IMG/VR virus record: IMGVR_UViG_3300006226_000018
Location: 13,224 to 77,223 of that record
From: a virus
Taxonomy: Duplodnaviria > Caudoviricetes
DNA: 64,000 nucleotides
Strand: one strand, 5' to 3'
Shown: in pieces, positions 1-64,000 of the stretch
Numbering within the stretch: position 1 is the first letter of the stretch
Layout of the letters: each line of letters opens with the position of its first letter
Program-made: the position numbers and the translations under genes
Notes under the pieces: model-generated
What the model was told of the DNA's origin: nothing
Database searches by the model: none
What the model saw: the letters and a program-made list of their open reading frames with translations, nothing else

Positions 1-3000
1 TTAATTCTTGAAATAATCTGAGATATTGTGTCACTTGCGCATTACTGGTCCCCGGATCAGGAAATAATGCCACATCACTCAATGAGTTAGTTAAATTCAC
101 AATACTTTCTCGTAATCCAGCATTAAATGCTCGATAATCTTCATTTAGATTACCAATACGTTCTTGTAATTTACTTAATTCAGATTGCTCGATCTGATAA
201 CTTGCTCTCCATGCATCTAAATCAGGTTTTATTGAACCCCACTTCATCCATGCAGTATGAATCGACTTTACCAACATTGAAATCATTGAAACAGCCGAAA
301 GAATTATACTTACATTTGAAACAGCATTGCGTAAAAATGTCATACCACGGGCAAAATATCCAGAAAATCCTTTTACACTATTTTCCATCCCCGTAATTTG
401 CTTATTGATGTCTTTTAATTGTGGTGCAGTATCTTCTACCACCTTTTGTACCTTAACTCCGGCAGCAGCTAACTTTTCAGTATTGTCTCCAGCATCAGTT
501 ATTTCTTTACCAATATTGGTATACATATCTTTAACGCCCATTAACTGTTTCATTACAGGAGCTACATTATTACCAAAATCAGGCCGTAATGTAAGAATTT
601 TAACCAATCTTTGGGCCATACCATCTATACTTTGTGCCTGCTGATTAACTTGTGCAGCCACACCGGAATGGGCAAATTGCTGAATACCATTTAACTGGAT
701 TCCTAATTGCGATATTCCCGCATGAGTGCTTGCCAACACCTGAAACGCATTTGAAATATCCATAACACCGGTGGCATCCATTTCATTGATTACAGCTTTT
801 AATTCAGCGACGCCACCACGTGCTGCACTCACCTGAGATTCAATAGCATCAAATGCATTTACAATATTACGTCGTTGTTCGATTCCTCCCCTTCCTCGGA
901 AATTATGTTTTTGCATTTCTTCTATATTGAACTGCTTCATCAATTGACGTAACTTTGCCCCATGTAGCCTACCAAACTCTGCAACCTCAGCATCTGTCAT
1001 AAGATTTTGATCTAAAAACCGTTTTTTATCAAAAAGTGGTATTGTTTGCTGCATATTTTGAACAGCATCATTCATTTCATCATAATATTTTGTAAAAACA
1101 GCTTTAATGTGCGCAGGATTTATCTTACCCTGCGCGGCATTATCCAACACTTGCGCCCAATCTGTAGGTTGTACTTGGATACACTTACTGAAATCAATTT
1201 TATTTTTATTACCACTGGCAGCAATAATTGAATCTAATTGATACGATGTACTGGCAATCTCCTTTTGTAATGTCTCAGGAAGTAATTTAAGCCCTGCTTC
1301 GGTTTGCTGACGAATAGCCTGTATATCAGGAAGTGTTTTATCGTCCTGTTGGTATCTGGCCAGTCGAGCATCACTTACCCCGGTGTACTCCTTTACAAGC
1401 TGCATATTACGTGTCAATTCTTGTATATCACGTATTTCTTGCTCTCTAAGCACAGCAGTACGTTGTAACGCCGCATTTTGTTCATGTGCAGCCGCAGTAT
1501 CCAAAATACGACCTTGTTCTATAGCTGAACCTGCCCGTATCTGTTCTGTAAATCGCTTTTGAGCAACATCAATTAACTGTTTTTGTGTGGCATTATCCAA
1601 CGTTAATAACCCAGATGATTTCTGCAATTTCTCAATTAAAGCTAACTCTGCCGCCGCTGTATTAAGTTTTTCTAACGTCAGTTCTCCTTCTACCGGTATG
1701 ATTATCGGTGGAACCTCACCAATAAGATTTTCTCTAGTAAGCGATGTCATAGGTAATTGTTTACTTACTTGAAATGCAGCAGCAGTATCTGTTTTTGTGG
1801 GATCAAACTTAATCTCTTTACCCAATGGAGATTTAAACATAGTCATTGTCTGAACATGAAATTTCTTTATTTCTTTTTCATATTCAGAAGTCATGCGATG
1901 TAATGCACTTATTTGTCCTTCGGCAATCTTTACGCCACCCTGCATAACATCAAGCATTGGTACTTTACCGGCTACAATATCCATCTTTTGGGCAACCGTC
2001 ATACCAAGTCGCTCTATAGATGCTGCCATAGCCTGACCGCCCCTATAAATAGTGGAAGGAATTTTATACATTAAATATGCTTGTAATCCCTTTTCAATCA
2101 AACTTAACATTCGACTAAAACCAGTACGAACATCACCAAATGTTCCAAATAATGTAAATGTATTAGCTACCCCTTCGATCATGCCATTCATTAGTGATAC
2201 AAAGGACTGTGTAAATGATCCGGTATGAGTAAGAACTTCCTTATATAACGTCTTTATTTGTTCAGTATTAAAACTTTGCACCATCGTGTTCTGTAATTGT
2301 GTTTGACGTGCATCAATAGTATCCGTCATTCGCTTAATCGCATCTTCACGGGCATCTGTAATTAATTCACTTCCAGATTTTGCATCGTCCATAATTGCTT
2401 TATAGTCATTCATGCGCTGAGAAAGCATATCGAGCATAGCCATAAAACGCGGAGCCTGCCGAGTACCAGCATACAGCTCAATAAATTTTTTCAATTCTGA
2501 AAATTGTCCCATCGCGTTCAACTTCTCATATGTTTTAAGAAGCATTTCCAGCGACGAATTTACTTTCACAGTACCATCTTGTATTTCAGTAGCCGATACC
2601 CCCCACTGTGCCATAAAACGAGTTTCCCTCGCTGTACGGTCAGGACGAGTAAATATCGTATTTAATGCAGTACCGGCCATCTCCCCGGAGAATCCAGCTT
2701 CCGTCAACGCTGTAGAGGCCATCAACATCTCATCTACAGTCAGACGCGCAACACGCCCCGATGCCGCAAAACGAAGCATAGATTGACTTAATTTATCAAA
2801 ATTGGTGGCTGTTTTTATATCTAATTCGGCCATTTGCCGAATAAGCTCTGTGGTTTCAAATGTGCCAAGTCGAAGCTGATTCTTTAACGCAATTGTACCC
2901 TGTGCCATCTGCTGTAAATCACGCATCTGACCAGTAGATGTAGCCAACAATAAGCGCGTTTCAGCAAGTGCGGCAGTAAGCGTTGTAACAGATTCAGTAT

Positions 3001-3742
3001 CCATACCAGTACGAGAAAGTTCCACCATCGTACCAGCCACATCAGACATACGAGCAGCGTATCCCTGAGCTATTTGCTGTGCATCAGCCATTGCTTTGGC
3101 GGTTACTTGCATACCTTCGGCGGCACTCATACTACCACGAGAGATACGGTAAAAACTCGCATCAAGTAAATCAAGGTCTTTAATAATTGGTGAAACTTGT
3201 CCCCACATACGGTATATCGCAAACATACCTGCGGTATATCCCATTAACCCCCGATTAAATCCACCGTAAAAATTACCACCGCCACCGCCACCATATCCTC
3301 CACCACGTCCCCCGCCGCCCCAATTACCAGTAAAAGCTGAACTCATGGGAGTGGCATACGGAACAAGTTGCTGCATATTCTGTAACCCTTGTGGAATAGC
3401 GTTCCACAAAGTTTTTGCTTGTACAGTAACATTAGCTATAGCGGCGCGTAAACGTTCAATAGTAGAAACGTTTGCTTCAACTTGCCGATTCATTTGCTGC
3501 ATACCTGTCGTTACACGCTGTATTGGGTAATTGGTGCGTTCAAAGGCAGCAGTCATATTATTGATTTTATTGACATCAAAGAGGCGATCTGTATAATTCT
3601 TCATTTCAGACATAGGAAGCATCATCTGACGAATTACATCAGATAATTGCTGTGCTGTTTGAATGGATGAAGTATCATCATGCTCTATGCGTAAATTAGC
3701 TAAAATTTCAGCTATGAAACCGACATTGCTTTCATCGGCCAT
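1..3742 (-). CDS. Tape measure protein (TP901-like), partial, >1247 aa, runs off the left edge
   Basis: Not in the ORF track. ATG at 3742 (MADESNVGFIAEILANL...); frame open in the portions translated, no stop at the window edge; segments such as ELSRTGMDTESV and TEAGFSGEMAGTALNTIF resemble the TP901 TMP core; follows the tail chaperones. Confidence 0.9.
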   Translation of the reverse strand, partial: MADESNVGFIAEILANLRIEHDDTSSIQTAQQLSDVIRQMMLPMSEMKNYTDRLFDVNKINNMTAAFERTNYPIQRVTTGMQQMNRQVEANVSTIERLRAAIANVTVQAKTLWNAIPQGLQNMQQLVPYATPMSSAFTGNWGGGGRGGGYGGGGGGNFYGGFNRGLMGYTAGMFAIYRMWGQVSPIIKDLDLLDASFYRISRGSMSAAEGMQVTAKAMADAQQIAQGYAARMSDVAGTMVELSRTGMDTESVTTLTAALAETRLLLATSTGQMRDLQQMAQGTIALKNQLRLGTFETTELIRQMAELDIKTATNFDKLSQSMLRFAASGRVARLTVDEMLMASTALTEAGFSGEMAGTALNTIFTRPDRTARETRFMAQWGVSATEIQDGTVKVNSSLEMLLKTYEKLNAMGQFSELKKFIELYAGTRQAPRFMAMLDMLSQRMNDYKAIMDDAKSGSELITDAREDAIKRMTDTIDARQTQLQNTMVQSFNTEQIKTLYKEVLTHTGSFTQSFVSLMNGMIEGVANTFTLFGTFGDVRTGFSRMLSLIEKGLQAYLMYKIPSTIYRGGQAMAASIERLGMTVAQKMDIVAGKVPMLDVMQGGVKIAEGQISALHRMTSEYEKEIKKFHVQTMTMFKSPLGKEIKFDPTKTDTAAAFQVSKQLPMTSLTRENLIGEVPPIIIPVEGELTLEKLNTAAAELALIEKLQKSSGLLTLDNATQKQLIDVAQKRFTEQIRAGSAIEQGRILDTAAAHEQNAALQRTAVLREQEIRDIQELTRNMQLVKEYTGVSDARLARYQQDDKTLPDIQAIRQQTEAGLKLLPETLQKEIASTSYQLDSIIAASGNKNKIDFSKCIQVQPTDWAQVLDNAAQGKINPAHIKAVFTKYYDEMNDAVQNMQQTIPLFDKKRFLDQNLMTDAEVAEFGRLHGAKLRQLMKQFNIEEMQKHNFRGRGGIEQRRNIVNAFDAIESQVSAARGGVAELKAVINEMDATGVMDISNAFQVLASTHAGISQLGIQLNGIQQFAHSGVAAQVNQQAQSIDGMAQRLVKILTLRPDFGNNVAPVMKQLMGVKDMYTNIGKEITDAGDNTEKLAAAGVKVQKVVEDTAPQLKDINKQITGMENSVKGFSGYFARGMTFLRNAVSNVSIILSAVSMISMLVKSIHTAWMKWGSIKPDLDAWRASYQIEQSELSKLQERIGNLNEDYRAFNAGLRESIVNLTNSLSDVALFPDPGTSNAQVTQYLRLFQEL

Positions 3743-3747
3743 TTGGA

Positions 3748-4173
3748 TCACCTCGGAGGATTATTTTTAGCCTTCATATATTTTACAGCCCAATCCGTAC
3801 TCTTTTGAGATAACGGGTCTCCCAATTCAGCAAACCGCTTAAATCCTAATCCATCACCCTCAGTATCCTTTTTCCATCCATACTGTGATTCGCCTTTTTT
3901 GCCTTTACCCATCTCTTTACGACGTTTATCTGAAAAATCGCTATACCATTTACTCATCTTGGTCGGATACTTCAACAAGTCCTCCGGCATAGCATCCATA
4001 ACGTCATGTTGTGAATGAATAACATCGTAAAGCTGACTCAATGCCAAAAGCTCCGATTGAGTCATCGTCATTCCCCATAATGTTGTTTCTCCAAAGAAAC
4101 TGGCAGCACCGAACTCTCGATAGGCGACATATGCGCGGGTCCATGTGGAATCATGGTTGATTATTTCAGCCAT
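3748..4173 (-). CDS. Tail assembly chaperone C-terminal (T/GT) frame, probably made via -1 frameshift
   Basis: Lies between chaperone and TMP; its frame is open upstream through the slippery site at 4238-4245. Confidence 0.75.
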   Translation of the reverse strand: MAEIINHDSTWTRAYVAYREFGAASFFGETTLWGMTMTQSELLALSQLYDVIHSQHDVMDAMPEDLLKYPTKMSKWYSDFSDKRRKEMGKGKKGESQYGWKKDTEGDGLGFKRFAELGDPLSQKSTDWAVKYMKAKNNPPR

Positions 4174-4217
4174 CGCCTGCTCACGTACAAATTGCCGTAT
4201 AACGGCAAAGAAAAGGA

Positions 4218-4931
4218 CTATGAGCTCGGTGCAGTATCTTTTTTTAATTCTCCAACCACCTCAGCATGTTCCTCAAATATCACTTCATACTGCGAGGGCG
4301 TACCAGCCCAATATAATGCCAACTGACCACGGAAGAACAATATCTTATCAATATTTTCTTCATTCATTACTTTTTCATAATCGTCCCAAACCTGCTTACC
4401 GTCTTTATCAACAAGACATCTGGAAATGAGAAATAAATCCCGCTGTTCTTCGGCCATCGCTTCCGCGCAGTTGGTCATGATTTCTTCTTCCATGCGCGTT
4501 TGCTCCTGCAACTCCATAACAACATTGCGTTCGTCATCGGTGAGTTTATCCAAAAATTGATTAAATATCAGCATAATACCATTAGGTGTTTGCAAGTATT
4601 CACCTAAACGTTCCTGCGGTAAATGTTCTTGCATCTTCTTACCAATGTCACTCAACACAGCAGCGCGGCGTTCTATTACTTCCGGGTCCCTTCCGGCATC
4701 TGCAATCGCCTTGGTAAGCGTCACACGCGCCTCCATACGAGTAGGTACAGGCGGTTCAAGTTTCCTGAACGTGTTGAAAAACTGCGTATAAATTATGCGA
4801 CCGTCAATAACATCTCTTTGTGTAGGAAATGATAGCGCATACGGTTCTCCGTCGTATACAACTATTCGTTTTCCAGAAGTAATTTCTGCTAGATACTCAG
4901 TGCGTTCTTCGTACCCCAATGTAACAGACAT
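4218..4931 (-). CDS. Tail assembly chaperone (G-like)
   Basis: 237 aa, directly after the major tail gene; slippery heptamer near the 3' end. Confidence 0.75.
   Translation of the reverse strand: MSVTLGYEERTEYLAEITSGKRIVVYDGEPYALSFPTQRDVIDGRIIYTQFFNTFRKLEPPVPTRMEARVTLTKAIADAGRDPEVIERRAAVLSDIGKKMQEHLPQERLGEYLQTPNGIMLIFNQFLDKLTDDERNVVMELQEQTRMEEEIMTNCAEAMAEEQRDLFLISRCLVDKDGKQVWDDYEKVMNEENIDKILFFRGQLALYWAGTPSQYEVIFEEHAEVVGELKKDTAPSS
4238..4245 (-). other. Programmed -1 ribosomal frameshift site A AAA AAA G
   Basis: Minus strand TTA AAA AAA GAT; the -1 frame reads RYCTELIVLFFAVIRQFVREQA straight into MAEIINHD of the 3748-4173 ORF. Confidence 0.8.
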
Positions 4932-4949
4932 GCGTTCAGCACCCTTTCA

Positions 4950-4980
4950 AAACAAAAGATGGAGCCGTAAGGCTCCATCT
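4950..4980 (-). terminator. Intrinsic terminator after the major tail gene
   Basis: AGATGGAGCC-TTAC-GGCTCCATCT, a perfect 10-bp stem followed by TTTGTTTT on the minus strand. Confidence 0.8.
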
Positions 4981-5005
4981 CATTATATCCGATTGTTTAC
5001 GGAAA

Positions 5006-6307
5006 TTACCAGATGCGGGACCACTGTGTATCAGGATAAACAATGATGCTGTGAGGCGGCGTAATGTTTCCTTCCGCATCACGCAGCGCGTTCCCGATAT
5101 AGTGAATGACCGCAGACGTACCGGTCGGCCAGCCAGTGGGGAAGCCAAGCCAGAACGCATTGTCTGTCTGTACCTCGACATCGCCGATGAACGTAATAGC
5201 TTCACACGGCACTGTAACGAAGTTGCCGGGAGTGAGCTCGTACTCAAGCACGAAGTTTTCCTGCGGTGTTAAGCCGGTGCCAAACGTACCCGCCTGCCAG
5301 TTCGCCAACACGTTAGGATCAATCATGCGCGAGAAGTTCACGAGAATATCATTCCAGCCGTCCGTTGGATTATTAAAGTCACTCCATATTTTTGCAGAAC
5401 CGGGACCGGAATCAACAAAATACGGATGCGCGTTTACCATCAACGGGGCCTTCGACACACCAGTCTGCGTGACAGGTACATCGCCCGGTATCAGGTACAT
5501 ACACTTGACTATCTGACCATCTTTCGACACCGGGGCTCCCTTGAGCTCCAAGTACGAAATGATGTCCGGTGGTGCGCCGGGTATCGGACTCGGTACAGCC
5601 TGCGTCCTAATCATCGCCTGATCGGGATCGACAACAATCTCGTCGCCTATCCACACGCGAAGCGCAAACTCAACCGGGCACATCTCATGAATCATCTGAC
5701 CTGTTACGACACCCGAGGGGGACCGTACCACGACGTTATTCATGACCGGAGATACCACCGCAGGATACGTCAGACGGAACGTAGCGTCGCCTGCCTTAGT
5801 ATCCGGGAAACAATCGGTGAATATCTGATACCCGTCAAACGTCAGTAAGCGCGTCGCCGAATATGCGATGTCCGCTGTCGATGCGTCGTCAATCGGGTTA
5901 GCCCCGGAATACGAGCCTGCAAAGTCGGCATACCACGACGAATACATAACCTTGGAACGGTCCTTGAGCGAAACGTTCACATAAACGTCGCATTTCTGCA
6001 TGTATGCCGGATCAAACACAAACGACTTATCCGGGTCCTGATTGCACAACGCCCGAAGAACAGGCCACATATGCCCAAGGTTCTTGAGGCTGACGGTCCC
6101 CGAAACGTTATCAAACGATTTCTCGTCAATAACATTCGACAACCAGCCGTGCTGACCATGCTGCATGTCTGTGGTGTTCGCGTTGCCGTCGAACGTCTGG
6201 ACACCTTCAAAGAAGATTGGCTGATACGAAACGGGTACTATCATCGGGTCCTGCTGCTTACCCGGATAGATATAGTATTTACTCCATTTGGTCGCCATCT
6301 GTATCAC
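5006..6307 (-). CDS. Probable major tail (tube) protein with C-terminal extension
   Basis: 433 aa, beta-rich; sits between neck genes and chaperones; followed by a terminator as expected for a high-copy protein. Confidence 0.7.
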   Translation of the reverse strand: MIQMATKWSKYYIYPGKQQDPMIVPVSYQPIFFEGVQTFDGNANTTDMQHGQHGWLSNVIDEKSFDNVSGTVSLKNLGHMWPVLRALCNQDPDKSFVFDPAYMQKCDVYVNVSLKDRSKVMYSSWYADFAGSYSGANPIDDASTADIAYSATRLLTFDGYQIFTDCFPDTKAGDATFRLTYPAVVSPVMNNVVVRSPSGVVTGQMIHEMCPVEFALRVWIGDEIVVDPDQAMIRTQAVPSPIPGAPPDIISYLELKGAPVSKDGQIVKCMYLIPGDVPVTQTGVSKAPLMVNAHPYFVDSGPGSAKIWSDFNNPTDGWNDILVNFSRMIDPNVLANWQAGTFGTGLTPQENFVLEYELTPGNFVTVPCEAITFIGDVEVQTDNAFWLGFPTGWPTGTSAVIHYIGNALRDAEGNITPPHSIIVYPDTQWSRIW

Positions 6308-6323
6308 TCCTTAATTGATTAAA

Positions 6324-6812
6324 TTACCGGAATCGTGGAAGTACCCTTAACCAAAGACCGTAAGTTCTTCTGTACACCCCCACAAAGTTACACACGGTAT
6401 TGCCTTTCGAGACAACCGATTCAGCAAACCAAGTATCGAGCGGAGCGCGAATTAGAGACTGATTACGAGTACAAAAATCATACAAATCGTCCCCCACTTG
6501 CTCGCGCAAATCAGGGTCATGCGAATAAAGATCAATCGACATGTACACTTTGCGCCCGTGATCCCGTGTTCCAAATTGCGTTGCTCTCGATACATCACCG
6601 CCTTCAACAATACACACAAGGAGACTTATAGGGTTCCCTGTTTCCACCAGCTTTCCAACGCCCATATCGTTAGGGTAATCCCCCACAATATCTAATTTCT
6701 TATCAAATTGTACATCAGCATGTTCTGGTCGCTTAATATAGGGTATTAGCGACGCAAAGGCACTTGTTTTATAAGCCAAAAACACTTCTCGTAACCCTTT
6801 AGTTAGAGACAT
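6324..6812 (-). CDS. Probable tail terminator/completion protein
   Basis: 162 aa; position; SIDLYS...RRTYGLWLRV pattern. Confidence 0.55.
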   Translation of the reverse strand: MSLTKGLREVFLAYKTSAFASLIPYIKRPEHADVQFDKKLDIVGDYPNDMGVGKLVETGNPISLLVCIVEGGDVSRATQFGTRDHGRKVYMSIDLYSHDPDLREQVGDDLYDFCTRNQSLIRAPLDTWFAESVVSKGNTVCNFVGVYRRTYGLWLRVLPRFR

Positions 6813-6817
6813 TTACT

Positions 6818-7549
6818 TTACCCCATATGTTTGTTTTCCCATTGAGCATGGGCTTCTTCTCTCGCACGTGCGGCCAAACTCTGCGCCTTTATCTGTTCTG
6901 CCTGCGACTGCAATTCATTAGTCATACTCTCGATTTGCGCCACCACAGCCTGTAACGTGACACGATCATAATTCATTCTTATCATGCCTTTAGAACCCAA
7001 CAATGCCCGTGCAAGATTTTGTCGTATCGCGCTAAATATTCTCTCAAATATCATCTGCGGTGCTTCATATTTTAAATTCAACGGAAACCGAGTATCTTCC
7101 TCATTTATCACTCGATATGTAACTATTTTCTGACCACCCTTTATGAATCCAAGCGGGTCATTACGCAGCGCATTTTCGTCAACGAATATCTGAATGACCG
7201 CCGATGTTTTTGACATATTACCAAGATCACGCGCATTTTCTTTCCGCAATAAATCCCCAGCTATCGCGTCCTGTAAGCTACCTGTCACAACATGAATACG
7301 CTCCGGGCCATCAACACCAAACACTGAAAAATTAGCCCGTATATACGCCACCATGTATTCAGCCATCGCCCAGCCGATAGCGTCCATAGCATCCGGGTCA
7401 ATGAGCAAACAGTCACCGATTCGGTCTAAAACTTGTGTCAAATACTCGTTAATTACTGCCGCTACCTGCTGTGAATTGGTTGCGCGTATACGTCGGGTAT
7501 CAATCTTTCGCCCTGCAATATTCAGTGTTAAATCCAATATAGCGGCCAT
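6818..7549 (-). CDS. Putative neck/tail completion protein
   Basis: 243 aa in the neck cluster; VVTGSLQDAI motif reminiscent of the HK97 gp10-like TG-L signature. Confidence 0.45.
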   Translation of the reverse strand: MAAILDLTLNIAGRKIDTRRIRATNSQQVAAVINEYLTQVLDRIGDCLLIDPDAMDAIGWAMAEYMVAYIRANFSVFGVDGPERIHVVTGSLQDAIAGDLLRKENARDLGNMSKTSAVIQIFVDENALRNDPLGFIKGGQKIVTYRVINEEDTRFPLNLKYEAPQMIFERIFSAIRQNLARALLGSKGMIRMNYDRVTLQAVVAQIESMTNELQSQAEQIKAQSLAARAREEAHAQWENKHMG

Positions 7550-7550
7550 G

Positions 7551-8066
7551 TTAATACTCTCGTATTTGCTTGGTTAATGGCTCCAACAAATACAGCATAA
7601 CGATAGGTGTAGCCTCTTTTTCAATATAGTATGGATTATCAGCAGTTACCCTGAAAAAATATTGACTGTTATTATTATCAGTGAAATCAAGCCTGTTAAA
7701 CCTGAAATTCTCATATGAGATTGCCATCCAAGACCAATTAGGTTCTTGAGTGACAGTTCTTGCAATAAACTCCCAGCCACCGAACGCATACTTTGGAATA
7801 AGTATCATTTCCTTTTGTACAGCAATTACTTCGACAGCTCTACTTCCATCAGCAACCAATAGTCCGGTGGCCAAACAATCCACTGCCTGCATGTTCTTCT
7901 GATGCCACGTAGGATCATATTTATGCCACATCGACTGCTGTACACAGGGGCACTCGATAGTATCTGCATAATCTTCAACAATAAATATAGTGACGGGAAT
8001 AGAATGTTGGTCTATTCTTCGATGAAGTGCTTTAGCACGTGCAGAAGTTGCAATCAGCGGAGCCAT
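7551..8066 (-). CDS. Putative head closure protein
   Basis: 171 aa; position; CPC and C..TG motifs. Confidence 0.45.
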   Translation of the reverse strand: MAPLIATSARAKALHRRIDQHSIPVTIFIVEDYADTIECPCVQQSMWHKYDPTWHQKNMQAVDCLATGLLVADGSRAVEVIAVQKEMILIPKYAFGGWEFIARTVTQEPNWSWMAISYENFRFNRLDFTDNNNSQYFFRVTADNPYYIEKEATPIVMLYLLEPLTKQIREY

Positions 8067-8071
8067 TCACA

Positions 8072-8551
8072 TTACACCGCCTGCCAAATACTCGTTTCAC
8101 GAATTTCCACGCGCAGCGTCGCGAGAATGTCCCGCGCCTCTGCTTTCATACGATCAACCATTCGCTGTGTATTAGTAAGCTGTGAACCTGACCCGGCCCA
8201 ACCCCAACTGGCGTTGCCCATGTGTAGAGGACCAATCGAAAGACTTCCCGAATCCCCCGCACCATCGGTGCCTGCCTTGAGCGCAACAGATTTTGAATGG
8301 ACAGATAAAACCTCGGCAGCTATCCATTCCGCGAGTCCATTCTTTGCGCGTTTGATTTGATTGGCTGATAATTTCCTCACCTCGTCCGGTTGAAAATAAT
8401 CTTCCAACAACTGCATCGCCCATAACTCGATTTGCTCATTACACCGCTGTACCGTTGTTTCGTAATTGATAGCGTCCGCAGAAATACCAAGATGGGGAAG
8501 AACATCTGCCGCCGTGATCATTAATGTTGAATAATTTACACGCATTGTCAT
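8072..8551 (-). CDS. Putative head-tail adaptor
   Basis: 159 aa, helical N-terminus and SLSIGPL motif; position after capsid genes. Confidence 0.55.
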   Translation of the reverse strand: MTMRVNYSTLMITAADVLPHLGISADAINYETTVQRCNEQIELWAMQLLEDYFQPDEVRKLSANQIKRAKNGLAEWIAAEVLSVHSKSVALKAGTDGAGDSGSLSIGPLHMGNASWGWAGSGSQLTNTQRMVDRMKAEARDILATLRVEIRETSIWQAV

Positions 8552-8570
8552 TATTCTTCCCCCTCAAAGA

Positions 8571-9239
8571 CTATTTATTTTTGTTACCTGCACCACGTCT
8601 CCCAACACCGCGCCGAGGACCGGCACGAGGTGTAGGCGGCTCAGAGTTATATGATACATTATCGTCGCCTGCATCACCCTCTCCGGCATCATCACCTTCG
8701 CCCTCGCCGTCACCATCACTCATTGCAGCGATAGCGGCAGCTTCCTCAGCAGACATACCCGTATCGAACTCGGTATTCGCCTGTTCTAACGCATGTTGTC
8801 TGTTTGACGCAGCTTCGGCGGCGGCTTCGTCCAGCCCCGGAACGTCAGTATTCGCCAGATTAATATCCACTCCAATACCCTGTAGGCTTTGCGCGGCTGC
8901 TCTACGCTGGGCATCCAGAGCTTCATTCATCTGTCTTTGCGCATCTTCGGGAGTCTGCACTCCAGACTTGGATACAGTTTTCGGCGGCTGAGGAACACCG
9001 TATTTAGCATACGTATCCCAGCACATAGGCTCTTTTTCATCCTGTATCCACAGTTTAATCGTGTTCAAAAATCCCTTCTTGGGATTGGCCAAATACTGAT
9101 ACGCTTCCGGTGTAATCGACTTCGGCACATATACCGACAAGTTTACGCTCTGTCCACGCTTTGGAATGATAATGGTTTTTGTATTTCCTTGGAACATCAT
9201 TGCCATGTAAATTACTTTTCGTTTCTCACCCTTAGCCAT
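8571..9239 (-). CDS. Hypothetical virion-region protein with acidic, disordered C-terminus
   Basis: 222 aa ORF with GGAGG SD, directly downstream of the capsid gene. Confidence 0.6.
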   Translation of the reverse strand: MAKGEKRKVIYMAMMFQGNTKTIIIPKRGQSVNLSVYVPKSITPEAYQYLANPKKGFLNTIKLWIQDEKEPMCWDTYAKYGVPQPPKTVSKSGVQTPEDAQRQMNEALDAQRRAAAQSLQGIGVDINLANTDVPGLDEAAAEAASNRQHALEQANTEFDTGMSAEEAAAIAAMSDGDGEGEGDDAGEGDAGDDNVSYNSEPPTPRAGPRRGVGRRGAGNKNK

Positions 9240-9314
9240 TGTAAAGCCTCCTTGCGTTCTCAGTTGTATAAAATACGGGACGACTATACGCCGTCCCGTA
9301 TATATTACTCATGC

Positions 9315-10610
9315 TTAGTTTGCACGTTTGCCAAGATTGACCAAGACCGAGATTGCGTCGGGCTCCATCAGCGTAATGCCGAGCCGCATAGAGATAACGA
9401 GCTTGTAAACCTGACGCTCGATGTCTTTCGTGGTCTCGATCATTATGTGTCTCCACCAACCCAATTTGATGTTCTTGGGCGCAAGCAGGAACACAAAGCC
9501 ATTATCACCCGGCTCCACAACGTCGCCGATCATCTCTACATCGTGCGGAAGCTGGGGACACGTCATAATATCCGTACCGAGAGCTTGCGCTCCCTTTGAT
9601 TTCAGGATATACGTGTCACCAACGCTGGTCGGCCTGTCGGTGAGATATTCGCGCCAGTTGAGGTCGAAAATACGCGACGTAAGGTACAAATAGCTTTCAT
9701 TTGACTTACGATACCGTTCCGGCAGTGCGTATTCCAACATGTACCACTTCGGCACGTCAATAGTCTCGCCGCCGCAGTCGATGATATTAGACCCTACCTT
9801 ACCTTCTCCGGGCCGCCCCGAGGGAAGCAGCATATGGGCCATCTTAATCAACCCATCCTGTTTGTTCAGCAGGTCATAATGACGAGCATAGTCAGGATAC
9901 GGATGAGATGGACCAATACGAGTGTCGGAGTTGATGACGATGTATTCTTGGTCCGCGCCCACCTGCTGACCCAACATTCTCAAAATACGGCTGCGAAGGT
10001 TGCCGCGCTCAATGGTATCTTCCAGCATCTCATACGAGAGGTCCATCTGACCCATGTATTTGCGCGTATTCATTTCCTTCGAGCCATAGATGAGTCTGGT
10101 TTTCTGCTCATCAGTCATGGCCGTAAGTTCATGAGAACCGTGCAGTACGCGATTTCCAAGACCGATTCTGCTCAAAATGGTCTGCGTAGATGCCATCTCA
10201 AACATATCAATCATCGGAAGAAGCGGTACAGCATCCTTCGCCCACTCTTGGAATCTACGGGCATACGCCGGAGGAATGTAGCCGGATTTACGGCCTGCCC
10301 ACGGCATACTCGGGTCCAAAAGACCGCCGCCCCACTGCGGTTCACCATCTACAGGATACAAATCGTCCGAAGATATAGTGTTTATACCGCCGTAGGGAGT
10401 CCCGAGATTCAGATAGGGATCATTACGGCGCACCGGCTCTCCCGCCCTGTGGTCATAAGCGTTACGCATAGCGGTAACACCCTCATGACCTGTGGCAAGA
10501 TCACCCGTCGCCTGCCCTGTAATAGCCTGCATAATCAGAGCTTCCCCAACAGGGGACATGAACTCATCGCGGCTAAGATGTTCTTTAGTTACAGTCTGTG
10601 CTCTCCACAT
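9315..10610 (-). CDS. Major capsid protein (HK97 fold)
   Basis: 431 aa after the protease; LSYEMLEDTIERGNL...LGQQVGADQEYIVINSD pattern typical of this capsid class. Confidence 0.85.
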   Translation of the reverse strand: MWRAQTVTKEHLSRDEFMSPVGEALIMQAITGQATGDLATGHEGVTAMRNAYDHRAGEPVRRNDPYLNLGTPYGGINTISSDDLYPVDGEPQWGGGLLDPSMPWAGRKSGYIPPAYARRFQEWAKDAVPLLPMIDMFEMASTQTILSRIGLGNRVLHGSHELTAMTDEQKTRLIYGSKEMNTRKYMGQMDLSYEMLEDTIERGNLRSRILRMLGQQVGADQEYIVINSDTRIGPSHPYPDYARHYDLLNKQDGLIKMAHMLLPSGRPGEGKVGSNIIDCGGETIDVPKWYMLEYALPERYRKSNESYLYLTSRIFDLNWREYLTDRPTSVGDTYILKSKGAQALGTDIMTCPQLPHDVEMIGDVVEPGDNGFVFLLAPKNIKLGWWRHIMIETTKDIERQVYKLVISMRLGITLMEPDAISVLVNLGKRAN

Positions 10611-10645
10611 AGTTATCTCTCCTATCTTTCAAAGATATACAACGA

Positions 10646-12391
10646 TTAGCCCTGTGCGAGCATCGCCGTCTGAGACGGAAGAACTTCTTCGGCAGCGGCG
10701 GCCTGCAAACATGCCTCAATGCCATCAATCTCAGGAGAGAGATCGTTGTCTTTTGCCCACTTCATCGCAACCGCGATGTCATCCTTCGTCGCCACAAAAG
10801 AACGACCGGTTTCATCGTCACGCAGCGTAATCTCACGCGCCTGCGGTTGATTGCGCATAGCAGGGGGCATATTACCTGAAAGCAGTCCACGAGTAGCCGC
10901 GCCGGGAGCCGCTGACTGCAACTTCCCGAGCACTCCCTGAATGCCGGTAAGCCCCTCGTTGATGCTCTGCATCCCCTGTTTAAACACATCCTCTGCCGAA
11001 GGCTCCGAAGATTTCTTTACCTCGATAATCCCATCAGCCTTCAACTGCTCAACAACAGATTTTGCCAACAGCTCGAAATTCTTTGCCTCGGCCTCTGCCG
11101 CAGTCTTTTGGGCGATCTCAGCAGCTTTTTGTGCATCGGCATCTGCTTTCATAGACTGCATAACCTCAGCTACGCCAGCTTTAATGCCCTCCGCAACAAC
11201 CTGTCTGATTTCCTCCGGGGTCATAAAAGATTCCTCCTTTACCTGTGCTTCCGCACTTTGGGTATTTTGGGCGTCGGCCTGAGCTGGTGGTTCAGGCGGC
11301 GTTGCTTGGTTCCCCTGTGCGTTGTCTGGAGCATTTTGTATCTGAGCAGGATTTGGTGTAGTATTCACCGGTCCTGTTGGATCACCTATTTCACGCAATT
11401 TACTTTGAATATCCAAGCGAGTTGGTGTGGTTTTGGGGTCCTCCGGCCTTGGCATGTGCCCACTCCTTCCTATTACTCGTACAGGCTCTGCCGGTACGGA
11501 TTTCTTTGTTTCCGCTTCTTCCCGCTTGGGAATTTCCAAACTTAATTTAGTATACAGTTTATCCGGCAATGTTATCTTAAACTCATCCAATGCCTTCACC
11601 GTGCGCTGCAACGCTGTTTTATACTCGGTCTTATCATATCCATCTGTTGTAGAAGAAAGATAATCCAGTACCAACAATGCGCGTCCTGCGGTATCAATTG
11701 GCAGCCGAGCATTTGTATTATCCGCATACTTCGATTTCTCAGCAGGATACGTATATATTCCAAGTTTCTTCATACCGTCCAACCGAGCTTCAAATGTTTT
11801 GGCAGCCTCTTTACTGGCTAAATTCGGTATAGCATCGGCAATCGCGTCCAACGTACTTCCACTGCCAACCAATTTCCAGTCAACATAAGAAGTCATGGAG
11901 AAGCCGGTATATTCTCCGCTGAGAACCTTCTCCCACGTCTGTGTATTATCGAACTGAACGCCGAACCACCAGCCACCCGGTATACCGCCAATAGAACCTG
12001 TATAGTCAATGGCTGATGCAACGACATGAGCGTTCTCGAAGAAAAGGTAATGTTCTTCACCAACACCGCTGCCCCACGCTGTACCGTTATGAATATTCTT
12101 CATAAACGTGTTCTGCGCGGTTTCTATGTCGCGGAGGTTTAGCATATCGCCGTAATAATCCTGAATCCACGGTGCGCTGGCATATCCAAACGCCTGCCGA
12201 CGCTCGACATGCTGCAAAGGAATACCAAGTGTTACTTGCGCTTCTTTGGTATCCCCCAATTGAACCTTTTGTGGGAGTGCGCGTAAATTGAGAAATTTAG
12301 CCACCGGCACAGCGGGAGACCCGCATACGGTAACTTCCACTGCTTCCGGGTCCATCATTCTATATTGAGTAATCTTCGTTTCGTCTCCCAT
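10646..12391 (-). CDS. XkdF-like prohead serine protease fused to a scaffold
   Basis: FGYAS...DYYGD...GWWFGVQFDNTQTWEKVLSGEYTGFSM XkdF-type motifs; Pro/Gln/Ala-rich linker and helical C-terminus. Confidence 0.8.
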   Translation of the reverse strand: MGDETKITQYRMMDPEAVEVTVCGSPAVPVAKFLNLRALPQKVQLGDTKEAQVTLGIPLQHVERRQAFGYASAPWIQDYYGDMLNLRDIETAQNTFMKNIHNGTAWGSGVGEEHYLFFENAHVVASAIDYTGSIGGIPGGWWFGVQFDNTQTWEKVLSGEYTGFSMTSYVDWKLVGSGSTLDAIADAIPNLASKEAAKTFEARLDGMKKLGIYTYPAEKSKYADNTNARLPIDTAGRALLVLDYLSSTTDGYDKTEYKTALQRTVKALDEFKITLPDKLYTKLSLEIPKREEAETKKSVPAEPVRVIGRSGHMPRPEDPKTTPTRLDIQSKLREIGDPTGPVNTTPNPAQIQNAPDNAQGNQATPPEPPAQADAQNTQSAEAQVKEESFMTPEEIRQVVAEGIKAGVAEVMQSMKADADAQKAAEIAQKTAAEAEAKNFELLAKSVVEQLKADGIIEVKKSSEPSAEDVFKQGMQSINEGLTGIQGVLGKLQSAAPGAATRGLLSGNMPPAMRNQPQAREITLRDDETGRSFVATKDDIAVAMKWAKDNDLSPEIDGIEACLQAAAAEEVLPSQTAMLAQG

Positions 12392-12427
12392 TACAGTTCC
12401 CCTCCGTAATAAATCAATATTATCATG

Positions 12428-14059
12428 CTATATCTCGTAAAAGTCGGCTTCTTCCACCAACTTACGATAACGGTTTAAAAGTGTAGTGATAGTCTGCTGT
12501 ACCGACCCTGCATCTATTACTTGAGCTTCAACCGCTTTTGTTGTAGAATCAATTACTTGTTTAATAGCAACTGCCTCTGATGCCCTCGCCATAGCGTTAA
12601 TTTGGCGTATAGTAGCAATCTCTCTTTCCGATGTAAGTTCGAGTTCGACCCACTTAAAAACAACTCCATGCATATCAAATCCATATTTCATGATGAAATT
12701 CATAATATTGGCCAAACGTACTTGGTGCGGCTTAATAACTTTCAACAAGAAATTCTTCGACTGCTGTTCACCGTTAGAACGGTTAGCATCTTCCCACAAG
12801 CCAATCTCTGTAGGTGGCACTCGATGTACAGAAGCAATAGCTTCACGATTCATTTCCTTGTACGCAAGGAAACTGGCTTCATTGGGCTGGGAGTCTAACT
12901 TTTGAAATGTTGCTTTAAAACCTCGGTTAAGAGGAATAACAATAGACCGATGCGCCTCCGATTTGACCTCAGTGGCAAGAAATCGCTTGATTCGGGCTGT
13001 AACTTCGTCCGTGACACGACCGCCTTCAATCGTAATAGCATATCTTGGAACAGCGTTATTACGAAAAAACTGCAAATTGTAAATATCAGCAGCGTTATCC
13101 CCAAATAAAGTAGGCAGTACCGATAACACGTCCGCAGTCCCATAATAAGGGTCTGTTGAAATGACGATGTTGCGTTCCTCAACCATCGCATGATAGCCTA
13201 TTTCCCCCCTGTCTCCCGGTTCCACATACTGAATATATTCGGAAGGTTCTATTTCAGCCATAAAGCGCGGCATGACAGTAATACGCTCTCCAAATGTCGT
13301 AAACGCAAATTCCGGGGGCATACTCCGCTGAATGATTAACGGCAGCGTACAGTGCTTAAAACATGTGGTAGTTGAAACAGGATAGATACAATCAATGTCC
13401 CCGCCATACTGAAATACTATTTCCAGATTCAAATTACCTGTGCTGAAAAAATCATGTGAGATTTGCTCAAATATATCGGGAATCATCAAACCTGTTTTCC
13501 GATATATCCGTTCTTCAAACGCATTGAAGCGTTTTAAATCTTCATTCGCCACTCCGCGCTGCATTTTGCGTATCGGTATTATCTCGTAACCTAACTGCGT
13601 AGTTGCTTTTGACTTGGCATCGACACACGCATAATGCCACGGATTGGAATACAGTAGCGAATGAACCAATTGAAGATTTATGCGCGGTTCTATAACCTGA
13701 ATCCCACGTGACAACAATAGTGTTGTATTACCACCTGCATATCCGCCACCCCATACCGATATAGGTGAATACAGACTTGGATCAAGATTATTATTGTATC
13801 CTTCATACGATTGAGTTTTATATCTGGAATACGGGGCAAACTGACGCTCCATTTGCGCAAAAGCATCTGCGGTCAAGTTTGTCTCCATGAGATCATACGT
13901 CGGCAATTCACCGTAACTCTTACCAAGCGTCGGTTCTGCTATAAACGTAGTAACCCCATCGGGAGTAGTGTGCATAGTACCAGAAACATCACCGGGAGTT
14001 ATTGGCTGTTCTATCGCGACTGTTAATCTTTCTGGCGCATCTGCCACCTTACTTCCCAC
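12428..14059 (-). CDS. Portal protein (PBSX/XkdE-like)
   Basis: FFRNNAVPRYAI...EASFLAYKEMNREAIASVHRVPP...NRSNGEQQ motifs; follows terL. Confidence 0.9.
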   Translation of the reverse strand: MGSKVADAPERLTVAIEQPITPGDVSGTMHTTPDGVTTFIAEPTLGKSYGELPTYDLMETNLTADAFAQMERQFAPYSRYKTQSYEGYNNNLDPSLYSPISVWGGGYAGGNTTLLLSRGIQVIEPRINLQLVHSLLYSNPWHYACVDAKSKATTQLGYEIIPIRKMQRGVANEDLKRFNAFEERIYRKTGLMIPDIFEQISHDFFSTGNLNLEIVFQYGGDIDCIYPVSTTTCFKHCTLPLIIQRSMPPEFAFTTFGERITVMPRFMAEIEPSEYIQYVEPGDRGEIGYHAMVEERNIVISTDPYYGTADVLSVLPTLFGDNAADIYNLQFFRNNAVPRYAITIEGGRVTDEVTARIKRFLATEVKSEAHRSIVIPLNRGFKATFQKLDSQPNEASFLAYKEMNREAIASVHRVPPTEIGLWEDANRSNGEQQSKNFLLKVIKPHQVRLANIMNFIMKYGFDMHGVVFKWVELELTSEREIATIRQINAMARASEAVAIKQVIDSTTKAVEAQVIDAGSVQQTITTLLNRYRKLVEEADFYEI

Positions 14060-14061
14060 CC

Positions 14062-15849
14062 TTACGTATAAACCTTATCGAGCACTTGACCAAAGTTTAC
14101 GAACTCCATGCACAAATATCTAATACAGTCCGCAAAATGGAAAAGCGTTTTTCTGCGTATAGTTCCCATGTTATCCCGTGCATACTTCGATAAGTCACTG
14201 GCACAGTATGTGCAGGATTTATCAAAGTATAACTGATTTGCTCCAAGTCGGGATTTTACAGCTTCAATTCCTTCATCCAATTTATTTTCTGCGGGTATGC
14301 AACAAAACCCGGCAACCTCCATATCGGACAGCAGAGTTAAGCCCGATGGGTCACAAATGAAGTAATCCACGTCATACGCATCATGCGCGGTAATTAAGAA
14401 GTCCTGTATATAAATAGACGGAGCTATTCGTTCCACCCTTATTTCATCAAATACATACAGCACGTCCTCAATTTCCTGCACAAAGATCGTTGCGGGACAG
14501 GTATACCCAGCATCTTGAGCCGCATACACGGGTATCGTGGGGCAATAAGCCACCGAAGCTCCTTCACCAGTTTCGCTGTTTTTTCTTTCAGGAAATGAAG
14601 CATAAGCAACATCCATCCCCAATTCTCGTAAAATTTTTTCATAATCCACTATATGCCGATTTTTTGAGAACATCGTGTAAATCAAATCTTTTTTGCCGGG
14701 ACGAGTACATTCATGCTGGGCTATCCATATTTCCAAGTCAAGATTTCGCACCTTAGAATGAATGTCGTCCAACTGGATAACACCGCCATGAGAATATCGA
14801 GCCTTGCCCAAACAACGTGGAGGAACCACTTGCATCATAGGGCACTCCAGACACGTTTCAGGCACATTCATTATCTTCTGGCGGTTCAGCATGTCCGGCA
14901 CCGGGATATACTTTGTACAGCCGTCTGGCATGTGACAGCGTTGAACTGCGTCCCATACGTTCCATTGATATACCGTAAACCCGCGCTCTTTGGATTCATC
15001 AATCATTTTCTGCATTGTGCCGGTGGAATACTTACGTGTGGAAGTCAATCGGGTAGCCTGTTTATAATTTGCGTGTAGCGCACCCATCTTACTGCCGGAA
15101 GTAGCAATATTCATGGCTTCCTGCAATACTTCCCAATTCATTAACTCAACTTCATCTATTGAGATTTTTGTCGAGTGAGACGAATTAACCCCCGCCACCG
15201 TACCAATCAGTATTTTTATCATGCTGCCATTTTTAAACTGACAGCGTTGCATGGTCATCTTCTTTGCGTCCACATGATGTGAGAACAGCGGATGACGTAG
15301 AAATCGAAGAATATAGTCATAACACGCATACGCCTGATCTTTTACCGCTGCAAGATGTGACAGCTCTATACCGGGTTTGAATATAGCGTCCAAAAACAAC
15401 AACGTAGCCATAGCCAATGTCTTGCCGGAAAAACGTGAGCCCAGCAATATACAATCCTGTGTACGCTCGAAGAATTGATCTGCGATGAATTTGAAATGAT
15501 ACGAATGTTCCGGCTGCAAATCATTCGGTTTCAAAGCAAACGGCGGTATTAAACCGTTTCGCTCTAAGCAGATGTGCAGCCAGAACGCCAGCTCAACATC
15601 ATCTTGCGGTGTTTCCCGAGACAATGTTTCGTCCAATCCGGGAGCACCGACAATCGTTACACCGCTGTTAAAATATTCTTCCGCTTGCGCCCGTAAATCA
15701 GTCGCGCTGAGTGGACGTGTAACCTTGGAAGTCTGCAAAGCATCGTCCCAAGGCAATTTTCCACCCTTCCGGCGACTAAGTGGCGTAGTAGTACGTCGGT
15801 CCATTATTCCCGTATGATGATGTTTCATGTTCGATGTCGATTGATTCAT
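14062..15849 (-). CDS. terL: Terminase large subunit
   Basis: Walker A GSRFSGKT, Walker B ISIDE, nuclease acidic motifs QDAGY, CDPSG, HFADCIRY. Confidence 0.92.
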   Translation of the reverse strand: MNQSTSNMKHHHTGIMDRRTTTPLSRRKGGKLPWDDALQTSKVTRPLSATDLRAQAEEYFNSGVTIVGAPGLDETLSRETPQDDVELAFWLHICLERNGLIPPFALKPNDLQPEHSYHFKFIADQFFERTQDCILLGSRFSGKTLAMATLLFLDAIFKPGIELSHLAAVKDQAYACYDYILRFLRHPLFSHHVDAKKMTMQRCQFKNGSMIKILIGTVAGVNSSHSTKISIDEVELMNWEVLQEAMNIATSGSKMGALHANYKQATRLTSTRKYSTGTMQKMIDESKERGFTVYQWNVWDAVQRCHMPDGCTKYIPVPDMLNRQKIMNVPETCLECPMMQVVPPRCLGKARYSHGGVIQLDDIHSKVRNLDLEIWIAQHECTRPGKKDLIYTMFSKNRHIVDYEKILRELGMDVAYASFPERKNSETGEGASVAYCPTIPVYAAQDAGYTCPATIFVQEIEDVLYVFDEIRVERIAPSIYIQDFLITAHDAYDVDYFICDPSGLTLLSDMEVAGFCCIPAENKLDEGIEAVKSRLGANQLYFDKSCTYCASDLSKYARDNMGTIRRKTLFHFADCIRYLCMEFVNFGQVLDKVYT

Positions 15850-16043
15850 ATATCAAAAGTTCTTTCCGTCGCTCGTTGTATCAGTAATTTATTTGCTTCA
15901 TCGGAATACAGCTTACCTTCACTCAATATACGACGTGTTTGTTCGGTTTTTACCCGAGCATTCTCCATTTCCTCCGAAGCAGGCTGCACATAGCTCGCAC
16001 AAAACCTACCAAACAGTGAATGTACCGTTAGCATGTTAAGCAC
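15846..16043 (-). CDS. Small hypothetical protein
   Basis: 65 aa, stop overlaps the terL start. Confidence 0.45.
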   Translation of the reverse strand: MLNMLTVHSLFGRFCASYVQPASEEMENARVKTEQTRRILSEGKLYSDEANKLLIQRATERTFDI

Positions 16044-16060
16044 CCCTAATTGTATTTTAC

Positions 16061-16834
16061 CTAAATTTTATATTCGTTAGCCAAGTATTTGTTAAGTTCA
16101 TCATAAACCTCAGAAGATATGTTATTTACCTTCTGCATTAACAAACGAGGCCACACATCTTTTGGCATAGTGCGCAGCTCACTGGACTGAATATATAAAA
16201 AAACATCGTCAATGCACTTCTTAAAGCTCTGGTCCACGTAACTGTCATTGAAAAATACATGCTGTTTTATCAGCGTCATCATCATCGTGTCGAGATAAAT
16301 CTGACACATTTGCATGTACGGATTAAGATCAGACATCTTTTCCTTCAATGCCAGCTCATCACATGCCGGAATAAGCGTCTGAATCAATTTCAATTTAAAC
16401 GCTTCCATGAAAATTGGCAAAAGCACAATCACATGCTGAATGGAAAGTCGAGAGGAAATTACAGCATAGATTTCTTTATTGATTTTCAACTGCGTTACCG
16501 ACAATTCAGCGATACGATGCATCTGATCCACTTGCTCGCAATACTCGGCATGATGTTCCTTTGCGAGATTCCGCTGTTGCTGTTGAATCGTGTATAAGTA
16601 TCGTACAAATGAAAATGCCGCTGAAACGCCGACGATTATGCCCCATACGTATAAATGCTCCGGGTCATATTTACCCATAAGTAATGTACTCATCCACGCC
16701 AATACAATGACACCGGGCAACCCAACCAATTGCAATAACGCAGTAATATACTGCAATGCTGGTAGATGTTCGCCTGCGAGGTCTAGCCGTTTGCTGGAAG
16801 GTCTATTGGTGGAATCCCCATCTTCCTTACTCAC
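16061..16834 (-). CDS. Membrane protein (two N-terminal TM helices; holin-like candidate)
   Basis: Two hydrophobic segments then a helical soluble domain; no holin family recognised. Confidence 0.5.
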   Translation of the reverse strand: MSKEDGDSTNRPSSKRLDLAGEHLPALQYITALLQLVGLPGVIVLAWMSTLLMGKYDPEHLYVWGIIVGVSAAFSFVRYLYTIQQQQRNLAKEHHAEYCEQVDQMHRIAELSVTQLKINKEIYAVISSRLSIQHVIVLLPIFMEAFKLKLIQTLIPACDELALKEKMSDLNPYMQMCQIYLDTMMMTLIKQHVFFNDSYVDQSFKKCIDDVFLYIQSSELRTMPKDVWPRLLMQKVNNISSEVYDELNKYLANEYKI

Positions 16835-16849
16835 AGTAATTTTCCTTTC

Positions 16850-19423
16850 TTAGACAATCGCCCCACCCAATAAAACAACCCTTAAATCCTCTAAGGGGCG
16901 ATCCGTCGTATTCTCAATAAATAAAGCCCCTGTTACCATTGTGACAGTAACGGAATTACCAGCTACCTTATAGTCATTATACAAGAGCGGCGCATAAGCC
17001 CCCTGCTCAACTGTTTGATATTTCAATAATAAATCAATATCCCAATATACAGTTTCATCAGTCGATTCGATGAATAAAACATAATACAAAGAATTATCCC
17101 CGCTTACTCGAATATCGTTAAGCACTGATAAATCCTGAGCTAACGCAGGGAAACTCGTGCGCGGATGTTCTACAAATCCTCCCGGTGTCCAAACCAATAG
17201 TGTGCTTGGCGTGGCAAAACTTGGTGTAAATGAAAAAGCAATTTTCACCGTTACACCGGGGGGTAAATTCATAGCATTAAAGTTGAAATTAAACGCATAC
17301 TGTGACGATACACCGATGTACACTCCCACGTTCGGCAGCGTCCAAAATTCAGCAGTCCCAACCCAATATATCCGTTTGTTCGCCATCGACACTAAATTCG
17401 CTCTCCCGGTGCTGCCATCTTCAAATATTGCCACGCCACGATTAAATGCTGTAAACGTAGACTCACACCTGTGCGCAAGATATTTGGCATACCCGGCAAA
17501 CAGCTCAGGACCACGAATAAATATCACTCCGGGAGTGTCTATAGATAAGTTTGTCGTCCAAAACGCATTTTCTACAGAACTCTTAACACCACCTGTAGCG
17601 AAAGATACAAAATGGTCGGGCCATGTCACTATATCGGTTGCTGTGTCTGGTAACATCTGGTTAAACACAGGGGGATTAGCGGGATTCATTATGTCGTATA
17701 CTTCGAGGTGATTGTCGTTTAAAAACAAGAAGTACGCGAATGTACCATCACACTTGAAGCGAATATCTTCCAACGGCACTGTGGGATACGTCGATGCCGT
17801 AAACGTACACATTACCGTCCATGTAACACTTACCGGCAGGTCCAGTAATGCTCCCCAAACCAACTGAATACAGCCGCCGTCATCTATTGCGCGGATTATT
17901 TGTCCCTGCACCAAGAAAATCATGCCGGTAAGCATCGTTTCGCTGCCGGAGCGGACAAGCGTTGTAGTTTCAGTAATGGGATCAAAGGTATGAAACCGAT
18001 AATTCCCCATCATTCTGTCCATTACCACAAACGCCATCATGGGTTCATTCCAGAATATATCGCGTAACTCTGACCAAGAATTGAAGAACAGCGAAGTATT
18101 TAGCTGTTCTTCCCACCAAAAATGATCTGCATCGAATCGTACTTTTGCTCGCAATATCGAACCATCGGTATAACCAAGCGGTGCGCCTGTATAGGCCAAA
18201 AATTCATTACCATCATATGGGTCAAACTCAAAATCTTTTACCGTACCGTCAGATATTTTCTCGTATATCGTTATCAAATGTGTTGCCGGTACATTGAAAT
18301 ATGGATTCACAATCGACCATGTTTCCCCAATATTTAATGTTCCGGGGTATGACATGTCCCGGATAGTAAGTGTGCGCGCCTGTAATGCCAACGTATGACG
18401 GTCCACGCGCATTGCACTGAGATTATCTCCAAAGATAAGCCGCAAAACAAAACTATCGCTGGCCTCAACAAATTTTTCTTCATCACCCGGAGGTAATAAT
18501 ATGTCACCTTCGAGCAATATCCGTTTTATAACAGGGGTCATGCCTATTATCGCCCGGCGCAGCGTAGGCGTAGTGTGCGTTGCTAAATATAATGGAGACT
18601 TAACATCAGCGATTTGTATTTCCTGTGCTACATATTTTGTAGTTTCCGATTCATCGGTCATATACACTTTGCTGTTATTCGGCAAATACTCATGTGGTAC
18701 TCGCCCGGTATCCTCATCTAATGGAGCGACCGATACTCCCAGCATAGCCCGTGTCAGAAAATCAGCCGCCGCCACACCACCCAGCCGTAACGCATTACGA
18801 GCTTCCAATACTTCGTCGGCTGTTTTATGCACATGGTCCCCAAAATCAGGTTTATCAATTATCTGACTCCACATGATTCTGGCTTGCGAATTTATTTCGG
18901 GGTCGGCCAGCAATATACATACCAATCCGGTACATGGAACAGTAAACGTGCATGTTACTTCCATTTCTGATACAGATATATGCGACGAATCAACCAACTT
19001 ACCATCTACCCAACAATCAGCTATTAGTGCTACAGTACCAAGGTCGTGAGTAAATTTCCATACATACGCAGGCGTAGTCTGTTGATATACACGAGAATGA
19101 TAATCAGTATCGAGACAGCGGTAAATACACACACGTCCATATGCCATACTATCCCACGTAATAGTAATATTGTTCAAATCGTTCTGTATTACAGTTAAAT
19201 ACTTAGCATTTGGCGTTACAAGCGGGTCTACCCAAAAATCAAGCAATAAAGACTTGGCACAAAGTTTATGATTTATTTTCCATTCATAGCCGGAGTATGT
19301 GCGAGTAAATCTACTGCTCCCCATCTGTACTTGGGTAGCTTCATCGAAAAGCTGGTCATCCGGCCATCTGTCAGGAGGACGTGAATATGTTTTTAGAAAT
19401 GGTGGTCCTGCGGGGATAGCCAT
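16850..19423 (-). CDS. Large beta-rich putative virion (fibre/appendage) protein
   Basis: 857 aa; VWKFTHDLG module and PLDEDTGRVPHEYLP fibre-like motif. Confidence 0.55.
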   Translation of the reverse strand: MAIPAGPPFLKTYSRPPDRWPDDQLFDEATQVQMGSSRFTRTYSGYEWKINHKLCAKSLLLDFWVDPLVTPNAKYLTVIQNDLNNITITWDSMAYGRVCIYRCLDTDYHSRVYQQTTPAYVWKFTHDLGTVALIADCWVDGKLVDSSHISVSEMEVTCTFTVPCTGLVCILLADPEINSQARIMWSQIIDKPDFGDHVHKTADEVLEARNALRLGGVAAADFLTRAMLGVSVAPLDEDTGRVPHEYLPNNSKVYMTDESETTKYVAQEIQIADVKSPLYLATHTTPTLRRAIIGMTPVIKRILLEGDILLPPGDEEKFVEASDSFVLRLIFGDNLSAMRVDRHTLALQARTLTIRDMSYPGTLNIGETWSIVNPYFNVPATHLITIYEKISDGTVKDFEFDPYDGNEFLAYTGAPLGYTDGSILRAKVRFDADHFWWEEQLNTSLFFNSWSELRDIFWNEPMMAFVVMDRMMGNYRFHTFDPITETTTLVRSGSETMLTGMIFLVQGQIIRAIDDGGCIQLVWGALLDLPVSVTWTVMCTFTASTYPTVPLEDIRFKCDGTFAYFLFLNDNHLEVYDIMNPANPPVFNQMLPDTATDIVTWPDHFVSFATGGVKSSVENAFWTTNLSIDTPGVIFIRGPELFAGYAKYLAHRCESTFTAFNRGVAIFEDGSTGRANLVSMANKRIYWVGTAEFWTLPNVGVYIGVSSQYAFNFNFNAMNLPPGVTVKIAFSFTPSFATPSTLLVWTPGGFVEHPRTSFPALAQDLSVLNDIRVSGDNSLYYVLFIESTDETVYWDIDLLLKYQTVEQGAYAPLLYNDYKVAGNSVTVTMVTGALFIENTTDRPLEDLRVVLLGGAIV

Positions 19424-19746
19424 CTATACATCACCTCAGAATATGGCCAGTGTACATAACAGTCACAAATGACCCGTGCAATCCACAGTTCATCCTCCCT
19501 CATATAATATCTCAATGCAAACCAGTTTCTACCATCCCATGTATGCGGGTCCTTCGGCGGCAGTATCTCAGGATAATACAGCGGAGAGTGAACCGGCCTC
19601 TGCGCGATACGCCGGGAAGGATAATACATATCTTCAACACGTATGTTATCAATGTAGTAATACCAAGACAGGACGGGTCTACCGTCAACATCCATAGTCC
19701 CTGATCGATAATTCTGTAAAACCATTCGACCAAAGAAATCAGTCAT
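19393..19746 (-). CDS. Hypothetical protein
   Basis: 117 aa, coupled in the operon. Confidence 0.5.
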   Translation of the reverse strand: MTDFFGRMVLQNYRSGTMDVDGRPVLSWYYYIDNIRVEDMYYPSRRIAQRPVHSPLYYPEILPPKDPHTWDGRNWFALRYYMREDELWIARVICDCYVHWPYSEVMYRWLSPQDHHF

Positions 19747-20371
19747 TTACAGTTTCTTCCACCTGTTCCGCTTCTTCAACTTCCATAATTTCTTCAATCT
19801 CATGCACAGCATCCAAATATGGATTCTCATCGGGGTCCCACGCCACAACACCCTGATTAAACGCAATCATTTCATTCATATCTTCATCAAATTCTTGAAT
19901 TATACCCAACTGCGCATCCAAACATTGCTCGACCATCGGCCAATAATCCTTGCACACTTCCCCCGCCAAATTATTGATGGCCTGTATAGTATTATCATCA
20001 ATCAATCCTTCAAATCCCTCGGGCAGCGTAAACGGCATTAATTTCTTCTCACGCTTCATTTGCTCAATTTGAGCGCACTGTCTTTTCACACCCCCTTTAT
20101 ACTCTATACCCTGTCTTGCTGTTTTAGCACGAATAGTTTTCATCCACTCATTCATACTTATTTTTCGTGCCCCGCGCACCTCCCGCCGCTCCCTGCCGGT
20201 CAGCGAATCAGTAAGCACCTGCGCCAGCGAATCCAACGGCACCTGTTTTCCTCTATTACCCCGCCGCCGTCTCCGCTCGCTGGGCCTAGAAATCTCAGGA
20301 GCATCAGGAATATCTCGGTTAATATCCTCTAACATCTGTTCGATGAGATTATCAAGTTTTTCAAAATCCAT
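19739..20371 (-). CDS. Hypothetical protein
   Basis: 210 aa, coupled in the operon. Confidence 0.6.
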   Translation of the reverse strand: MDFEKLDNLIEQMLEDINRDIPDAPEISRPSERRRRRGNRGKQVPLDSLAQVLTDSLTGRERREVRGARKISMNEWMKTIRAKTARQGIEYKGGVKRQCAQIEQMKREKKLMPFTLPEGFEGLIDDNTIQAINNLAGEVCKDYWPMVEQCLDAQLGIIQEFDEDMNEMIAFNQGVVAWDPDENPYLDAVHEIEEIMEVEEAEQVEETVND

Positions 20372-21022
20372 TTAATCCACCCTCAATTCCCGCTCCAATT
20401 CTGTGTCCAAATCTTCTAAATCCACATTCAACCCGTAATCATAACTATCGGACGGCGTTGCCAACCCTTCCTCCACCATCCGCTCAATCAGCTTATCAAC
20501 ATACTGCCGGGGCACAATCTCCCGCAACAACTCAAACACCCGAATCATCGCCTGTTGATTATCCAGCAGCGCCCACAGCGTTTGTCCCTTATACGCCGCG
20601 CCAAGTATCTTCGACTTTCTATCCATCGCCCGAAATACATCAGCCACATGAATAGCCGCTCCCTCAGCAGCCATCATATTAGTAAATCCTGTCTGTATTA
20701 TATAATCGAGCACTTCGGTGTCATTACGCACAGCGGATTCAGGATTCACTCCAATATCAGACAAATCCTGCACCCGCATTTCTTCCTGCCGCAGCCTGTA
20801 ATCCTTGATATAAACGTTAAGAGAAGTTATTCCAAACTCATCAAAATCCGGGTCCTTGCGCGTAATCTCCTGCATCATCTCCCGCGCTGACGAACCAAAC
20901 AATATCCAGCTATCAATCTGCTCCCTCCACGCAGACCTGCGTATAAGATCAGCTCCCTTACCAATCGCCGCTTCCCTCACACCACGTATAGTCTGCCGCC
21001 TGCCGCTTCCTTGCCCCCCCAT
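20372..21022 (-). CDS. Candidate terminase small subunit
   Basis: 216 aa; MGGQGSGRR N-terminus, HTH-like region and acidic tail; assignment mostly by style and position. Confidence 0.4.
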   Translation of the reverse strand: MGGQGSGRRQTIRGVREAAIGKGADLIRRSAWREQIDSWILFGSSAREMMQEITRKDPDFDEFGITSLNVYIKDYRLRQEEMRVQDLSDIGVNPESAVRNDTEVLDYIIQTGFTNMMAAEGAAIHVADVFRAMDRKSKILGAAYKGQTLWALLDNQQAMIRVFELLREIVPRQYVDKLIERMVEEGLATPSDSYDYGLNVDLEDLDTELERELRVD

Positions 21023-21453
21023 TACTTATCAACCTTCCTTATACACAGCTCCAGCAAATGCGGGTGTAAATGAATATTCCCCAGCACCTTTGAAAACTCC
21101 GGCACAATCTTAATAAGAAACTTCTTATTCCAATCCTCCATCGCCGCATAAAATCCCCGAAACTTCTTGCTGAACACAATCACCCGATACTTCTTCTCAT
21201 TCGTATCAGGAGCCGTCACCTCAATAATATCCCCCTCAAACATCCAAACCCCTTCACGGTCAGGCTCCCCCACACACTGTCCAATCGTCCCCGAGCTAAT
21301 CTGAAACCGCCCATCATCATTCACAATATACGTACACCCATTATGAAAATCTTCTTCCAAATGCCCAATCTCCATCGTATCCATAACACCCGACAGCATC
21401 AATTGCCCCCGAAACAAATACCTCTTGTCATATCGCGTTTTCAACCCTGCCAC
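21022..21453 (-). CDS. YopX family protein
   Basis: FRG...GQCVGEPDREGVWMFEGDII motif. Confidence 0.75.
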   Translation of the reverse strand: MAGLKTRYDKRYLFRGQLMLSGVMDTMEIGHLEEDFHNGCTYIVNDDGRFQISSGTIGQCVGEPDREGVWMFEGDIIEVTAPDTNEKKYRVIVFSKKFRGFYAAMEDWNKKFLIKIVPEFSKVLGNIHLHPHLLELCIRKVDK

Positions 21454-21929
21454 ACCCCAATCTTCTCTTTCAATTCAGGCATATCGAACAAATTACCCAC
21501 AACCTCCAATTGCTTATGTATCGTCAATGATAACACATTCCTAATCGACGGCACATCAACGGCAAACCGCGCCTCCATCTCATCCCAAACTATCTTCCCA
21601 TACCAATCACCATGCCACAGCGACTTAACAACATCCCCCTCAAATATCGCCACCCCATCATTATCATCCACTCCCGAACACATTCCCAGCGACTCCGGCA
21701 CAATCTCATATATCCCATCACGACATACCATATGCACCCCATCACCCTTCAACAACTCAGGAGCCACCCTCCCCACCAGCCATATACCCTTCTTCGCCGT
21801 CCAACGCCCCCTGCTCAAATACCGCGCCGCCACATCCCCACAATCAATCTTACTCAGCAACAACTTCGGTATCCCCGCCACCTTAGTTATTTTTTTCTCC
21901 GTCCACACCGGCTGCTCTCCCTGTTCCAT
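21441..21929 (-). CDS. YopX family protein
   Basis: GMCSGVDDNDGVAIFEGDVV...LEVVGNLFDMPEL motif. Confidence 0.8.
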   Translation of the reverse strand: MEQGEQPVWTEKKITKVAGIPKLLLSKIDCGDVAARYLSRGRWTAKKGIWLVGRVAPELLKGDGVHMVCRDGIYEIVPESLGMCSGVDDNDGVAIFEGDVVKSLWHGDWYGKIVWDEMEARFAVDVPSIRNVLSLTIHKQLEVVGNLFDMPELKEKIGVWQG

Positions 21930-22117
21930 TACTTAATCTCCCTCTCTCTCGTCCCCCAAAACGCAAACACAATCGAACCCACCAACGCCACACCCAGCAC
22001 AATCAATACAACCAACGTCCACATATCATTCAGTCCCTCCATACACTCCACATACCAAGGCCCGTACCCACCGCAATCAGCACCACCGATATTATCGTCA
22101 TCCACCCATTCATTCAT
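21929..22117 (-). CDS. Small single-pass membrane protein (62 aa)
   Basis: LVVLIVLGVALVGSIVFAFW TM segment; coupled to YopX. Confidence 0.55.
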   Translation of the reverse strand: MNEWVDDDNIGGADCGGYGPWYVECMEGLNDMWTLVVLIVLGVALVGSIVFAFWGTREREIK

Positions 22118-22175
22118 ACCACTCCCACAAATACCACAATATCAACAACCAAATTACCACCCACGGCATAACCAT
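22110..22175 (-). CDS. Micro-ORF, 21 aa hydrophobic peptide MVMPWVVIWLLILWYLWEWYE
   Basis: Hand translation; overlaps both neighbours. Confidence 0.35.
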   Translation of the reverse strand: MVMPWVVIWLLILWYLWEWYE

Positions 22176-22297
22176 CTACCCACCCTACTCACCAACACCA
22201 TCGCCTCTATCCCCAACCCCACCAACAAACACAGCATCCCCGCCCCAATTATCAAACGAATCACCACATCCACAACATAACCCAGCACAACCATCAT
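22154..22297 (-). CDS. Micro-ORF, 47 aa membrane peptide
   Basis: MMVVLGYVVDVVIRLIIGAGMLCLLVGLG...; ATGA overlap with the upstream ORF. Confidence 0.45.
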   Translation of the reverse strand: MMVVLGYVVDVVIRLIIGAGMLCLLVGLGIEAMVLVSRVGRWLCRGW

Positions 22298-22398
22298 TCC
22301 TCATCATCCCCCCATATCACCCACATGCAATAAGCCACCATCATAATCACTCCCCACGCCACCAACCCAACCCCAATCATCCCCCAATTCATACTCAT
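22294..22398 (-). CDS. Micro-ORF, 34 aa membrane peptide
   Basis: MSMNWGMIGVGLVAWGVIMMVAYCMWVIWGDDEE; G-rich SD. Confidence 0.45.
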   Translation of the reverse strand: MSMNWGMIGVGLVAWGVIMMVAYCMWVIWGDDEE

Positions 22399-22402
22399 CG
22401 CA

Positions 22403-22483
22403 TCAATCCCCCGTCAATAACATAACAATCCCAATAACTATCAGCACCAGCAACGCCATTATCTCCAAATTCATTGTACACAT
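22403..22483 (-). CDS. Micro-ORF, 23-26 aa membrane peptide
   Basis: (MCT)MNLEIMALLVLIVIGIVMLLTGD; G6 SD-like run upstream. Confidence 0.4.
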   Translation of the reverse strand: MCTMNLEIMALLVLIVIGIVMLLTGD

Positions 22484-22836
22484 TCCCCCCAAATACCAAC
22501 AGCAAGCCACCACCTCTCAACAGCTTGCTTCCTTTTTCATTCTTCAAACTTTTTGAACTTCGTCCAAAGTATAAGCTCGACCACTTTCTACTTCAAACAT
22601 AAGAGACTCATCCCATCTCTCCCAAACACAGTCCCAGCCAATCAAACCAGCATTTCTCACACAGATTCATCTTCTAATACAGCGGATTACTCCACAGCTT
22701 TCAATCAACGTCAGCTTCGATTCACACGCACATCACTTCCGCTCGATGCCGCATTGCACTTTCGCCCGACTCTCTACTCACAGGAGGAAAGAAGAATCAT
22801 AAAGAATACGCTGTCAAGATGCCCGAAACCAGATAA

Positions 22837-22865
22837 AGTATATCATCTAATTCCATGCTTGACAA
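22837..22865 (-). promoter_or_regulatory. Leftward sigma70-type promoter
   Basis: TTGTCA-17 nt-TATACT with extended -10 TG; points into the structural operon. Confidence 0.75.
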
Positions 22866-22887
22866 GTCCATAACAATCCATTAAGAT
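22859..22887 (+). promoter_or_regulatory. Rightward sigma70-type promoter
   Basis: TTGACA-17 nt-TAAGAT; its -35 overlaps the leftward -35. Confidence 0.75.
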
Positions 22888-22893
22888 ACGTCC

Positions 22894-23067
22894 CAGCTAG
22901 ACCGAACGTTATCGCTTTCTTCGGCGTATTCTTCTTTTCACGTCAATCGGTACGCGCACCGGTGGCATGAAGCGCGAGGATTAAAGATACGACCGTATAG
23001 AAACTAGAGCTAGTAGGCCAAGCAGGGGGAATTGTATCAATCTAATTGTGTACGATTCCCCTGTTTT
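22894..23067 (+). ncRNA. Candidate ~170-nt small RNA
   Basis: Between the rightward promoter and a ~12-bp stem (23023-23063) followed by TTTT; only a 5-codon ATG ORF; internal hairpins. Confidence 0.45.
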
Positions 23068-23075
23068 AACTCAGT

Positions 23076-23117
23076 TTAGTGTCACGCTGTTCCACAGTTA
23101 GTGTCACGCTGTTCCAC
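23076..23117 (+). repeat. Two perfect 20-bp direct repeats at a 22-bp period
   Basis: TTAGTGTCACGCTGTTCCAC at 23076 and 23098. Confidence 0.9.
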
Positions 23118-23816
23118 GCTCCTTTCTATCGCTGCCATGTTTGGTTTCCGCATGGTACGGTGGTTTTTACTACAAGTTACACCCTGCTACACTGGTTCCA
23201 CAGGTAACGTTTCAATCCACGATAAGCTCCCTTGTACACGAATACAGGGGAGTTTATTTTATGTGTGCATACAGGACTGTTAGAACATAAAGAGTAAAAA
23301 AAATTTTTGAAAAATTTTTAGATGAACAATAACGGTTATTCTTTTGAAAAGGTATAGCTAGTACCCCTCTATAGCTGGATTTACTATCTCTCGTTTTGAA
23401 CGCTGCGATGAAAGAGAATCACTCACGCTCCGGTCTGCGCTCTCTGACGGAACACATGGGTACACTTTGTTGACACTCTGTACACACATTGAATGGAATA
23501 GCTATTTTGTTGAATGAAATAGCTTTAATAGCTATGCAATTTCAAATGGTTACTTTAAATTATATTGTTCCGGGTAACTCTTAACTTTAAATTTTAAATC
23601 GGTAAACGGTAAACTACTTTATATTATAAGATAAATGCTCTGAATAGGCTTCATATAAGCAATTGTTTAATAAATACTAATATCATTTGAATGATAATTG
23701 AGTAAACGATAATCTTATTGAATGAGTATCAAATATCATTAAATGCTTGTATTTTGTGTGATTAGGATTATACTACTAATTAGATACACAATACTAATAT
23801 AAAGGAAGTGTTAAAA

Positions 23817-25028
23817 ATGAGTAGTAACAACCTGTACAAACAAGCAATAGCGCAAATAATGTCAACGTTTAACGTATCGCGAGTAACTAACGACGTAACA
23901 AGCGAAACAATAGTTACAAGCGATACAGAACATCAAAAAATCGTATGTTCAATAACTAAAGGATTGATAAAGAGTAAACGATTTAATGACATTGCAGTAT
24001 ATGACTATATTTTTAATTGCAATGTCATAACAGATAATGCAAGTAATTTCAATTGTGAGGATTATATCAATCAAGCACTCTTGCATTATTACGACGCGAT
24101 ACGCATAAACAATAGCGAGTATACCGCATTTACAACGGTAAACTACGATAATAAACGTAAAGGCTATAACAAGCCGTATACCGTAAGCTATGCAAGCCGT
24201 AAGCATGATATAACATTTCACGCGATAGAATCGCTCAATCCGATTCTTTACGCTATAGATATGTTATGGTCAGAAATTGACATAAGGAACAAACAAGCCG
24301 ATAAACAAGCGTATCTTGACGATTTACACGTAACAAGCGAGTATCAAGCCGATATAAACAGTGACGATAAACTCGCTCAAAGAATAGCCATACTCAATAA
24401 TGCGATACTCAATCCGATTGAGCATGTAGAAAATAACGACGATTTAAAACGGCAAAAATTAGCATTATCCATTTATGCTAATTCTAAAGGCATTAACATT
24501 TTATCTACTGCTATTAAAGATAAAGAGGATAAAATGTTTGATAGTTTAACTCTCAATCGTGTTTTTGTTGAAATAGTAAAGGATAGAAATGATTTTTTAA
24601 AGCATATTAAACTATGGAAAACAAGACACGACGAAACAAGCGCAACGGCAACGGTAAACGATAAGAAATATATCGTTAAACAGTTAAAAACGTTGAAAAG
24701 TATCGCAACGGCTTATAAACCTCTTTGGGATATATACCGTAAAGATACAGTTTTAACGGCAAAACAGTATATACTCGATAAAATCGAAAGTTTATCGCGT
24801 ATAAACGACGACGACGACACAACGACGACGACGGCAACGACGACAAACGCAATGATACGTACAACGGCAACGGCAACGGCAACGGTAAACGGCAACGGTA
24901 AAACATTACTTGCAAGCGTTGACATTATCGAAACATGTCGTAAACGTAGTTATACCGCATGGTTATTAGGCAACGATAAAATCAAGTATCAAAACAAGCC
25001 GATTTTAGAATTGCCCAAAGTAGTATAA
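23817..25028 (+). CDS. Orphan ~403 aa protein, AT-rich, in its own transcription unit
   Basis: ORF track 23808-25028; AAGGAAG SD favours ATG 23817; Thr/Ala low-complexity near the C-terminus; followed by a terminator. Confidence 0.75.
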   Translation: MSSNNLYKQAIAQIMSTFNVSRVTNDVTSETIVTSDTEHQKIVCSITKGLIKSKRFNDIAVYDYIFNCNVITDNASNFNCEDYINQALLHYYDAIRINNSEYTAFTTVNYDNKRKGYNKPYTVSYASRKHDITFHAIESLNPILYAIDMLWSEIDIRNKQADKQAYLDDLHVTSEYQADINSDDKLAQRIAILNNAILNPIEHVENNDDLKRQKLALSIYANSKGINILSTAIKDKEDKMFDSLTLNRVFVEIVKDRNDFLKHIKLWKTRHDETSATATVNDKKYIVKQLKTLKSIATAYKPLWDIYRKDTVLTAKQYILDKIESLSRINDDDDTTTTTATTTNAMIRTTATATATVNGNGKTLLASVDIIETCRKRSYTAWLLGNDKIKYQNKPILELPKVV

Positions 25029-25045
25029 ACGCAGTAATAGCAACG

Positions 25046-25080
25046 ATTGAGCGAGTTTTTATAACTCGCTCAATTTTTTT
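25046..25080 (+). terminator. Intrinsic terminator
   Basis: ATTGAGCGAGTT / AACTCGCTCAAT 12-bp stem plus T-run. Confidence 0.88.
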
Positions 25081-25082
25081 TG

Positions 25083-25262
25083 TGTTTTGTGTGATTTTTT
25101 GTCATTCCTATTCTGTATATATAGTGACAAGCGCAACGACGACGGCAACGACGACGGCAACGACGACGGCAACGACGACGGCAAAACAAGCCGATACGAA
25201 TTTTTTAAATTCGTACATGTTTTGTGTGATTTTTTGTCGTTCCTATTCTGTATATATAGTGA
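25083..25262 (+). repeat. 45-bp direct repeat pair (1 mismatch)
   Basis: TGTTTTGTGTGATTTTTTGTC(A/G)TTCCTATTCTGTATATATAGTGA at 25083-25127 and 25218-25262. Confidence 0.92.
25133..25184 (+). repeat. 12-bp tandem repeat x4.3
   Basis: GCAACGACGACG units at 25133, 25145, 25157, 25169. Confidence 0.92.
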
Positions 25263-25334
25263 GTAGTCAATCTGATACGCTTGACTATAGGTTACTACTT
25301 ACTATGTAACATGCGTGAAAGTGAGGGATTGAAC

Positions 25335-25532
25335 ATGGCACGACGTAACAAGCATCAAGCTATTCAATCCCAACTGTACCTTGAAGCAGTTACGCAGAAT
25401 GAGCAGTTACAAGCTGGCTCAAGCAAGCGTAGCAAGCCCGCGAGATTGCAGGCTGATTCAAAGGTCCAGTGGGATAGTAGCTGGCAGCAGTTATTGGACT
25501 TCGCGATTGCAGGCTACGAGAAGCTGACGTAG
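25335..25532 (+). CDS. Hypothetical protein (65 aa)
   Basis: GAGGGA SD before ATG 25335. Confidence 0.5.
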   Translation: MARRNKHQAIQSQLYLEAVTQNEQLQAGSSKRSKPARLQADSKVQWDSSWQQLLDFAIAGYEKLT

Positions 25533-25623
25533 CTGATTGCAGGCTAAAGTAATTGCCTGCTAACAAGCAATAGTTGATTGCAGGCTATTGTTTGTGAGCA
25601 GTTAATCACTTGGAGGTGAAAAC

Positions 25624-25794
25624 ATGTCAACGCACGAGGAATTATTGCAGGCGATAGCTCGCAAACGCGAGCGTCAGGAGCTGCAAGTGTTGCAGGCGCG
25701 GCGTAATGCCGACACGCCGGATTGGGCGAACGATGAGTTCGCCCTGTGGCTGGCGCAGGGTAGCTTCTCCATTGGCGCAACACGGATAGCATAG
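25624..25794 (+). CDS. Hypothetical protein (56 aa) MSTHEELLQAIARKR...
   Basis: GGAGGTG SD; below the ORF-track cutoff. Confidence 0.6.
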   Translation: MSTHEELLQAIARKRERQELQVLQARRNADTPDWANDEFALWLAQGSFSIGATRIA

Positions 25795-25809
25795 CAGGGA
25801 GGGATAGCA

Positions 25810-25989
25810 ATGTTGCAGGCGCAGGTAATACAAGCCACGTCCGACGACGGCGCAGGAATGAGCGAGGCCGAATACAGGCAGTGGCGTATCAAAACACGGC
25901 AAGCAAGCAAATTGCTGGACGAGCTTGACAGCATCGTTCGGCAGCTCACACGGCGCGAGCCATTGCAGCAGGTCATCGGCAAACGGTAG
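25810..25989 (+). CDS. Hypothetical protein (59 aa)
   Basis: GGAGGG SD; below the cutoff. Confidence 0.5.
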   Translation: MLQAQVIQATSDDGAGMSEAEYRQWRIKTRQASKLLDELDSIVRQLTRREPLQQVIGKR

Positions 25990-25995
25990 CAGGCC

Positions 25996-26583
25996 ATGAT
26001 AGCTACCGTGCAGGCCGAGGGATTGCTGGTCACTACCGGCTATACGCCGATTGCAGGCCAGTACGAAGAATATGTTGACGAGCGCGGACATACTCGTCGG
26101 CGTAAAACAGACGCGAGTGACGCGCAGAGAGGGGATAGCAAAATGACAGCAACGCAGGCAATGTTGGAGGGTAACAACGTCGTAGCAGTACAGAGCCACT
26201 ATCGCAGGAAGAAAGGCTCGAAAGCGGATGCGAGCGCGGCGTTGCAGGCCGTCACGCCGAACGTGGGCACGATTGCCGACTTGGAGAGGCAGCTCGCGGC
26301 GTTGCAGGCGCAATATGCCGTAGCCAAGCAGCAGGAAGCGGACAGCGCAAAAGCGGCAGCGGCGGCGAAAGCGGCAGAGCGCGAACGCGCTGAAAAGGAG
26401 CGCGAATATTGGAAATATTTCGCCTTCACCGAGATAGCAGGTGAGGCGCAGACGTTGCGGGTCTACGACCTCGGACACAAGAAGGTCGTGCAGGGCTTGA
26501 AGAATGGCAAGGTCCTGTGGGCGTTGCACAGCGACCGCTTGAATGACGCGCAGAAAAGCGCGTTGCTGGACGCAATAGCGTAA
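25996..26583 (+). CDS. Hypothetical Ala-rich coiled-coil protein
   Basis: ORF track; true start may be the later MTATQ with GAGGGG SD. Confidence 0.55.
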   Translation: MIATVQAEGLLVTTGYTPIAGQYEEYVDERGHTRRRKTDASDAQRGDSKMTATQAMLEGNNVVAVQSHYRRKKGSKADASAALQAVTPNVGTIADLERQLAALQAQYAVAKQQEADSAKAAAAAKAAERERAEKEREYWKYFAFTEIAGEAQTLRVYDLGHKKVVQGLKNGKVLWALHSDRLNDAQKSALLDAIA

Positions 26584-26953
26584 CGCGAACACGCACATTG
26601 CAGGGCATACAGCATCTGGACGCTGGCGGCATTGCCGCGAAACCAGTAATTGCCCGATGAGTAAACTTGCAACGAGCAGGCTCAATCAAGCAACACACAA
26701 AGCGATTGGGCTTGCTAATGCAGGCTTACGCGATTGCTTGCAAATAACTTGGTGAAACGAGGTGAAAGCAATGCCCGATTGCAGGTATTGCAGGGAAAAC
26801 CAGAGCAAAAGCTGGTGCTGCGAGTTGCCGTGCGGCTACAGCGAGTGTTCGTTGGCCGCACACTTGCGGCACGGGTTCACAGAATCCGAGTGGCGGCAGA
26901 TATTCATGCTGCCAGAGCAGGCGGAGCAGGCGTAGCTGATTGTTGGTTGGATT

Positions 26954-27398
26954 TTTCAAACTTGGGATTGCAGACGGGGACGGGAGCTACCCGTACCCCT
27001 AAATACTACTGGAGGTGTTGTAGATGATTCAGAACAAGGTGTTGCCCATGCAGTGCAGGATGACGGAGAGCGTCGTAAGCTGCGACAAATGCGCGATCAA
27101 GATGTGGCTGACGGCGGCGTTGGGCGCAGAGCCCGAAAGCTGGACCCCGGAAGCCATTGCCATGCTGCCGTCGCGCCGGGACAGGCACAGGGCTCGGAAA
27201 TATATCAACAATTGCGGGGAGCAGCGGGTGTATAACTCCGAATTGCACAGGAAGCACGTAGCGGCGCAGGCGGCGCGGCGGGCGGCGTAATAGGAATTTT
27301 CAAACTTGGGTGCGGGTGCTGAAATGGGAGCTACCCGTACCCTTGATTGGAAATTTCAAACTTCCAGTAACAGGCGCAAATGGGAGCTACCCGTACCC
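26954..27398 (+). repeat. Bipartite element TTTCAAACTT-N18-GGGAGCTACCCGTACCC x3
   Basis: Units at 26954-26998, 27298-27342, 27354-27398; identical arms, variable 18-nt spacer. Confidence 0.9.
27024..27290 (+). CDS. Hypothetical Cys-containing protein
   Basis: GGAGGTG SD, 88 aa. Confidence 0.6.
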   Translation: MIQNKVLPMQCRMTESVVSCDKCAIKMWLTAALGAEPESWTPEAIAMLPSRRDRHRARKYINNCGEQRVYNSELHRKHVAAQAARRAA

Positions 27399-27462
27399 TT
27401 GTTTGCGCTTGTTATTGCAGGTTTGATTAGCGACCTGACACCAATACTTGGAGGTTACTGAA

Positions 27463-28032
27463 ATGACTGTCAGCAAATTTGAAATGTTACGAGTACACCG
27501 AGTACCATTTCGGGTAGTGTGTAACATCTTGAACCAGTTTACCAATGTGGACGAACGCTACTCGCCAGAAGCAATGGTGGCGTTGGAGAACAACCCGGAG
27601 CAGGTGGCCATAGCCTTGTCCCATTCGTGGGGCGGCAGGCGAATGGTAAACCCCTGCACCGGGTGTAAAGGCACGGAGTACGTGGACGGCTTCGATGGGA
27701 GCGACAACAATACGTTCACATTGTTTGGCCCGGACGAAATCAACGAAGTCTGCTTCGAGAGCGGAAGCAGTGGAACATTTATACGCGCATGGTATCGGGG
27801 AGGACAGCGGGAATTTAATTGGAGCATTGAAATAGGCTGTCCCGTCATGCAAGATGGAAGCCTGTATCGCCGTCACTACTGGCAAGTGTTCGCATCGCAA
27901 GTGGTAGCATTTTGCGATGCGGAAATCGCGCAGATGAAATATGAACAGCGCGAGCCGCTTACCGATGAACGCATTGCAGACCTGCAAGAAACGAAACGGG
28001 TAATCGAGCGACAGGCGCAGTACAGCCTGTGA
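27463..28032 (+). CDS. Hypothetical protein
   Basis: GGAGG SD favours ATG 27463. Confidence 0.65.
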   Translation: MTVSKFEMLRVHRVPFRVVCNILNQFTNVDERYSPEAMVALENNPEQVAIALSHSWGGRRMVNPCTGCKGTEYVDGFDGSDNNTFTLFGPDEINEVCFESGSSGTFIRAWYRGGQREFNWSIEIGCPVMQDGSLYRRHYWQVFASQVVAFCDAEIAQMKYEQREPLTDERIADLQETKRVIERQAQYSL

Positions 28033-28050
28033 AAGGAGTGATACCATGCG

Positions 28051-28350
28051 ATGGTAAAGCTGTCAACAGCGAAGCAACGCATCGAGTTTGGGCGGGAGCT
28101 GATGAAAACAGGGCTAAATCAGTTCCCGCCCCGACATTGTGGGGGGAAGCTACACCCACATCACTGTCACGGTTACGCCGATGAAACACCGGCGTATGAC
28201 GAGTGGCGTTGCCTGCTGGAATTGCATGAAGAACAACCGCATCGTTTTGAGCTGGCATGGCGGTCGATGGACGCATTGAAACAGGCCGACCAACGGTATC
28301 TATCGCGCTGCGAGCGCAAATATAGCTATGCGGAAGGAGGGAAGAAGTAA
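28051..28350 (+). CDS. Hypothetical protein
   Basis: AAGGAG SD; early gene train. Confidence 0.6.
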   Translation: MVKLSTAKQRIEFGRELMKTGLNQFPPRHCGGKLHPHHCHGYADETPAYDEWRCLLELHEEQPHRFELAWRSMDALKQADQRYLSRCERKYSYAEGGKK

Positions 28351-28592
28351 TGCGATGTAGGGATATTTCAAACGGGGAGTGCCGGGTGTTCCCGGAAACA
28401 ACCCGTGGGATTGCATGGGCGAAGCAAGAGGCTGACCGGTTGCGGCAACTGGCGGCCAACACTGACGTACCACAGGAACGGGGGGTACTGTTAGTTAAAG
28501 CTGCGGATGAGCTTGAGGACGTGAGCGTCAACATGGCCTCAAGGCTTATTAACAGGGATTGCGCCCATTGCCCACGCAATCCCGAACGATGA
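28350..28592 (+). CDS. Hypothetical protein
   Basis: Stop/start overlap, GGAGG SD. Confidence 0.6.
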   Translation: MRCRDISNGECRVFPETTRGIAWAKQEADRLRQLAANTDVPQERGVLLVKAADELEDVSVNMASRLINRDCAHCPRNPER

Positions 28593-28975
28593 TGAAAGCT
28601 CTGCACGGCTGGCCCTCGGACTGGACCAGCGAAGTAGAGCAAATGTGTGAGGCAATCGTGCTGATTGCCAAGCACGAGGACGTGAAGGTGAATTGGAAGG
28701 ACGACAACGCCTATATAGCGTTCGTACCTTCCCGCAATCGAATCGAAATCAGCCGTGGTGGGGTAATAGACACCTACCATACGGTTGGTGGCCGGTACGT
28801 CCAGTTGAACAACGCGACGGGCAAATATGAAGTAATAGCCCGTCGCATGTATTCAACAGCAATTCAGCTCGGAGTGGTAATGGCAAATATGCCGCCCGAC
28901 AGGATTGAACACTATGGGGGATTGGAGGACATTGCCTATGTGCTATACATGGCAATGGAAATACGGGCATGTTGA
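28559..28975 (+). CDS. Hypothetical protein
   Basis: ORF track; real start probably MMKALH. Confidence 0.55.
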   Translation: MRPLPTQSRTMMKALHGWPSDWTSEVEQMCEAIVLIAKHEDVKVNWKDDNAYIAFVPSRNRIEISRGGVIDTYHTVGGRYVQLNNATGKYEVIARRMYSTAIQLGVVMANMPPDRIEHYGGLEDIAYVLYMAMEIRAC

Positions 28976-29292
28976 AAGAGACCGAAACCCGTAACCGCAT
29001 GTTAGAAACACTACCACAACGCACAAAGGACGCGCTACAGGCATTGTGGGAGCATGGGGTAGCCACGCAGGTGTACTATCTGCTGGCCGCTTGCAATTGC
29101 ATGGCCGAAGCAAGCCGATATACCGGCTGCCTCGTCTGCAACCGTGATGTGGTGTATCACTGGCAATGGGTGGACGGGGTAAACAGGGAGTTGAAAGTAA
29201 CTTATTGCGACTACTGCGGGTGGAGGTCAGTTCCCGATGGCGTCCTGCAAGCACCTGTAGTAAGATACGCAGAAGGAGGTGAAACACCATGA
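28969..29292 (+). CDS. Hypothetical protein with CxxC motifs
   Basis: CLVC and CDYC; coupled. Confidence 0.6.
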   Translation: MLKETETRNRMLETLPQRTKDALQALWEHGVATQVYYLLAACNCMAEASRYTGCLVCNRDVVYHWQWVDGVNRELKVTYCDYCGWRSVPDGVLQAPVVRYAEGGETP

Positions 29293-29458
29293 AGAAGCTG
29301 TTTGTGTAGACAATTAAGGCCGTACACCGGCGACAGGCCCGGTACTCCCAACAGCGGGGGAGCCGGGCCTTTTCAATTGCAGTCGCAGGTAATTACTTTT
29401 GTACGCACAAAGGGAATTACTTGTGTTTGCAATACATTACAGCGAAGGAGTGAGGGGT

Positions 29459-29806
29459 ATGCGGGAATTGAAGTGGGAGAGCTTCCGGGAAATGTTCGAC
29501 CTCGGTGTTCCACGTGATGGGCATGTAACGTGGAAACGGGAGGACAGTAACTTTACCGAATTTGAGTTGCGCTGCAAAGAGCGCGAAATGGAGGTATACG
29601 GGTACGGATACTACGACGGGGACTACCCGGTGGCCTTCCTGCGTGTTTATTATCACGTCACAACCAGCGGATACATGGTTGTGAAGGGCTATGGCGTGTA
29701 CTTGGGCAAATATATCCACCCGAAATACTGCCCACAACAGATTCGATTGTGGATACAGACCCGGATTAACGAGCTACCGGGCTGGGACGGGAGAATGGAC
29801 GGGTGA
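29459..29806 (+). CDS. Hypothetical protein
   Basis: GAGGGG SD before MRELKW. Confidence 0.55.
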   Translation: MRELKWESFREMFDLGVPRDGHVTWKREDSNFTEFELRCKEREMEVYGYGYYDGDYPVAFLRVYYHVTTSGYMVVKGYGVYLGKYIHPKYCPQQIRLWIQTRINELPGWDGRMDG

Positions 29807-30039
29807 TTATCAAATATCCGGTATTGAACAACGGGGACATCTGCTATACGTTGACTCAGGCGTTGGAGTGCGCCATGAAGCAACCATTGCTCAAATGGTG
29901 TACATACCTGTTTCGTTCACCAGCGTCCAGTATTTTGCACCGGTCGATGATACGCCTGTATGTGGAGCGGGACCACACAGGTAAGCTGGTTGATTATCAG
30001 GTGCGCACCGACCGAGTACAGGAAGGATGGGAGGTGTGA
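29803..30039 (+). CDS. Hypothetical protein
   Basis: GTGA overlap; 78 aa. Confidence 0.5.
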   Translation: MIIKYPVLNNGDICYTLTQALECAMKQPLLKWCTYLFRSPASSILHRSMIRLYVERDHTGKLVDYQVRTDRVQEGWEV

Positions 30040-30040
30040 C

Positions 30041-30190
30041 ATGGTTGTACGTGGGATGACGAAATTTGACCGACTGCGGGAGCATGTCGGCCACCACATC
30101 GTTTGCGTAATATATGGTGATGTCGAAGTCAGCATCGAGTGCGAGGACTGCAATGAGGTCCTCTATAGCGTACCAAAGGAGGATGATTGA
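30041..30190 (+). CDS. Small zinc-ribbon-like protein
   Basis: GGAGGTG SD; HVGHHIVC...ECEDC. Confidence 0.55.
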   Translation: MVVRGMTKFDRLREHVGHHIVCVIYGDVEVSIECEDCNEVLYSVPKEDD

Positions 30191-30474
30191 GCATGACAAA
30201 TAGCGCAAGCACATATCTATTCCAAACGAACGTCCTAAACATGACACAAGAACAGTGGGACGACGTTATGGACAAACTCGACCGCACCATCACAGTGCGG
30301 GAGGCCAAGGAGCTGTACGAAGTCAAGCAGAAATCGACTTCCGTACATTTCGCGGCATATCAGGCCGCTGTCGCTGAGGAAGATGCAGCACGGAAAGAGT
30401 ACCTGATCGAGATGCGCAAGGCGTTCCAAGCATACGTGAAGGAACGTGCCGAAGGTGGGGGTGAAGATGCGTGA
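30187..30474 (+). CDS. Hypothetical helical protein
   Basis: ORF track, coupled. Confidence 0.55.
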   Translation: MSMTNSASTYLFQTNVLNMTQEQWDDVMDKLDRTITVREAKELYEVKQKSTSVHFAAYQAAVAEEDAARKEYLIEMRKAFQAYVKERAEGGGEDA

Positions 30475-30598
30475 AACAGCGTGGGGAGGCACTTGACGAG
30501 TTGCTAAAGCAGAAACGGGAATGGAAATCCAACAAGCGGAAACGTGAGTTGGAACGCACCCGCACCCTCAAACTCGCCGCCGCGCAAGGTAAGCCGCG

Positions 30599-30886
30599 AT
30601 GACGTTATTATCCCGGATCAAGCAAGAGTATGAGAACCGAGATGCCGTATATCGTGCTGACTGCCTGCTACGGGGACAATGGCACAGCATCTGGAGCAAG
30701 TACAGGGAGTTGCGGGACGAGCTGGCGAAGGTAGAGCAGCGGCTACTCCGCACATACGAGCAGAACAAACAGGGCCGTAACATCGACTTTCATTGGCCGG
30801 ACGAAAGAAAGCCGAATTACGAGCCTATTGTGTGCCCCACTTGTGGGCATCAGACATGGGAGCTGCCAAATGCCGAAGCGGAATAG
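30599..30886 (+). CDS. Coiled-coil protein with C-terminal CPTC
   Basis: ORF track. Confidence 0.5.
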   Translation: MTLLSRIKQEYENRDAVYRADCLLRGQWHSIWSKYRELRDELAKVEQRLLRTYEQNKQGRNIDFHWPDERKPNYEPIVCPTCGHQTWELPNAEAE

Positions 30887-31127
30887 GCGCGGAGGCATCT
30901 ACTGCCTAGAGTGCAAGGTCTGTACCCGTAAAGTACAGAATTGCACAATACTTCTTGAGACTGCAAAGCAATTTCAGCAGTCCGAGAAGGAAATGGAACG
31001 GCTCGCACAGCGGCTAATGGTGCTGATTCACGAGGATATGCGGGATAACGTACCCTGCCTGTTCTCACCATGCCCCTGTACAAAGTGTGAGGCACCAAAC
31101 TTTATCGATCACCGAGAGGGGGAATAG
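30828..31127 (+). CDS. Cys-rich hypothetical protein
   Basis: ORF track; start uncertain. Confidence 0.4.
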   Translation: MCAPLVGIRHGSCQMPKRNRRGGIYCLECKVCTRKVQNCTILLETAKQFQQSEKEMERLAQRLMVLIHEDMRDNVPCLFSPCPCTKCEAPNFIDHREGE

Positions 31128-31129
31128 CA

Positions 31130-31603
31130 ATGAAGTTCAGGACAGACGCAGAGTGGGACGAAACTATTGCTGCGTTGTACAACAGCGCAGATGTACAAGA
31201 GTCGCGGACCACGCATGAGCAACTTGAGCAGCAAACGGCTGAGATGTTGTTGCGGTCTGTGGAGGCCGTCAACAAGGCTGAGGATATGGTACGCCGATAC
31301 TTTGCGGAGGCGGTGACAACCTACAAGAGGCACTTTAACCGCCCCCAAAGGTTTAATGGCACCGAGCAAGAGTTACGGGACCATGTGATTGCAACACCAA
31401 CGGTCCGCAATGCTTTGGGCGACGCACAGGTGGCCGCTGAGGAAGCGGCAGACGCAATACTAATGCACATGAGCGCACATCTACAAATGGAGCAGGCGTG
31501 GAAGGAATATATGGACACGCTGAAAGAAGAATACGCCTTGCTACCATTACATGGCGATGATGACAAGGAGGTAAAGAAGGAGGATGTCGCAAGCACGGAC
31601 TAA
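31130..31603 (+). CDS. Hypothetical helical protein
   Basis: GAGGGGG SD; 157 aa. Confidence 0.65.
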   Translation: MKFRTDAEWDETIAALYNSADVQESRTTHEQLEQQTAEMLLRSVEAVNKAEDMVRRYFAEAVTTYKRHFNRPQRFNGTEQELRDHVIATPTVRNALGDAQVAAEEAADAILMHMSAHLQMEQAWKEYMDTLKEEYALLPLHGDDDKEVKKEDVASTD

Positions 31604-31907
31604 GACTGACATGAGGGCGTACATCTACTACGCCTTATGCCTGCAAGTAAGGTTCTATAGTACGCTGGCCGACGCTCATAAGTGGCGGAACCAAGCCAAG
31701 AATGAGTATTACTTGGAACGATTGGGTCAGGTGCGTAAACTGATGCTCGGTATGGAGGACCTATACCCCGACATGATGGTACGGGATAGAGGCCGGTTCA
31801 TGCCGGTAAGTAGCTATTCACCCCGTGATATTACAACACGAGGGGTTATCCGCTACATGGGCGAGCATAACCAGCCCACAATCTGCATAAGACAGGAGGG
31901 TGAGTGA
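31584..31907 (+). CDS. Hypothetical protein
   Basis: GGAGG SD; 107 aa. Confidence 0.6.
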   Translation: MSQARTKTDMRAYIYYALCLQVRFYSTLADAHKWRNQAKNEYYLERLGQVRKLMLGMEDLYPDMMVRDRGRFMPVSSYSPRDITTRGVIRYMGEHNQPTICIRQEGE

Positions 31908-31910
31908 GGT

Positions 31911-32240
31911 ATGGCATCGGTAAGTTTCAAGTACCCTGCGTACAACCCTCGGCGGTTCAGCCAACCGTGGGGCGCAGTGGTATGGTTCAACGAAATGTCC
32001 CGGTCCGAATATGACTTTAGCAAAGGGACATTCGTTGGGACCGCTGAGGAAGGCGGTCGAGTAATCATTACATGCAAACGAGGGGACATTATCGCGACCG
32101 GCCAGAAGGACTGGCGACGTGGTAAGGGCTACAACACGTTTAACGACTGGTACATAGTAGGCGAGGACGGGGAGCTTACCAAAGTTTCACAGGTGGAAGC
32201 TCTTGACCACTTCAATGAACGAATGGAGGTGCCTCAATGA
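31911..32240 (+). CDS. Conserved-looking phage protein
   Basis: YNPRRFSQPW...GDIIATGQKD pattern; GAGG SD. Confidence 0.65.
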   Translation: MASVSFKYPAYNPRRFSQPWGAVVWFNEMSRSEYDFSKGTFVGTAEEGGRVIITCKRGDIIATGQKDWRRGKGYNTFNDWYIVGEDGELTKVSQVEALDHFNERMEVPQ

Positions 32241-32533
32241 GCAGCAGTGCCGACCTGTATATTCCGAAATTTAACCGGGCGTACATGTGGGGGATTAGGA
32301 GGCAGCTTGAAGATGCCCTGAAAGACCCCTCAGAGCCCCGTAGAACGTTGGAGTGGATGTTCGAGCGGTATCATGACGCTCAAACCGAAGTTGACCGGAT
32401 CAAGACGGATATTACACGTCTGGAGAGAGAGCTACATGCGGCAGGCAAGGAGGTAGATATGGCAATGGACATCTACCTTGAATTTGCAAAGAAGGTATTG
32501 AAACCGGAGAAGCCGGATGCCGCCAGTAGCTGA
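32237..32533 (+). CDS. Hypothetical coiled-coil protein
   Basis: ATGA overlap, GGAGG SD. Confidence 0.6.
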   Translation: MSSSADLYIPKFNRAYMWGIRRQLEDALKDPSEPRRTLEWMFERYHDAQTEVDRIKTDITRLERELHAAGKEVDMAMDIYLEFAKKVLKPEKPDAASS

Positions 32534-32705
32534 CCTTGACAAGTTCTGTGAGGAATTGTATTCTATTCCCACAGTTCGAGAAGCATTTAACACATGGAGG
32601 GCGGCAGTTAAGGCACGGGAGCTGGCCGAACAGTTTGAGGCAACCGCTCAAGACACGTACTATCGTACTCTGGATCGCATCTTCCAGACGATGGGCGTAG
32701 TATAG
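32517..32705 (+). CDS. Hypothetical protein
   Basis: 62 aa, GGAG SD. Confidence 0.55.
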   Translation: MPPVADLDKFCEELYSIPTVREAFNTWRAAVKARELAEQFEATAQDTYYRTLDRIFQTMGVV

Positions 32706-32892
32706 ACAAACAGGCTGATGACCGGCCACTAGCTAGGCTGGCACAGTCATATACGCAAACGGGCCGGACGGAATACCGAAGATGCCCGAATGATTGCGGG
32801 AAGGGAGTGAGTCCACCGGCTGTATCAGGGTGAATTTGACAACCATAGTTTATTAGAGGACTTTTCACAGAGGGGCACTGCGTCACAGCGCG

Positions 32893-33450
32893 GTGTCCCT
32901 CACTCTTTTGGGAAGGAGAGATGAGCAGATGAGCAGAGGGTTTTTCGACATCAACAACTATCTGAACACCACCAATACTGGAGAGGGGGAGAACATCCAT
33001 ATGAGCAACGACACTACTACAACCACCAAGAGGAAGCGCGGAAGGCCAACAAAGAACGCCGCCGCCGCCAACACTACTACCGCTACCGCTACGCCGCCTG
33101 TTACCAAGCCTGCCGCGATAGTATCAACCGCACCGACCGCACCGACCGCTGAGGAACTGGCCGCGCAAATCAAGGAACTGAAAGAGGCTCGCAAGGCTGC
33201 CTTGGAGGCTGAGAAGGCCAGCAAGAGGTATTGGGAGCAGGAAACTGAGGAACAGATTGTCTCGTCGGACAAGAATATCATCACCCTGTTCAGGAACGCT
33301 GGGGTGTTACAAGTGAGTAAACCCATGTGGAAGAATAAATCCGGGGAGATGGTACATGGAAAATCCGTAGGAGTCGATTTACACTCCTTGGGCCGAAATG
33401 GTATCATGGAGCTGGTAAAGGCCCTGACAGCCTACGCCGAGAACGTTTAG
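32893..33450 (+). CDS. Protein with Thr/Ala/Pro linker and a possible PC4-like nucleic-acid-binding domain
   Basis: Likely start MSNDTTT; C-terminal LQVSKPMWKNKSGEMVHGKSVGVDL loosely resembles the PC4/YdbC fold. Confidence 0.45.
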   Translation: MSLTLLGRRDEQMSRGFFDINNYLNTTNTGEGENIHMSNDTTTTTKRKRGRPTKNAAAANTTTATATPPVTKPAAIVSTAPTAPTAEELAAQIKELKEARKAALEAEKASKRYWEQETEEQIVSSDKNIITLFRNAGVLQVSKPMWKNKSGEMVHGKSVGVDLHSLGRNGIMELVKALTAYAENV

Positions 33451-33474
33451 CGACACAGCGACAAAGACCTCTAT

Positions 33475-33496
33475 AAGGGGGGGGAAACCCCCCTTT
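33475..33496 (+). terminator. G/C hairpin terminator
   Basis: AAGGGGGG..CCCCCCTT stem after the ORF stop. Confidence 0.6.
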
Positions 33497-33681
33497 GCAG
33501 ATTTCTCACGGGTAGTAAGGACTTTACTTCCGTTTATGAAATAAAGGTCAAAGGGCCTTTTACTTTAAGTTGGGGGGGTATTTTACAAACCCGTATATAG
33601 CGCGGACTTATATTACTTTTACTATCAAGTAAAATCCTATATAAACTGGATTTATATATACCAACGCAGGAGGGGCTGAAA

Positions 33682-33981
33682 ATGAGCAAGGCAATGAGCG
33701 GTGCAACCATGTATCAAATCATCAGGCACAAGGCAGCGTACCTCTACGCAGATTGTGTGGAGGCAACGCACGAGGGGACGGATGAGCATAGGATAAAGCT
33801 ATCATATATCCGTTTCCAGTGTATGACGGAATTGATAGCGCAAATCGTTCCCGATTGCAAACTGGATAAGGAGTTGGCTGACATTCGGGGCCTCGGTGGA
33901 GAGATGGGCATGGAAAGAATTGAAAATGAGCGAAAATTGCGGAAGGAGGAATTTCAGAATGGACAAGCAAAAGGTTTTTAA
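33682..33981 (+). CDS. Hypothetical protein
   Basis: GGAGGGG SD. Confidence 0.6.
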   Translation: MSKAMSGATMYQIIRHKAAYLYADCVEATHEGTDEHRIKLSYIRFQCMTELIAQIVPDCKLDKELADIRGLGGEMGMERIENERKLRKEEFQNGQAKGF

Positions 33982-34432
33982 AAGTCTGCACTTGTTCAAA
34001 AGGGAACACTTGGTGTTTATGTTGCTACAAAGCGAATTGCGGGGCATATTTAACACTGTTATTGAGATGAACTGGCACGAATACACCACCCGGAATTGGG
34101 AAGCGTACATCAAAATGTACACGTCCACTGAGGACGAACCGGTGTATGTGCCGCATCCAGTGAGCAACAACATAGCATTTCACCGGATGTATCAGGAAAC
34201 TATGCGGCTGTTCACCAGCAAAAAGCTCGAATGGGAGATGCACACAGCCCATTATGAGTTTATGGGGTACGATTTTGTGGCGAGAACATTGTTCGCTACT
34301 ATCAGCCAAGCGTTCCAGACCATTACGGTCAACATGAAATTCGACCAGAAAAAGGATGATGCAGATGAAACCACCGCGCAACATGACCATAGCGCATGTG
34401 GTAGTCGTGTACCGAATAGGGGAACAATATGA
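33959..34432 (+). CDS. Hypothetical protein
   Basis: GGAGG SD before MDKQKV. Confidence 0.6.
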   Translation: MDKQKVFKSLHLFKREHLVFMLLQSELRGIFNTVIEMNWHEYTTRNWEAYIKMYTSTEDEPVYVPHPVSNNIAFHRMYQETMRLFTSKKLEWEMHTAHYEFMGYDFVARTLFATISQAFQTITVNMKFDQKKDDADETTAQHDHSACGSRVPNRGTI

Positions 34433-34568
34433 ACTGGTTGTTCCTTGGGAAATGAGTGATGGAGAGTGCAATGAACTCATCAAATCATTCGGCAAGAAAT
34501 TACAGGAGCAGGAACGGTTAGCACGGACCGTCATTCAGGACGGGTTTGACTATGAAAGGAGGAAATAA
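34356..34568 (+). CDS. Hypothetical protein
   Basis: ORF track; start uncertain. Confidence 0.45.
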   Translation: MMQMKPPRNMTIAHVVVVYRIGEQYELVVPWEMSDGECNELIKSFGKKLQEQERLARTVIQDGFDYERRK

Positions 34569-34979
34569 ATGACAGAACTTCCGGGCAAAATGTGGAGCTA
34601 TCACCGACTGCTGTTTTGGTATTTATACTCTACGCTACTTCGTAGCTATGACGTATACACCATATTCAGCGAAAAGCAAGTGTTTCCGACACCAGAAGCA
34701 CGAGAGCGTATGAAAGAACGCATCGAGCATAACTCTCGAATGTTGGATACGCTGTGCTGTTTTGTGATGGGATTGATTGACCAGCATCGGGATGAACAGC
34801 GTGAAAATAAAATCTACACACCTGCGCACGTGTTCATTAACTCGCTGGGTCAGGAAATTGATATTCAGGTTGGAATGGATTTTAGCAACGGCAAAGTCAC
34901 TGTGTCTCAAACAGGGGGTTACTCGCCCTATGGGAAAGTAACCGGGAGAAAAACAATCGTTGAAGGGGGTAATGAATAA
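34569..34979 (+). CDS. Hypothetical protein
   Basis: AGGAGG SD. Confidence 0.65.
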   Translation: MTELPGKMWSYHRLLFWYLYSTLLRSYDVYTIFSEKQVFPTPEARERMKERIEHNSRMLDTLCCFVMGLIDQHRDEQRENKIYTPAHVFINSLGQEIDIQVGMDFSNGKVTVSQTGGYSPYGKVTGRKTIVEGGNE

Positions 34980-35674
34980 TGGGTACAAGAGGTGCAATCG
35001 GATTCAGGAACAGCGGACGGGATTATATAACATACAATCACTTCGACAGCTATCCCGGATACTTGGGAAATGGACTGCTCGGTGAGCTGGCAGAAACGAA
35101 TATCCCGCACTTGCTACACATCGCAAGCAATCTGATACTGGTAAGTGACGACGAGGGCAGCCCGAAGCCGACCGACATCCAAGTCAGAGAGTGCAAGGAG
35201 TACGTGAATCTCACCGTGGCATCTCGCGATGAGTATTCGTGGTACTGCCTGCTCCGGGGCACACAGGGCACACTGAAACCTTACATCGCGAAGGGTTTGC
35301 GCTACATGATCGACAGTAGCACCTTCATATACGATTCGTTGTGGTGTGAGTACGCTTACATCGTAAATCTGGATAAAAACCAATTCGAGTTTTACAAGGG
35401 ATTACAGCTACGGCTGGACCCGACGAACAGGTACAAGGTGGACGAACCGCATGAAGTGCCGTTACTTCCCAACGAAAAAGGCAATGATAATGAGGAAGAT
35501 GCGGACTCGGCGGCAATCAGGAGGCGGTACTACCCCTGCCGACTGTTGGCAGCATATGACCTGAAAGAAATCTGTAACGCGAAAGATGTTCCGGCGATGA
35601 TTGCGCGAATCGTCGCTGATATGGAACAGCGTTCGGAAAAAGACTCCAAATATAACAACGGAGATAACGTGTAA
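34979..35674 (+). CDS. Conserved phage protein (MGTR...YNHFDSYP...G family), function unknown
   Basis: N-terminal motif pattern; coupled to the GATase gene. Confidence 0.65.
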   Translation: MGTRGAIGFRNSGRDYITYNHFDSYPGYLGNGLLGELAETNIPHLLHIASNLILVSDDEGSPKPTDIQVRECKEYVNLTVASRDEYSWYCLLRGTQGTLKPYIAKGLRYMIDSSTFIYDSLWCEYAYIVNLDKNQFEFYKGLQLRLDPTNRYKVDEPHEVPLLPNEKGNDNEEDADSAAIRRRYYPCRLLAAYDLKEICNAKDVPAMIARIVADMEQRSEKDSKYNNGDNV

Positions 35675-36828
35675 TGTGCAGGGTCCTACTAGCGACCAAG
35701 AAACGTCTGCAAGAGTATGAAAAGCAATACAGCCTACTGGACCTGATGCACCATCTGGAAAAAGAGTGCGGCGGTCACGGCAATGGGCTGACACTGTTCA
35801 GCAACAAAGCGGAAGGAAAGTGGAAATCGCCGAAGTATCAGGCGATTTTCCACAAGAAGGGTATGTCATATACCGTGGAAGAAGTGCTTACGCACATACA
35901 GGAACGCATAGCCGACACGGACTTGGTAATGTTCCATACCAGAATCGCCAGCGTGGGTGACATATGTGACGAAATGTGTCACCCATTCTATTACAAAGGC
36001 AAAATCACCACGTGGAACTTACCAACCAATGACGATTGGTGCTTGGAAAACAATACGGAGAATGAAATATGGGGTCAGATGAATGGCACCATATATGACT
36101 TCGATCAACTGTGTGAGCTTGTGGACGAGAACGACACACAGCTCATGCTACGCACCATCATCGGCCTGCCGGAAGCAAAGATTCACAAGGCATTGATAGA
36201 CTCCCGGCAGGTATGGACATGCGTAATCAACGGTGTGCCCTTCGTAACCAAGGGCAACGGGAGCTTAACTGAATGGGTCCCGAGAGATGAGCGCATCAGC
36301 ATGAAGGAGTTTTTCTTCGTAAGCTCGCTGCCAGTGGACTTGAAAAGCGAAAATAGTCCGCTTGGGTATCTGTTCAGTTTTGACGGCACCAAGCGTTCGA
36401 CAAAGAAGCGGTTGGACGAGGACCGATACAACAGGTACGACGATTGGTACTACCGTAATCAGGGTCGTTGGCGTGACGATGATGATGAACGGTACGGACT
36501 GACAACGCACAGCGCAATAGCTGGTATCGGTTACAAGGAAGATGTTATGACCGATGAAGATTTGTTGGACGATGACGATAACTTAGGTGTTGAGTTTGAG
36601 CGTGAAATCGACACCAACGAGGACCCGTCGTACTATGAAGGGTTTGATGCTGGTTACAACGTAGGGTATACCAACGGCGTGAAGGATACCCAAGAAAAAA
36701 TAGAAGCCGCAGCTAAACCCAAGTCTAAATCACCCCCGACAAAGGAGGAACGCTTGGCAGCGTTGAAAGAACATGGAATTGTTACCGTGCAATCCGTAAC
36801 TCCCGGTCAGAAACGACATAAAATGTAG
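35674..36828 (+). CDS. Class II (Ntn) glutamine amidotransferase
   Basis: MCR start (catalytic Cys2), FHTRIAS, CHPF, NGTI, NDT motifs. Confidence 0.85.
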   Translation: MCRVLLATKKRLQEYEKQYSLLDLMHHLEKECGGHGNGLTLFSNKAEGKWKSPKYQAIFHKKGMSYTVEEVLTHIQERIADTDLVMFHTRIASVGDICDEMCHPFYYKGKITTWNLPTNDDWCLENNTENEIWGQMNGTIYDFDQLCELVDENDTQLMLRTIIGLPEAKIHKALIDSRQVWTCVINGVPFVTKGNGSLTEWVPRDERISMKEFFFVSSLPVDLKSENSPLGYLFSFDGTKRSTKKRLDEDRYNRYDDWYYRNQGRWRDDDDERYGLTTHSAIAGIGYKEDVMTDEDLLDDDDNLGVEFEREIDTNEDPSYYEGFDAGYNVGYTNGVKDTQEKIEAAAKPKSKSPPTKEERLAALKEHGIVTVQSVTPGQKRHKM

Positions 36829-36843
36829 AAAGGTGGATGTAAT

Positions 36844-39435
36844 ATGAGCGACGATACACGCAGCATCGACAGACTGCAAGAGCTTTGCGGTCTGTCATAC
36901 GTAAACATTCGTGACGATGTATCCTGTATATTGTCAAACATCCCGCCGACAGCAAACATATACGAGGATGTCGTGTATCGTCTGTATCATGACGACGACA
37001 GGGCACCGTATGTGGAATTTCTATGCAATGCGGCGATCAAAATGATTGAAGAACAGCCGATAAATTCTGTGGAGTATGACAAGATATTAAGCTCGTTAGT
37101 ACCGCATGAATATCTGCTGGCTGCAACCTCTCAAGAACTGTCGAATGATATAGACTCAGACGGCATACCCATGTTGATAAAGCAAATTGCCGTTAAGTTT
37201 GTCGATGTGGCATACATGCTACATGTGAAGAAGGTCAACTGGAGACAGCAGATTCTTCAAGCAACCGGGCCTGACAATACAATGTTGGGCGGTCGGGACT
37301 ACAACCGCGAACTGAGCTACATCAACACGCTACAGCACAACGTTTACTTGCAGCTCAGTGAGCGGACATTTACCAAGATGTGTTCGCACACCACAAACTG
37401 CATCGTCGGTACGGAAGATAGCAACTTCACCTTACCGTGGCCGCTACAAGAAACGTTGTTGCTCGGCTCGCAAGCGGCGGGGATAAAGCACTACGAAAAT
37501 CCATTCTCTGCAATGACCGCGCATCTGCACTATCGCACCAGCGAGTACGACTACCCCGCATGGAAATATCGGGAAATCAGCCGTCTGGTACTCGAACAGC
37601 GGCTACGTAATATGATGTTCGGCGAATGGTTCTTGAATAGGCAAACCATAACGGATACCGGTTTGCTTGTTGGTATGCAGAACATTGTTGTGCGTCCGTA
37701 TGTGATGCCGCGAACCGGCCTCCAGCAGGAGTGCGGATTGTGTCATAACCTCGCGGATTGGGGCGATATGGTATCGTGCATAGATACCGGATTGACTAAC
37801 GTGAACGACATGGAACACCAGCTACCGTTAGCCAACACCCTGACACAGCCCAACAATTACTATTCGCTGATGACACGCATGATATGGGTATGCCCTGACT
37901 GCCGTGACAAGGCATGGGACATGAATGACCCGGCGCACGTGGGCAGACGGACACAACCGGACGGTCAGATTGTAAATCTGTACCTGAAACAGTGTCCCGA
38001 CTGCGAATCGTACTACATAGCCACAGACTTAGACCTACAGAGCGTACTGAATTGGGACGAGTGGCCGGACACATCAATCTCGGATACGGACGAGGGACGG
38101 GTAATACTGCCGCGATTCACCGACCTTGAGCGGAGAATATTAAATCTCCAGTGTCCGGCATGTTTCTCCCACACGTTCGTCATGTGCGAGGAATGTGAGT
38201 CGCTGCATCGGAACACTGAAATAACGGAAGCGCGATATGAGGGCACTACCCGCTCGATATGTCCATCATGCGCTGACGATAACTACAGCCCGTGCAACCG
38301 CTGTAATGAAATGGTTCACATACCGGACTTATCGGATTGGAACGGAGATTGCTACTGCGAATCCTGTTACGATTTGATAGTTGCGGAACACAATCGCCGT
38401 GAGTATGATGACTATGACGAAGATGATGAGTACAACGATGAGTACGAGTACAGCACCATCTGCGAGCATCATAACGCAAATGTTTCAATCAACCCGGTAC
38501 GATATGAGACGGAAGATGACCACACCGAATACCGGGAAATACATGCGCTGCCATACTTCGGCATAGAACTGGAAGTGGATACCCGCAAGCGTCACAATGA
38601 CTTCGACAAATGCGAACTGGACGACATTGCATATCGGGCGATACAAGTCGGCAAGCGCAATCCATACAGTTACGGTGATGACCTCTGGCACGCTGAGGAA
38701 GATAGCAGTTTGTCGTGTGGATTTGAAATGATAAGCCAACCGATGAGTATGCAGTATTGGATGCACGAGTATTGGCCGACTTTCCGGGACATGGTTGATA
38801 AACTTCGTGACATGGGTATGTACTCACATGATCCGGGGTCATGCGGCTTGCACGTGCATATCACTCGGAAAGCGTTCGGAAACAGCAAGCCGGAACAAGA
38901 GGCCAGCGTCGGTAGGCTGATTATCATCTTCGACCGCTTTTGGGACGAACTGGTAGCTCTATCCCGGCGCACTCAACAGCAGTTGTTTGAGTACGCCAAA
39001 CGGTACGAGTTAAACTCAAACGACATCAGTACCGATGTGGAAAACGAGACGGACGAATTGCATAACGCCTGTAACGTCTATGACAAGATGCACGATAGCT
39101 TATCGAGGTACTATGCAATCAACATCTCCAACTACAACACCATCGAAATCAGAATCATGCGCGGCACGTTGAAAGAATCCACGCTCAAGGCCACGATGAT
39201 GATTATCTTCTGTCTGTACGGCGCGTGTACATCGTTATCCATCAACCAGATTATGGAAACGAGGTTGCTGCGCGACATACTGAAAGAGGGGTATGAGGTA
39301 ATCAGGAATCGGTGGGGTATGTGCGGATTGAATGACATGTGGCAGGTAACGATGGACTACTGCCGCAGTAAGGGCGTATGGCCGGTGGAAGTGGATAAAA
39401 TGGCCATCGGCGAGGAAGATGAGGACGAGGAATAG
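36844..39435 (+). CDS. Multidomain protein with CxxC repeats and a C-terminal putative amidoligase (Amidoligase_2 / COOH-NH2 ligase type) domain
   Basis: YFGIELEVD, EEDSSL..GFEMISQPM, SCGLHVHI, RYYAIN, TIEIRIMRGTL. Confidence 0.85.
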   Translation: MSDDTRSIDRLQELCGLSYVNIRDDVSCILSNIPPTANIYEDVVYRLYHDDDRAPYVEFLCNAAIKMIEEQPINSVEYDKILSSLVPHEYLLAATSQELSNDIDSDGIPMLIKQIAVKFVDVAYMLHVKKVNWRQQILQATGPDNTMLGGRDYNRELSYINTLQHNVYLQLSERTFTKMCSHTTNCIVGTEDSNFTLPWPLQETLLLGSQAAGIKHYENPFSAMTAHLHYRTSEYDYPAWKYREISRLVLEQRLRNMMFGEWFLNRQTITDTGLLVGMQNIVVRPYVMPRTGLQQECGLCHNLADWGDMVSCIDTGLTNVNDMEHQLPLANTLTQPNNYYSLMTRMIWVCPDCRDKAWDMNDPAHVGRRTQPDGQIVNLYLKQCPDCESYYIATDLDLQSVLNWDEWPDTSISDTDEGRVILPRFTDLERRILNLQCPACFSHTFVMCEECESLHRNTEITEARYEGTTRSICPSCADDNYSPCNRCNEMVHIPDLSDWNGDCYCESCYDLIVAEHNRREYDDYDEDDEYNDEYEYSTICEHHNANVSINPVRYETEDDHTEYREIHALPYFGIELEVDTRKRHNDFDKCELDDIAYRAIQVGKRNPYSYGDDLWHAEEDSSLSCGFEMISQPMSMQYWMHEYWPTFRDMVDKLRDMGMYSHDPGSCGLHVHITRKAFGNSKPEQEASVGRLIIIFDRFWDELVALSRRTQQQLFEYAKRYELNSNDISTDVENETDELHNACNVYDKMHDSLSRYYAINISNYNTIEIRIMRGTLKESTLKATMMIIFCLYGACTSLSINQIMETRLLRDILKEGYEVIRNRWGMCGLNDMWQVTMDYCRSKGVWPVEVDKMAIGEEDEDEE

Positions 39436-39443
39436 ATAAAACA

Positions 39444-39486
39444 ACATACTCCCCCTCTGGACGATTTGTTTTGAGGGGGAGTATGT
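39444..39486. terminator. 14-bp perfect inverted repeat, terminator- or processing-site-like
   Basis: ACATACTCCCCCTC / GAGGGGGAGTATGT with a 15-nt loop; no clear T-run on the plus strand. Confidence 0.5.
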
Positions 39487-39543
39487 CGTCTAATGCGAAC
39501 ACTACAGTCACGGTACACATTATGCTAACAGGGGGGAATAAAC

Positions 39544-40218
39544 TTGTCAAGTATTAAAGTAAAGGCACGAGTAGAACGGACAATCATCGTAGATGCGCAG
39601 TATTACTTGAGTGATGTTCCACACCTGCGTAACTATGCGGAAGGAACAAACAAACTCGGAAATCCCTGCTTATTCTATATCTCACAGATTGAGTATTCAC
39701 CGGATTCTCCCCGTGTAACAAGCGAGAATTTATGGACGTTTTTTTTTCAGCACGGCAAATATCAGCTTGCCGACGCACATGCGAAAGACATTCGCCGACA
39801 TCGAAAAGATTACTACATGGTGAATGTCTATATGATGGATCACTCCGGGCTATACCTATCCACAAATCCATTCGGCTGCCCGTGGGACAGCGGCCAGTTA
39901 GGTTATGCGTATATATCGTATGACAAACTGCGTAAAGAATATGACATCGCCGCCGACGCGCCAATACCGACACATGTAACACAAACTGCCGTCCATCAAT
40001 TGGAACAGGAGCTGGCAATGTACACCATGTATCTAAATGGTGATGTACATGGACTTGGTTATATCGACATGAAAACCGGCGAGAACGAGTATATCGGAGA
40101 TTATTATCTCGGTCTCAGCAATGTAGCAGACCAAGAGGACATGCTTTCATTCATGATTGACAACGGTATTGATGAGAAAATGGCAGAGTCTATGCTAAAG
40201 GAGATGATTGAAGCCTGA
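39544..40218 (+). CDS. Conserved MGE protein (F.C.WDSG..G...YLNGDV motif), function unknown
   Basis: Motif pattern; GGGGGG SD with TTG start. Confidence 0.6.
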   Translation: MSSIKVKARVERTIIVDAQYYLSDVPHLRNYAEGTNKLGNPCLFYISQIEYSPDSPRVTSENLWTFFFQHGKYQLADAHAKDIRRHRKDYYMVNVYMMDHSGLYLSTNPFGCPWDSGQLGYAYISYDKLRKEYDIAADAPIPTHVTQTAVHQLEQELAMYTMYLNGDVHGLGYIDMKTGENEYIGDYYLGLSNVADQEDMLSFMIDNGIDEKMAESMLKEMIEA

Positions 40219-40724
40219 TGATTACCGCGAAGGAGCAAAAAGCATGGCAAAAGAAGCACGACCGTTTGCAGGAAAAATGGAATAGACTGTACCAGCGCAG
40301 TGGGGTATCGGTGCAGCTTTATTCGGTACTCACCATCTTTTGCACCGTGGTTTATATACGCTACAGCGACGGCGGCACTATCTGCTGTGTATGCGTATAC
40401 ACCACCGACGAAATAACCGACGACTTGAAATATCACAGGTTCTGCGGTTATGGTGATGCGCACGGCTATGGATACAACAGGGCACTGGATTCGTTGAAAA
40501 TTGCGTGGAAGGATTTACAGGACACGATTGAGTACGAGTTTTTATATAACTACGCGCTCAATGACACGGTAAAGCGTAGCGTACAAAACACAAGCCGTCT
40601 TTACAAGTGGATTATGGACGTTGACCCGTACAAACTGGAGACACACGGGCTGCGGTGGCTGGAAACCATGCAAACGTTCAATTACCCCGATGAGAACGGC
40701 GGTTCAGTACAAACAATCCTGTAA
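40218..40724 (+). CDS. Hypothetical protein
   Basis: Stop/start overlap. Confidence 0.6.
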   Translation: MITAKEQKAWQKKHDRLQEKWNRLYQRSGVSVQLYSVLTIFCTVVYIRYSDGGTICCVCVYTTDEITDDLKYHRFCGYGDAHGYGYNRALDSLKIAWKDLQDTIEYEFLYNYALNDTVKRSVQNTSRLYKWIMDVDPYKLETHGLRWLETMQTFNYPDENGGSVQTIL

Positions 40725-40736
40725 GGAGGTGTGCAT

Positions 40737-40838
40737 ATGGAGTGCGGTTGCTGCGGTGGTGAAATGGAATACAACCATGAAACTGACCGGTGGGAGTGTG
40801 ACGAGTGCGGTACGTATAACGCAGACCCGGATTACTAA
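40737..40838 (+). CDS. 33-aa zinc-ribbon microprotein
   Basis: MECGCCGGEMEYNHETDRWECDECGTYNADPDY; AAGGAGGTG SD; absent from the ORF track. Confidence 0.7.
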   Translation: MECGCCGGEMEYNHETDRWECDECGTYNADPDY

Positions 40839-40850
40839 AGGAGTGATGAT

Positions 40851-41174
40851 ATGGTACAAGGTAAGGTAATAATGGTCCTCGGATTTGTCATGAATCTCGA
40901 CAGCAAAATGTCAAGCAGTCATGATGCCAAGGGAGCAGACTACATGAAAGAGTTTGCTCAAACTGTAGAAAAAGTTATCGAAGAACTATGCGCTACTGAT
41001 GAGCGATTCCAACATGAACAGATAATACCTGTTACGTTGGACTTGGTTACTGCCGCCACCGAAACGCCAACACCGCATATAGGGATGGATACCGAAGATT
41101 TACCCGAGCTGTTTGAGTGGTATGAATTTCCCAATGAATACGGCGGCAACGACGGCGACGATGAAGATGAATAA
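40851..41174 (+). CDS. Acidic hypothetical protein
   Basis: AAGGAG SD. Confidence 0.6.
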   Translation: MVQGKVIMVLGFVMNLDSKMSSSHDAKGADYMKEFAQTVEKVIEELCATDERFQHEQIIPVTLDLVTAATETPTPHIGMDTEDLPELFEWYEFPNEYGGNDGDDEDE

Positions 41175-41196
41175 AATACAAAGGGGGTAATAAGAT

Positions 41197-42261
41197 ATGA
41201 AAACAGGTTTGTCGCTCGTGGAAATGGCAACGGAATTGGAAAGACAGAGCAAAGCGAAGAAAGATTATCAGATCACCAACGCTCGCGTCGGCATGTTAGA
41301 GGACGGTTCCATCGGGCTCAAAACCACCGACAGCGGCATGATGGAATTGGGTGTCAGTGAATACGCACACGGTCAGATAGCCGCATATACTGACATTCCC
41401 AAGAAATACTATGACCGTATGCTCGAAAACCACCCCCGGCTGCTTGCCGCTAACGTCAACACATGGCTACATAAGAAGGAAGGCCGCCGCCTTGTACGCA
41501 CTCTCGATGGCCGTTGCCGCGCTTTCCTCAGCGATAAGTACAGAATCATCGACAACTTCGCTGTGGCAAGCATGGTGCTTCCCATGCTCTCCGAACTCAA
41601 CATCGAGTCATGCAACGTAGACGAGAACAGCATGTACATTAAGGCGTTCTCTCCGAAGCTCATGACCGAGGTGCGCGTGGGTGACAAGGTACAGTGGGGC
41701 GTAATCATATCCAACGGCGAAGTCGGCAATCAGACACTCACCATCGCGCCGATGAGCTACAGGCTGGTATGTTCCAACGGTATGGTCATGAATGACTTCG
41801 GAATGAAGCGCAGACATATCGGCGGTCGCAGCAATGATGAGATTATCGACGCTGAATATAGTATTTTGAGCGACGATACCATCAAAGCGGAAAATAATGT
41901 TATCATGCGTAAAGTAAGGGACGTACTCAAGGCATCGTTGTCCGAGAGCAAAGCACAGGAAATGACAAACGTTATGCGGCAGGCCGCCAATGTTCCTATC
42001 GTGGCGAAAAGCATCCCGGAAGTCATTGAGGTGGTCAGCACAGACTTCGGCTTCAATGAGGACGAATCGGAAGGCATACTGAATCACCTCATCAAAGGCG
42101 GTGATTTGACGAAATTCGGAATCGCACAGGCAATATCGAGACAGGCCGAGGATTTGGAGAGTTACGACAGGGCTACCGATTTCGAGAAACTCAGCTTTAA
42201 GGCCATGATAGCTTCCGACAGCGTGTGGGAAAAATGGAACAAGCCGAAGAAAGCTGCGTAA
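41197..42261 (+). CDS. DUF932-like protein
   Basis: RAFLSDKYRIIDN...GVIISNGEVG...YRLVCSNGM motifs. Confidence 0.8.
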   Translation: MKTGLSLVEMATELERQSKAKKDYQITNARVGMLEDGSIGLKTTDSGMMELGVSEYAHGQIAAYTDIPKKYYDRMLENHPRLLAANVNTWLHKKEGRRLVRTLDGRCRAFLSDKYRIIDNFAVASMVLPMLSELNIESCNVDENSMYIKAFSPKLMTEVRVGDKVQWGVIISNGEVGNQTLTIAPMSYRLVCSNGMVMNDFGMKRRHIGGRSNDEIIDAEYSILSDDTIKAENNVIMRKVRDVLKASLSESKAQEMTNVMRQAANVPIVAKSIPEVIEVVSTDFGFNEDESEGILNHLIKGGDLTKFGIAQAISRQAEDLESYDRATDFEKLSFKAMIASDSVWEKWNKPKKAA

Positions 42262-42566
42262 ATCAGTACCCCGATAACTGCTGGGAATGTGCGTTCTTAC
42301 AACTGGTTAAAAATGATGCGATTCCCCGCACGTTTAGTGGAATAAACAAAGTAACACGACATGCGGTAAATGGCTCAAGAGTAAAATGGGTACGTGGATT
42401 ATGTACAAAAACCAATATCTACGTGTTCATGCCGGAAGCAACTAAAAGCAAGGCAAGAGCTGAGTTAAGTAAAGGCAGGCACAGGAGCTGTCCGGGATTT
42501 TCACACGCATTTTAATCATGAGGGGCGGGAACACCCCCCGCCCCTTCCTTTAAGGAGGAAAGGAAA

Positions 42567-42983
42567 ATGATACACAGCATTAAAAAGCTCATAGCAAACC
42601 GTACCATCGTGAATAAGCGATTCAGCAGGAAGATTATGCTACGTGTACTCAGCGCACTCACCACCATCGAAGCAACATTCGACTTGGTGTTGAGTAAATC
42701 ATTTCTCAAACTGCTCTTGGAAATGTACAAGAGCCGCGACAGGCGTGAACGTATGGCCGCTCGGCGCATGTACAAAGAAATACTCCGGCTGGAGGCGAAC
42801 GCAAAGATGTTTATCTTGGGCGTGGCCGAACTGCGCGAGAGAATAGCCGATTTGACAATGGGTGGCTTTATTGACCCCGCCGAGGACGACGACGACGAAT
42901 TTGAACCGGACCCGGACATCGACCCTGATGACCCGGACCCGGACCCTGATGACCCCGACGATCCAGACGATCCGGGCCTGTAA
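42567..42983 (+). CDS. Hypothetical protein with a Asp-Pro repeat tail
   Basis: AAGGAGG SD; C-terminal DPDIDPDDPDPDPDDPDD. Confidence 0.65.
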   Translation: MIHSIKKLIANRTIVNKRFSRKIMLRVLSALTTIEATFDLVLSKSFLKLLLEMYKSRDRRERMAARRMYKEILRLEANAKMFILGVAELRERIADLTMGGFIDPAEDDDDEFEPDPDIDPDDPDPDPDDPDDPDDPGL

Positions 42984-43006
42984 TTAACAACCGACACAGA
43001 CAACAC

Positions 43007-43032
43007 AAAACCGGGCGTATGCTCGGTTTTTT
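43007..43032 (+). terminator. Intrinsic terminator
   Basis: AAAACCGGGC-GTAT-GCTCGGTTTT-TT. Confidence 0.8.
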
Positions 43033-43063
43033 CATTTAAAGCAGAATGGGGGAGTAAAATAAA

Positions 43064-43384
43064 ATGACTGGTAAGATTATTCCAATGTCCTCTGTGGAGG
43101 ATATGACACACGAGGAAATAAACGATAGAATATTGACTGGTATTATCGGCGCACAGCAGCGCGTGACTGACTTGACAAAAACAATATCCGGGTCGAATTT
43201 CGTCAATGTTTTACAGGTTATGCTTCAAAGCGACATTGAAGCAGAACAAGAGGCGGCCATCTCCATCTGTACGGAGATAAAGGAATTGGAAGCAATCGCT
43301 GCTAATCTACAAGCAATTTGTGCCCACATACGTTTTGCTGTTAAAAACGATATAAAGAATCTGATGAAAGATGGTGGCGCGTAA
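43064..43384 (+). CDS. Hypothetical coiled-coil protein
   Basis: GGGGAG SD. Confidence 0.6.
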   Translation: MTGKIIPMSSVEDMTHEEINDRILTGIIGAQQRVTDLTKTISGSNFVNVLQVMLQSDIEAEQEAAISICTEIKELEAIAANLQAICAHIRFAVKNDIKNLMKDGGA

Positions 43385-43815
43385 TGAACTTTGATGATCC
43401 AGTCGATAAAATGATGAATGAGGTGAGGGAATTACTCGGGCGGGACCTCACCAAACAGCAGGAGATAATCGTTCGACAAATCGCGGAGTATAAAATGTTC
43501 TCCGACAGCATGATAACGATGGTTGAAATGATACAGGCTTCCGATGAGTGGGCATCAAAAAATGCATTAAAGATGCTGACGTTCATGTATAAGGATGACA
43601 CCAAATCGGCACACAAACTCGCGGATATAATGTTAAATATTTTGGGCGATCTCAATACTCAGTGCAGAAAATTAAGCGCAACCTGCGAGATTTTGATTGG
43701 GGCACAATATACACGCAATCCAGATGCGGTTGACTGCACCGGCTGCGAAAACTGTAGCAAAGCGTTAATATGTCGTAATCTTGATGGTAAAGGGGGAGAC
43801 CATGAGGCTACTTGA
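43384..43815 (+). CDS. Hypothetical protein with C-terminal Cys cluster
   Basis: CTGCENC..C; coupled. Confidence 0.6.
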   Translation: MNFDDPVDKMMNEVRELLGRDLTKQQEIIVRQIAEYKMFSDSMITMVEMIQASDEWASKNALKMLTFMYKDDTKSAHKLADIMLNILGDLNTQCRKLSATCEILIGAQYTRNPDAVDCTGCENCSKALICRNLDGKGGDHEAT

Positions 43816-44341
43816 TAAGCTGAACACGTATGTTTCAGCGCATACGAATCAGCAAATAAATCAACGAATTGTCAAAAATATCCTCAAAATCAATGACGAC
43901 ATTGTTGCCGTCAACTCGGTAATCAATGATCACTTCATACCCGTGCTTAAAGAAATGCTTACCGACCCAAGCGTTCTGGAGCATGTGGCAGCGAAGGAAA
44001 TTCTGGATGAACTACACAAATTACGACAAACAGCACATATCTTGGTACGGACATGCGATAGGGTGAATTATTGGGTGAATTGGGAATCCCCGGTGACTGA
44101 TGAAATGAAAATTCAGGAAGTCGCCAAAGGAATAACGTATGAAGGTGATTGTCCTATGTGCGGACATGAATTTACATACGACTTAGACGATATAACTGAG
44201 TTTTACTTCGTCCGATGCCCCAAGTGTGATAAGCATCTCCGGCCATGCGCTATGTGTCAATGTTGCAGCGATAAACCATGCGAATCGGCGATACGAAAGA
44301 TAGTCACCGAAGCGCACATGAAGAAGGTGAAGCAATCATGA
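43802..44341 (+). CDS. Hypothetical protein with zinc-ribbon motifs
   Basis: CPMC, CPKC, CAMC; GGGGAG SD. Confidence 0.6.
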   Translation: MRLLDKLNTYVSAHTNQQINQRIVKNILKINDDIVAVNSVINDHFIPVLKEMLTDPSVLEHVAAKEILDELHKLRQTAHILVRTCDRVNYWVNWESPVTDEMKIQEVAKGITYEGDCPMCGHEFTYDLDDITEFYFVRCPKCDKHLRPCAMCQCCSDKPCESAIRKIVTEAHMKKVKQS

Positions 44342-44535
44342 CGTGCCCCGAGTGCCCTACCTGCAAGTATTATCTCTACTTCCGACAGTGCAAAGATTTA
44401 CCCGATTGCAACACCTGCGGACTTGCGAGAACGTGTGAACACGTACCGGAATGGGGTGATCCGGTGCGCGTCAATTGCTTTTTATGGCAACCTGTAAAGG
44501 AGGATAAACAAACATGCGACCAGCCGAAGAAATAA
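44338..44535 (+). CDS. Small Cys-rich protein
   Basis: MTCPECPTC...; ATGA overlap. Confidence 0.55.
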   Translation: MTCPECPTCKYYLYFRQCKDLPDCNTCGLARTCEHVPEWGDPVRVNCFLWQPVKEDKQTCDQPKK

Positions 44536-45092
44536 AGAAAATCGAAAAACAGAGCCGTAGCGCACAGAAAGTCTTAAAGCATCTGGTAAACGCGCTCAAT
44601 GGCGTACCGATGCTCTCCGATGAAATTACTCGGTTACATCAGGAAATTGACCATCTCAAAGAGGCGAACAACGAAGTAATGCGCAGACTCAACAGAATGA
44701 GCAATAACCGCCGCTGGCTTGCGCGAATGACAGACATCACCGAACAGGAACAAGAGCCCACGGATGCGGATATAAGCACGGTGGCCATGTTAATGAACAG
44801 CAAAGATGAAACATTGGGATTTCTGCGCAGGACTGGTTTTATCACACGACTAGCCGATGAACTCACCAAAGAGAACAGACGGCTGAAATTTGAAATAGAA
44901 AAATATACCAAAATTATTGCGCGTAACTGCCACACCTGCGGCAAACTTGGTCAGTGCGGCCTTGACCTCTGCGGAGAAGGTTTACCGGGATATGAACTCA
45001 ATCAGAATCTGCTGTACTGTTTAACCCCGGACGAAGCCGCCGAAGAAGAACGAAAGGAGAAGGAAAAACTTGAATCAAGCGGAACAGCATGA
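44514..45092 (+). CDS. Coiled-coil protein with Cys cluster
   Basis: AAGGAGG SD. Confidence 0.6.
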   Translation: MRPAEEIKKIEKQSRSAQKVLKHLVNALNGVPMLSDEITRLHQEIDHLKEANNEVMRRLNRMSNNRRWLARMTDITEQEQEPTDADISTVAMLMNSKDETLGFLRRTGFITRLADELTKENRRLKFEIEKYTKIIARNCHTCGKLGQCGLDLCGEGLPGYELNQNLLYCLTPDEAAEEERKEKEKLESSGTA

Positions 45093-45711
45093 TTACGTCG
45101 GGCATCGCGTTCTCGTTCATGGCAGTCCAAACTGGCTGCAAAAATTCCGTGAAGAACATTTTCACGAAGATAACACCAGCGACCTTTCATTCGACTTTGA
45201 AACATTCATCAGACAACCAAAAGACTTAGACCGAACAGATACCAGTGACGAAACAAACGAGCTGTATCAAAATCTGTTAGCTGTAATCAATGGCGATGAG
45301 AAAGCATTTATCTTTCTGCGAGGAAAGAAACTTGCAAATCCGTTCGCTCTTGAACCAGCATGGGAACGACTGCGCTTCTTGGTTGAGACAGGATACGATT
45401 CGTGGGAGACATGGCGGCTCAAACATTGGGGCACTAAGTGGCCTGCGTTTGATACGAGGATAGACAATGAAACCCTCAGCGGTCCGCTTGACTTTGTATT
45501 TACCACCACGAATTACACACCACTGCCGATACTCAACCGAATGGCATCTGTCTGGTTGTGCGTACAATTTGAAGTACACGCGCTTCATCTCGGAAATAAT
45601 TACTGCTACACCGGCTGGTTCAATGCTCCCAACAGAAAACCGCTGTACAGATATTCCGATGATGCCAAGACAATTAGCAAAGTGCGTAGGATAATATATC
45701 CTAACTACTGA
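45070..45711 (+). CDS. DUF1281/YubB ferredoxin-like domain protein
   Basis: W..WRLKHWGTKW...FTT...P..I...A motif. Confidence 0.7.
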   Translation: MNQAEQHDYVGHRVLVHGSPNWLQKFREEHFHEDNTSDLSFDFETFIRQPKDLDRTDTSDETNELYQNLLAVINGDEKAFIFLRGKKLANPFALEPAWERLRFLVETGYDSWETWRLKHWGTKWPAFDTRIDNETLSGPLDFVFTTTNYTPLPILNRMASVWLCVQFEVHALHLGNNYCYTGWFNAPNRKPLYRYSDDAKTISKVRRIIYPNY

Positions 45712-45724
45712 AAGGAGACTACGC

Positions 45725-46243
45725 ATGGACATATCACGAGACAACTATGACCCAACATTGGACATGATTGAACAGCGGGTGCTTGAAAAGGAAGCTCGGC
45801 TGCAAGAGCAACTAAACAAGCAGGCAGTTCGCTGGAAACCACCGCGATTCGAGCGATTCAACATGGTAAAACATGAATTGTTCGATGAACTCTCTGCGCA
45901 ATTTAAAGTGATGGTCAGCAAGTTTGTTGTAACTGAGGAACCACAATGCGGCAAACTGGTAATACCTAACGACCAGCCGTATGAAATATTGGCCTCAGTA
46001 GCTGACATAAACGGACATATTGTAATTCACGAATGGGCATTTGACCCCGCGCCCCTGCATGGCTATAGCGCATCTTGGATATGTCATACAGTTCGTGAAT
46101 TACAAAAATACACATCCGATTATGCAAACGTTATGCACTGGCAAGGAGATATTATTACCTTCATACGTGATGATGACCTCAAATCCGTGTGCAAAGCGTT
46201 TTACGGCAAGATGCAAGCTCAAATGCGTAAACCCGCTGGTTAA
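45725..46243 (+). CDS. Hypothetical protein
   Basis: AAGGAG SD. Confidence 0.6.
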   Translation: MDISRDNYDPTLDMIEQRVLEKEARLQEQLNKQAVRWKPPRFERFNMVKHELFDELSAQFKVMVSKFVVTEEPQCGKLVIPNDQPYEILASVADINGHIVIHEWAFDPAPLHGYSASWICHTVRELQKYTSDYANVMHWQGDIITFIRDDDLKSVCKAFYGKMQAQMRKPAG

Positions 46244-46302
46244 AAGTTACATTGACACTAATCGTTATCTGAAATACAATACTACTTGGGAGGTGTAACG
46301 AT

Positions 46303-46659
46303 ATGGCGAAAAAGGTAGTGAAAAAAGATGGTGAGCGTAAGTTCGGGCCGTACACCGATTTTGATATGCTCACAATGGGCCATAAGTACAAAGAACTCGA
46401 AGGCCAGATCAAAATTCTTACAGAGCAAAAGAACGAGCTAAACGAGCAGTTTAAGATGGTTCTGCCAATGGGTAAAAACACCATCATCGGCGATTTGCTG
46501 TTCGTCTTGGAAGATAGGCCACGGTCAAACACCGATCACAAATTGGTCAAAAATCTCGTATCCGAACACATGAGTATCCAGCTTGTGAATGATATTTGGG
46601 CAGCGGCGACGGTAAAACAGTCTGTTCCCACTTTGTCGGTGAAGAAGATTGATAGCTGA
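46303..46659 (+). CDS. Hypothetical protein
   Basis: GGAGGTG SD. Confidence 0.65.
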   Translation: MAKKVVKKDGERKFGPYTDFDMLTMGHKYKELEGQIKILTEQKNELNEQFKMVLPMGKNTIIGDLLFVLEDRPRSNTDHKLVKNLVSEHMSIQLVNDIWAAATVKQSVPTLSVKKIDS

Positions 46660-46937
46660 TGAACAGACAAAAGTATCCTCAGCAAAATAACTTCACCATA
46701 GACAGCGTACACGCCCGATTTAAGGAAAAACAACGGGCACAATCGGAAGTGGTCCACTTCTTTCTGTTCTTTGCTTGGCTGATTGGTGTAGTAATTTGGT
46801 TTGCATTGGAATTTATCGCGGAGCCCGGTTTATTACTTGCGCTGTGGTGGATTCCAGTATTCGGCGGCTTAGGAACTTGGATGGAACGCCGAAAAATCAA
46901 AAAGGACTGCGAAAGGATAACTGGCAATGACAACTGA
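46659..46937 (+). CDS. Small two-TM membrane protein
   Basis: Two hydrophobic segments. Confidence 0.6.
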   Translation: MNRQKYPQQNNFTIDSVHARFKEKQRAQSEVVHFFLFFAWLIGVVIWFALEFIAEPGLLLALWWIPVFGGLGTWMERRKIKKDCERITGNDN

Positions 46938-47145
46938 AAATCCGCCTCAAATGATGAAACTCGTCATGGAACAACCAGAAAGTTGTTGGTTGTGTCCGTT
47001 ATGCGTAGGATTCGTACCACAGCGCAGTACGGAGTTACGCTGTATGTGCGTCGGTGTACTCGACAGACCAGCCGTACACAGGGAATTTATGGACACTGGA
47101 AAGGGGATAATGGATTTCTGTCCATTGATGCCGGAAAAATGTTAG
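46927..47145 (+). CDS. Small Cys-rich protein (MEQPESC..C type)
   Basis: Coupled ORF. Confidence 0.5.
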   Translation: MTTENPPQMMKLVMEQPESCWLCPLCVGFVPQRSTELRCMCVGVLDRPAVHREFMDTGKGIMDFCPLMPEKC

Positions 47146-47348
47146 CCCGAATTACTATGCCCGTTCCGAACTGCTGCGCGGACTGTCGTTTTCGTATAGC
47201 CGATTTATCTTGTGACTCTAAAATCGGTGCGAAGTTAATCGCTTCTTGCACAGCGGGGGAACGCCGGATACAAATAAAAGACGACTGGCTGCACAAAGAA
47301 GGACGAGCATTTTTCTGTCCGCTGGAAATCCTGTTGGTGCATAACTAA
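47139..47348 (+). CDS. Small Cys-rich protein (MP.PNCC.DC type)
   Basis: 3' part of ORF 46983-47348. Confidence 0.5.
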   Translation: MLARITMPVPNCCADCRFRIADLSCDSKIGAKLIASCTAGERRIQIKDDWLHKEGRAFFCPLEILLVHN

Positions 47349-47566
47349 TGTGGGTAATAGGTATCTGCGAACTCTGTAAAGCCGTAATCGCTATTAAAAC
47401 GCCAATGCTTCATGTGCATCAAAAGCACTTGGGCAGCGGATACCTATGCCCCGTTTGTTTCGATGGTCGATTGGTACAAACAACGCATTGCTTCTCAAAG
47501 GACTTGGATAAAACTTACGACCAATTACGCATCTCAAATACGCACACCGTGGAGGGGACATTTTGA
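47348..47566 (+). CDS. Zinc-ribbon protein
   Basis: CELC...CPVC. Confidence 0.55.
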   Translation: MWVIGICELCKAVIAIKTPMLHVHQKHLGSGYLCPVCFDGRLVQTTHCFSKDLDKTYDQLRISNTHTVEGTF

Positions 47567-47814
47567 ACGAAATTTATCAGCATATACAAGAAGCGACACA
47601 GACTATCATGAACACGATTGCGCTTGGTACACCACGCCATGTATCAGATAAACAAATCCTTCGTCTGTGTCACACTATTCTTACGCTTATCAAGGATTGC
47701 GAACAACTATGCAAATGTTGTAGCGACCATGACCAGCGTTCGATAATTACCTTGGGTGCTGATTTTTGTCCGTGGTGCGGTCATAGAATACGAAAGGAGG
47801 GGACGACCAATTAA
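47563..47814 (+). CDS. Hypothetical protein with CPWC
   Basis: GGAGGGG SD, TTG start. Confidence 0.55.
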   Translation: MNEIYQHIQEATQTIMNTIALGTPRHVSDKQILRLCHTILTLIKDCEQLCKCCSDHDQRSIITLGADFCPWCGHRIRKEGTTN

Positions 47815-48367
47815 GATAATCAAAAACTACTCCGGTATCAATCCTTACGGAGTGGATTATAAATATTCAACAATATACGCAGACCCTCCTTGGTACGAAA
47901 AAGGCGGGGGCAAAATAAAACGTGGCGCGGACCGTCATTATCCATTGATGAAAACCGACGACATCGCCGCCATCGCTGTGCAGAAGTTAGTTGATCCTGT
48001 CGGTTGTCATCTGTATTTATGGGCAACCAACAACTTTCTGCAAGATGCTTTGTGGGTGATGCACGAATGGGGTTTCACTTACAAAACCATGATAACTTGG
48101 ACAAAAAATGCAATGGGCCTTGGTCAGTATTTCCGGGGCATTACTGAACATTGCTTATTCGGAACATATAAAACGCTGCCATATAAAACAGACAAGGAAA
48201 CCGGCAAACGCTGTCAGGGCGTGACAGGTTTCTTTGAACCCAAACAGCATCACAGCAGGAAACCGGATACCATGCGGAGGATGATTGAAAAGGTATCCTA
48301 TGCGCCGCGCATCGAATTATTTGCGCGGGAAAAATTTGATGGATGGGACATACTCGACTCACACTAA
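47756..48367 (+). CDS. MT-A70 family SAM-dependent (probably adenine) methyltransferase
   Basis: IYADPPW, HYPLM, LYLWAT, WGF.YKT.ITW.K, FRGITEHCLFG, HSRKP, RIELFAR; start possibly ATT at 47810. Confidence 0.92.
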   Translation: MLIFVRGAVIEYERRGRPIKIIKNYSGINPYGVDYKYSTIYADPPWYEKGGGKIKRGADRHYPLMKTDDIAAIAVQKLVDPVGCHLYLWATNNFLQDALWVMHEWGFTYKTMITWTKNAMGLGQYFRGITEHCLFGTYKTLPYKTDKETGKRCQGVTGFFEPKQHHSRKPDTMRRMIEKVSYAPRIELFAREKFDGWDILDSH

Positions 48368-48383
48368 AAGTGATTTGATATGA

Positions 48384-49988
48384 ATGAAAATAACCCGTAA
48401 AGGAGTTGAAACCGCTAAGATGGATAGAGCCAAAAAAATGGCAGAACGTAATCTCCGTAAATTCGAGAACGTGCCGCCAGCAAAAGAGGTATTGCAAATC
48501 GCCCAGCTACGGCAGCAAAAAGCAAAAATAATCGTAACCACCAACTGGAGCTGTGTTACTTCTCCCAGCCTTGTTGTTCGTTGGCTGAAACAAAAATATT
48601 CCGAATTTTCTCCCAGCGCACGATTCACTCACCTGTTCAAGCGCGGTCTATGGGACGGCAGGTACTCCATGATTGCCGACGACGGCGGTTTCGGTACGGG
48701 CTTGCTATACGATGTTCTTACCTCACTCACAGCGAATGGTATTGAATATGAATTGGAAGATCATCGTGACAAACTACGCAACCATTTCACAAGACAAAAT
48801 CATAACTGGAAATGGACAGGGAAAGACCTGCGTGATGTGCAAAAAGAAACGCTCAGAGCCATGCACAGCAACTATTCCGGCATTATTCATCTTGCAACCG
48901 GTACAGGCAAGACTATTGCCGCTATCCGGTATATCTTTGAAATGAAAATAGCTCCGGTACTATATGCAGTACCACGTTCGGATTTGATGTATCAGACCAA
49001 AAAAGAAATTGAAGAATCCGTCAGCGGCATCACCGTGGGTTTACTCGGCGACGGCCACAAAGATGTGGAAAATAAAGACATCGTAATCGTTACTCACGCC
49101 ATGCTGGTAAGTCTCCGCAAACAGCTCAACGATGATAATTATCGTGAGTGGACAGGCCAATACGGAATTTTGATAATAGATGAATGTCATAAAGCAGGGA
49201 GCGATGGGGCACCCTCAGCCACATGGATGGCCTGCATGGACATACCGGCACCGTACCGCTTCGGATTCTCAGCTACTCCGTTTGAAAAAGAGGACAGCCT
49301 GCAAGGAATGTATGTACGCGCATGTCTTGGAGATATAATAATGCATAGGTCCGTACAACAAGTGGTTGAAGATGGACATTTAGTACCGTCAACCGTTTAC
49401 TTTGTCAGACCTACTTACAACAAAGAGTTTCTGTTTGATTCCATGTGGAATGATGAAGAAGGTGATGACGAGCGCAAGTACAACGAAGAACACGACAAAT
49501 GGATAGTTGATAACGAATCACGTAATCTCTATCTAACAGCCATTACTCAAGAGATGCTGAACGATGGTCATAAAGTGCTTGTAGTTGCACAGCGTATCCC
49601 GCACAATGATTTTCTATTTGGAGAGATTACCGCCAACACCAATTATGCAACATTTCAATTTCACGGTGGTATCAAAAATAGAAAGGAAGTGATGAACACA
49701 TACCGAAACACCAAGGGAGCATGTTGTATGGTGGCAAGCTCCATCGCCAACGAAGGCATAGACGTTCGAGACATAACCTGCGTCATAGTAGCTCACGGCG
49801 GTAAAAGTTTTTATCAGGTTGTGCAGCGAATAGGAAGGGGACTTAGGATTGACCCTGACTCGGATAAAAAGGAACTTATTGTAATTGATGTAGATGATTC
49901 CGAGTTGTCCCCGTGGTTCAAATCGCACGTTGCAAAGCGTCGGAAACAATATCGTGACGTTATCGGCGCAACCATATACGACGTATAA
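48384..49988 (+). CDS. Superfamily 2 helicase
   Basis: ATGTGKT, IIDECH, GFSAT, QRIGRGLR. Confidence 0.92.
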   Translation: MKITRKGVETAKMDRAKKMAERNLRKFENVPPAKEVLQIAQLRQQKAKIIVTTNWSCVTSPSLVVRWLKQKYSEFSPSARFTHLFKRGLWDGRYSMIADDGGFGTGLLYDVLTSLTANGIEYELEDHRDKLRNHFTRQNHNWKWTGKDLRDVQKETLRAMHSNYSGIIHLATGTGKTIAAIRYIFEMKIAPVLYAVPRSDLMYQTKKEIEESVSGITVGLLGDGHKDVENKDIVIVTHAMLVSLRKQLNDDNYREWTGQYGILIIDECHKAGSDGAPSATWMACMDIPAPYRFGFSATPFEKEDSLQGMYVRACLGDIIMHRSVQQVVEDGHLVPSTVYFVRPTYNKEFLFDSMWNDEEGDDERKYNEEHDKWIVDNESRNLYLTAITQEMLNDGHKVLVVAQRIPHNDFLFGEITANTNYATFQFHGGIKNRKEVMNTYRNTKGACCMVASSIANEGIDVRDITCVIVAHGGKSFYQVVQRIGRGLRIDPDSDKKELIVIDVDDSELSPWFKSHVAKRRKQYRDVIGATIYDV

Positions 49989-50001
49989 AGGAGAGAACGC
50001 A

Positions 50002-50691
50002 ATGATTGACATTACCCTGTACACCATCAACAACCTCGGCAAAGTGGTCAACACCACCGCCAAAGAAGTAAAGGATAAAGTAAAAGCATTTATGTCGGAA
50101 ACCCATTGGTCATACGCAGACATGGCCGAAAAAGCGGACCTGCCCGTGGCCCGAATAAAGACCTGCTTGCGCGGCGACAAGAATCTCGTTTATCAGTGGG
50201 AACTTGACCGTATGCACAAATCCGGCGTAATTGGCGAGGACCTGTACACGACACTGTGCGAATACCGCAAATGGCTCCTGTACCTGAAACGTGCCAGAAA
50301 ATTTCACTCAACCAACGCCGTTACCTACCTGCAATTCTGGTTGGACATTCCTATCCCGGCACTCGCGGAAGCAGCGAACATGTCCCCGAAAAAGCTGTAC
50401 AACCTGCGTAAATTGGACAGCATCGAAAATGTACTCGCCGGTACGCTCCATGACATCGCAAGGGGACTGGACGTGTCCGTGGAAGATATAATTGACGTGC
50501 AGCGACAGCTCAGTGACCAGCGGAATAAAGTGCTTGCTCAAGAAGATGCGGAGCTGGAAGCTATGGGTGTGAACGAACCGGAAGAAGCACCAGAAGAAGC
50601 ACCGGAAGCTCCCCCGAAGCCGCCTGCAAAGTCAGCAGCTAAACCTGCCGCGACGAACGGAAAGAAAGCAGGAGTCAAAAAGAGAAAATGA
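50002..50691 (+). CDS. Putative double-HTH (XRE-like) DNA-binding protein
   Basis: Two HTH-like segments (SYADMAEKADL; IPALAEAANMS...LHDIARGLDVSV); AAGGAG SD. Confidence 0.6.
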   Translation: MIDITLYTINNLGKVVNTTAKEVKDKVKAFMSETHWSYADMAEKADLPVARIKTCLRGDKNLVYQWELDRMHKSGVIGEDLYTTLCEYRKWLLYLKRARKFHSTNAVTYLQFWLDIPIPALAEAANMSPKKLYNLRKLDSIENVLAGTLHDIARGLDVSVEDIIDVQRQLSDQRNKVLAQEDAELEAMGVNEPEEAPEEAPEAPPKPPAKSAAKPAATNGKKAGVKKRK

Positions 50692-50996
50692 GCGATGGAC
50701 GATCAGTTGGTGGAGGAATAGAACAGGAGACAGTTTACCTGTGCGTCATGAAATATACTCCACAACGATGTGACTATTACGAACCACAATCCCGTGAGGA
50801 CGGTGTGACACCCATTCAAATTCACCCGATAGATTGCGTATGGACACGTAATCATCCATTGGGCAGCCGAGGTCTGGACGGATTGATTTGTGGGAACGTA
50901 AAGGCTCATGGTCTGGTACGGGAAGTCAAACTTCCCGTACTGGACTCCATCGCGGATAACGCTGAACGACAGCGAATATTAGAAGGAGGTGACTAA
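50688..50996 (+). CDS. Hypothetical protein
   Basis: ATGA overlap. Confidence 0.5.
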   Translation: MSDGRSVGGGIEQETVYLCVMKYTPQRCDYYEPQSREDGVTPIQIHPIDCVWTRNHPLGSRGLDGLICGNVKAHGLVREVKLPVLDSIADNAERQRILEGGD

Positions 50997-51182
50997 GTGA
51001 TACGCACCGTTGAAGATGTAAAACGGTTTTGGTCCAAACGAGCAATGGGCTCCCGGCAAACCCGCACAATGTCACACGAACCCGTCTGGAAATTCTCATG
51101 CGACGGTCACTCACTCACAGGTAATTATTCGGACGATATGGCAGCCCGGTTATTGCTTGCCATGATTAAGGAGGCTAAGTAA
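50997..51182 (+). CDS. Hypothetical protein
   Basis: GGAGGTG SD, GTG start. Confidence 0.55.
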   Translation: MIRTVEDVKRFWSKRAMGSRQTRTMSHEPVWKFSCDGHSLTGNYSDDMAARLLLAMIKEAK

Positions 51183-51430
51183 TGCAGTTAGGTGTATCCC
51201 CGCTAACGCACAAAATTTTCGCTGGTAAAAGCAAACCCAATCCCCACGGTCCCGGCATGATGTGGGTAGGAAAAAAAACCGATGTCACCGATGAAGCAAT
51301 CAAAGCCGTATTTGAGTATATGTGGATGAAAGCCGAAAAAACAGGCTTTTACAACATCGAAATTCCTAATTTTGGCGCAATGTCGATGACGCGATTTAAA
51401 AAGGATGATGAGGATGAACCGGCAAGTTGA
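51182..51430 (+). CDS. Small conserved-looking phage protein
   Basis: LGVSPLT..IFAG...GKKTDVT..AI.AVFE pattern. Confidence 0.6.
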   Translation: MQLGVSPLTHKIFAGKSKPNPHGPGMMWVGKKTDVTDEAIKAVFEYMWMKAEKTGFYNIEIPNFGAMSMTRFKKDDEDEPAS

Positions 51431-51582
51431 GCGGAGAGAAGAAAGCCTGCACGAACAGGTGCTGAAACAGCTCGGTGAAAACGCAAAGCGAACGCAAAAA
51501 CGCATCAAGCACATGGAAAAACCAAATCAAAATCAGCGCACAAATCTCAAAATACGGACTCGAAACTAAAAGGAGAAAATCA

Positions 51583-51882
51583 ATGATGTTATCCAAAAAA
51601 GAAAAACGCGCTAAAGAACCCACATATAAAGAAAAATATCCACAAATGGCGGCTGCAATTAAAACTATACATTGCTCGGCTACCAAAGCACCAACAGATA
51701 GAATAAAAGAACTTGAGCGAGAATTGATGCAGACAGCCGCCCGTGTAGAACAATTACAGTCTGATCTTACACAAGCAAATGTGGCATATCACACCGCAAG
51801 CGCAAACAGAGATAGCTTCGAGCATTTAAGCCAATCATTAATATACATCTTGAAGCGACTCTCTGACCACATTGCGAAATAA
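51583..51882 (+). CDS. Coiled-coil hypothetical protein
   Basis: AAGGAG SD before MMLSKK. Confidence 0.55.
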   Translation: MMLSKKEKRAKEPTYKEKYPQMAAAIKTIHCSATKAPTDRIKELERELMQTAARVEQLQSDLTQANVAYHTASANRDSFEHLSQSLIYILKRLSDHIAK

Positions 51883-51890
51883 CAGACGAC

Positions 51891-52070
51891 ATGCCGGATG
51901 AACATGACTACCTCGCCATCAATTACTTCATTCGCATGGTGGAGGAAAATCTTTCCGAACTGAAAAAATATCAGCGGCGAATACTCGACAACCAAGACAG
52001 GGAGCTTAACCTAACCCTGTTCCGTGACCGTGTACGCCAAATGGCCATCGACTGTATCAATCGACTATAA
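51891..52070 (+). CDS. Hypothetical protein (59 aa)
   Basis: Hand translation MPDEHDYLAINYF...; weak SD. Confidence 0.4.
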   Translation: MPDEHDYLAINYFIRMVEENLSELKKYQRRILDNQDRELNLTLFRDRVRQMAIDCINRL

Positions 52071-52082
52071 GGAGAAAATACA

Positions 52083-52361
52083 ATGATGACAAAATTGCGT
52101 GAACTTCGTTATGCCCGAAACCTGCGACAGCTTGATATAGCATTGGCACTTTCAATTAACGCAAACACAATATCAGCTATAGAACGTGGGCATCTCGCAG
52201 CTCCTAAAAATCTCGTTGACCCAATATGTACATTTTTTGGCGTAAAACGCGAAGAAATATTTACAGCTAATCGTATGGCTGTTTTGTTAAAGGAGGGACA
52301 TGATGGAGACCCACACCAACGTATACGTGCTGTCGAAGGAACAAATACAAAACCTAAGTGA
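52083..52361 (+). CDS. XRE-family HTH regulator
   Basis: LRELRYARNLRQLDIALAL.INANTISAIERG. Confidence 0.85.
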   Translation: MMTKLRELRYARNLRQLDIALALSINANTISAIERGHLAAPKNLVDPICTFFGVKREEIFTANRMAVLLKEGHDGDPHQRIRAVEGTNTKPK

Positions 52362-52719
52362 CGATAGCCTTGATTACTCGTTGCAAATCGTCGGTAACTT
52401 GATGCCGCAAAAACAGTTTCAAGGTATTCTTTCTCCCGCTATTCACAGCTTCGATGTGATTCCCATTGTGGAAAAAAACCTCAACATGGACCAATGGGCA
52501 ATCTACATCCGTTACCTGTGTCAGGATTACTTTGACCATGAACACAGCATCCGTGAATGGTACAAAGAACGGGACCGCAAAATGCTTTACAGCGAATCAT
52601 ACCCAGCGATTCAATTTGCGCTCACAAGGTCTGTCCGCTTCCGCGCTGAATGTTTGTTACTCACACTTCAAGACACACTCGACATCGAGAAATTACTAAC
52701 CAAAAAAGGAGATGATTGA
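52300..52719 (+). CDS. Hypothetical protein
   Basis: AAGGAGG SD. Confidence 0.6.
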   Translation: MMETHTNVYVLSKEQIQNLSDDSLDYSLQIVGNLMPQKQFQGILSPAIHSFDVIPIVEKNLNMDQWAIYIRYLCQDYFDHEHSIREWYKERDRKMLYSESYPAIQFALTRSVRFRAECLLLTLQDTLDIEKLLTKKGDD

Positions 52720-53189
52720 ATATGAAACAACCCGTACTCCCGAAAGAAGAACTTGCCAAACAGATACAGGATACCTGCCCGTGGCTGGATAACTTCCCCA
52801 GCAAACCCGCCGACCGAATACTTCACATCCTTATGGACGGCAACGGAGACTGCTACCGCGCAAAACGAGTAGCCGAAGATTTAATCGGCGAGTGCCGTGA
52901 GAAGCTAAAGCAGGTTGAGGATGTTGCGAACGTTCAGGTACAGCAAATAATCATGGAAATCAACGTGGTTTCTTCGGCGTGTGTCCCGCTACAAAAGGGA
53001 AAGGACCTGCCCTTCAAACGCAAGGTGGGATTGCTTACCGAGATGCTGATGATGATCGGTTCGGAACGAAAAGCGGAAATTCTCCTTAAAACCCTCGAAA
53101 ACATTGATAATATAACTGTACAAATCAATGACCTTAAATCGTTAGGCAATTGGGTCATGAATGTAAAGTTTACGGACGTAGAAGTTTAA
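52716..53189 (+). CDS. Hypothetical helical protein
   Basis: AAGGAG SD. Confidence 0.6.
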   Translation: MNMKQPVLPKEELAKQIQDTCPWLDNFPSKPADRILHILMDGNGDCYRAKRVAEDLIGECREKLKQVEDVANVQVQQIIMEINVVSSACVPLQKGKDLPFKRKVGLLTEMLMMIGSERKAEILLKTLENIDNITVQINDLKSLGNWVMNVKFTDVEV

Positions 53190-53267
53190 AAATTAAGGAA
53201 AAACCCCCTAAATCCAGTGTGGTATATAATATGCGTAACAACCATACTATATTAGGGGGTTTTCATA

Positions 53268-53876
53268 ATGGATCAAGCAACCGCAATACAGCATTATCTT
53301 AATACCCAAAAAGAAATAGCGGCAGTCGAAAAATTTGCCGATATGTGGCGCGTCCCGGACGACAACGGTAACTTTGCCACGGCGATGTCGGTACTCAATC
53401 TCCGCGCAGAGTACATCGCGGCAGCTACGTCCGCAAACGTACATACCGACGAGTTTTTCAACAAGTATGCGGCGGCGTTCATAGACGCTAACATGCTGGA
53501 ACTGGCACCGAGAATCGCCCTGTTCGCCCATGAAGCCCTCGACAAAGAAAAAGAGGCGGCTATGGCCGAGCTCCAGAGCGCGAACCTGTTCCCGGTATGT
53601 GCGCCATACATTCCTGCTCAGACTTTCACCACGCCTGCTTCGACAGCCTTTACGTATCAGGTCAAGGCAGCTCACACAACCAACTCGAACCATGCTCCTA
53701 CTCCGGCCAAATTTGAGTTCAGGGGCACCGTACCCACCGGCATCATCATTGACGAGAACACCGGTGTCATTTCCGGCTCGTTTGACCCCGGTGACATCGG
53801 CACGGTTGGCGTTGAAGTTGCGGCCTCTAACTCGGGCGGCACGGCGACAGGCATCGTTACGTTCATCATTACGTAA
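53268..53876 (+). CDS. Putative virion decoration protein with a C-terminal Ig-like (He_PIG-type) domain
   Basis: GTVPTGIIIDENTGVISGS...VAASNSGG. Confidence 0.75.
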   Translation: MDQATAIQHYLNTQKEIAAVEKFADMWRVPDDNGNFATAMSVLNLRAEYIAAATSANVHTDEFFNKYAAAFIDANMLELAPRIALFAHEALDKEKEAAMAELQSANLFPVCAPYIPAQTFTTPASTAFTYQVKAAHTTNSNHAPTPAKFEFRGTVPTGIIIDENTGVISGSFDPGDIGTVGVEVAASNSGGTATGIVTFIIT

Positions 53877-53905
53877 TCTATAAGAAAGAAAGGGAGGAAT
53901 AGTTC

Positions 53906-54898
53906 ATGGCAACTCCAATTCCAGCCATTCAGTTATACCTGAATGAAAAGGACAACGTGGCGAAAGCACAAGAGTTCGCAACGCAATACATGATGCCGGA
54001 CTCAGTTATGACCACCGACAAACTGACGCTTGCAATCAAGGATGGCGAGAATAAAACGCTGTCGAGCCCCGACTTTGGAAGATTCCTGTTGGCGTGGTTC
54101 GAGAAAAACAAAGACCTCTATATCATAGATGTCGTCAACTTCGCCATCGCATATCTTTCCGACGTTACCGCAGCGGCAAACATTGAGGCGGCAGCTATCG
54201 GACTGGCCCCGGCTGGTCCTACCGGAGTACCCGCACCGATTTTCGTTTCTCCGATGGTAGCCGTCGCTCAAATCAATGAGCTATTCTCGTACTCAATCAA
54301 GGCGGCTCTCATGGGTCCGACCTTCACCACCATCAAGAGCGAGTACGATGCCGTGGGCCTACCTCCGGGCTTGACTATCGATCAAGCGACCGGAGTAATC
54401 GAAGGCTCTATCACCAACGAAGCACTGGTAAACTCGTCCCCACTATCCATCACATTAAGTGCGGAGAACAACACTGGAAAATCTACATCAATCCTGCTGT
54501 TAAGCCTTCTGCCGCCAGTGCCCAAGATAACCAATCCATTGGATTCGGATGACATTATTATCAATGTTGGTGCAGCCACGGTAAACATTCCGTTCCAAGC
54601 TGACGGTCTTGCGACCGCGCAGAACATCAACTGGATACTCACACCGGATACAACTGCAATGCCCTCACATCCGTTCGCAGGTAACGCAAACAGCGGCCTG
54701 CCGGATGACAGCGCGAGCGGTAAGATACTGTTCAACAAAACGACTGGTATCTTGTCGGGCGGCGTAGCGGCGAGCGTAGCAACCAAGTATGGACTCGGTG
54801 GGACCGGTTCGGAATCGTTCCCCTATACGCTGTTGGTTTCCACTAACGGCGGTGTATCCGAGACCATCAACTTCAATCTCGTATTGAAATTCACCTAA
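53906..54898 (+). CDS. Putative virion decoration protein with two Ig-like (He_PIG-type) domains
   Basis: GLPPGLTIDQATGVIEGS; second FNKTTGILSG module; N-terminus paralogous to the previous gene. Confidence 0.75.
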   Translation: MATPIPAIQLYLNEKDNVAKAQEFATQYMMPDSVMTTDKLTLAIKDGENKTLSSPDFGRFLLAWFEKNKDLYIIDVVNFAIAYLSDVTAAANIEAAAIGLAPAGPTGVPAPIFVSPMVAVAQINELFSYSIKAALMGPTFTTIKSEYDAVGLPPGLTIDQATGVIEGSITNEALVNSSPLSITLSAENNTGKSTSILLLSLLPPVPKITNPLDSDDIIINVGAATVNIPFQADGLATAQNINWILTPDTTAMPSHPFAGNANSGLPDDSASGKILFNKTTGILSGGVAASVATKYGLGGTGSESFPYTLLVSTNGGVSETINFNLVLKFT

Positions 54899-54941
54899 AG
54901 CATACGAGTACCAGCGGACAGAGTAACACCTCCTTACGATG

Positions 54942-54980
54942 GCGAGACGGGACTCAAGCGGGGAGTCCCGTTTCGTTTTT
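54942..54980 (+). terminator. Intrinsic terminator
   Basis: GCGAGACGGGACTC / GAGTCCCGTTTCGT plus T-run. Confidence 0.85.
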
Positions 54981-55101
54981 CTTCTAACTTTGCTATACTG
55001 TACCTGCTCATATTACACTTCCTAACAGTATGTGGGGTGGAATTTCACGCCGATTTCCACCCCATGTATAATAATGGACAAGTCAATACTCAAATAGGAG
55101 A

Positions 55102-55548
55102 GTGATCCCTGTAATGGTCTCGATACCAATAACATTTCTTTCTTCCCAAAAACGATTAGTACAAGGTTACAAAACAGATGCGGGTTGGGACATACCCCTA
55201 CCGCAGGAAACACGATTCCCCGCGCACAGTTATACAGTCGTTCCACTAGATTTTTCCGTCAATATACCCAAGAAATATTTCGGGATGCTTACTGCCCGAA
55301 GCTCCATATACAAGTACAATCTTTCCTGCAATACAGGCATCATCGACAGCGGATTTTTGGGCGTGGTAAGTGCTGTCATATTCAACCACGACAAAAAAGA
55401 CAGCATCGTTGAAAAGGGCACCCGGCTCGTACAACTGATTATCCTCCCTGCCGAACAAGTTACTTGGCTAATAAAACCCAGCGTAGAAGCATTAGATGTT
55501 GGTGGGAGTTTGCGTGGAGACGGCGGGTTCGGAAGCACAGGAGTATAA
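55102..55548 (+). CDS. dut: Trimeric dUTPase
   Basis: AGWDI, RSS, GIIDSG, RLVQLII, RGDGGFGSTG motifs. Confidence 0.92.
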   Translation: MIPVMVSIPITFLSSQKRLVQGYKTDAGWDIPLPQETRFPAHSYTVVPLDFSVNIPKKYFGMLTARSSIYKYNLSCNTGIIDSGFLGVVSAVIFNHDKKDSIVEKGTRLVQLIILPAEQVTWLIKPSVEALDVGGSLRGDGGFGSTGV

Positions 55549-55550
55549 AC

Positions 55551-55931
55551 ATGATACCCGTAGCATATTTACGCCAATTAAGTGTCGGAGACAAACTTTG
55601 GTTTCAGCCTAACAGTCTCCGATCACAGCCGGGGCGCATGGTAAGCATCAAAGAAATAGGCAAGCACTACATTTATTTCCGTGAAATCACAATGCGCTTG
55701 GCACTGACACATCATCATAAAAATACCCCCGGCACAATATCCGTGCTTGATTCGTACACCCACGGGGAATTTTTTATCAATGAAGTGGAGTGCTTAAATC
55801 ATGAACGGTTACGGCAGTGCTGGAAAGAACTTGGCGATAATTTCCGGTACAGGATGCCGTTGTATTTCACAGCGGAGCATTACGACACGATAATGACCGT
55901 ACTACGAGAAGCATTTGGAAAGGAGATATGA
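55551..55931 (+). CDS. Hypothetical protein
   Basis: GGAG SD before MIPVAY. Confidence 0.55.
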   Translation: MIPVAYLRQLSVGDKLWFQPNSLRSQPGRMVSIKEIGKHYIYFREITMRLALTHHHKNTPGTISVLDSYTHGEFFINEVECLNHERLRQCWKELGDNFRYRMPLYFTAEHYDTIMTVLREAFGKEI

Positions 55932-55940
55932 GATAACACT

Positions 55941-56501
55941 ATGGACATGGAGGTAAGGGGTAAGAGAATGCCGTCAAGTGAAGATGCCGCCGATGTAACT
56001 GAGTTTAGCCGCAAAATGATGAAGCGCATTGCGGATAAACACTTTCCGCATCCCCCCGCAGGTTGGCGTGATGAAAAAGTAGTATCTCGGGAAGCATTGG
56101 TGCGTCGCGTTGTGGATGAGATACGCAATCCAGTCTCCGACATCAGCATAAAATATGTCGATTTGGCAATTAAGCTCATGCAACTGGCCGTGCGTGAACC
56201 CATGATTTATCCGTCCGCGCTCATGGATAGTCTTTGCCCGTCAAAGCATAAAGACGACAGCAAATACATGGAACAAACAGCCGGACAAGATGCTCAACAT
56301 TTCAGCAATAAAATAATCGAACGTGCAGTACGCATGGATATGGTAAAGCAGTTCTATTCCGAACAGGGATTGTCCGAAGAACAAATTTGGAACGCCCTGC
56401 TCGCCGAGTTGGAAAACCCGAAAAATAACTCTGATGCGTTCAAATGGGTAGATGCCGCCGTTATGCTGATGCTGTTGCACGTCCAAAACAAGACAGTATA
56501 A
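55941..56501 (+). CDS. Hypothetical helical protein
   Basis: ORF track. Confidence 0.6.
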   Translation: MDMEVRGKRMPSSEDAADVTEFSRKMMKRIADKHFPHPPAGWRDEKVVSREALVRRVVDEIRNPVSDISIKYVDLAIKLMQLAVREPMIYPSALMDSLCPSKHKDDSKYMEQTAGQDAQHFSNKIIERAVRMDMVKQFYSEQGLSEEQIWNALLAELENPKNNSDAFKWVDAAVMLMLLHVQNKTV

Positions 56502-56540
56502 TGTAAAGGAAAGTTCACGGCATGAAAGGAGAACATCAAA

Positions 56541-56852
56541 ATGTACGTTGCTAAAAGTGATGCACAGGTAGCCCAGCGGATAGAGTGGATTACCGATGAG
56601 ATAGTTGATCCCCACGAAGCCTACATCCGCATCAAAGCTCTCATCAAATTCTCTAAATGGAATAAAACCCATGACATCCGCACATGCGGTATTCGGCAGC
56701 TCATGCTGCTCATGTACGAATCACCGTACTCCAAAGACATACTCGACATGCTGAAAGAACTTGTGTGGTTCATGGGCTGGGATAACTACTTCAAGATACA
56801 GCACTTTGATCCTGAATTGGTACTTGAAATAGGGCCGGGTATTGTAGTTTAA
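56541..56852 (+). CDS. Hypothetical protein
   Basis: AAGGAG SD. Confidence 0.6.
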   Translation: MYVAKSDAQVAQRIEWITDEIVDPHEAYIRIKALIKFSKWNKTHDIRTCGIRQLMLLMYESPYSKDILDMLKELVWFMGWDNYFKIQHFDPELVLEIGPGIVV

Positions 56853-56855
56853 CCC

Positions 56856-57512
56856 ATGACACCGCCGGAATTATATCGGCCCCGATTTGTCGGTGAGGAC
56901 CTCACCGATTCTACCAACTATATAGATGTGATCGCGGCTGAACGTATCGTGGTAAGTAGATTCTGCGCCATTGATTCCAATGGCGAAGCTGTCTATGCAA
57001 CACGCGACGGTAAAAAAGCAGCAGGCATATCTGTCACTGAGGCCGAAACTGGAGAAGCAATTCGCTTACAAGTTTTCGGCCTTTACAACAATTTCTTAAA
57101 CAGCTACCCACCGCAATACGGAGATATTTATTACCAAGCAGACTTTGGTTTAGTAATACCAAACCCCCATGCTGACCTTGACGTTTCCATACCTGCTGGT
57201 ATATTAGTAAAACCCGCCACATTACTATTACTTACAGACACCCAATGGTTGGATTACTCCGGTTCGACACCACTTACACCAGCACAGGCAGCAACTACGA
57301 AATCCTTTGTTATGACAGGTGACGGTGCGCAAACGATATGGTATATTAATCATGAGTTAAGTAACCATTGGCCAGTTGTGCAGGTGTATGACAAGGACAC
57401 ACGCGAAATTATTTTAATACACACGGAGTCTATTGATAATGAAAATATAAAAATCGAATCGGACTCTCCCTTGGCGCTAAACAGCGAGTACATCGTAACT
57501 ATCATCGGATAA
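56856..57512 (+). CDS. Putative capsid cement/fibre-type protein
   Basis: N-terminal A.E.I...RF.....G......G...AGIS...AETGE pattern; C-terminal WYINHEL module. Confidence 0.55.
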   Translation: MTPPELYRPRFVGEDLTDSTNYIDVIAAERIVVSRFCAIDSNGEAVYATRDGKKAAGISVTEAETGEAIRLQVFGLYNNFLNSYPPQYGDIYYQADFGLVIPNPHADLDVSIPAGILVKPATLLLLTDTQWLDYSGSTPLTPAQAATTKSFVMTGDGAQTIWYINHELSNHWPVVQVYDKDTREIILIHTESIDNENIKIESDSPLALNSEYIVTIIG

Positions 57513-57559
57513 ACAAAACGGGTGTAAAAGATTGAGGACGCAACCAATCTTTTAAAGAG

Positions 57560-59800
57560 GTGAACGATATGAGAGGAATGAAGGCACTAAGTCGTATTAC
57601 CATGCAGCCGGGATATATCCCGCGAATTGGTAAAGATGTAGCAACTCAGGACACCAGCACCCGATTCCACACCGGCACAGGTGAACCAACCACAATACCA
57701 GCCGGTTTTTGCGTCGGCGACCTGTATTTGGACACGGCAACACAGGCTATGTACAAAGTTGTCGTTGATGACACAAGCACTGCTGATCCCAAAGACCTTA
57801 AATGGGAAAGAGCTAACCTGTTCGGCGGCTCTGTCGGTATTCACTCCGGCAGCGGTGATCCGGCAAAAACGCTTGGCAACGGCAAAGACCTGTATTACAA
57901 AACCGATGCGCCGCAGTCGATTTGGGAAAAGAAACTCAATATCGGCGGCGACCCACTCAATCAGGACGATTATGATTGGGTAAAATTCTTTGACATCGCG
58001 GGTGGCGAATGGCTATCCGGCGCAGGTGATCCTACTGCCAGCGACGGCCAGCCCGGAGATAAGTATTTCAAATCCACCGTTCCGCAGACCATTTGGGAGA
58101 AGAAGCTGAAACCTTCCGGCAATGCTTCTGACCCTGCGGATTACGAATGGGAGAAATTCTTCGACATCAAAGGCGGTTCTGATGTATTCTCCGGCGCGGG
58201 AGACCCCGCAAATACGCTGGGCAATCCCAACGACCTGTACTTCAAAGAGGACTTCCCGAAAAACCTCTGGCAGAAAAAGCTGATTAACGGCGGTGATCCC
58301 ACCGACCCGGCAGATTACGCTTGGGAAAAGATATACGACTTTGACAGCGCACCGGCATTTTTCACCGGTATGGATGATCCTAACTCCGTTGATCCTGACG
58401 ATGCAAAGCTCGGAGATATTTACTTCCGCGAACTGTATCCTCAGTCTATCTGGCAGCTCAAGGATGTCGCAGGAACAGCTACGTGGACAAAGATTTATGA
58501 CCTCGTGGCTCCGGCAACGATATTCGACACCGGTGTTCCCAACAATGCGCTGGGTAATCCTGCCGATACGTATATCAGGACTGACCAGCCGAGAGACATT
58601 TATGTCAAAAATCTCATCGACAGCGGCGACCCCAATGACCCTGCCGATTATGAGTGGGAGAAAGTCGGAACATTTGCACCGTCCGAAATAGCTATTGTTA
58701 ATACAACACCAAACAATAGTACGGGCACACCTTTTGATCTGGTCTACCGCGATGTATTCCCACGTGGTATCTGGCAAAAACAGCTCAAAGATGCCGGTGA
58801 CGCTTCCGACCCCGCAGATTACGAGTGGAAAGAAATTGTACCGCTGGAACATGATGATATATTGCTCGGCGCGACGGTTCCCACACAAGCGTTGGGACTA
58901 CCGAACAGCAAATACTATCGCATGGACGGTATCAATTCCGAGATATACGTTAAAAAGCTCGTTGACGCTGGTGATCCTCTGGACCCCGATGATTATCATT
59001 GGGAACTGGTATTCAAGGCAGCCAGCTCTGATATTCTGTCAGGCGAACAGGAACCGGATAACTCCATTGGTAATCCTCGGGATATTTACTTCAAAACCGA
59101 CCTGCCGCAGTCTATATGGCAAAAGCGTCTAAAGGCCGGTGGTGATCCCGACGATGCCAACGACTACGAATGGGTTAAATTCTTTGACTTCATCGTAGGA
59201 TCGGTACGCAGATACGAAGCTATCGGCGACGGCGTAACCACCGAATTTGTCATTGAACATAGCATGGGCACCAAAAATGTTATCGTTCAGGCGTTTGATG
59301 ATGATACCGGCAGCAACGTAATCATCGACATCGAACGTACCGACGAAGATACCGTTACGTTGTTCACTGACCAGCCCATACCGGATGGTATGAGACTTGT
59401 CGCGCTAATCTCCGACACCATGACCAGCACCATTGCGTTGGTGAAGCAGCCGATACAGTTAAACTTCAACGTACCGGGCAGTTTTGCGCTCGCAGCGAGC
59501 AATACCGTCCTTGAGACGAACAAGATAGCGGTTCGCTCTACTCTGCCGCGCTGGGAGCTCCACAAGGTGTACATACGGGCAATCACTCCGGGAGCTGGGC
59601 CGAACGTCAATATATCCATCGGCGGCCAGCAGGTATTCCCGACTGCGGTGAAAGTTACCGGCGCATGGGTACAGTACATTCTGGACCCGGTATTCATTGT
59701 CGAACCCATCTCCGACGTTGAAATCTCCACATCAGCGGACGCGACAGCAAGCGGACTGGCCATAATTCTCTTTGGCATGGCCAGCAACAACATCGAATAA
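57560..59800 (+). CDS. Repeat-containing fibre/appendage protein (9 x ~55 aa)
   Basis: Repeats of SG.GDP...G.P.D.Y......IW.K.L..GDP.DP.DY.W. Confidence 0.75.
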   Translation: MNDMRGMKALSRITMQPGYIPRIGKDVATQDTSTRFHTGTGEPTTIPAGFCVGDLYLDTATQAMYKVVVDDTSTADPKDLKWERANLFGGSVGIHSGSGDPAKTLGNGKDLYYKTDAPQSIWEKKLNIGGDPLNQDDYDWVKFFDIAGGEWLSGAGDPTASDGQPGDKYFKSTVPQTIWEKKLKPSGNASDPADYEWEKFFDIKGGSDVFSGAGDPANTLGNPNDLYFKEDFPKNLWQKKLINGGDPTDPADYAWEKIYDFDSAPAFFTGMDDPNSVDPDDAKLGDIYFRELYPQSIWQLKDVAGTATWTKIYDLVAPATIFDTGVPNNALGNPADTYIRTDQPRDIYVKNLIDSGDPNDPADYEWEKVGTFAPSEIAIVNTTPNNSTGTPFDLVYRDVFPRGIWQKQLKDAGDASDPADYEWKEIVPLEHDDILLGATVPTQALGLPNSKYYRMDGINSEIYVKKLVDAGDPLDPDDYHWELVFKAASSDILSGEQEPDNSIGNPRDIYFKTDLPQSIWQKRLKAGGDPDDANDYEWVKFFDFIVGSVRRYEAIGDGVTTEFVIEHSMGTKNVIVQAFDDDTGSNVIIDIERTDEDTVTLFTDQPIPDGMRLVALISDTMTSTIALVKQPIQLNFNVPGSFALAASNTVLETNKIAVRSTLPRWELHKVYIRAITPGAGPNVNISIGGQQVFPTAVKVTGAWVQYILDPVFIVEPISDVEISTSADATASGLAIILFGMASNNIE

Positions 59801-59804
59801 TCAA

Positions 59805-59827
59805 TAGGGGGGATTTACTCCCCCCTT
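59805..59827 (+). terminator. G/C hairpin
   Basis: AGGGGGG-ATTTACT-CCCCCCT after the stop. Confidence 0.55.
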
Positions 59828-59836
59828 ACTTCTCCC

Positions 59837-60355
59837 ATGTTTATTTGCACAATACGCACAGAGGAACAGTATCTCAAAGACATTCCGGTTTCATGGTCTA
59901 TGCTGACCGCCGCCGCGCCTAATCCTTCTCTCAATTTCGTGGAAGGTAACGCGATAATTCATGGGGGAGGACAATACGACACAAGCAGTTGGTCATTGCA
60001 TCGTGGTTTAACCGGTACGGGCAGCGGATATTGTAGCGTAGCGAATACCACCATCGTAGACCTCGAAATACAATTCCATAATTTTCAGCTTATTAAAGGG
60101 ATTCAATTTACTGTACCGCAAATACAATACCCACCGCATACTGTAGCTGTCTGGTTGATGAATCCACAAAATACCGCATGGAGGAATCCGTGGAACTTCT
60201 CAGTATCCCGGCCTGTTCCATCTACATCATTCGTTTATGCGTATATGTTTAACTCAGAATGTCAGAAGTCAAAATCTATTTGGTTACGACTTACTTGTTC
60301 TCCAGCAACTTATATAGAATTTGCCAATTTCCATTTTTACAGGCGACAGGTATAG
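59837..60355 (+). CDS. Hypothetical beta-sandwich protein
   Basis: 172 aa; no clear SD. Confidence 0.45.
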   Translation: MFICTIRTEEQYLKDIPVSWSMLTAAAPNPSLNFVEGNAIIHGGGQYDTSSWSLHRGLTGTGSGYCSVANTTIVDLEIQFHNFQLIKGIQFTVPQIQYPPHTVAVWLMNPQNTAWRNPWNFSVSRPVPSTSFVYAYMFNSECQKSKSIWLRLTCSPATYIEFANFHFYRRQV

Positions 60356-60363
60356 GGGTGGTA

Positions 60364-60579
60364 ATGATGCAACATATATTATTTAGCCATAAAACAAAAA
60401 ATATCTCTGTGGAAGCAATCGAAGATTTTGAAGATAACGTAACCCCCGAAGTCATCGAAGAATCTTTTCAATTGTGGCTGCAAGAGCAAACAAAATCTGA
60501 AAATAAGTGGACCCCGTTATCGGATGACGATATATACTTCATGCTCAATTCCGGTCCACCTACAGGAGAAGAAGAATAG
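60364..60579 (+). CDS. Small acidic hypothetical protein
   Basis: GGGGTGG SD before MMQHIL. Confidence 0.5.
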   Translation: MMQHILFSHKTKNISVEAIEDFEDNVTPEVIEESFQLWLQEQTKSENKWTPLSDDDIYFMLNSGPPTGEEE

Positions 60580-61719
60580 TTACCCCTTTTTCCTAAATAT
60601 AAAGCGACTCCCATACGAAACATACCCGGCTGATTGTCCCGGTATCGTATGTAAATGAAATCCAAATATTCCCCCTAAATCTCTGCCGCCGATTGTAGCT
60701 CTGGTAACTCCATTACGAGTCCCTAAACTACAAAAATATGTCGAATCTGACCCACTGGCACTATCCGCTGGAATAAACCCGCATTTATTATTTCCAATAA
60801 CATTTTTTATATTTATATTTTGAAAAGTACCCACTGTATGACCTTCATTACTATACCCGGAACCAGAATTATTAAAATCTTTAAAAGCAAGCGCAATATT
60901 ATTACCACTATTAGCTATACACCCATCCATCCAATAATTGTGACCGCCCCACAAATCTTCTATACCAGCGAATTTCATATGTGACACACCCCGCGCACCA
61001 CCAAAATACATACCACGCTCATTAGATTCCCCGGTATCATAAGACACTCCCCATTCAGGTTGATACCCATGCCCCAACGTGGCATAACTATTGAGGTTAC
61101 GATATTTAACACAATACATGGCCTGCAATAAAGTCATAGTATGGAAAGTAAATAAATCATATCCAGCACCCTTATTTTGCGTTCGAGTGCGCGAATCAGC
61201 CCAAGCCAACTGACCTGTTAAGGCTTTACCACTCAAAGAAGCCATTAGTGTTGTACCGACATTACTTGCCATATACGCACCTACATAAATATAAGGACAG
61301 TCGCCATCGGAATCTATAGTATGTCCATAATGACAAAATCTTGAATCAAGAGATTTAATATTGGGATTATTGGAAACCTTTACAAGTAATTTAGTCCCTG
61401 ATGTATAAATCATATATGCCAGCTTAGGAATTTCAATCATCACATCACCATCATTACCCGATGTAATATCAGCAGGCAGACCATTTTCTCGCTGTGCAAA
61501 ATTATTGGGATTCAAATAATATTGAACTACACCATTTTTAAGCATACAGGGCCGCTCACCAAAAGTAGTTGCCTGCCCATTATCGGTAAATACTGGATTA
61601 TTCGGATTAGAATTATTGAGATCAATTTCTATACCCCAAATAGAATTGGGTAACGGAGGCGGCGGTAAAGACGGGGATGGAGGTACAAAGCCACTTAAAA
61701 ATTCTATGTTCACAGGCAT
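60580..61719 (-). CDS. Putative tail-fibre/receptor-binding protein (379 aa), opposite strand to its neighbours
   Basis: AAGGTGGGAG SD before MPVNIEF; RPCMLKNG...GDVMIEIPK...YVGAY...GIEDLWG pattern seen in clostridial phage tail proteins. Confidence 0.65.
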   Translation of the reverse strand: MPVNIEFLSGFVPPSPSLPPPPLPNSIWGIEIDLNNSNPNNPVFTDNGQATTFGERPCMLKNGVVQYYLNPNNFAQRENGLPADITSGNDGDVMIEIPKLAYMIYTSGTKLLVKVSNNPNIKSLDSRFCHYGHTIDSDGDCPYIYVGAYMASNVGTTLMASLSGKALTGQLAWADSRTRTQNKGAGYDLFTFHTMTLLQAMYCVKYRNLNSYATLGHGYQPEWGVSYDTGESNERGMYFGGARGVSHMKFAGIEDLWGGHNYWMDGCIANSGNNIALAFKDFNNSGSGYSNEGHTVGTFQNINIKNVIGNNKCGFIPADSASGSDSTYFCSLGTRNGVTRATIGGRDLGGIFGFHLHTIPGQSAGYVSYGSRFIFRKKG

Positions 61720-61801
61720 AATTGCTCCCACCTTACATATTTTTCTTTTTAAGATATACTCTAACCAGAAACTATTCATACGTAAAAAGGATGAATACAT
61801 C

Positions 61802-63222
61802 ATGCCGGTAAATACAGATTTTCCTTTTGCACCCCCCCCCCCCTTGAGGGGACGGGACCAACAACTCACTCAATCACAGCGGGTTACGCCGCTACTAACT
61901 CCGGCACAACATTATTCTCCGTATCTGGTGGCTTACTACCAATAACAATAACTAAAATCAGTGGCAACGCTTCATTAACTTGGGATACTACAAACAACCG
62001 AATAGCTATTGCAGCAGGATTAGCAGCAGGATCATACCCGGTTGTATTACGCGCAACAGATATTGTTGGACAAACATTAGACAAAACATGGACCTTAACC
62101 GTAAATCCTGCTCTTGCATGGGGTGGGCCAACAACTCACTCAATCACAGCAGGTTATGCCGCAACTAACTCCGGTACAACTCAATTTTCAGTATCCGGTG
62201 GAACAACCCCCGTAACCATCACAAAAGTTAGCGGTAACGCATCTTTAACTTGGGACAATACAAACAGACGCATAAACATCGCAGCAGGCTTGGCAATGGG
62301 CTCCTACCCCGTTGTTTTACGTGCCACCGATGCTACCGGAAGAACACTTGATAGAACATGGACTTTAACTGTCGCCACCGGAACACCTGTTGGAACAGTC
62401 TTTAACTTCGATTATACAGGTGCTGTACAATCCCGAACACTTCCACCGGGTAAATATCAGTTTGAAGTTTGGGGAGCTTCAATGGCACAAGATGGTCGAT
62501 TTAATTTTGCAAAAGGTGGATATGCACGAGGTACGATAACTTTAACTACATCACGCACATTTTATATTTTTGTTGGACAAGTTGGTGCAAGACGAAATAG
62601 TACAGGCAGTTGGAATGGTGGAGGAAATTCAGGACAGCCATACAGTGAGGATGGCGGCGGTGGCACAGATATTAGATTAGTAAATGCAGCATGGAATAAT
62701 GCAAATAGTTTACGTTCACGTATTTTAGTTGCTGGTGCTGCAGGTGGTTTTGGTCAAACAGGTGCTGGACATGGAGGCGGCTTAGAAGGAACAAGAGGTA
62801 ATAATACTTCACTATGGTCTAGTGCTTTAGGCGGCTATGGTGGTACACAAACAGCAGGTGGTGCTGGTAATAGTGGGGGGCAAGCTGGCAGTTTTGGTAT
62901 TGGTGGTGGAACTCCGGGAGCAAGACGTGGTTCTGGAGCTGGTGGATATTACGGTGGTGGGGCAGGTGTTGGAAGTAGTGGGGGAGTAGCTTATCAATGT
63001 GGTGGCGGTGGTTCTGGATTCTGTTCAGGTCATTCAGGATGTCGTGCAGTTACTTCTGAAACGAGTGGAACACATGTATCCCACGCAAATCACTATAGCG
63101 GCTTAATATTTACTGCAACGGCACTAATCGCTGGTAATGCTTCTATGCCTAATCCAAGAGGTTCAGGTAATATAACAGGTAATCCCGGTAATGGATACGC
63201 ACGAATTACATCGGTAGCTTAA
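61802..63222 (+). CDS. Ig-Ig-Gly-rich putative adhesin/receptor-binding protein, out of frame at a C12 tract (about 473 aa if restored)
   Basis: ATG 61802 frame stops at 61945; the -1 frame from 61843 encodes two 90-aa Ig-like repeats continuous with the ORF-track 62290-63222 Gly-rich domain (FDYTG...GKYQFEVWGA...GGGGTDIRL...RILVAG). Confidence 0.8.
61832..61843 (+). repeat. C12 homopolymer tract
   Basis: Codons 11-14 of the adhesin gene. Confidence 0.95.
61858..62376 (+). repeat. 270-bp period internal duplication (two Ig-like domains)
   Basis: CCAACAACTCACTCAATCACAGC identical at 61858 and 62128; protein repeats align throughout. Confidence 0.9.
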
Positions 63223-63236
63223 AAGGAGGAAATAAA

Positions 63237-63587
63237 ATGCGTTATAAAATGTGGGATAAACAAGAGCCAATTTACATGATGGGACCCGATGAAAACGGAA
63301 AAGTCATGTATACCGCCGAAGAATACATCACCACAAAAGCACCGTGGGTAAATATCCCCGGTGTAAAAGTAATCATCAGCGGACTGACCATCAACGGCGT
63401 TATCTTCATGGAATTTGAACAAGCAGTGGCCGGTTACGTTGCACAAGGATTAGTAATTACCGACAACATGACCGACCGGGAGATTCTTGATGCTATTGAA
63501 GCGTTTGAAGATAATCCTCCCGTCAAACCAACGCCGGAAGAACGTATGGCAGCCGCGCTGGAATTTGCCAATTTACTGAACATGTAA
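63237..63587 (+). CDS. Tail-fibre-associated protein
   Basis: AAGGAGG SD; C-terminal PTPEERMAAALEF typical of genes preceding XkdX. Confidence 0.65.
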   Translation: MRYKMWDKQEPIYMMGPDENGKVMYTAEEYITTKAPWVNIPGVKVIISGLTINGVIFMEFEQAVAGYVAQGLVITDNMTDREILDAIEAFEDNPPVKPTPEERMAAALEFANLLNM

Positions 63588-63602
63588 GGAGGTTAAAATG
63601 TC

Positions 63603-63746
63603 ATGACATTTGAAATTATCAAGTCAAATTTTGACAAAGGCTTATGGACCGCACAAATGGTTGCTGTGGCAGTAACCAAGAACATCATCACTCTCGAACA
63701 ATTCAGGGAAATCACCGGCCAAGCCTACTCAGACATAATCAAATAA
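63603..63746 (+). CDS. XkdX family protein (47 aa)
   Basis: MTFEIIKSNFDKGLWT...V.K..IT.EQFREITG; AAGGAGG SD; not in the ORF track. Confidence 0.8.
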   Translation: MTFEIIKSNFDKGLWTAQMVAVAVTKNIITLEQFREITGQAYSDIIK

Positions 63747-63748
63747 CG

Positions 63749-63775
63749 AAAAGCCCCCCAAATAGGGGGGCTATC
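63749..63775. terminator. Hairpin terminator
   Basis: AGCCCCCC-AAATA-GGGGGGCT; A-run on the left gives a T-run on the minus strand. Confidence 0.7.
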
Positions 63776-63866
63776 TTACTTAACATTTCAATTACATACA
63801 CTTCATATGATAAGATAATCGAACTATGAACACTAAACTAAAAAATATTATATTGAAAATACTATT

Positions 63867-64000
63867 ATGCCCATAACCACAGATTGGTGTGTAGCCAACG
63901 GTAATCCACCAACAATTACACCCCCCCCCCCCATCATCTGCCGGAAGGAAACGCTACCCACAACACACGAAAACAACCCTTTCCACTTATTGCTCCCGTC
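63867..64000 (+). CDS. Partial candidate gene MPITTDW...PPPP with a C12 tract at 63921-63932
   Basis: N-terminus resembles the two MPVN genes; runs off the window; weak SD. Confidence 0.35.
   Translation, partial: MPITTDWCVANGNPPTITPPPPIICRKETLPTTHENNPFHLLLP

Follow-up and report, generated by a model that had tools for sequence, protein, structure and literature searches.

Chi sites can be as short as five letters, as in Bacillus subtilis (AGCGG). The phages LLS of E. coli and MD8 of Pseudomonas have longer ones, GCTGGTGG and GCTGGCGC respectively (Genome Res 2025, PMC12315714), which are terminally clustered and lie in one orientation in 20 of 23 cases in LLS and in every case in MD8 (32:0) (PMC12315714). 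These sites are 8-mers, spread at about one per 1-2 kb over some 10 kb, and their DNA end, enzyme and host are known (PMC12315714). The CAAGC zone of an uncultured phage, described here, resembles them in that an exact short word, over-represented against composition and independent of genes, is held in one orientation in one part of the genome. It differs in that the word is a 5-mer (about 9 nt with its context) repeated at 13 per kb, or about one site per 80 nt, over 1.7 kb, and in that it is known from sequence alone.

Two further systems act on RNA. The T4 endoribonuclease RegB acts on GGAG in early mRNAs. As in the tag proposed below for CAAGC, a short exact RNA word is common to a temporal class and one factor serves the class; polarity is automatic in such a system because the signal exists only in RNA. 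GGAG is found about once per gene, mostly at the Shine-Dalgarno region, whereas CAAGC forms a dense array through coding sequence, and the proteins scanned included none recognisable as RegB-like. The protein-sponge RNAs CsrB and RsmZ carry about 18-22 GGA motifs, and like the zone they present a word of 5-7 nt some 20 times, irregularly spaced, on a single RNA strand. Their motifs occupy the loops of hairpins in a non-coding RNA that is dedicated to the task and a few hundred nt long, whereas CAAGC is mostly in mRNAs and its structure signal is weak.

The window, a stretch of 64,000 nucleotides, belongs to a phage genome of 77,223 bp. The CAAGC zone occupies the first 1.7 kb of the rightward early genes and adjoins a 1.3-kb non-coding junction between two divergent gene arms. 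The cumulative GC-skew minimum falls at the zone, with AT-rich DNA beside it, and coincides with the switch in gene orientation. The terminase gene is about 8 kb away, with other genes between. Three independent assemblies span the region without interruption and break at homopolymer tracts; the contig itself breaks at homopolymers, and no terminal repeat was found on it. The rightward units that carry the zone are presumably immediate-early. The features are listed in Table 1.

Table 1. Position of the CAAGC zone and of the features in and around it, numbered from the first letter of the window.
Feature	Coordinates	Strand	Remarks
Unit-head element 1	23747-23774	+	12-mer TTTTGTGTGATT at 23752-23763, then TATACT; upstream of P0001
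P0001, orphan gene (403 aa)	23817-25028	+	GC 0.35; 13 sites; coding-type codon-position composition
CAAGC zone	23841-25568	+	22 exact pentamers on the plus strand, 1 on the minus strand
Low-complexity tandem arrays in P0001	24804-24904	+	(ACG)n and (CAACGG)6; encode D/T/A runs
Terminator-like hairpin	25045-25075	+	13 pairs and a T run; closes the P0001 unit
45-bp repeat, copy 1 (unit-head element 2)	25083-25127	+	contains the 12-mer
Short non-coding unit	25128-25217	+	in order: CAAGC, (GCAACGACGACG)4.3, AACAAGC, AT hairpin
45-bp repeat, copy 2 (unit-head element 3)	25218-25262	+	98% identity to copy 1
65-aa orphan gene	25335-25532	+	6 CAAGC, spread over three phases in 90 nt
Adjacent TTGCAGGC zone	25446-27430	+	core CAGGC
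MT-A70-family methyltransferase gene (203 aa)	47756-48367	+	DPPW motif

The 12-mer occurs three times in the 77-kb genome, each time heading one of three units. The CAAGC zone coincides with these three units and starts just past the first unit head. The unit-head elements are putative promoters, although a sigma-70 promoter scan did not call them. The short non-coding unit lacks T from 25128 to 25192 and has no significant predicted fold (z = -0.58), and Rfam and tRNA scans gave no matches. The tandem arrays in P0001 share vocabulary with the intergenic array. The 65-aa gene has a normal GC content, and the GATTGCAGGCT words of the next zone begin within it. Its origin as a diverged copy of the start of P0001 was considered and rejected, since local alignment returned a 14-mer only.

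The earlier note on this DNA had counted 22 plus-strand CAAGC by hand in about 1.7 kb, where some two were expected, and an exact listing agrees, with a single minus-strand copy at 25279. Dinucleotide-preserving shuffles of the 1728-bp stretch yield 2.08 +/- 1.42 copies, with a maximum of 8 in 2000. The rest of the genome carries about 1.06 per kb on the plus and 0.83 per kb on the minus strand, so the motif is not equally dense elsewhere, and in a scan of all 1024 pentamers CAAGC is among the strongest local clusters of the genome. The 537-bp spacer directly upstream (23280-23816), which is equally AT-rich, has none.

The 13 copies in P0001 fall in codon phases 0/1/2 as 5/6/2. Shuffling synonymous codons with the protein kept gives 6.05 +/- 1.39 copies and reached 13 in none of 5000 trials, and shuffling codon order gives 1.67; the enrichment thus persists under codon-preserving shuffles. 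The remainder of the zone (25029-25568) has nine copies where 0.8 are expected. The 65-aa gene exceeds its synonymous expectation as well (six against 2.99, p = 0.025), and three of the zone's copies are non-coding. Because CAAGC occupies three codon phases, reaches non-coding DNA and survives synonymous shuffling, in two genes, the signal is at the nucleic-acid rather than the protein level, as had been claimed from the first reading of the sequence.

Repeated peptides behave differently. Among 166 other viral loci, dense CAAGC clusters are nearly all in a single codon phase and encode Gln-Ala or Gly-Ser-Ser-Gly repeats; five of the seven control loci inspected are single-phase and two are mixed-phase. 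The peptide-repeat control phage contigs resemble the zone in carrying 15-25 CAAGC per 1.7 kb with strong polarity, but they are mostly in one phase, whereas the zone spreads over all three in both of its genes and adds non-coding copies. Codon usage, repeated peptides and chance fail to account for the cluster, and its enrichment, polarity and frame independence are direct observations.

The word is also exact. Of the 25 CAAG in the zone, 22 continue with C, and the 15 one-letter variants of CAAGC total 24 against 26 expected; since these variants are at background, there is no halo of decayed copies. At positions with matching flanks, the core is either a perfect CAAGC or unrelated. The preferred extended context is W-A-A-CAAGC-S: AACAAGC occurs 11 times in the zone, against six times on the plus and four on the minus strand across the other 75 kb. 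The A at position -1 is absent from eight of the 22 sites, and in about half of the sites the flanks are unrelated beyond some 3 nt.

About half of the copies lie in shared modules. Ten of the 22 sites fall within exact modules of 12-14 nt common to another site (chance about 1.3% per site), and such modules recur between units, although wider homology around them was not found. Fourteen sites form six local doublets or clusters at spacings of 4-23 nt. Local pairs lie at 9-12 bp and the repeats are direct, but the sites show neither helical phasing or other periodicity at 9-12 bp (all p > 0.26) nor codon periodicity. Tandem Repeats Finder reports only one weak CAAGC-containing array (9 nt, 3.3 copies). 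Slippage is active in the region, since the environmental variant L002 has one 12-bp tandem unit fewer in the short non-coding unit. Exactness, module sharing and live slippage are, like the coincidence with the three units, seen directly. The single GCTTG at 25279, in the leader of the next unit, could pair with the site at 24306, but a 10-nt match of this kind (p about 0.2, an estimate) is put down to chance.

On balance it is somewhat probable that the cluster is a selected oriented signal of some kind. The specific form we prefer, which comes close to being probable but stays tentative, is a selected one-direction array of words with a directional single-strand reader. A reader of one strand is suggested because the array parallels transcription, begins just beyond the first unit head, takes no account of reading frame and is unphased. 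The recognition word would be the core CAAGC in the context W-A-A-CAAGC-S, and it would mark the first rightward units. Its copies may have been seeded and multiplied in part as modules of 9-14 nt were duplicated locally within an AT-rich, slippage-prone island of orphan genes, with the exact core kept. The likeliest reader would act on early RNA, as a sequence-specific RNA-binding protein, an endoribonuclease or an RNA-modifying enzyme, and would handle the early transcripts collectively, in the manner of T4 RegB and GGAG; second in likelihood would be an enzyme that tracks along DNA, for example a helicase-nuclease that recognises Chi. That the array is read at the RNA level specifically seems rather unlikely when taken as a separate claim.

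Predicted RNA structure gives a weak signal. The mean unpaired probability of the CAAGC sites is 0.51, against 0.39 for GC-matched pentamers (p = 0.004), which is partly trivial, as the complement is absent from the same strand. Selection for unstructured RNA was rejected, because fold energies are no weaker than those of shuffles and the transcripts show no unusual lack of structure. With promoters and transcript ends at their putative positions, the zone stops (25568) within a stretch that is probably a single transcript, and this counts against a tag for a class of RNAs.

The strong rival is a neutral by-product, which we regard as possible rather than probable. A few 9-14-nt modules that happen to share CAAGC would have spread by frame-blind slippage and micro-duplication, with no reader. 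Cryptic simplicity, the slippage-derived low-complexity DNA described by Tautz and colleagues, has much in common with the zone: a local excess of words, tandem arrays, live copy-number polymorphism, and copies in both coding and non-coding DNA. The tandem arrays of related vocabulary inside and beside P0001, the 12-bp difference between environmental variants, the exact matches of at least 12 nt and the local doublets all fit such an origin, and direct duplication yields polarity automatically. P0001, a strict orphan with no predicted fold, is consistent with young, fast-evolving sequence. Because ten of the sites are in shared modules and the region is slippage-prone, recent copy-and-paste alone could yield much of the count, and it could likewise leave no halo; this counts against selection.

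Several observations fit a by-product less well. Slippage words usually occur in head-to-tail periodic arrays with variant units, a pattern seen here for ACGAC and CAACG, and each slippage word of the region has a dominant variant (ACGAC/ACGGC, CGACG/CAACG), whereas CAAGC is dispersed and exact. Decayed copies are missing, even though the distal flanks of about half of the sites are unrelated, and no homology extends beyond the modules. CAAGC also continues into a second gene of normal composition and into non-coding DNA, and the adjoining zone uses a transition variant of the word with the same polarity.

In that adjoining zone the core, CAGGC, differs from CAAGC by one transition, and the CAAGC zone runs into it. 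Over the 3.6 kb from 23817 to 27430, CARGC counts 48 on the plus strand to 8 on the minus strand, while CACGC and CATGC are at background, suggesting that only purines are tolerated at the variable position. CAAGC is in the AT-rich half and CAGGC in the GC-rich half. The statistical weight of the relation is modest, roughly p = 0.02-0.06 by estimate. It is conceivable, if unlikely, that the approximately 50 co-oriented CARGC words at 23.8-27.4 kb are an early-transcript class tag, read by a sequence-specific RNA reader that times the shut-off of early genes. Candidates for this reader would be the phage MT-A70 protein as a writer of m6A in mRNA, or a RegB-like nuclease. Such a tag, if real, would be a dense, frame-independent RNA code over phage coding sequence.

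A Chi-like signal read by a DNA-tracking enzyme is a less likely form of oriented word. A dense cluster in one orientation, read as CAAGC from the plus strand or as GCTTG from the minus strand, would switch a host end-processing helicase-nuclease from degradation to recombination near a physical DNA end or a rolling-circle tail. The word is exact, confined to 1.7 kb and oriented 22:1, much as in LLS and MD8, and the zone adjoins the junction of the divergent arms; neither a recombination module nor an anti-RecBCD gene was recognised among the proteins scanned. The density, however, is about ten times that of known phage Chi clusters, and the 5-mer is present anyway throughout the genome, at roughly one per kb in either orientation. 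The three assemblies pass through here uninterrupted, with their breaks at homopolymer tracts.

Sites for a double-strand DNA-binding protein, of the iteron or centromere kind, would place an origin, a partition site or another nucleoprotein structure at the point of divergence, and we consider them quite improbable. The GC-skew minimum, the adjacent AT-rich DNA, the direct repeats and the local pairs at 9-12 bp would suit such sites. Iterons, however, are repeats of about 17-22 bp in helical phase over a few hundred bp. The CAAGC sites are unphased, their conserved part is 5-9 bp with no dyad, and they run through genes for 1.7 kb instead of occupying 100-300 bp. The zone has no cluster of DnaA boxes, no initiator or ParB was recognised among the proteins scanned, and the switch in gene orientation accounts equally well for the skew minimum. 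GTTCCAC repeats are present at 23089-23201, outside the zone.

The array had at first been tentatively interpreted, by analogy with Dam-site clusters at E. coli oriC and P1 pac, as the target of the phage MT-A70 methylase in gating replication or packaging. The claim of a signal at the nucleic-acid level holds up, and its orientation and sharp word specificity fit an array of target sites; the methylase link, with the gene 22 kb away, found no support, and the analogy fails. GATC clusters resemble the zone in that a short, exact word that can be methylated is locally in excess near control DNA. GATC is palindromic, however, so that hemimethylated sites can be sensed by SeqA or the pacase, while CAAGC has adenines on one strand only, its complement GCTTG having none, and the hemimethylated state needed for gating of the Dam/SeqA type therefore cannot form. 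GATC clusters also occupy 160-250 bp of non-coding or pac DNA, in contrast to 1.7 kb of genes. An origin or pac at the zone found no support either, given the lack of phasing and of DnaA boxes and the distance to the terminase.

In its general form, CAAGC as a target of the MT-A70 protein, through strand-specific m6A on DNA that gates replication or packaging or through modification of early RNA, is very unlikely. The gene is intact with its DPPW motif, methyltransferase targets are typically exact short words, and the nearest solved relatives of the protein are ciliate writers of 6mA in DNA and the RNA writer METTL3. About half of the sites read WAACA, in agreement with DRACH, the context used by eukaryotic MT-A70 enzymes. 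The one prophage MT-A70 enzyme for which a study was found requires a partner, acts on 16S rRNA and has weak activity on DNA (PMC10810198), and action on RNA would account for the polarity of CAAGC. The invariant letters are nevertheless CAAGC and not the AAC of DRACH, and eight of the 22 sites have another letter at -1. The gene belongs to a later module, features of an origin or pac are missing from the zone, and a methyltransferase by itself leaves the clustering unaccounted for.

Three further candidates were dismissed: avoidance of type III restriction, given 64 opposite-orientation copies of CAAGC in the genome; antisense promoters from GCTTGTTW, none of which a promoter scan found in the zone; and a sigma-28-like element, GCCGATAA, which is present in four sites but, judged by eye, has no TAAA at the required spacing.

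The lineage has few relatives among the sequences searched. P0001 has no Pfam or PHROG match, and searches of 5.8 billion proteins and of 1.84 billion representatives (full HMMER) gave it no homologue; its Atlas model has a pLDDT of 0.38, with no predicted fold, and other contigs with the gene are identical or near-identical only. Homologues were not found for the 857-aa neighbour protein, and a search with a 231-aa protein returned nothing; the early proteins scanned (most ORFs of at least 100 aa at 25-35 kb and three small ones) have no Pfam or PHROG function. Terminase relatives either lie on short contigs, at no more than 63% identity, or differ in gene order, and the only genomic relative is a Pseudomonadota MAG with a 37%-identical terminase. 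No match came from GenBank phages, searches for the pattern of the unit-head element or of a downstream bipartite element hit unrelated DNA only, and a search of the literature for CAAGC as a known recognition sequence found nothing relevant.

The zone sits exactly on the first early units of a lineage for which the searches found no relatives. If the word is a mere by-product, it is a clean case of orphan early genes and neighbouring non-coding RNAs built from common modules. If it is read, it would be a compact natural signal in nucleic acid, superimposed on coding sequence in each of the three frames, in an array that is shorter and more closely packed than the Chi clusters so far known from phages. 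The identity of the reader could then reveal a new way of handling early transcripts as a class, or a new word for the control of a host nuclease.

CAAGC occurs 22 times on the plus strand of 23841-25568 and once on the minus strand. This exact count agrees with the hand count of an earlier note, and its estimate of about two expected copies is reproduced by dinucleotide shuffling (table). Elsewhere in the genome the word has a density of about 1.06 (plus) and 0.83 (minus) per kb, and with the cluster set aside the window as a whole has as many copies as shuffling predicts; 22 copies in 1.7 kb, against about one per kb per strand, are thus not a genome-wide density. All shuffle controls leave a large excess, including those that preserve the encoded protein. 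The left edge is sharp, with no CAAGC in the equally AT-rich 537-bp spacer directly upstream.

Positions and word counts in and around the CAAGC cluster
Feature	Window position	Observed	Control or remark
CAAGC, flagged stretch	23841-25568 (1728 bp)	22	dinucleotide shuffle 2.08 +/- 1.42, maximum 8 of 2000
CAAGC, ORF P0001	23817-25028	13	synonymous-codon shuffle, protein kept, 6.05 +/- 1.39, 0/5000 reach 13; resampling with the phage's general codon usage 4.2; codon-order shuffle 1.67
CAAGC, 65-aa gene	25335-25532	6	synonymous-codon shuffle 2.99, p = 0.025
CAAGC, downstream of P0001	25029-25568	9	dinucleotide shuffle 0.8
CAAGC, zone 1 / zone 2	23817-25568 / 25569-27430	22 / 5	
CAGGC, zone 1 / zone 2	23817-25568 / 25569-27430	3 / 18	
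CACGC, zone 1 / zone 2	23817-25568 / 25569-27430	1 / 3	background level in both
CATGC, zone 1 / zone 2	23817-25568 / 25569-27430	1 / 3	background level in both
12-mer TTTTGTGTGATT	23752, 25085, 25220	3	only copies in the 77-kb genome
Terminator-like hairpin	25045-25075		precedes first copy of 45-bp element
T-free stretch	25128-25192	0 T	
Shared modules		ACGACGTAACAAGC x3, CAAAACAAGCCGAT x3, ACAAGCGCAACG x2, AACAAGCAATAG x2	12-14 nt exact

The copies occupy several codon phases, as the earlier note had seen; the 13 within P0001 are split 5/6/2 and read CAA-GCN (Gln-Ala), NCA-AGC (Thr/Ala-Ser) and AAC-AAG-CCG (Asn-Lys-Pro). Among 166 other viral loci scanned as a base-rate control, many of them picked for AACAAGC triplets, densities of 15-25 CAAGC per 1.7 kb do arise in some. 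Seven of the densest loci were inspected. In five of them all copies share one codon phase, within a protein rich in Gln-Ala or with Gly-Ser-Ser-Gly repeats; the other two, L108 and L103, are mixed-phase. Frame independence, rare among the control clusters inspected, distinguishes the present cluster.

The phage is a tailed phage on a single 77,223-bp contig, of which the window covers bases 13224-77223. Leftward genes, including portal, large terminase, prohead protease and other virion genes, extend to about 22.5 kb, and a rightward row of mostly orphan genes, with a helicase, an MT-A70 methyltransferase and a GATase/amidoligase operon, starts at 23.8 kb. The flagged stretch lies at the divergence point of the two arms, in an AT-rich island (GC about 0.35 vs about 0.46 overall) at the cumulative GC-skew minimum. 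The 1.3-kb non-coding junction carries a perfect 22-bp tandem duplication of TTAGTGTCACGCTGTTCCACAG (two copies, 23076-23117) and a third GTTCCAC at 23195, and the predicted fold of its 200-nt stretch 23000-23199 is more favorable than that of shuffles (z = -2.9). No close relative was found among GenBank phages; terminase matches reach 37% identity in IMG/VR and 63% overall, the latter on a 3-kb contig. The large terminase (14062-15849) is an intein-free protein of 595 aa, and many of its closest homologues (P0004, P0005, P0007, P0012 and P0019-P0021 are those listed) have 740-950 aa and carry domains of the intein or homing-endonuclease kind (Hom_end, Hom_end_hint, Intein_splicing). A distant relative, L018 (terminase 29% identical), has a perfect tandem array of 21 GGTCTN hexamers upstream of its terminase (6113-6237). 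The contig has no terminal repeat. A 28-G run lies beside its start (genome bases 110-137, upstream of the window), C12 tracts lie at the window end (61802-63932), and independent assemblies of the phage (74,937, 74,947 and 77,223 bp) end near these homopolymers.

P0001, a 403-aa ORF with normal coding periodicity, has no Pfam or PHROG family match and no homologue among 5.8 billion proteins or, by HMMER, among 1.84 billion representatives; judged by these searches it is a strict orphan. Its Atlas model has a pLDDT of 0.38, and (ACG)n and (CAACGG)6 arrays occupy its 3' part. Downstream, two copies of a 45-bp element, the second 98% identical to the first, flank a short non-coding unit without T, CAAGC-(GCAACGACGACG)4.3-AACAAGC with a hairpin. 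The 12-mer TTTTGTGTGATT lies inside the 45-bp element and also ahead of P0001. Since its only three copies each head one unit, the CAAGC zone is the set of those three units. The unit-head elements are putative promoters; a generic sigma-70 scan makes no call on them. At 25530-25600, ACAAGCAATAG and CTATTGTTTGT could pair as an 11-pair hairpin with TTGATTGCAGG in the loop, and the CAAGC at 25564 lies in this predicted stem (unpaired probability 0.07).

The DNA here is prone to slippage, and the copying of short modules clearly accounts for at least part of the spread of CAAGC. For ten of the 22 sites another site has an exact match of 12-14 nt (chance about 1.3% per site), and the shared modules connect P0001 with the downstream units, with no wider homology found around them. 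Fourteen sites fall into six local doublets or clusters, 4-23 nt apart. The GCAACGACGACG array is length-variable in nature, reflecting live slippage: the environmental variant L002 (99.6% identical) has exactly one 12-bp unit fewer (L002 about 1965 vs window 25133-25184), the only other difference being one base (25342 G to T). Other words in 23780-25620 are also strand-biased (GACG 24 vs CGTC 0, AACG 36 vs CGTT 6, AAGC 28 vs GCTT 5). That the cluster is purely a by-product of duplication, with no selection on the word, is possible, at distinctly less than even chances.

Module copying and a selected word both fit the data and are not mutually exclusive, and a selected, oriented signal is somewhat favored. 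The core is exact, C following CAAG in 22 of 25 cases and preceding AAGC in 22 of 27, and there is no variant halo (the 15 one-letter variants total 24 vs 26 expected), whereas the slippage-born words of the region each have a dominant variant (ACGAC with ACGGC, CGACG with CAACG). Where flanks match the longer modules, the core is either perfect or unrelated. This exactness, the missing halo and unrelated flanks at half of the sites argue for selection, as do the extension of CAAGC into non-coding DNA and a second gene of normal composition, the sharp edge of the zone at the first unit head, and a sister zone of the same polarity. When the sites are aligned, their context is informative at positions -3 to -1 (W, A, A) and at +5 (S) alone, and their spacing shows neither helical nor codon periodicity.

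The sister zone (zone 2) lies directly downstream. There GCAGG, with 30 copies within 1.7 kb, clusters more strongly than any other pentamer anywhere in the genome; the consensus is R-T-T-G-CAGGC, with a core one transition from CAAGC. CARGC occurs 48 times on the plus and 8 times on the minus strand of 23817-27430 (3.6 kb), vs 1.7 per kb per strand elsewhere, with the A form prevailing in the half that is AT-rich and the G form in the other, GC-rich half. The pattern hints at a single signal that tolerates either purine, or at a related pair of signals, the estimated p of the coincidence being only about 0.02-0.06.

Among candidate readers of a selected word, a DNA-tracking enzyme ranks second, with a parallel in phages LLS and MD8, whose Chi sites cluster in one orientation (PMC12315714), and a double-strand binding array third. 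The earlier note had proposed the phage MT-A70 methylase, by analogy with Dam-site clusters at oriC and P1 pac. Its gene is present with an intact catalytic DPPW motif, and ciliate DNA 6mA writers and METTL3 are the closest relatives with solved structures. No link between this gene and CAAGC was found, and the Dam analogy fails because the GCTTG strand has no adenine and no hemimethylated state is possible. The one prophage MT-A70 enzyme for which a published study was found depends on a partner protein, targets 16S rRNA and has only weak DNA activity (PMC10810198). An RNA-level version would account for the polarity, and WAACA is read at about half of the sites, but the invariant letters are CAAGC, not AAC; a methylase target is very improbable in either form.

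At the RNA level, predicted accessibility is modestly higher for the sites than for GC-matched pentamers (0.51 vs 0.39, p = 0.004), in putative transcripts of the zone that are not unusually unstructured. Taken as a selected signal, the cluster suggests a word kept by selection and read directionally. A reader acting on early RNA would be the most likely option, since polarity would then need no extra explanation; the nearest precedent is T4 RegB, with GGAG.

Follow-up and report, generated by a model that had tools for sequence, protein, structure and literature searches.

A bipartite, fixed-spacing repeat opening an ORFan block of an orphan phage, with long RNA hairpins predicted on the sense strand

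We found that a bipartite sequence, TTTCAAACTT-N18-GGGAGCTACCCGTACCC, occurs in three exact copies on the + strand (26954-26998, 27298-27342, and 27354-27398) of the window, the 64,000-nucleotide stretch of phage DNA analyzed here, and we regard this repeat as a real regulatory element, probably acting in early mRNA. An earlier note on this DNA had reported three copies with identical 10- and 17-bp arms separated by 18-nt spacers, and these observations hold: the full pattern, searched with ≤3 mismatches, matched three times, every match being exact, and no match of any kind appeared in shuffled sequences (0/100). The element is non-random, intergenic, and co-oriented with the genes, as had been described. 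Across the entire 77,223-nt contig there are three forward copies and no reverse copy, and all exact copies lie within 445 nt. Over these copies the invariant arms are identical at 27/27 nt, which is above the identity usual for RNase sites or protein-binding hairpins and in that respect speaks against an RNA-level reading.

The right-arm 17-mer alone (12/17 bases G or C), with ≤3 mismatches, finds the same three sites against 0.06 expected; the left-arm 10-mer alone is not enriched (8 matches with ≤1 mismatch, 6.04 expected) and owes its significance to its linkage with the right arm. A repeat finder (family D5) placed the copies in 56-nt units whose left arm is a semi-conserved 21 nt, reading TTGRTTGGAWWTTTCAAACTT. 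The units are alike at 38/56 nt, units 2 and 3 adjoin head to tail, and both of these carry AAAT 5′ and TTG 3′ of the right arm. The units and two degenerate candidates are:

Unit 1, 26943-26998, + strand: extended left arm 26943-26963 (exact 10-mer 26954-26963), spacer 26964-26981, right arm 26982-26998
Unit 2, 27287-27342, + strand: left arm 27298-27307, spacer 27308-27325, right arm 27326-27342
Unit 3, 27343-27398, + strand: left arm 27354-27363, spacer 27364-27381, right arm 27382-27398
Fourth, decayed copy, 28361-28406, + strand: GGATATTTCAAAC-N27-ACCCGT, within CDS 28350-28592
Possible rearranged relic (uncertain), 30551-30576, + strand: ACCCGCACCC abutting TCAAACT, in the gap 30475-30598

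Searching for TTTCAAAC-N{12,42}-ACCCGT yielded four matches where 0.01 were expected, and N was 27 in all of them, so that the fixed spacing now extends to 4/4 copies of TTTCAAAC-N27-ACCCGT. The match in the decayed copy (28366-28406) has an nhmmer E value of 0.29, is found by a 13-mer with one mismatch, and retains an ACGGG/CCCGU stem with a fold z-score of −2.2. The fold of the possible relic is not significant (z −0.06). With the fourth, decayed copy included, the element is confined to 1.5 kb.

The source phage is an orphan long-tailed (siphovirus-like) contig, estimated by CheckV to be 46% complete. Copy 1 lies in an 88-nt gap between genes A and B and copies 2 and 3 in a 172-nt gap upstream of gene C, confirming the earlier placement of copy 1 before the gene at 27024 and of the tandem pair before that at 27463; every copy sits on the coding strand. 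The neighboring genes are:

Gene A, 26771-26935, + strand: 54-aa, Cys-rich ORFan upstream of unit 1
Gene B, 27024-27290, + strand: 88-aa ORFan with an Arg-rich C-terminal helix, between unit 1 and units 2-3
Gene C, 27463-28032, + strand: 189-aa ORFan downstream of units 2-3

Gene A matched no family above the Pfam cutoff and gave one weak, sub-threshold DUF5541 match (E 0.0063; 17.2 bits versus a cutoff of 25). The AlphaFold2 model of gene B is all helical (pLDDT 65) and found no Foldseek match in the PDB at E ≤ 0.001. Among 5.8 billion proteins, the only match to the gene C protein was an identical sequence; it had no Pfam or PADLOC match, even at E 0.01-0.1, and no Atlas lead, and an Atlas search with an 857-aa protein likewise gave no usable lead. 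On the + strand, no terminator-like site was flagged from 25075 to 26954, and the next strong terminator is at 32870-32901. Other gaps of the same operon are structured too (25533-25623, z −3.0; 26630-26771, z −3.5).

We found no copy of the element in relatives in IMG/VR, in JGI metagenomes, or in 185,579 species genomes. The exact 17-mer occurs in IMG/VR at one unrelated locus of coding appearance, in a single copy and without the left arm; in the species genomes it occurs at 41 loci, each single-copy, where the best left-arm match has at least three mismatches and lies at the wrong distance. The looser pattern CAAACTT-N{12,24}-GGGAGCTACCC picked out seven single-copy IMG/VR loci, three of them the same sequence; the sole locus with further likeness (TTTCAAACTT-N15-GGGAGCTACCCG) is single in its contig, and the control was equal. 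Three chance matches to the two-arm pattern in JGI metagenomes have spacers of 15, 15, and 20 nt. No match was found by blastn of 26000-29000 against phages, by a related-locus search seeded with gene C, the capsid protein, and the amidoligase, or by a literature search for the arm sequences. The amidoligase protein search returned its own sequence and one match at 25% identity, and the large terminase and capsid proteins have relatives only at about 23-26% identity. Stem covariation was judged across the four copies within this contig (n = 4).

Predicted folding points to a role at the RNA level. The gap upstream of gene C (27291-27462) folds at −79.1 kcal/mol in the sense orientation (z −8.7) versus −55.5 kcal/mol in antisense (z −4.7), and for 27285-27425 the z-score is −9.1, with 0/200 shuffles equally stable. 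Two long hairpins are predicted here:

H2, 27294-27356, + strand (sense): predicted RNA hairpin of 24 bp, 3 of these G·U
H3, 27357-27425, + strand (sense): predicted RNA hairpin of 29 bp, 5 of these G·U, with the right arm at its tip

The GCGCAAA/TTTGCGC pair noticed previously around copy 3 is real and forms part of the 29-bp helix. Together the helices contain eight G·U pairs, and their unpaired internal positions are A/A, U/U, and C/C, never A·C; G·U pairs with no A·C mismatches are the asymmetry expected of selection on + strand RNA, and it is the combination of long, sense-strand-specific hairpins with this asymmetry that points to RNA. Spacers 2 and 3 are specifically complementary to their own surroundings: spacer 2 repeats the 3′ half of the right arm in inverted and imperfect form, the pairing partner of spacer 3 is 27401-27417, and when only the spacer was shuffled the native fold was matched in 0/300 cases for copy 2 and 0/300 for copy 3. 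For copy 1 the corresponding count, 32/300, is not significant; its unit forms a hairpin of only 9 bp (GGGGACGGG/AGCUA/CCCGU(A)CCCC; z −2.25 over 57 nt), and copy 1 shows no significant structure (z −0.5 to −2.3). A 5-bp stem, AYGGG/CCCGU, is possible in 4/4 copies; its C-G pair becomes U·G in copies 2 and 3, and its 5′ strand differs in the decayed copy 4. Forcing this mini stem-loop costs nothing in copy 1 (0 kcal/mol), 3.1 kcal/mol in H3, and 15 kcal/mol in H2.

The earlier note had listed a promoter, an activator or recombination site, and a repeat-spacer RNA as possible functions. The contig yielded no σ domain, no Pfam RNA polymerase domain in 95 ORFs, and no recombinase. Our best explanation, which we hold tentatively, is that the units are a cis-acting RNA cassette in an early polycistronic transcript, serving factor binding or processing. 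The sense-strand fold bias, the G·U asymmetry, the spacer shuffles, the stem possible in 4/4 copies, the coding-strand placement, the structured operon gaps, and the lack of fit to σ70 promoters all support it. The units would be RNA modules within an early rightward transcript that enters the region from upstream. In each module, an A/U-rich single-stranded tract (the left arm) would stand at a constant distance before a G/C-clamped stem-loop in the right arm, A[C/U]GGG-AGCUA-CCCGU. The modules would be read by a factor that binds or cleaves RNA in a sequence-specific way, either a phage early protein or a host nuclease. In the tandem pair, the variable spacers may have been recruited to build the 24- and 29-bp helices, which are the size of substrates of double-strand-specific RNases (RNase III type) and which might cut, insulate, or stabilize the message between genes B and C, thereby setting the relative expression of the downstream ORFan block. 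Such a recognition or processing module would point to an unrecognized sequence-specific RNA-binding factor among the early ORFans.

Some features of the folds argue against the RNA cassette. The invariant arms occupy non-equivalent positions in the three predicted structures: the right arm of copy 1 makes a stem-loop of its own, that of copy 2 supplies the 3′ strand of H2, and that of copy 3 sits at the tip of H3; the mini stem-loop is costly in H2, and copy 1 lacks significant structure. The DNA strands also out-fold their shuffles (z −5.7 and −3.95), folding an alignment of the three units gives a weak structure (−7.7 kcal/mol), and no Rfam family was matched in the window at the gathering threshold; with E ≤ 10 over 25000-27600, Rfam gave only weak look-alikes of microRNA precursors, snoRNA/scaRNA, and one sRNA (best E 0.17), far below gathering scores.

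Two classical RNA systems offer partial parallels. RNase III sites in T7 early mRNA are intergenic sense hairpins of two or more helical turns, with sequence common among sites. The phage studied here likewise has predicted intergenic sense hairpins between early cistrons, and the predicted minimum-energy H2 (24 bp) and H3 (29 bp) reach the ∼20 bp or more of near-continuous dsRNA that defines an RNase III substrate; however, copy 1 reaches only 9 bp, and the conserved sequence is placed differently in each helix. The lambda nut site consists of a linear boxA, a spacer, and a small boxB stem-loop bound by the Arg-rich N protein, with read-through of the terminators downstream. Here, too, a linear motif precedes a possible 5-bp/5-nt stem-loop in an early operon, upstream of the gene for a small Arg-rich protein, and such a stem-loop is possible in 4/4 copies. 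In contrast to nut, the left arm bears no evident likeness to boxA, the AGCUA loop is unlike GNRA, three or four sites fall within 1.5 kb rather than one per operon, and in copy 2 the stem-loop is sequestered, disfavored by 15 kcal/mol. We identified no N-like protein. Intrinsic termination fits the hairpins poorly: the terminator scan flagged only the 5-bp mini hairpin of copy 3 (27380-27394), and the T run of an intrinsic terminator is absent after H2 (followed by CAAACTTCC) and H3 (followed by ATTAGCGAC).

The main rival of the RNA cassette is that the copies are phage-specific promoters, which we consider possible, if on the unlikely side. The left arm would be −35-like and the right arm would cover a −10-like element, the discriminator, and the start site; the reader would be host polymerase redirected by an unrecognized early protein, or a polymerase or σ of the phage whose gene would lie in the part of the genome beyond the contig, and the three promoters would jointly boost the ORFan block 27024-32870. 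The element is indeed asymmetric and bipartite, with a fixed 18-bp gap and the same orientation as the genes, and the distance from its end to the start codon is 25 nt for gene B and 64 nt for gene C, with unit 1 ending 12 nt 5′ of the gene B GGAGG. Tandem promoters at operon heads are common in phages (T7 A1-A3, N4 P1-P3), and 27/27 identity is typical of single-subunit polymerase promoters. In keeping with the earlier impression that the arms match no recognized σ consensus, a scan of 22000-30000 for σ70-like promoters flagged nine sites (12.1 expected), none at the three copies, which counts against the promoter reading. ECF promoters have AAC (−35) and CGT (−10) about 16-17 nt apart; both trinucleotides are present here, but at a distance of 30 nt in all copies. 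The putative melting region is GC-rich, and the predicted G·U-biased hairpins would imply transcription through copies 2 and 3.

The distribution of the copies and the protein searches also bear on promoters. A T7- or Syn5-type promoter set would place the same block before several middle and late units; here the exact copies are confined to 445 nt, and later + strand units, beyond the terminators at 32870, 43007, and 54941, lack copies and have σ70-like candidates instead. No polymerase or σ domain (Pfam) was found in the 95 ORFs scanned. Six-frame searches of the contig matched neither Sigma70_r2 nor Sigma70_r4_2 (controls positive in 11/14 and 14/14 genomes, respectively), nor RNA_pol (PF00940), for which the control was positive in 0/14 genomes; with the contig 46% complete, a polymerase gene could lie outside it. 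Like T7 and Syn5 promoters, the element has an invariant 17- to 24-bp block upstream of genes, and TGGG...CCCGTA is common to its right arm and the 15-bp promoter of the Syn5 polymerase, ATTGGGCACCCGTAA (PMC3950665). The match needs a 3-nt indel, and the element differs further in having a second conserved block 18 bp upstream and in its confinement to 1.5 kb. If the copies were promoters, they would form a new promoter class and imply an unrecognized polymerase-redirecting protein; either outcome, RNA module or promoter, would give a handle on gene control in a lineage without a characterized member.

We consider it unlikely that the copies are DNA operators or roadblocks, at which an early DNA-binding protein would contact the 17-bp, partly symmetric right arm (GGGAGC-N5-GTACCC) and, in addition, touch the near-palindromic left arm (TTGGAAATTTCAA), gating read-through into genes B and C or autoregulating them. 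Candidate binders would be the Cys-rich protein of gene A and the helical, Arg-rich protein of gene B, and three 17-bp sites with partial dyad symmetry do flank a gene for a small basic helical protein; spacer 2 further contributes, in inverted orientation, a fourth copy resembling a half-site. All sites point the same way, as do the stoperators of cluster A mycobacteriophages. Pfam, however, revealed no HTH or other DNA-binding domain in genes A, B, and C, gene B had no fold match at E ≤ 0.001, and the sites of one system are usually similar rather than identical. Operators would also leave the strand-biased G·U helices unexplained.

Conserved intergenic repeats of phages, among them PeSLs, SAS/ESAS, and stoperators, are mostly obscure in function. 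The present element is an unusual mix of two unrelated invariant arms at a fixed distance with variable spacers recruited into predicted long sense-strand helices, and it is confined to the start of an ORFan block, in a phage without known relatives. As described in PMC4122927 and PMC2839356, the PeSLs of T4-type phages resemble it as short composite cassettes in gaps of an ORFan-rich early region, with a GGG...CCC stem-loop beside an A/T-rich tract, flanking ORFans and co-oriented with genes. PeSLs combine a strong σ70-like promoter with a terminating stem-loop and are many per genome, whereas the element here occurs three to five times, has no σ70-like hexamers, and is associated with long hairpins without a U tract; of the PeSL hallmarks, the stem-loop and ORFan context are present and the promoter part is absent. 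In cluster K mycobacteriophages, SAS/ESAS are likewise conserved, gene-proximal repeats in a single orientation, and some consist of two 17-bp blocks and a spacer (PMC3203893). ESAS are inverted repeats with a variable 4- to 13-bp spacer, tied to start codons; here the arms are mutually unrelated, their distance is constant, and no start codon adjoins copy 2.

PeSLs, intergenic elements that join a promoter to a GGGG...CCCC stem-loop and lie in early regions rich in ORFans (PMC4122927 and PMC2839356), also suggest a quite unlikely alternative: the units might be recombination scaffolds that flank ORFans and mediate gene gain and loss through short homologies, with any regulatory role secondary. 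The ORFan gene B is bracketed by direct copies, copies 2 and 3 abut and might be the scar of a deleted gene, and decayed copies lie further down the same block. Against such scaffolds, the unit has no σ70-like promoter, the homology patches measure only 10-21 and 17-24 nt, and no related genome was found that would show an indel at these sites.

The equal length of the 18-nt spacers, unrelated to one another between identical arms, recalls repeat-spacer RNAs, as does the copy 2/3 junction, which can be read as a complete 38-nt repeat with a half repeat on each side. It is very unlikely that the units serve to process short guide-like RNAs, in which invariant 5′ and 3′ handles would flank the 18-nt variable segment, release from the early transcript would occur at the long hairpins, and an unrecognized phage protein would use the products, or that, as in P4-type RNA immunity, read-through is controlled by the antisense right-arm copy in spacer 2 through its action on the other copies. 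Either variant, if true, would be a repeat-spacer RNA system without a link to CRISPR-Cas. We doubt still more strongly that invariant handles and 18-nt guides form a mini CRISPR array or an RNA anti-CRISPR, and the mini repeat-spacer RNA of the earlier note is in this CRISPR-like form not favored. CRISPR spacers are usually well longer than 18 nt, spacers 2 and 3 pair with their own neighbors, and the spacers have no other match within four mismatches in the contig. The 17-mer occurs only once at each of 41/41 genome loci (0/41 multi-copy) and at the one IMG/VR locus, so these searches revealed no host array. The Pfam scan contained no Cas protein, and among 24 early proteins PADLOC gave none that was convincing, only a weak Csn2 match for 30187-30474 (E 0.0049, 14.2 bits).

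The order of tandem repeats, a strong hairpin, and a gene of about 190 aa also resembles type III toxin-antitoxin loci, with the repeats as antitoxin RNA and gene C as a ToxN-like endoribonuclease, a reading we find scarcely credible. ToxIN-like systems have near-perfect tandem repeats and a ToxN/AbiQ-family gene; here the repeats are alike at only 38/56 nt with only two in tandem, gene C gave neither a Pfam or PADLOC match (E 0.01-0.1) nor an Atlas lead, and copy 1 precedes a different gene.

Several further candidates were set aside. Likenesses to IHF, σ54, σ28, and σ32 sites were dropped after comparison by eye with the consensus sequences, an integron attC site was dropped as there is no integrase, and replication-origin iterons as there is no nearby initiator gene. 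A genome-wide scan for duplex partners of the right arm ranked the adjacent spacers best on the + strand (−27.9 and −25.9 kcal/mol), shuffled arms giving −21 to −29 kcal/mol, so that this result is not significant alone. On the minus strand, the copy 2/3 junction contains a σB-like GTTTGA-N13-GGGTAC; it occurs once and would leave the conservation of the repeat unexplained.

The bipartite element, in which left arm TTTCAAACTT and a 17-nt right arm are set 18 nt apart, is real. Re-reading confirmed the sequence of the region as the earlier note described it, and a window scan for TTTCAAACTT-N18-GGGAGCTACCCGTACCC, with ≤3 mismatches allowed, gave three matches, all exact; the full pattern matched in 0 of 100 dinucleotide-preserving shuffles. 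The 17-mer alone (≤3 mismatches) marks the same three sites versus 0.06 expected, whereas the 10-mer alone is not overrepresented (8 matches with ≤1 mismatch versus 6.04 expected). The whole 77,223-nt contig holds three forward and no reverse copies. Because a repeat finder gives a 56-nt unit, the left arm extends to ∼21 nt (TTGRTTGGAWWTTTCAAACTT); units 2 and 3 abut exactly, head to tail.

Copies of the element, surrounding genes, and predicted helices
26954-26998, + strand: copy 1, arm to arm, exact pattern match
27298-27342, + strand: copy 2, arm to arm, exact pattern match
27354-27398, + strand: copy 3, arm to arm, exact pattern match
26943-26998, + strand: 56-nt unit 1 (repeat finder, family D5)
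27287-27342, + strand: 56-nt unit 2 (repeat finder, family D5)
27343-27398, + strand: 56-nt unit 3 (repeat finder, family D5)
28361-28406, + strand: copy 4, decayed, N27 spacing, within the 5′ end of CDS 28350-28592
26771-26935, + strand: gene A, 54 aa, Cys-rich, 5′ of unit 1
27024-27290, + strand: gene B, 88 aa, between unit 1 and units 2-3
27463-28032, + strand: gene C, 189 aa, 3′ of units 2-3
27294-27356, + strand: H2, predicted helix, 24 bp
27357-27425, + strand: H3, predicted helix adjacent to H2, 29 bp

A profile built from the three units recovers them at E ∼1e-17, and its next match, 28361-28406 (E = 0.29), has the sequence GGATATTTCAAAC-N27-ACCCGT. A search for TTTCAAAC-N{12,42}-ACCCGT gave four matches versus 0.01 expected, with N = 27 in 4 of 4, so that a fourth, decayed copy exists whose spacing was kept. 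Within the gap 30475-30598, ACCCGCACCC directly abuts TCAAACT, possibly but uncertainly a rearranged relic of the element.

Constant spacer length, which the earlier note proposed to check in homologous regions, holds in all four copies within this genome, but no comparative search found a homologous locus, so the point is answerable within this genome only. The 17-mer has one, unrelated match in IMG/VR and 41 single matches in 185,579 species genomes, the left arm accompanying 0 of the 41. The two-arm pattern occurs at seven IMG/VR loci, all single copy and due to chance, and as three chance matches in JGI metagenomes (spacers of 15, 15, and 20 nt); blastn against phage records gave no match. 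A search of 5.8 billion proteins found no relative of gene C, the identical sequence being the only match. One protein matches the amidoligase (25% identity), and for the large terminase and the capsid proteins, identity to the closest deposited phages (Myxococcus Mx1, a Microcystis phage, and Streptomyces and Rhizobium phages) is only ∼23 to 26%. As far as these sequence searches reach, this orphan phage alone carries the element.

The contig, an IMG/VR virus record, represents a tailed phage, with a CheckV completeness of 46%; the window covers its positions 13224-77223.

Genome landmarks
From 22100 leftward, − strand: YopX-like, large terminase, portal, protease, and capsid genes (protein annotation)
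7159-16974 of the full record, into window 2-3751, − strand: tape-measure protein, 3271 aa, with internal M23 peptidase domain
23808 to ∼60000, + strand: mostly ORFans
22859: canonical sigma-70-like hexamers, TTGACA-17-TAAGAT
46252: canonical sigma-70-like hexamers, TTGACA-17-TACAAT
25045, 32870, 43007, and 54941, + strand: terminator-like sites
25083-25127 and 25218-25262: AT-rich 45-nt repeat preceding the small-gene run (repeat finder, family D8)

The plus-strand block from 23808 to ∼60000 also encodes the amidoligase, a DUF932 protein, an MT-A70 methylase, a helicase, HTH proteins, and a dUTPase. The element sits ∼1.7 to 2.2 kb inside a run of small plus-strand genes and is likely transcribed from upstream, because no terminator-like site was flagged between 25075 and the element. 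Between the two 45-nt repeats (98% alike) lie four tandem GCAACGACGACG 12-mers, a family also present within the upstream 406-aa gene, and a 9-bp hairpin with a T-rich run after it; this stretch, 25083-25262, could represent a small RNA gene with a candidate early promoter on either side. Words resembling GATTGCAGGC are densely clustered, in one orientation, at plus-strand positions 25446-27416, including 13 of the contig's 16 plus-strand copies of TTGCAGG and 18 copies of TGCAGG in 2 kb; since the words occur in all three frames and in intergenic DNA, the signal lies at the DNA or RNA level. The cluster terminates within hairpin H3.

We tentatively favor reading the element as a candidate RNA cassette that acts in cis within the early transcript. 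For RNA from 27285-27425 the predicted folding energy is −69.9 kcal/mol (z = −9.1; none of 200 shuffles matched this stability), and the gap 27291-27462 reaches −79.1 kcal/mol (z = −8.7) on the plus strand and −55.5 kcal/mol (z = −4.7) on the minus strand; DNA-parameter folds beat shuffles less strongly (z = −5.7 and −3.95, respectively). H2 and H3 together have eight G·U pairs and interruptions of A/A, U/U, and C/C, with no A·C; by our arithmetic, 8 versus 0 has a one-sided probability of ∼0.004 if transition mismatches are random by strand; such a bias is a signature of selection on sense RNA. In the predicted folds the helices are made by the variable spacers: spacer 2 repeats, imperfectly and inverted, the 3′ half of the right arm in its own unit, the pairing partner of spacer 3 is unique flanking sequence at 27401-27417, and spacer-only shuffling loses the fold (0 of 300 shuffles for copy 2 and 0 of 300 for copy 3). 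Further gaps of the same operon are structured as well, and no Rfam family matches. After H3, the stem of a third predicted hairpin (27427-27461, 13 bp) sequesters gene C's GGAGG.

In such a cassette, a sequence-specific factor would recognize an A/U-rich tract together with a G/C-clamped stem-loop set a fixed distance from it, and in the tandem pair both would be embedded in helices of double-strand RNase substrate length. The kind is already known, a conserved phage intergenic regulatory repeat, and the element would be a new variant. A mini stem, A[C/U]GGG/CCCGU, is possible in 4 of 4 copies, with C-G changed to U·G in copies 2 and 3 and a different 5′ strand in copy 4; it belongs to the minimum-energy fold of copy 1 and costs 3.1 kcal/mol in H3 and 15 in H2. 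The reading is weakest where the invariant arms take a different structural position in each copy's predicted fold and where copy 1 is barely structured (a 9-bp hairpin only; spacer shuffle not significant, 32 of 300). For these two reasons, promoter and DNA operator readings stay alive.

A phage-specific promoter is a somewhat doubtful possibility. The geometry is promoter-like, as the earlier note held, and its lack of a recognizable sigma consensus agrees with a sigma-70-like promoter scan, which flagged none of the three sites. Single-subunit polymerase promoters typically show such arm identity (27 of 27 nt), and the right arm has TGGG...CCCGTA in common with the Syn5 promoter (ATTGGGCACCCGTAA, as given in an excerpt of PMC3950665), but only with a 3-nt indel. 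Promoter identity is opposed by that negative scan and by several further results: AAC to CGT spans 30 nt, differing from the usual ECF distance; the would-be melting region is GC-rich; and copies are confined to 1.5 kb, later plus-strand units having none. Also against it, six frames of the contig yielded no sigma domain, with controls working, and the 95 ORFs scanned yielded no polymerase domain; a six-frame RNA_pol search matched neither the contig nor the control genomes. Since the contig could lack part of the genome, a polymerase of the phage may still be involved, as may an unrecognizable redirecting protein.

A DNA operator is unlikely: partial dyad symmetry in the 17-mer would suit it, as would the gene B product, which has an Arg-rich tail and a predicted helical structure (pLDDT 65), but a structure search found no DNA-binding fold for gene B, and the G·U bias would be left unexplained. 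The context fits a PeSL-like recombination scaffold, in that cassettes flank ORFans, a GGG...CCC stem-loop is present, and decayed copies lie downstream; PeSLs, as described in excerpts of PMC4122927 and PMC2839356, share the ORFan-flanking context and stem-loop but include a promoter part, which is absent here. SAS/ESAS of cluster K mycobacteriophages, in an excerpt of PMC3203893, offer another precedent, being conserved repeats built of two blocks, with unknown function. The repeat-spacer RNA of the earlier note is very unlikely in its CRISPR-like form: the 17-mer is multicopy in no other genome searched, the 18-nt spacers pair locally, and Pfam and PADLOC gave no convincing Cas match, only a weak Csn2 match (E = 0.0049) for 30187-30474. 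A type III toxin-antitoxin is likewise very unlikely, since the units agree at no more than 38 of 56 nt and no ToxN-type match was obtained for gene C (Pfam, PADLOC, and Atlas).

Elsewhere, the tail protein neighboring the tape-measure protein has 2281 aa, and the two lengths would imply an exceptionally long tail. The plus strand of 21900-22550 is nearly G-free (GC skew of −0.48 over 20001-22000); the region encodes several small minus-strand ORFs beside two divergent sigma-70-like promoters at 22837-22887. At 23080-23117, in the noncoding DNA that separates the divergent gene blocks, an 18-nt direct repeat, AGTGTCACGCTGTTCCAC, has two copies 21 nt apart. At 35674-39435, a weak, subthreshold glutamine-amidotransferase-like match (E = 0.0019, 18.7 bits; cutoff, 27) adjoins an 863-aa amidoligase-domain protein, with a DUF932 protein and an MT-A70 methylase further along; these genes could together make up a module for modifying DNA or protein. 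At least six repeats of ∼57 aa (171- to 174-nt period) occupy 57893-59191 in a 746-aa protein (57560-59800), which is probably a repeat-domain virion or fiber protein.

Follow-up and report, generated by a model that had tools for sequence, protein, structure and literature searches.

Poly-C tracts behind a common leader in receptor-binding-type genes of an uncultured phage: a candidate contingency switch

Fletchervirus phages of Campylobacter jejuni carry hypermutable polyG tracts of 7-11 G, by which receptor-binding genes become phase-variable (Sørensen et al. 2021, Cell Rep 35:109214; via PMC10579305 and bioRxiv 10.1101/2025.10.21.683753). The locus described here lies on a DNA stretch of 64,000 nt, called the window in the following, which comprises positions 13224-77223 of one 77,223-bp virus record. 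As far as the accounts cited for Fletchervirus extend, both systems have a G/C homopolymer within a coding region for host recognition, and changes in its length switch the reading frame. Several tracts per genome are likewise described there and found here, and mixed progeny, described for Fletchervirus, is proposed for the window phage. Measured against the same accounts, the tracts here are longer (12 to about 30, compared to 7-11), are preceded by one conserved N-terminal leader, which is common to paralogues and to unrelated phages, and double as a polyproline linker; furthermore, the window phage is uncultured and known from sequence alone. A phage switch of this kind is already known from Campylobacter phages and the window phage most likely works in the same way.

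In T2 and T4, short homopolymers give reversible frameshift variants, a form of bet-hedging (Gomez, Barrick and Waters 2025, bioRxiv 10.1101/2025.10.21.683753). According to the same preprint, repeats of ≥ 6 bp occur in many gene classes and are under-represented in the tail fibres of BASEL coliphages. Unlike in the T2/T4 loci, the long tracts of the window phage are confined to fibre genes. Bacterial contingency loci use poly-G/C tracts in surface genes of Campylobacter, Neisseria and Haemophilus. The locus described here would resemble them in the slippage of a 5'-proximal homopolymer, by which a gene for surface interaction is reversibly turned ON or OFF; unlike the bacterial loci, it is virus-borne and would gate virion proteins. 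The invertible fibre segments of Mu (G) and P1 (C) and the DGR of BPP-1 are programmed systems for the diversification of receptor-binding proteins. The window phage would have this diversification in common with them, here achieved by frame switching and, unlike there, neither by inversion nor by mutagenic retrohoming.

Gene B, its leader and its operon

Gene B starts on the plus strand with a short leader (61802-61831), which consists of the ATG and nine further codons (MPVNTDFPFA) and has an AGGA-type ribosome-binding site upstream. It is followed by poly-C tract 1 (61832-61843, plus strand), which is read as PPPP and determines the frame in which gene B is translated. An earlier note on this DNA had claimed that the gene ends after 47 aa with C12 and opens into a protein of about 473 aa with C13 or C10, and both claims were confirmed. 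In the window assembly, the tract consists of exactly 12 C's, the ATG frame continues behind it as PPPPLRGRDQQ... and a stop codon at 61943-61945 terminates the truncated 47-aa product (61802-61945, plus strand; OFF). The body of gene B, comprising 459 codons (61843-63222, plus strand), is encoded in the -1 frame relative to the ATG and opens with the last C of the tract. Since this frame contains no ATG, GTG or TTG before 62290, the body lacks an independent start and is, therefore, expressible only as a continuation of the leader. Given C13 or C10, a 14-codon start is joined to the 459-codon frame, which reaches 63222, and the product of 473 or 472 aa, respectively, begins with MPVNTDFPFAPPP(P)LEGTGPTTHS. 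Tract 1 corresponds to codons 11-14, and a length change of ±1 flips gene B between the full-length and the truncated product.

The domain content assigned to this body in the earlier note, two Ig-like repeats and a Gly-rich domain, was recovered as well. The two Ig/cadherin-like repeats (nt 61855-62102 and 62125-62372; body residues 5-87 and 95-177) are identical in 70 of 83 residues (84%) and form a direct repeat of 248 nt at the DNA level. An ALK/LTK-type TNF-like/glycine-rich domain follows at about nt 62434-63213; it matches Pfam family PF12810 with body residues 198-457 (139.9 bits against a cut-off of 24.5, E 1.8e-40). The same residues also match PHROGs 1589, 5811 and 7388. An AlphaFold model of gene B (pLDDT 74) was searched with Foldseek and the top matches were the TG domains of LTK and ALK (E 9e-7 to 2e-5), while the repeat part of the model resembles the cadherin-like modules of the SraP adhesin (PDB folds). 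Surface proteins from Oscillospiraceae MAGs and from a termite-gut archaeon commonly contain repeats of this type. A Firmicutes, i.e. Gram-positive, host is probable for the window phage, as suggested by SD-type ribosome sites, XkdX and the Oscillospiraceae-like Ig repeats.

Downstream of gene B, a gene for 116 aa with a strong SD sequence (63237-63587, plus strand) belongs to no known family and is identical in two 2.1-kb contigs from other assemblies of the phage (L002 and L003, see below); it probably encodes a fibre accessory protein. It is followed by a gene of the XkdX family encoding 47 aa (63603-63746, plus strand; PF09693, E 2e-14, 53.8 bits against a cut-off of 23.5). A G+C-rich hairpin of 8 pairs (63752-63772), terminator-like on both strands, closes the operon. 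Domain content and gene position make it reasonable to regard the product of gene B as a putative receptor-binding protein, and a role in adsorption specificity is suggested on the same grounds. Hints in this direction come from the Ig-like repeats and PF12810, from the matches to PHROGs and known folds, from the neighbouring XkdX gene and from a paralogue with a phrog_5302 tail-protein match.

Two further ORFs were observed in this region. A small ORF on the plus strand (60364-60579), which abuts the stop codon of gene A, has the stretches EAIEDFEDN and EFANL in common with the 116-aa gene, and both may be paralogous fibre accessory proteins. Just upstream of the fibre genes, a protein of 746 aa (57560-59800) contains about nine repeats of about 57 aa with a period of 171-174 nt and the motif ...GDP.DP.DYEWEK...; its C-terminal part gave a weak match to a PHROG annotated as virion structural protein.

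The leader and poly-C tracts in paralogues and in unrelated phage contigs

The complete 77,223-bp contig contains three C/G runs of ≥ 9 nt, all of which are poly-C (C12, C12 and C28). Within the window, C runs of ≥ 9 nt yield 8 overlapping matches compared to 0.39 expected, all located in 61832-61843 and 63921-63932. Each of the three tracts sits 19-54 nt past an ATG which opens a leader with the protein motif MP[VI]x[TI][DE]. This motif opens the four fibre-like genes A to D. At the DNA level, the contig contains four copies of the leader motif ATGCC-N-RT-NNNN-AY-N-GA (0.14 expected), each of them at the start of a fibre-like gene. Three of these four host-recognition-type genes (B, C and D) carry poly-C just past the start; gene A does not.

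In gene A, the paralogue without homopolymer (60580-61719, minus strand), the leader MPVNIEFLSGFV precedes PPSPSLPPPPLP, which is encoded with mixed Pro codons, and the gene is always in frame. Its C-terminal domain matches the tail protein phrog_5302 (E 2.9e-35). Gene A shows what appears to be the joined layout, namely leader, Pro-rich linker and body.

Gene C opens with the leader MPITTDWCVANGNPPTIT (63867-63920, plus strand), which is homologous to the right end of an unrelated phage contig (L106). Poly-C tract 2 follows (63921-63932, plus strand), a C12 corresponding to codons 19-22, and the contig ends 68 nt later. The start of the gene C body (63932-64000, plus strand; frame CAT CAT CTG CCG GAA GGA...) lies at the contig end and is of doubtful quality. 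Its frame is fixed by L106, since the flanks align on both sides of the tract, including 60 nt downstream without indel. The body is -1 relative to the ATG; thus, C12 is OFF, and C13 or C10 would be ON.

Gene D is located outside the window on the minus strand. It starts at contig position 169 with the leader MPIQTESLSCFV, and C28 (contig 106-133; G28 when read on the plus strand) follows codon 12, 36 nt after the ATG. The start codon overlaps in a TAATG with the gene for a baseplate/tail protein of 2,281 aa, which itself follows the tape measure gene. A position after tape measure and baseplate genes is usual for fibres. The 105 nt beyond C28 contain stops in all frames and are probably an unreliable assembly artefact. 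Since the sequence at contig ends past a tract has the appearance of junk, neither the length of C28 nor the states of genes C and D can be relied upon.

The same design was found in two further phage contigs. G001 (IMG/VR 3300006226_001015, 53.7 kb) has MPVQIDY+C14 facing outward at its left end and MPVFTEFFT+C30 facing outward at its right end. L106 (Ga0099364_10008048, 14.9 kb) carries MPIQTDFQNSFV+C15 at one end and C18 at the other; the latter is followed by an ORF of 296 codons, whose opening Ig-like repeat is 48% identical to that of gene B. Neither G001 nor L106 contains other long G/C runs, and BLAST found no similarity among G001, L106 and the window phage beyond the Ig-like repeat. 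Junk-like sequence follows the long tracts at the ends of both contigs. In the leaders of genes A to D, L106 and G001, third codon positions vary while the protein is conserved. The leader is, therefore, translated and under selection, and leader and body must be joined in frame at least sometimes. Codon usage is no explanation for the homopolymers, because CCC accounts for 21% of the 991 Pro codons of the phage genome, whose two other Pro runs consist of mixed codons; the probability of four consecutive CCC is about 0.002 per run.

A generic leader plus poly-C pattern gave at least 117 matches in metagenomes. Most of them were rejected as chance matches in AT-rich, eukaryotic-looking DNA without ribosome-binding site or ORF; among the matches listed, the relevant ones were L106 and L043 alone, L043 and L004 being one contig. 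The A/D-type leader pattern yielded 10 matches in high-GC MAGs among 185,579 species genomes, which is about the number expected by chance, and neither a prophage copy nor a host clue was obtained from this search. None of the best 150 of 2,078 gene A homologues starts with the leader, and look-up of the gene A protein (start 61719) gave no exact record. Near relatives crossing tract 1 were searched among the INPHARED phages without a DNA match. The gene B protein gave no locus in IMG/VR and the exact flank patterns gave no match there. The relatives returned by protein searches were all distant, matched in glycine-rich or Ig-repeat sequence and lacked the leader, and no full-length ON allele of gene B was present in the protein databases searched. 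The contig of the relative P0134 contains no poly-C tract, and no homologues were found for the gene C-like protein of L106.

Tract lengths in assemblies and competing explanations

Other assemblies of the phage (JGI 3300002469, ENA ERZ27257348 generated with MEGAHIT, and ENA ERZ27257302) were recovered by exact-protein look-up. Their flanks differ from the window at 0-1 positions over 2-10 kb; the three assemblies may share the same or sister samples and are not to be counted as independent populations. Every one of them breaks inside each tract it covers. At tract 1, where the window assembly reads through C12, the left 74.9-kb contig ends with C13 in JGI (_10000018, L142) and with C12 plus TT in MEGAHIT (L141), and the right 2.1-kb contig starts with C7 in JGI (L003) and with C12 in MEGAHIT (L002). 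At tract 2, the window has C12 and 68 further nt, and the 2.1-kb contigs of JGI and MEGAHIT both end with C12. ERZ27257302 covers neither of these two tracts. At tract 3, the window contig has C28 and 105 further nt, and the contigs end with C13 (JGI), C14 (ERZ27257348) and C11 (ERZ27257302). All assemblies found lack the sequence from tract 2 to tract 3, which contains the bodies of genes C and D, and the contigs of this phage, of G001 and of L106 each end 0-106 nt past an outward-facing poly-C tract.

Thus, the tracts are real and short-read assembly cannot resolve them. Tract 1 is at least C13, an in-frame ON length, in the JGI contig compared to C12 in the window and in MEGAHIT, which supports that both lengths are backed by some reads. 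This length heterogeneity is deduced only from contig ends and one C12 vs C13 difference, and both the breaks and the difference could stem from slippage during PCR or from Illumina dephasing within long C-runs. C12 (OFF) can be taken only tentatively as the modal state of gene B.

Two side observations concern sequence next to homopolymers. Position 61849, six bases past tract 1, is G in the window and T in L002 and L003 (Gly vs Trp in the ON frame); it is the sole difference over 2,077 nt, with no indel, and may be a dephasing error beside the homopolymer. Furthermore, four matches to the generic pattern (L005, L027, L055 and L082 from Ga0123357, Ga0131853, Ga0123354 and Ga0123355) represent one AT-rich locus matching by chance, which looks non-coding and is possibly host-animal DNA. 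Its poly-C run comprises 16, 9, 11 and 20 C's in the four samples, whereas the flanks are otherwise near-identical; therefore, homopolymer length varies between these datasets.

We consider it probable that slipped-strand contingency tracts control the production of alternative receptor-binding proteins; gene A would be expressed constitutively, genes B, C and D stochastically. A selected hypermutable tract is favoured because one leader precedes three paralogous fibre-like genes with the only long G/C runs of the genome, which codon usage cannot explain, and because leader plus poly-C recurs in two unrelated phage contigs. Judged from this setting, the tract is a built-in feature and no random error. 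The earlier note had proposed that a receptor-binding gene is switched by slipped-strand mispairing at a contingency tract, and the proposal is supported by the anatomy of the locus and by comparison, that is by the three tracts, the common leader and the two unrelated phages.

Alternatively, tract 1 might be a fixed in-frame C13 polyproline linker from which one C was dropped by the assembly, in which case gene B would be constitutive and no switch would exist; this is unlikely. A miscount agrees with the exact +1 C needed by both C12 tracts (genes B and C) and with the C13 at which the JGI assembly ends at tract 1, and assemblies do handle poly-C badly, with junk past the tracts at contig ends. 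However, C12 is present in the window assembly, the MEGAHIT contig passes through C12 into TT, and the length of homologous tracts is not conserved (C12, C14, C15, C18, C28 and C30). Gene A does have a Pro-rich linker after its leader as a normal part of the protein, but a linker needs no pure CCC, as the mixed codons in gene A and in the other Pro runs and the CCC share of 21% demonstrate. Besides, a true C13 would be mutable, too.

The full-length product could also arise by recoding at a fixed C12, either through programmed -1 ribosomal frameshifting or through slippage of the RNA polymerase, which would result in a low constant fibre level. We regard this as quite improbable. The heptamer C CCC CCC within the tract fits the slippery pattern X XXY YYZ, but 12 to 30 C's are far beyond the need of a slippery site, and no stable RNA structure is found downstream (fold z -0.89 for 61844-61943 and +0.74 for 63933-64000). 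Genes B and C are both -1 relative to the ATG, as recoding would need, and polyproline stalls ribosomes; yet the residue modulo 3 differs at homologous tracts (12 vs 18, 28 vs 15) and no function is apparent for the 47-aa zero-frame product. For transcriptional slippage, most documented cases concern A/T runs.

Decay of gene B into a frameshifted pseudogene which is being lost would account for its being out of frame in the only assembly crossing tract 1, but is very improbable given a frame of 459 codons without stops or further indels, strongly scoring domains, a design which recurs in paralogues and other phages, and intact partner genes (116 aa and XkdX), the open frame and the partner genes being points which the earlier note had raised against decay and which both hold. 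An invertible fibre segment was excluded by the lack of inverted repeats, since the region 57000-64000 contains only arms of ≤ 24 nt with 71-94% complementarity, i.e. at chance level; likewise, no invertase or reverse transcriptase was found among the proteins annotated.

Proposed switch and its implications

According to the contingency reading, a switchable gene would consist of three parts: a short translated leader (M-P-V/I-x-T/I-D/E-aromatic), the poly-C tract encoding polyproline, and a variable binding body. Slipped-strand mispairing during replication would add or remove C's. Tract lengths of 1 mod 3 (C10, C13, C16) would join leader and body (ON), whereas translation would end after about 47 aa at other lengths (OFF). 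Genes B, C and D would switch in this way and gene A would be fixed ON. A burst would then contain virions with differing sets of binding proteins, which would amount to bet-hedging on variation of the host surface. If the leader docks all four proteins at one baseplate site, the switch would be a choice among competitors. We infer that the variation in tract length is biological and heritable in nature.

A more far-reaching version remains tentative and is, in our estimate, rather doubtful. Leader and poly-C might form a portable switch cassette, common to unrelated phages of one ecosystem and usable before any binding domain, with stochastic sets of receptor-binding proteins competing for one baseplate site. 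Such a cassette would comprise a conserved docking peptide of 7-12 residues and a hypermutable C-run of up to about 30 nt; with a run of this length, the frame would, therefore, be near random in each generation.

For sequence data, poly-C tracts systematically break short-read viral assemblies, and all contigs of these phages stop at such a tract. Gene callers then report key host-range genes as missing or truncated. For phage biology, the switch, if confirmed, would mean that homopolymer phase variation of receptor-binding proteins reaches uncultured phages beyond those of Campylobacter, in a different ecosystem and probably with Gram-positive hosts, and that a modular arrangement of leader, poly-C and exchangeable body gates several fibres together.
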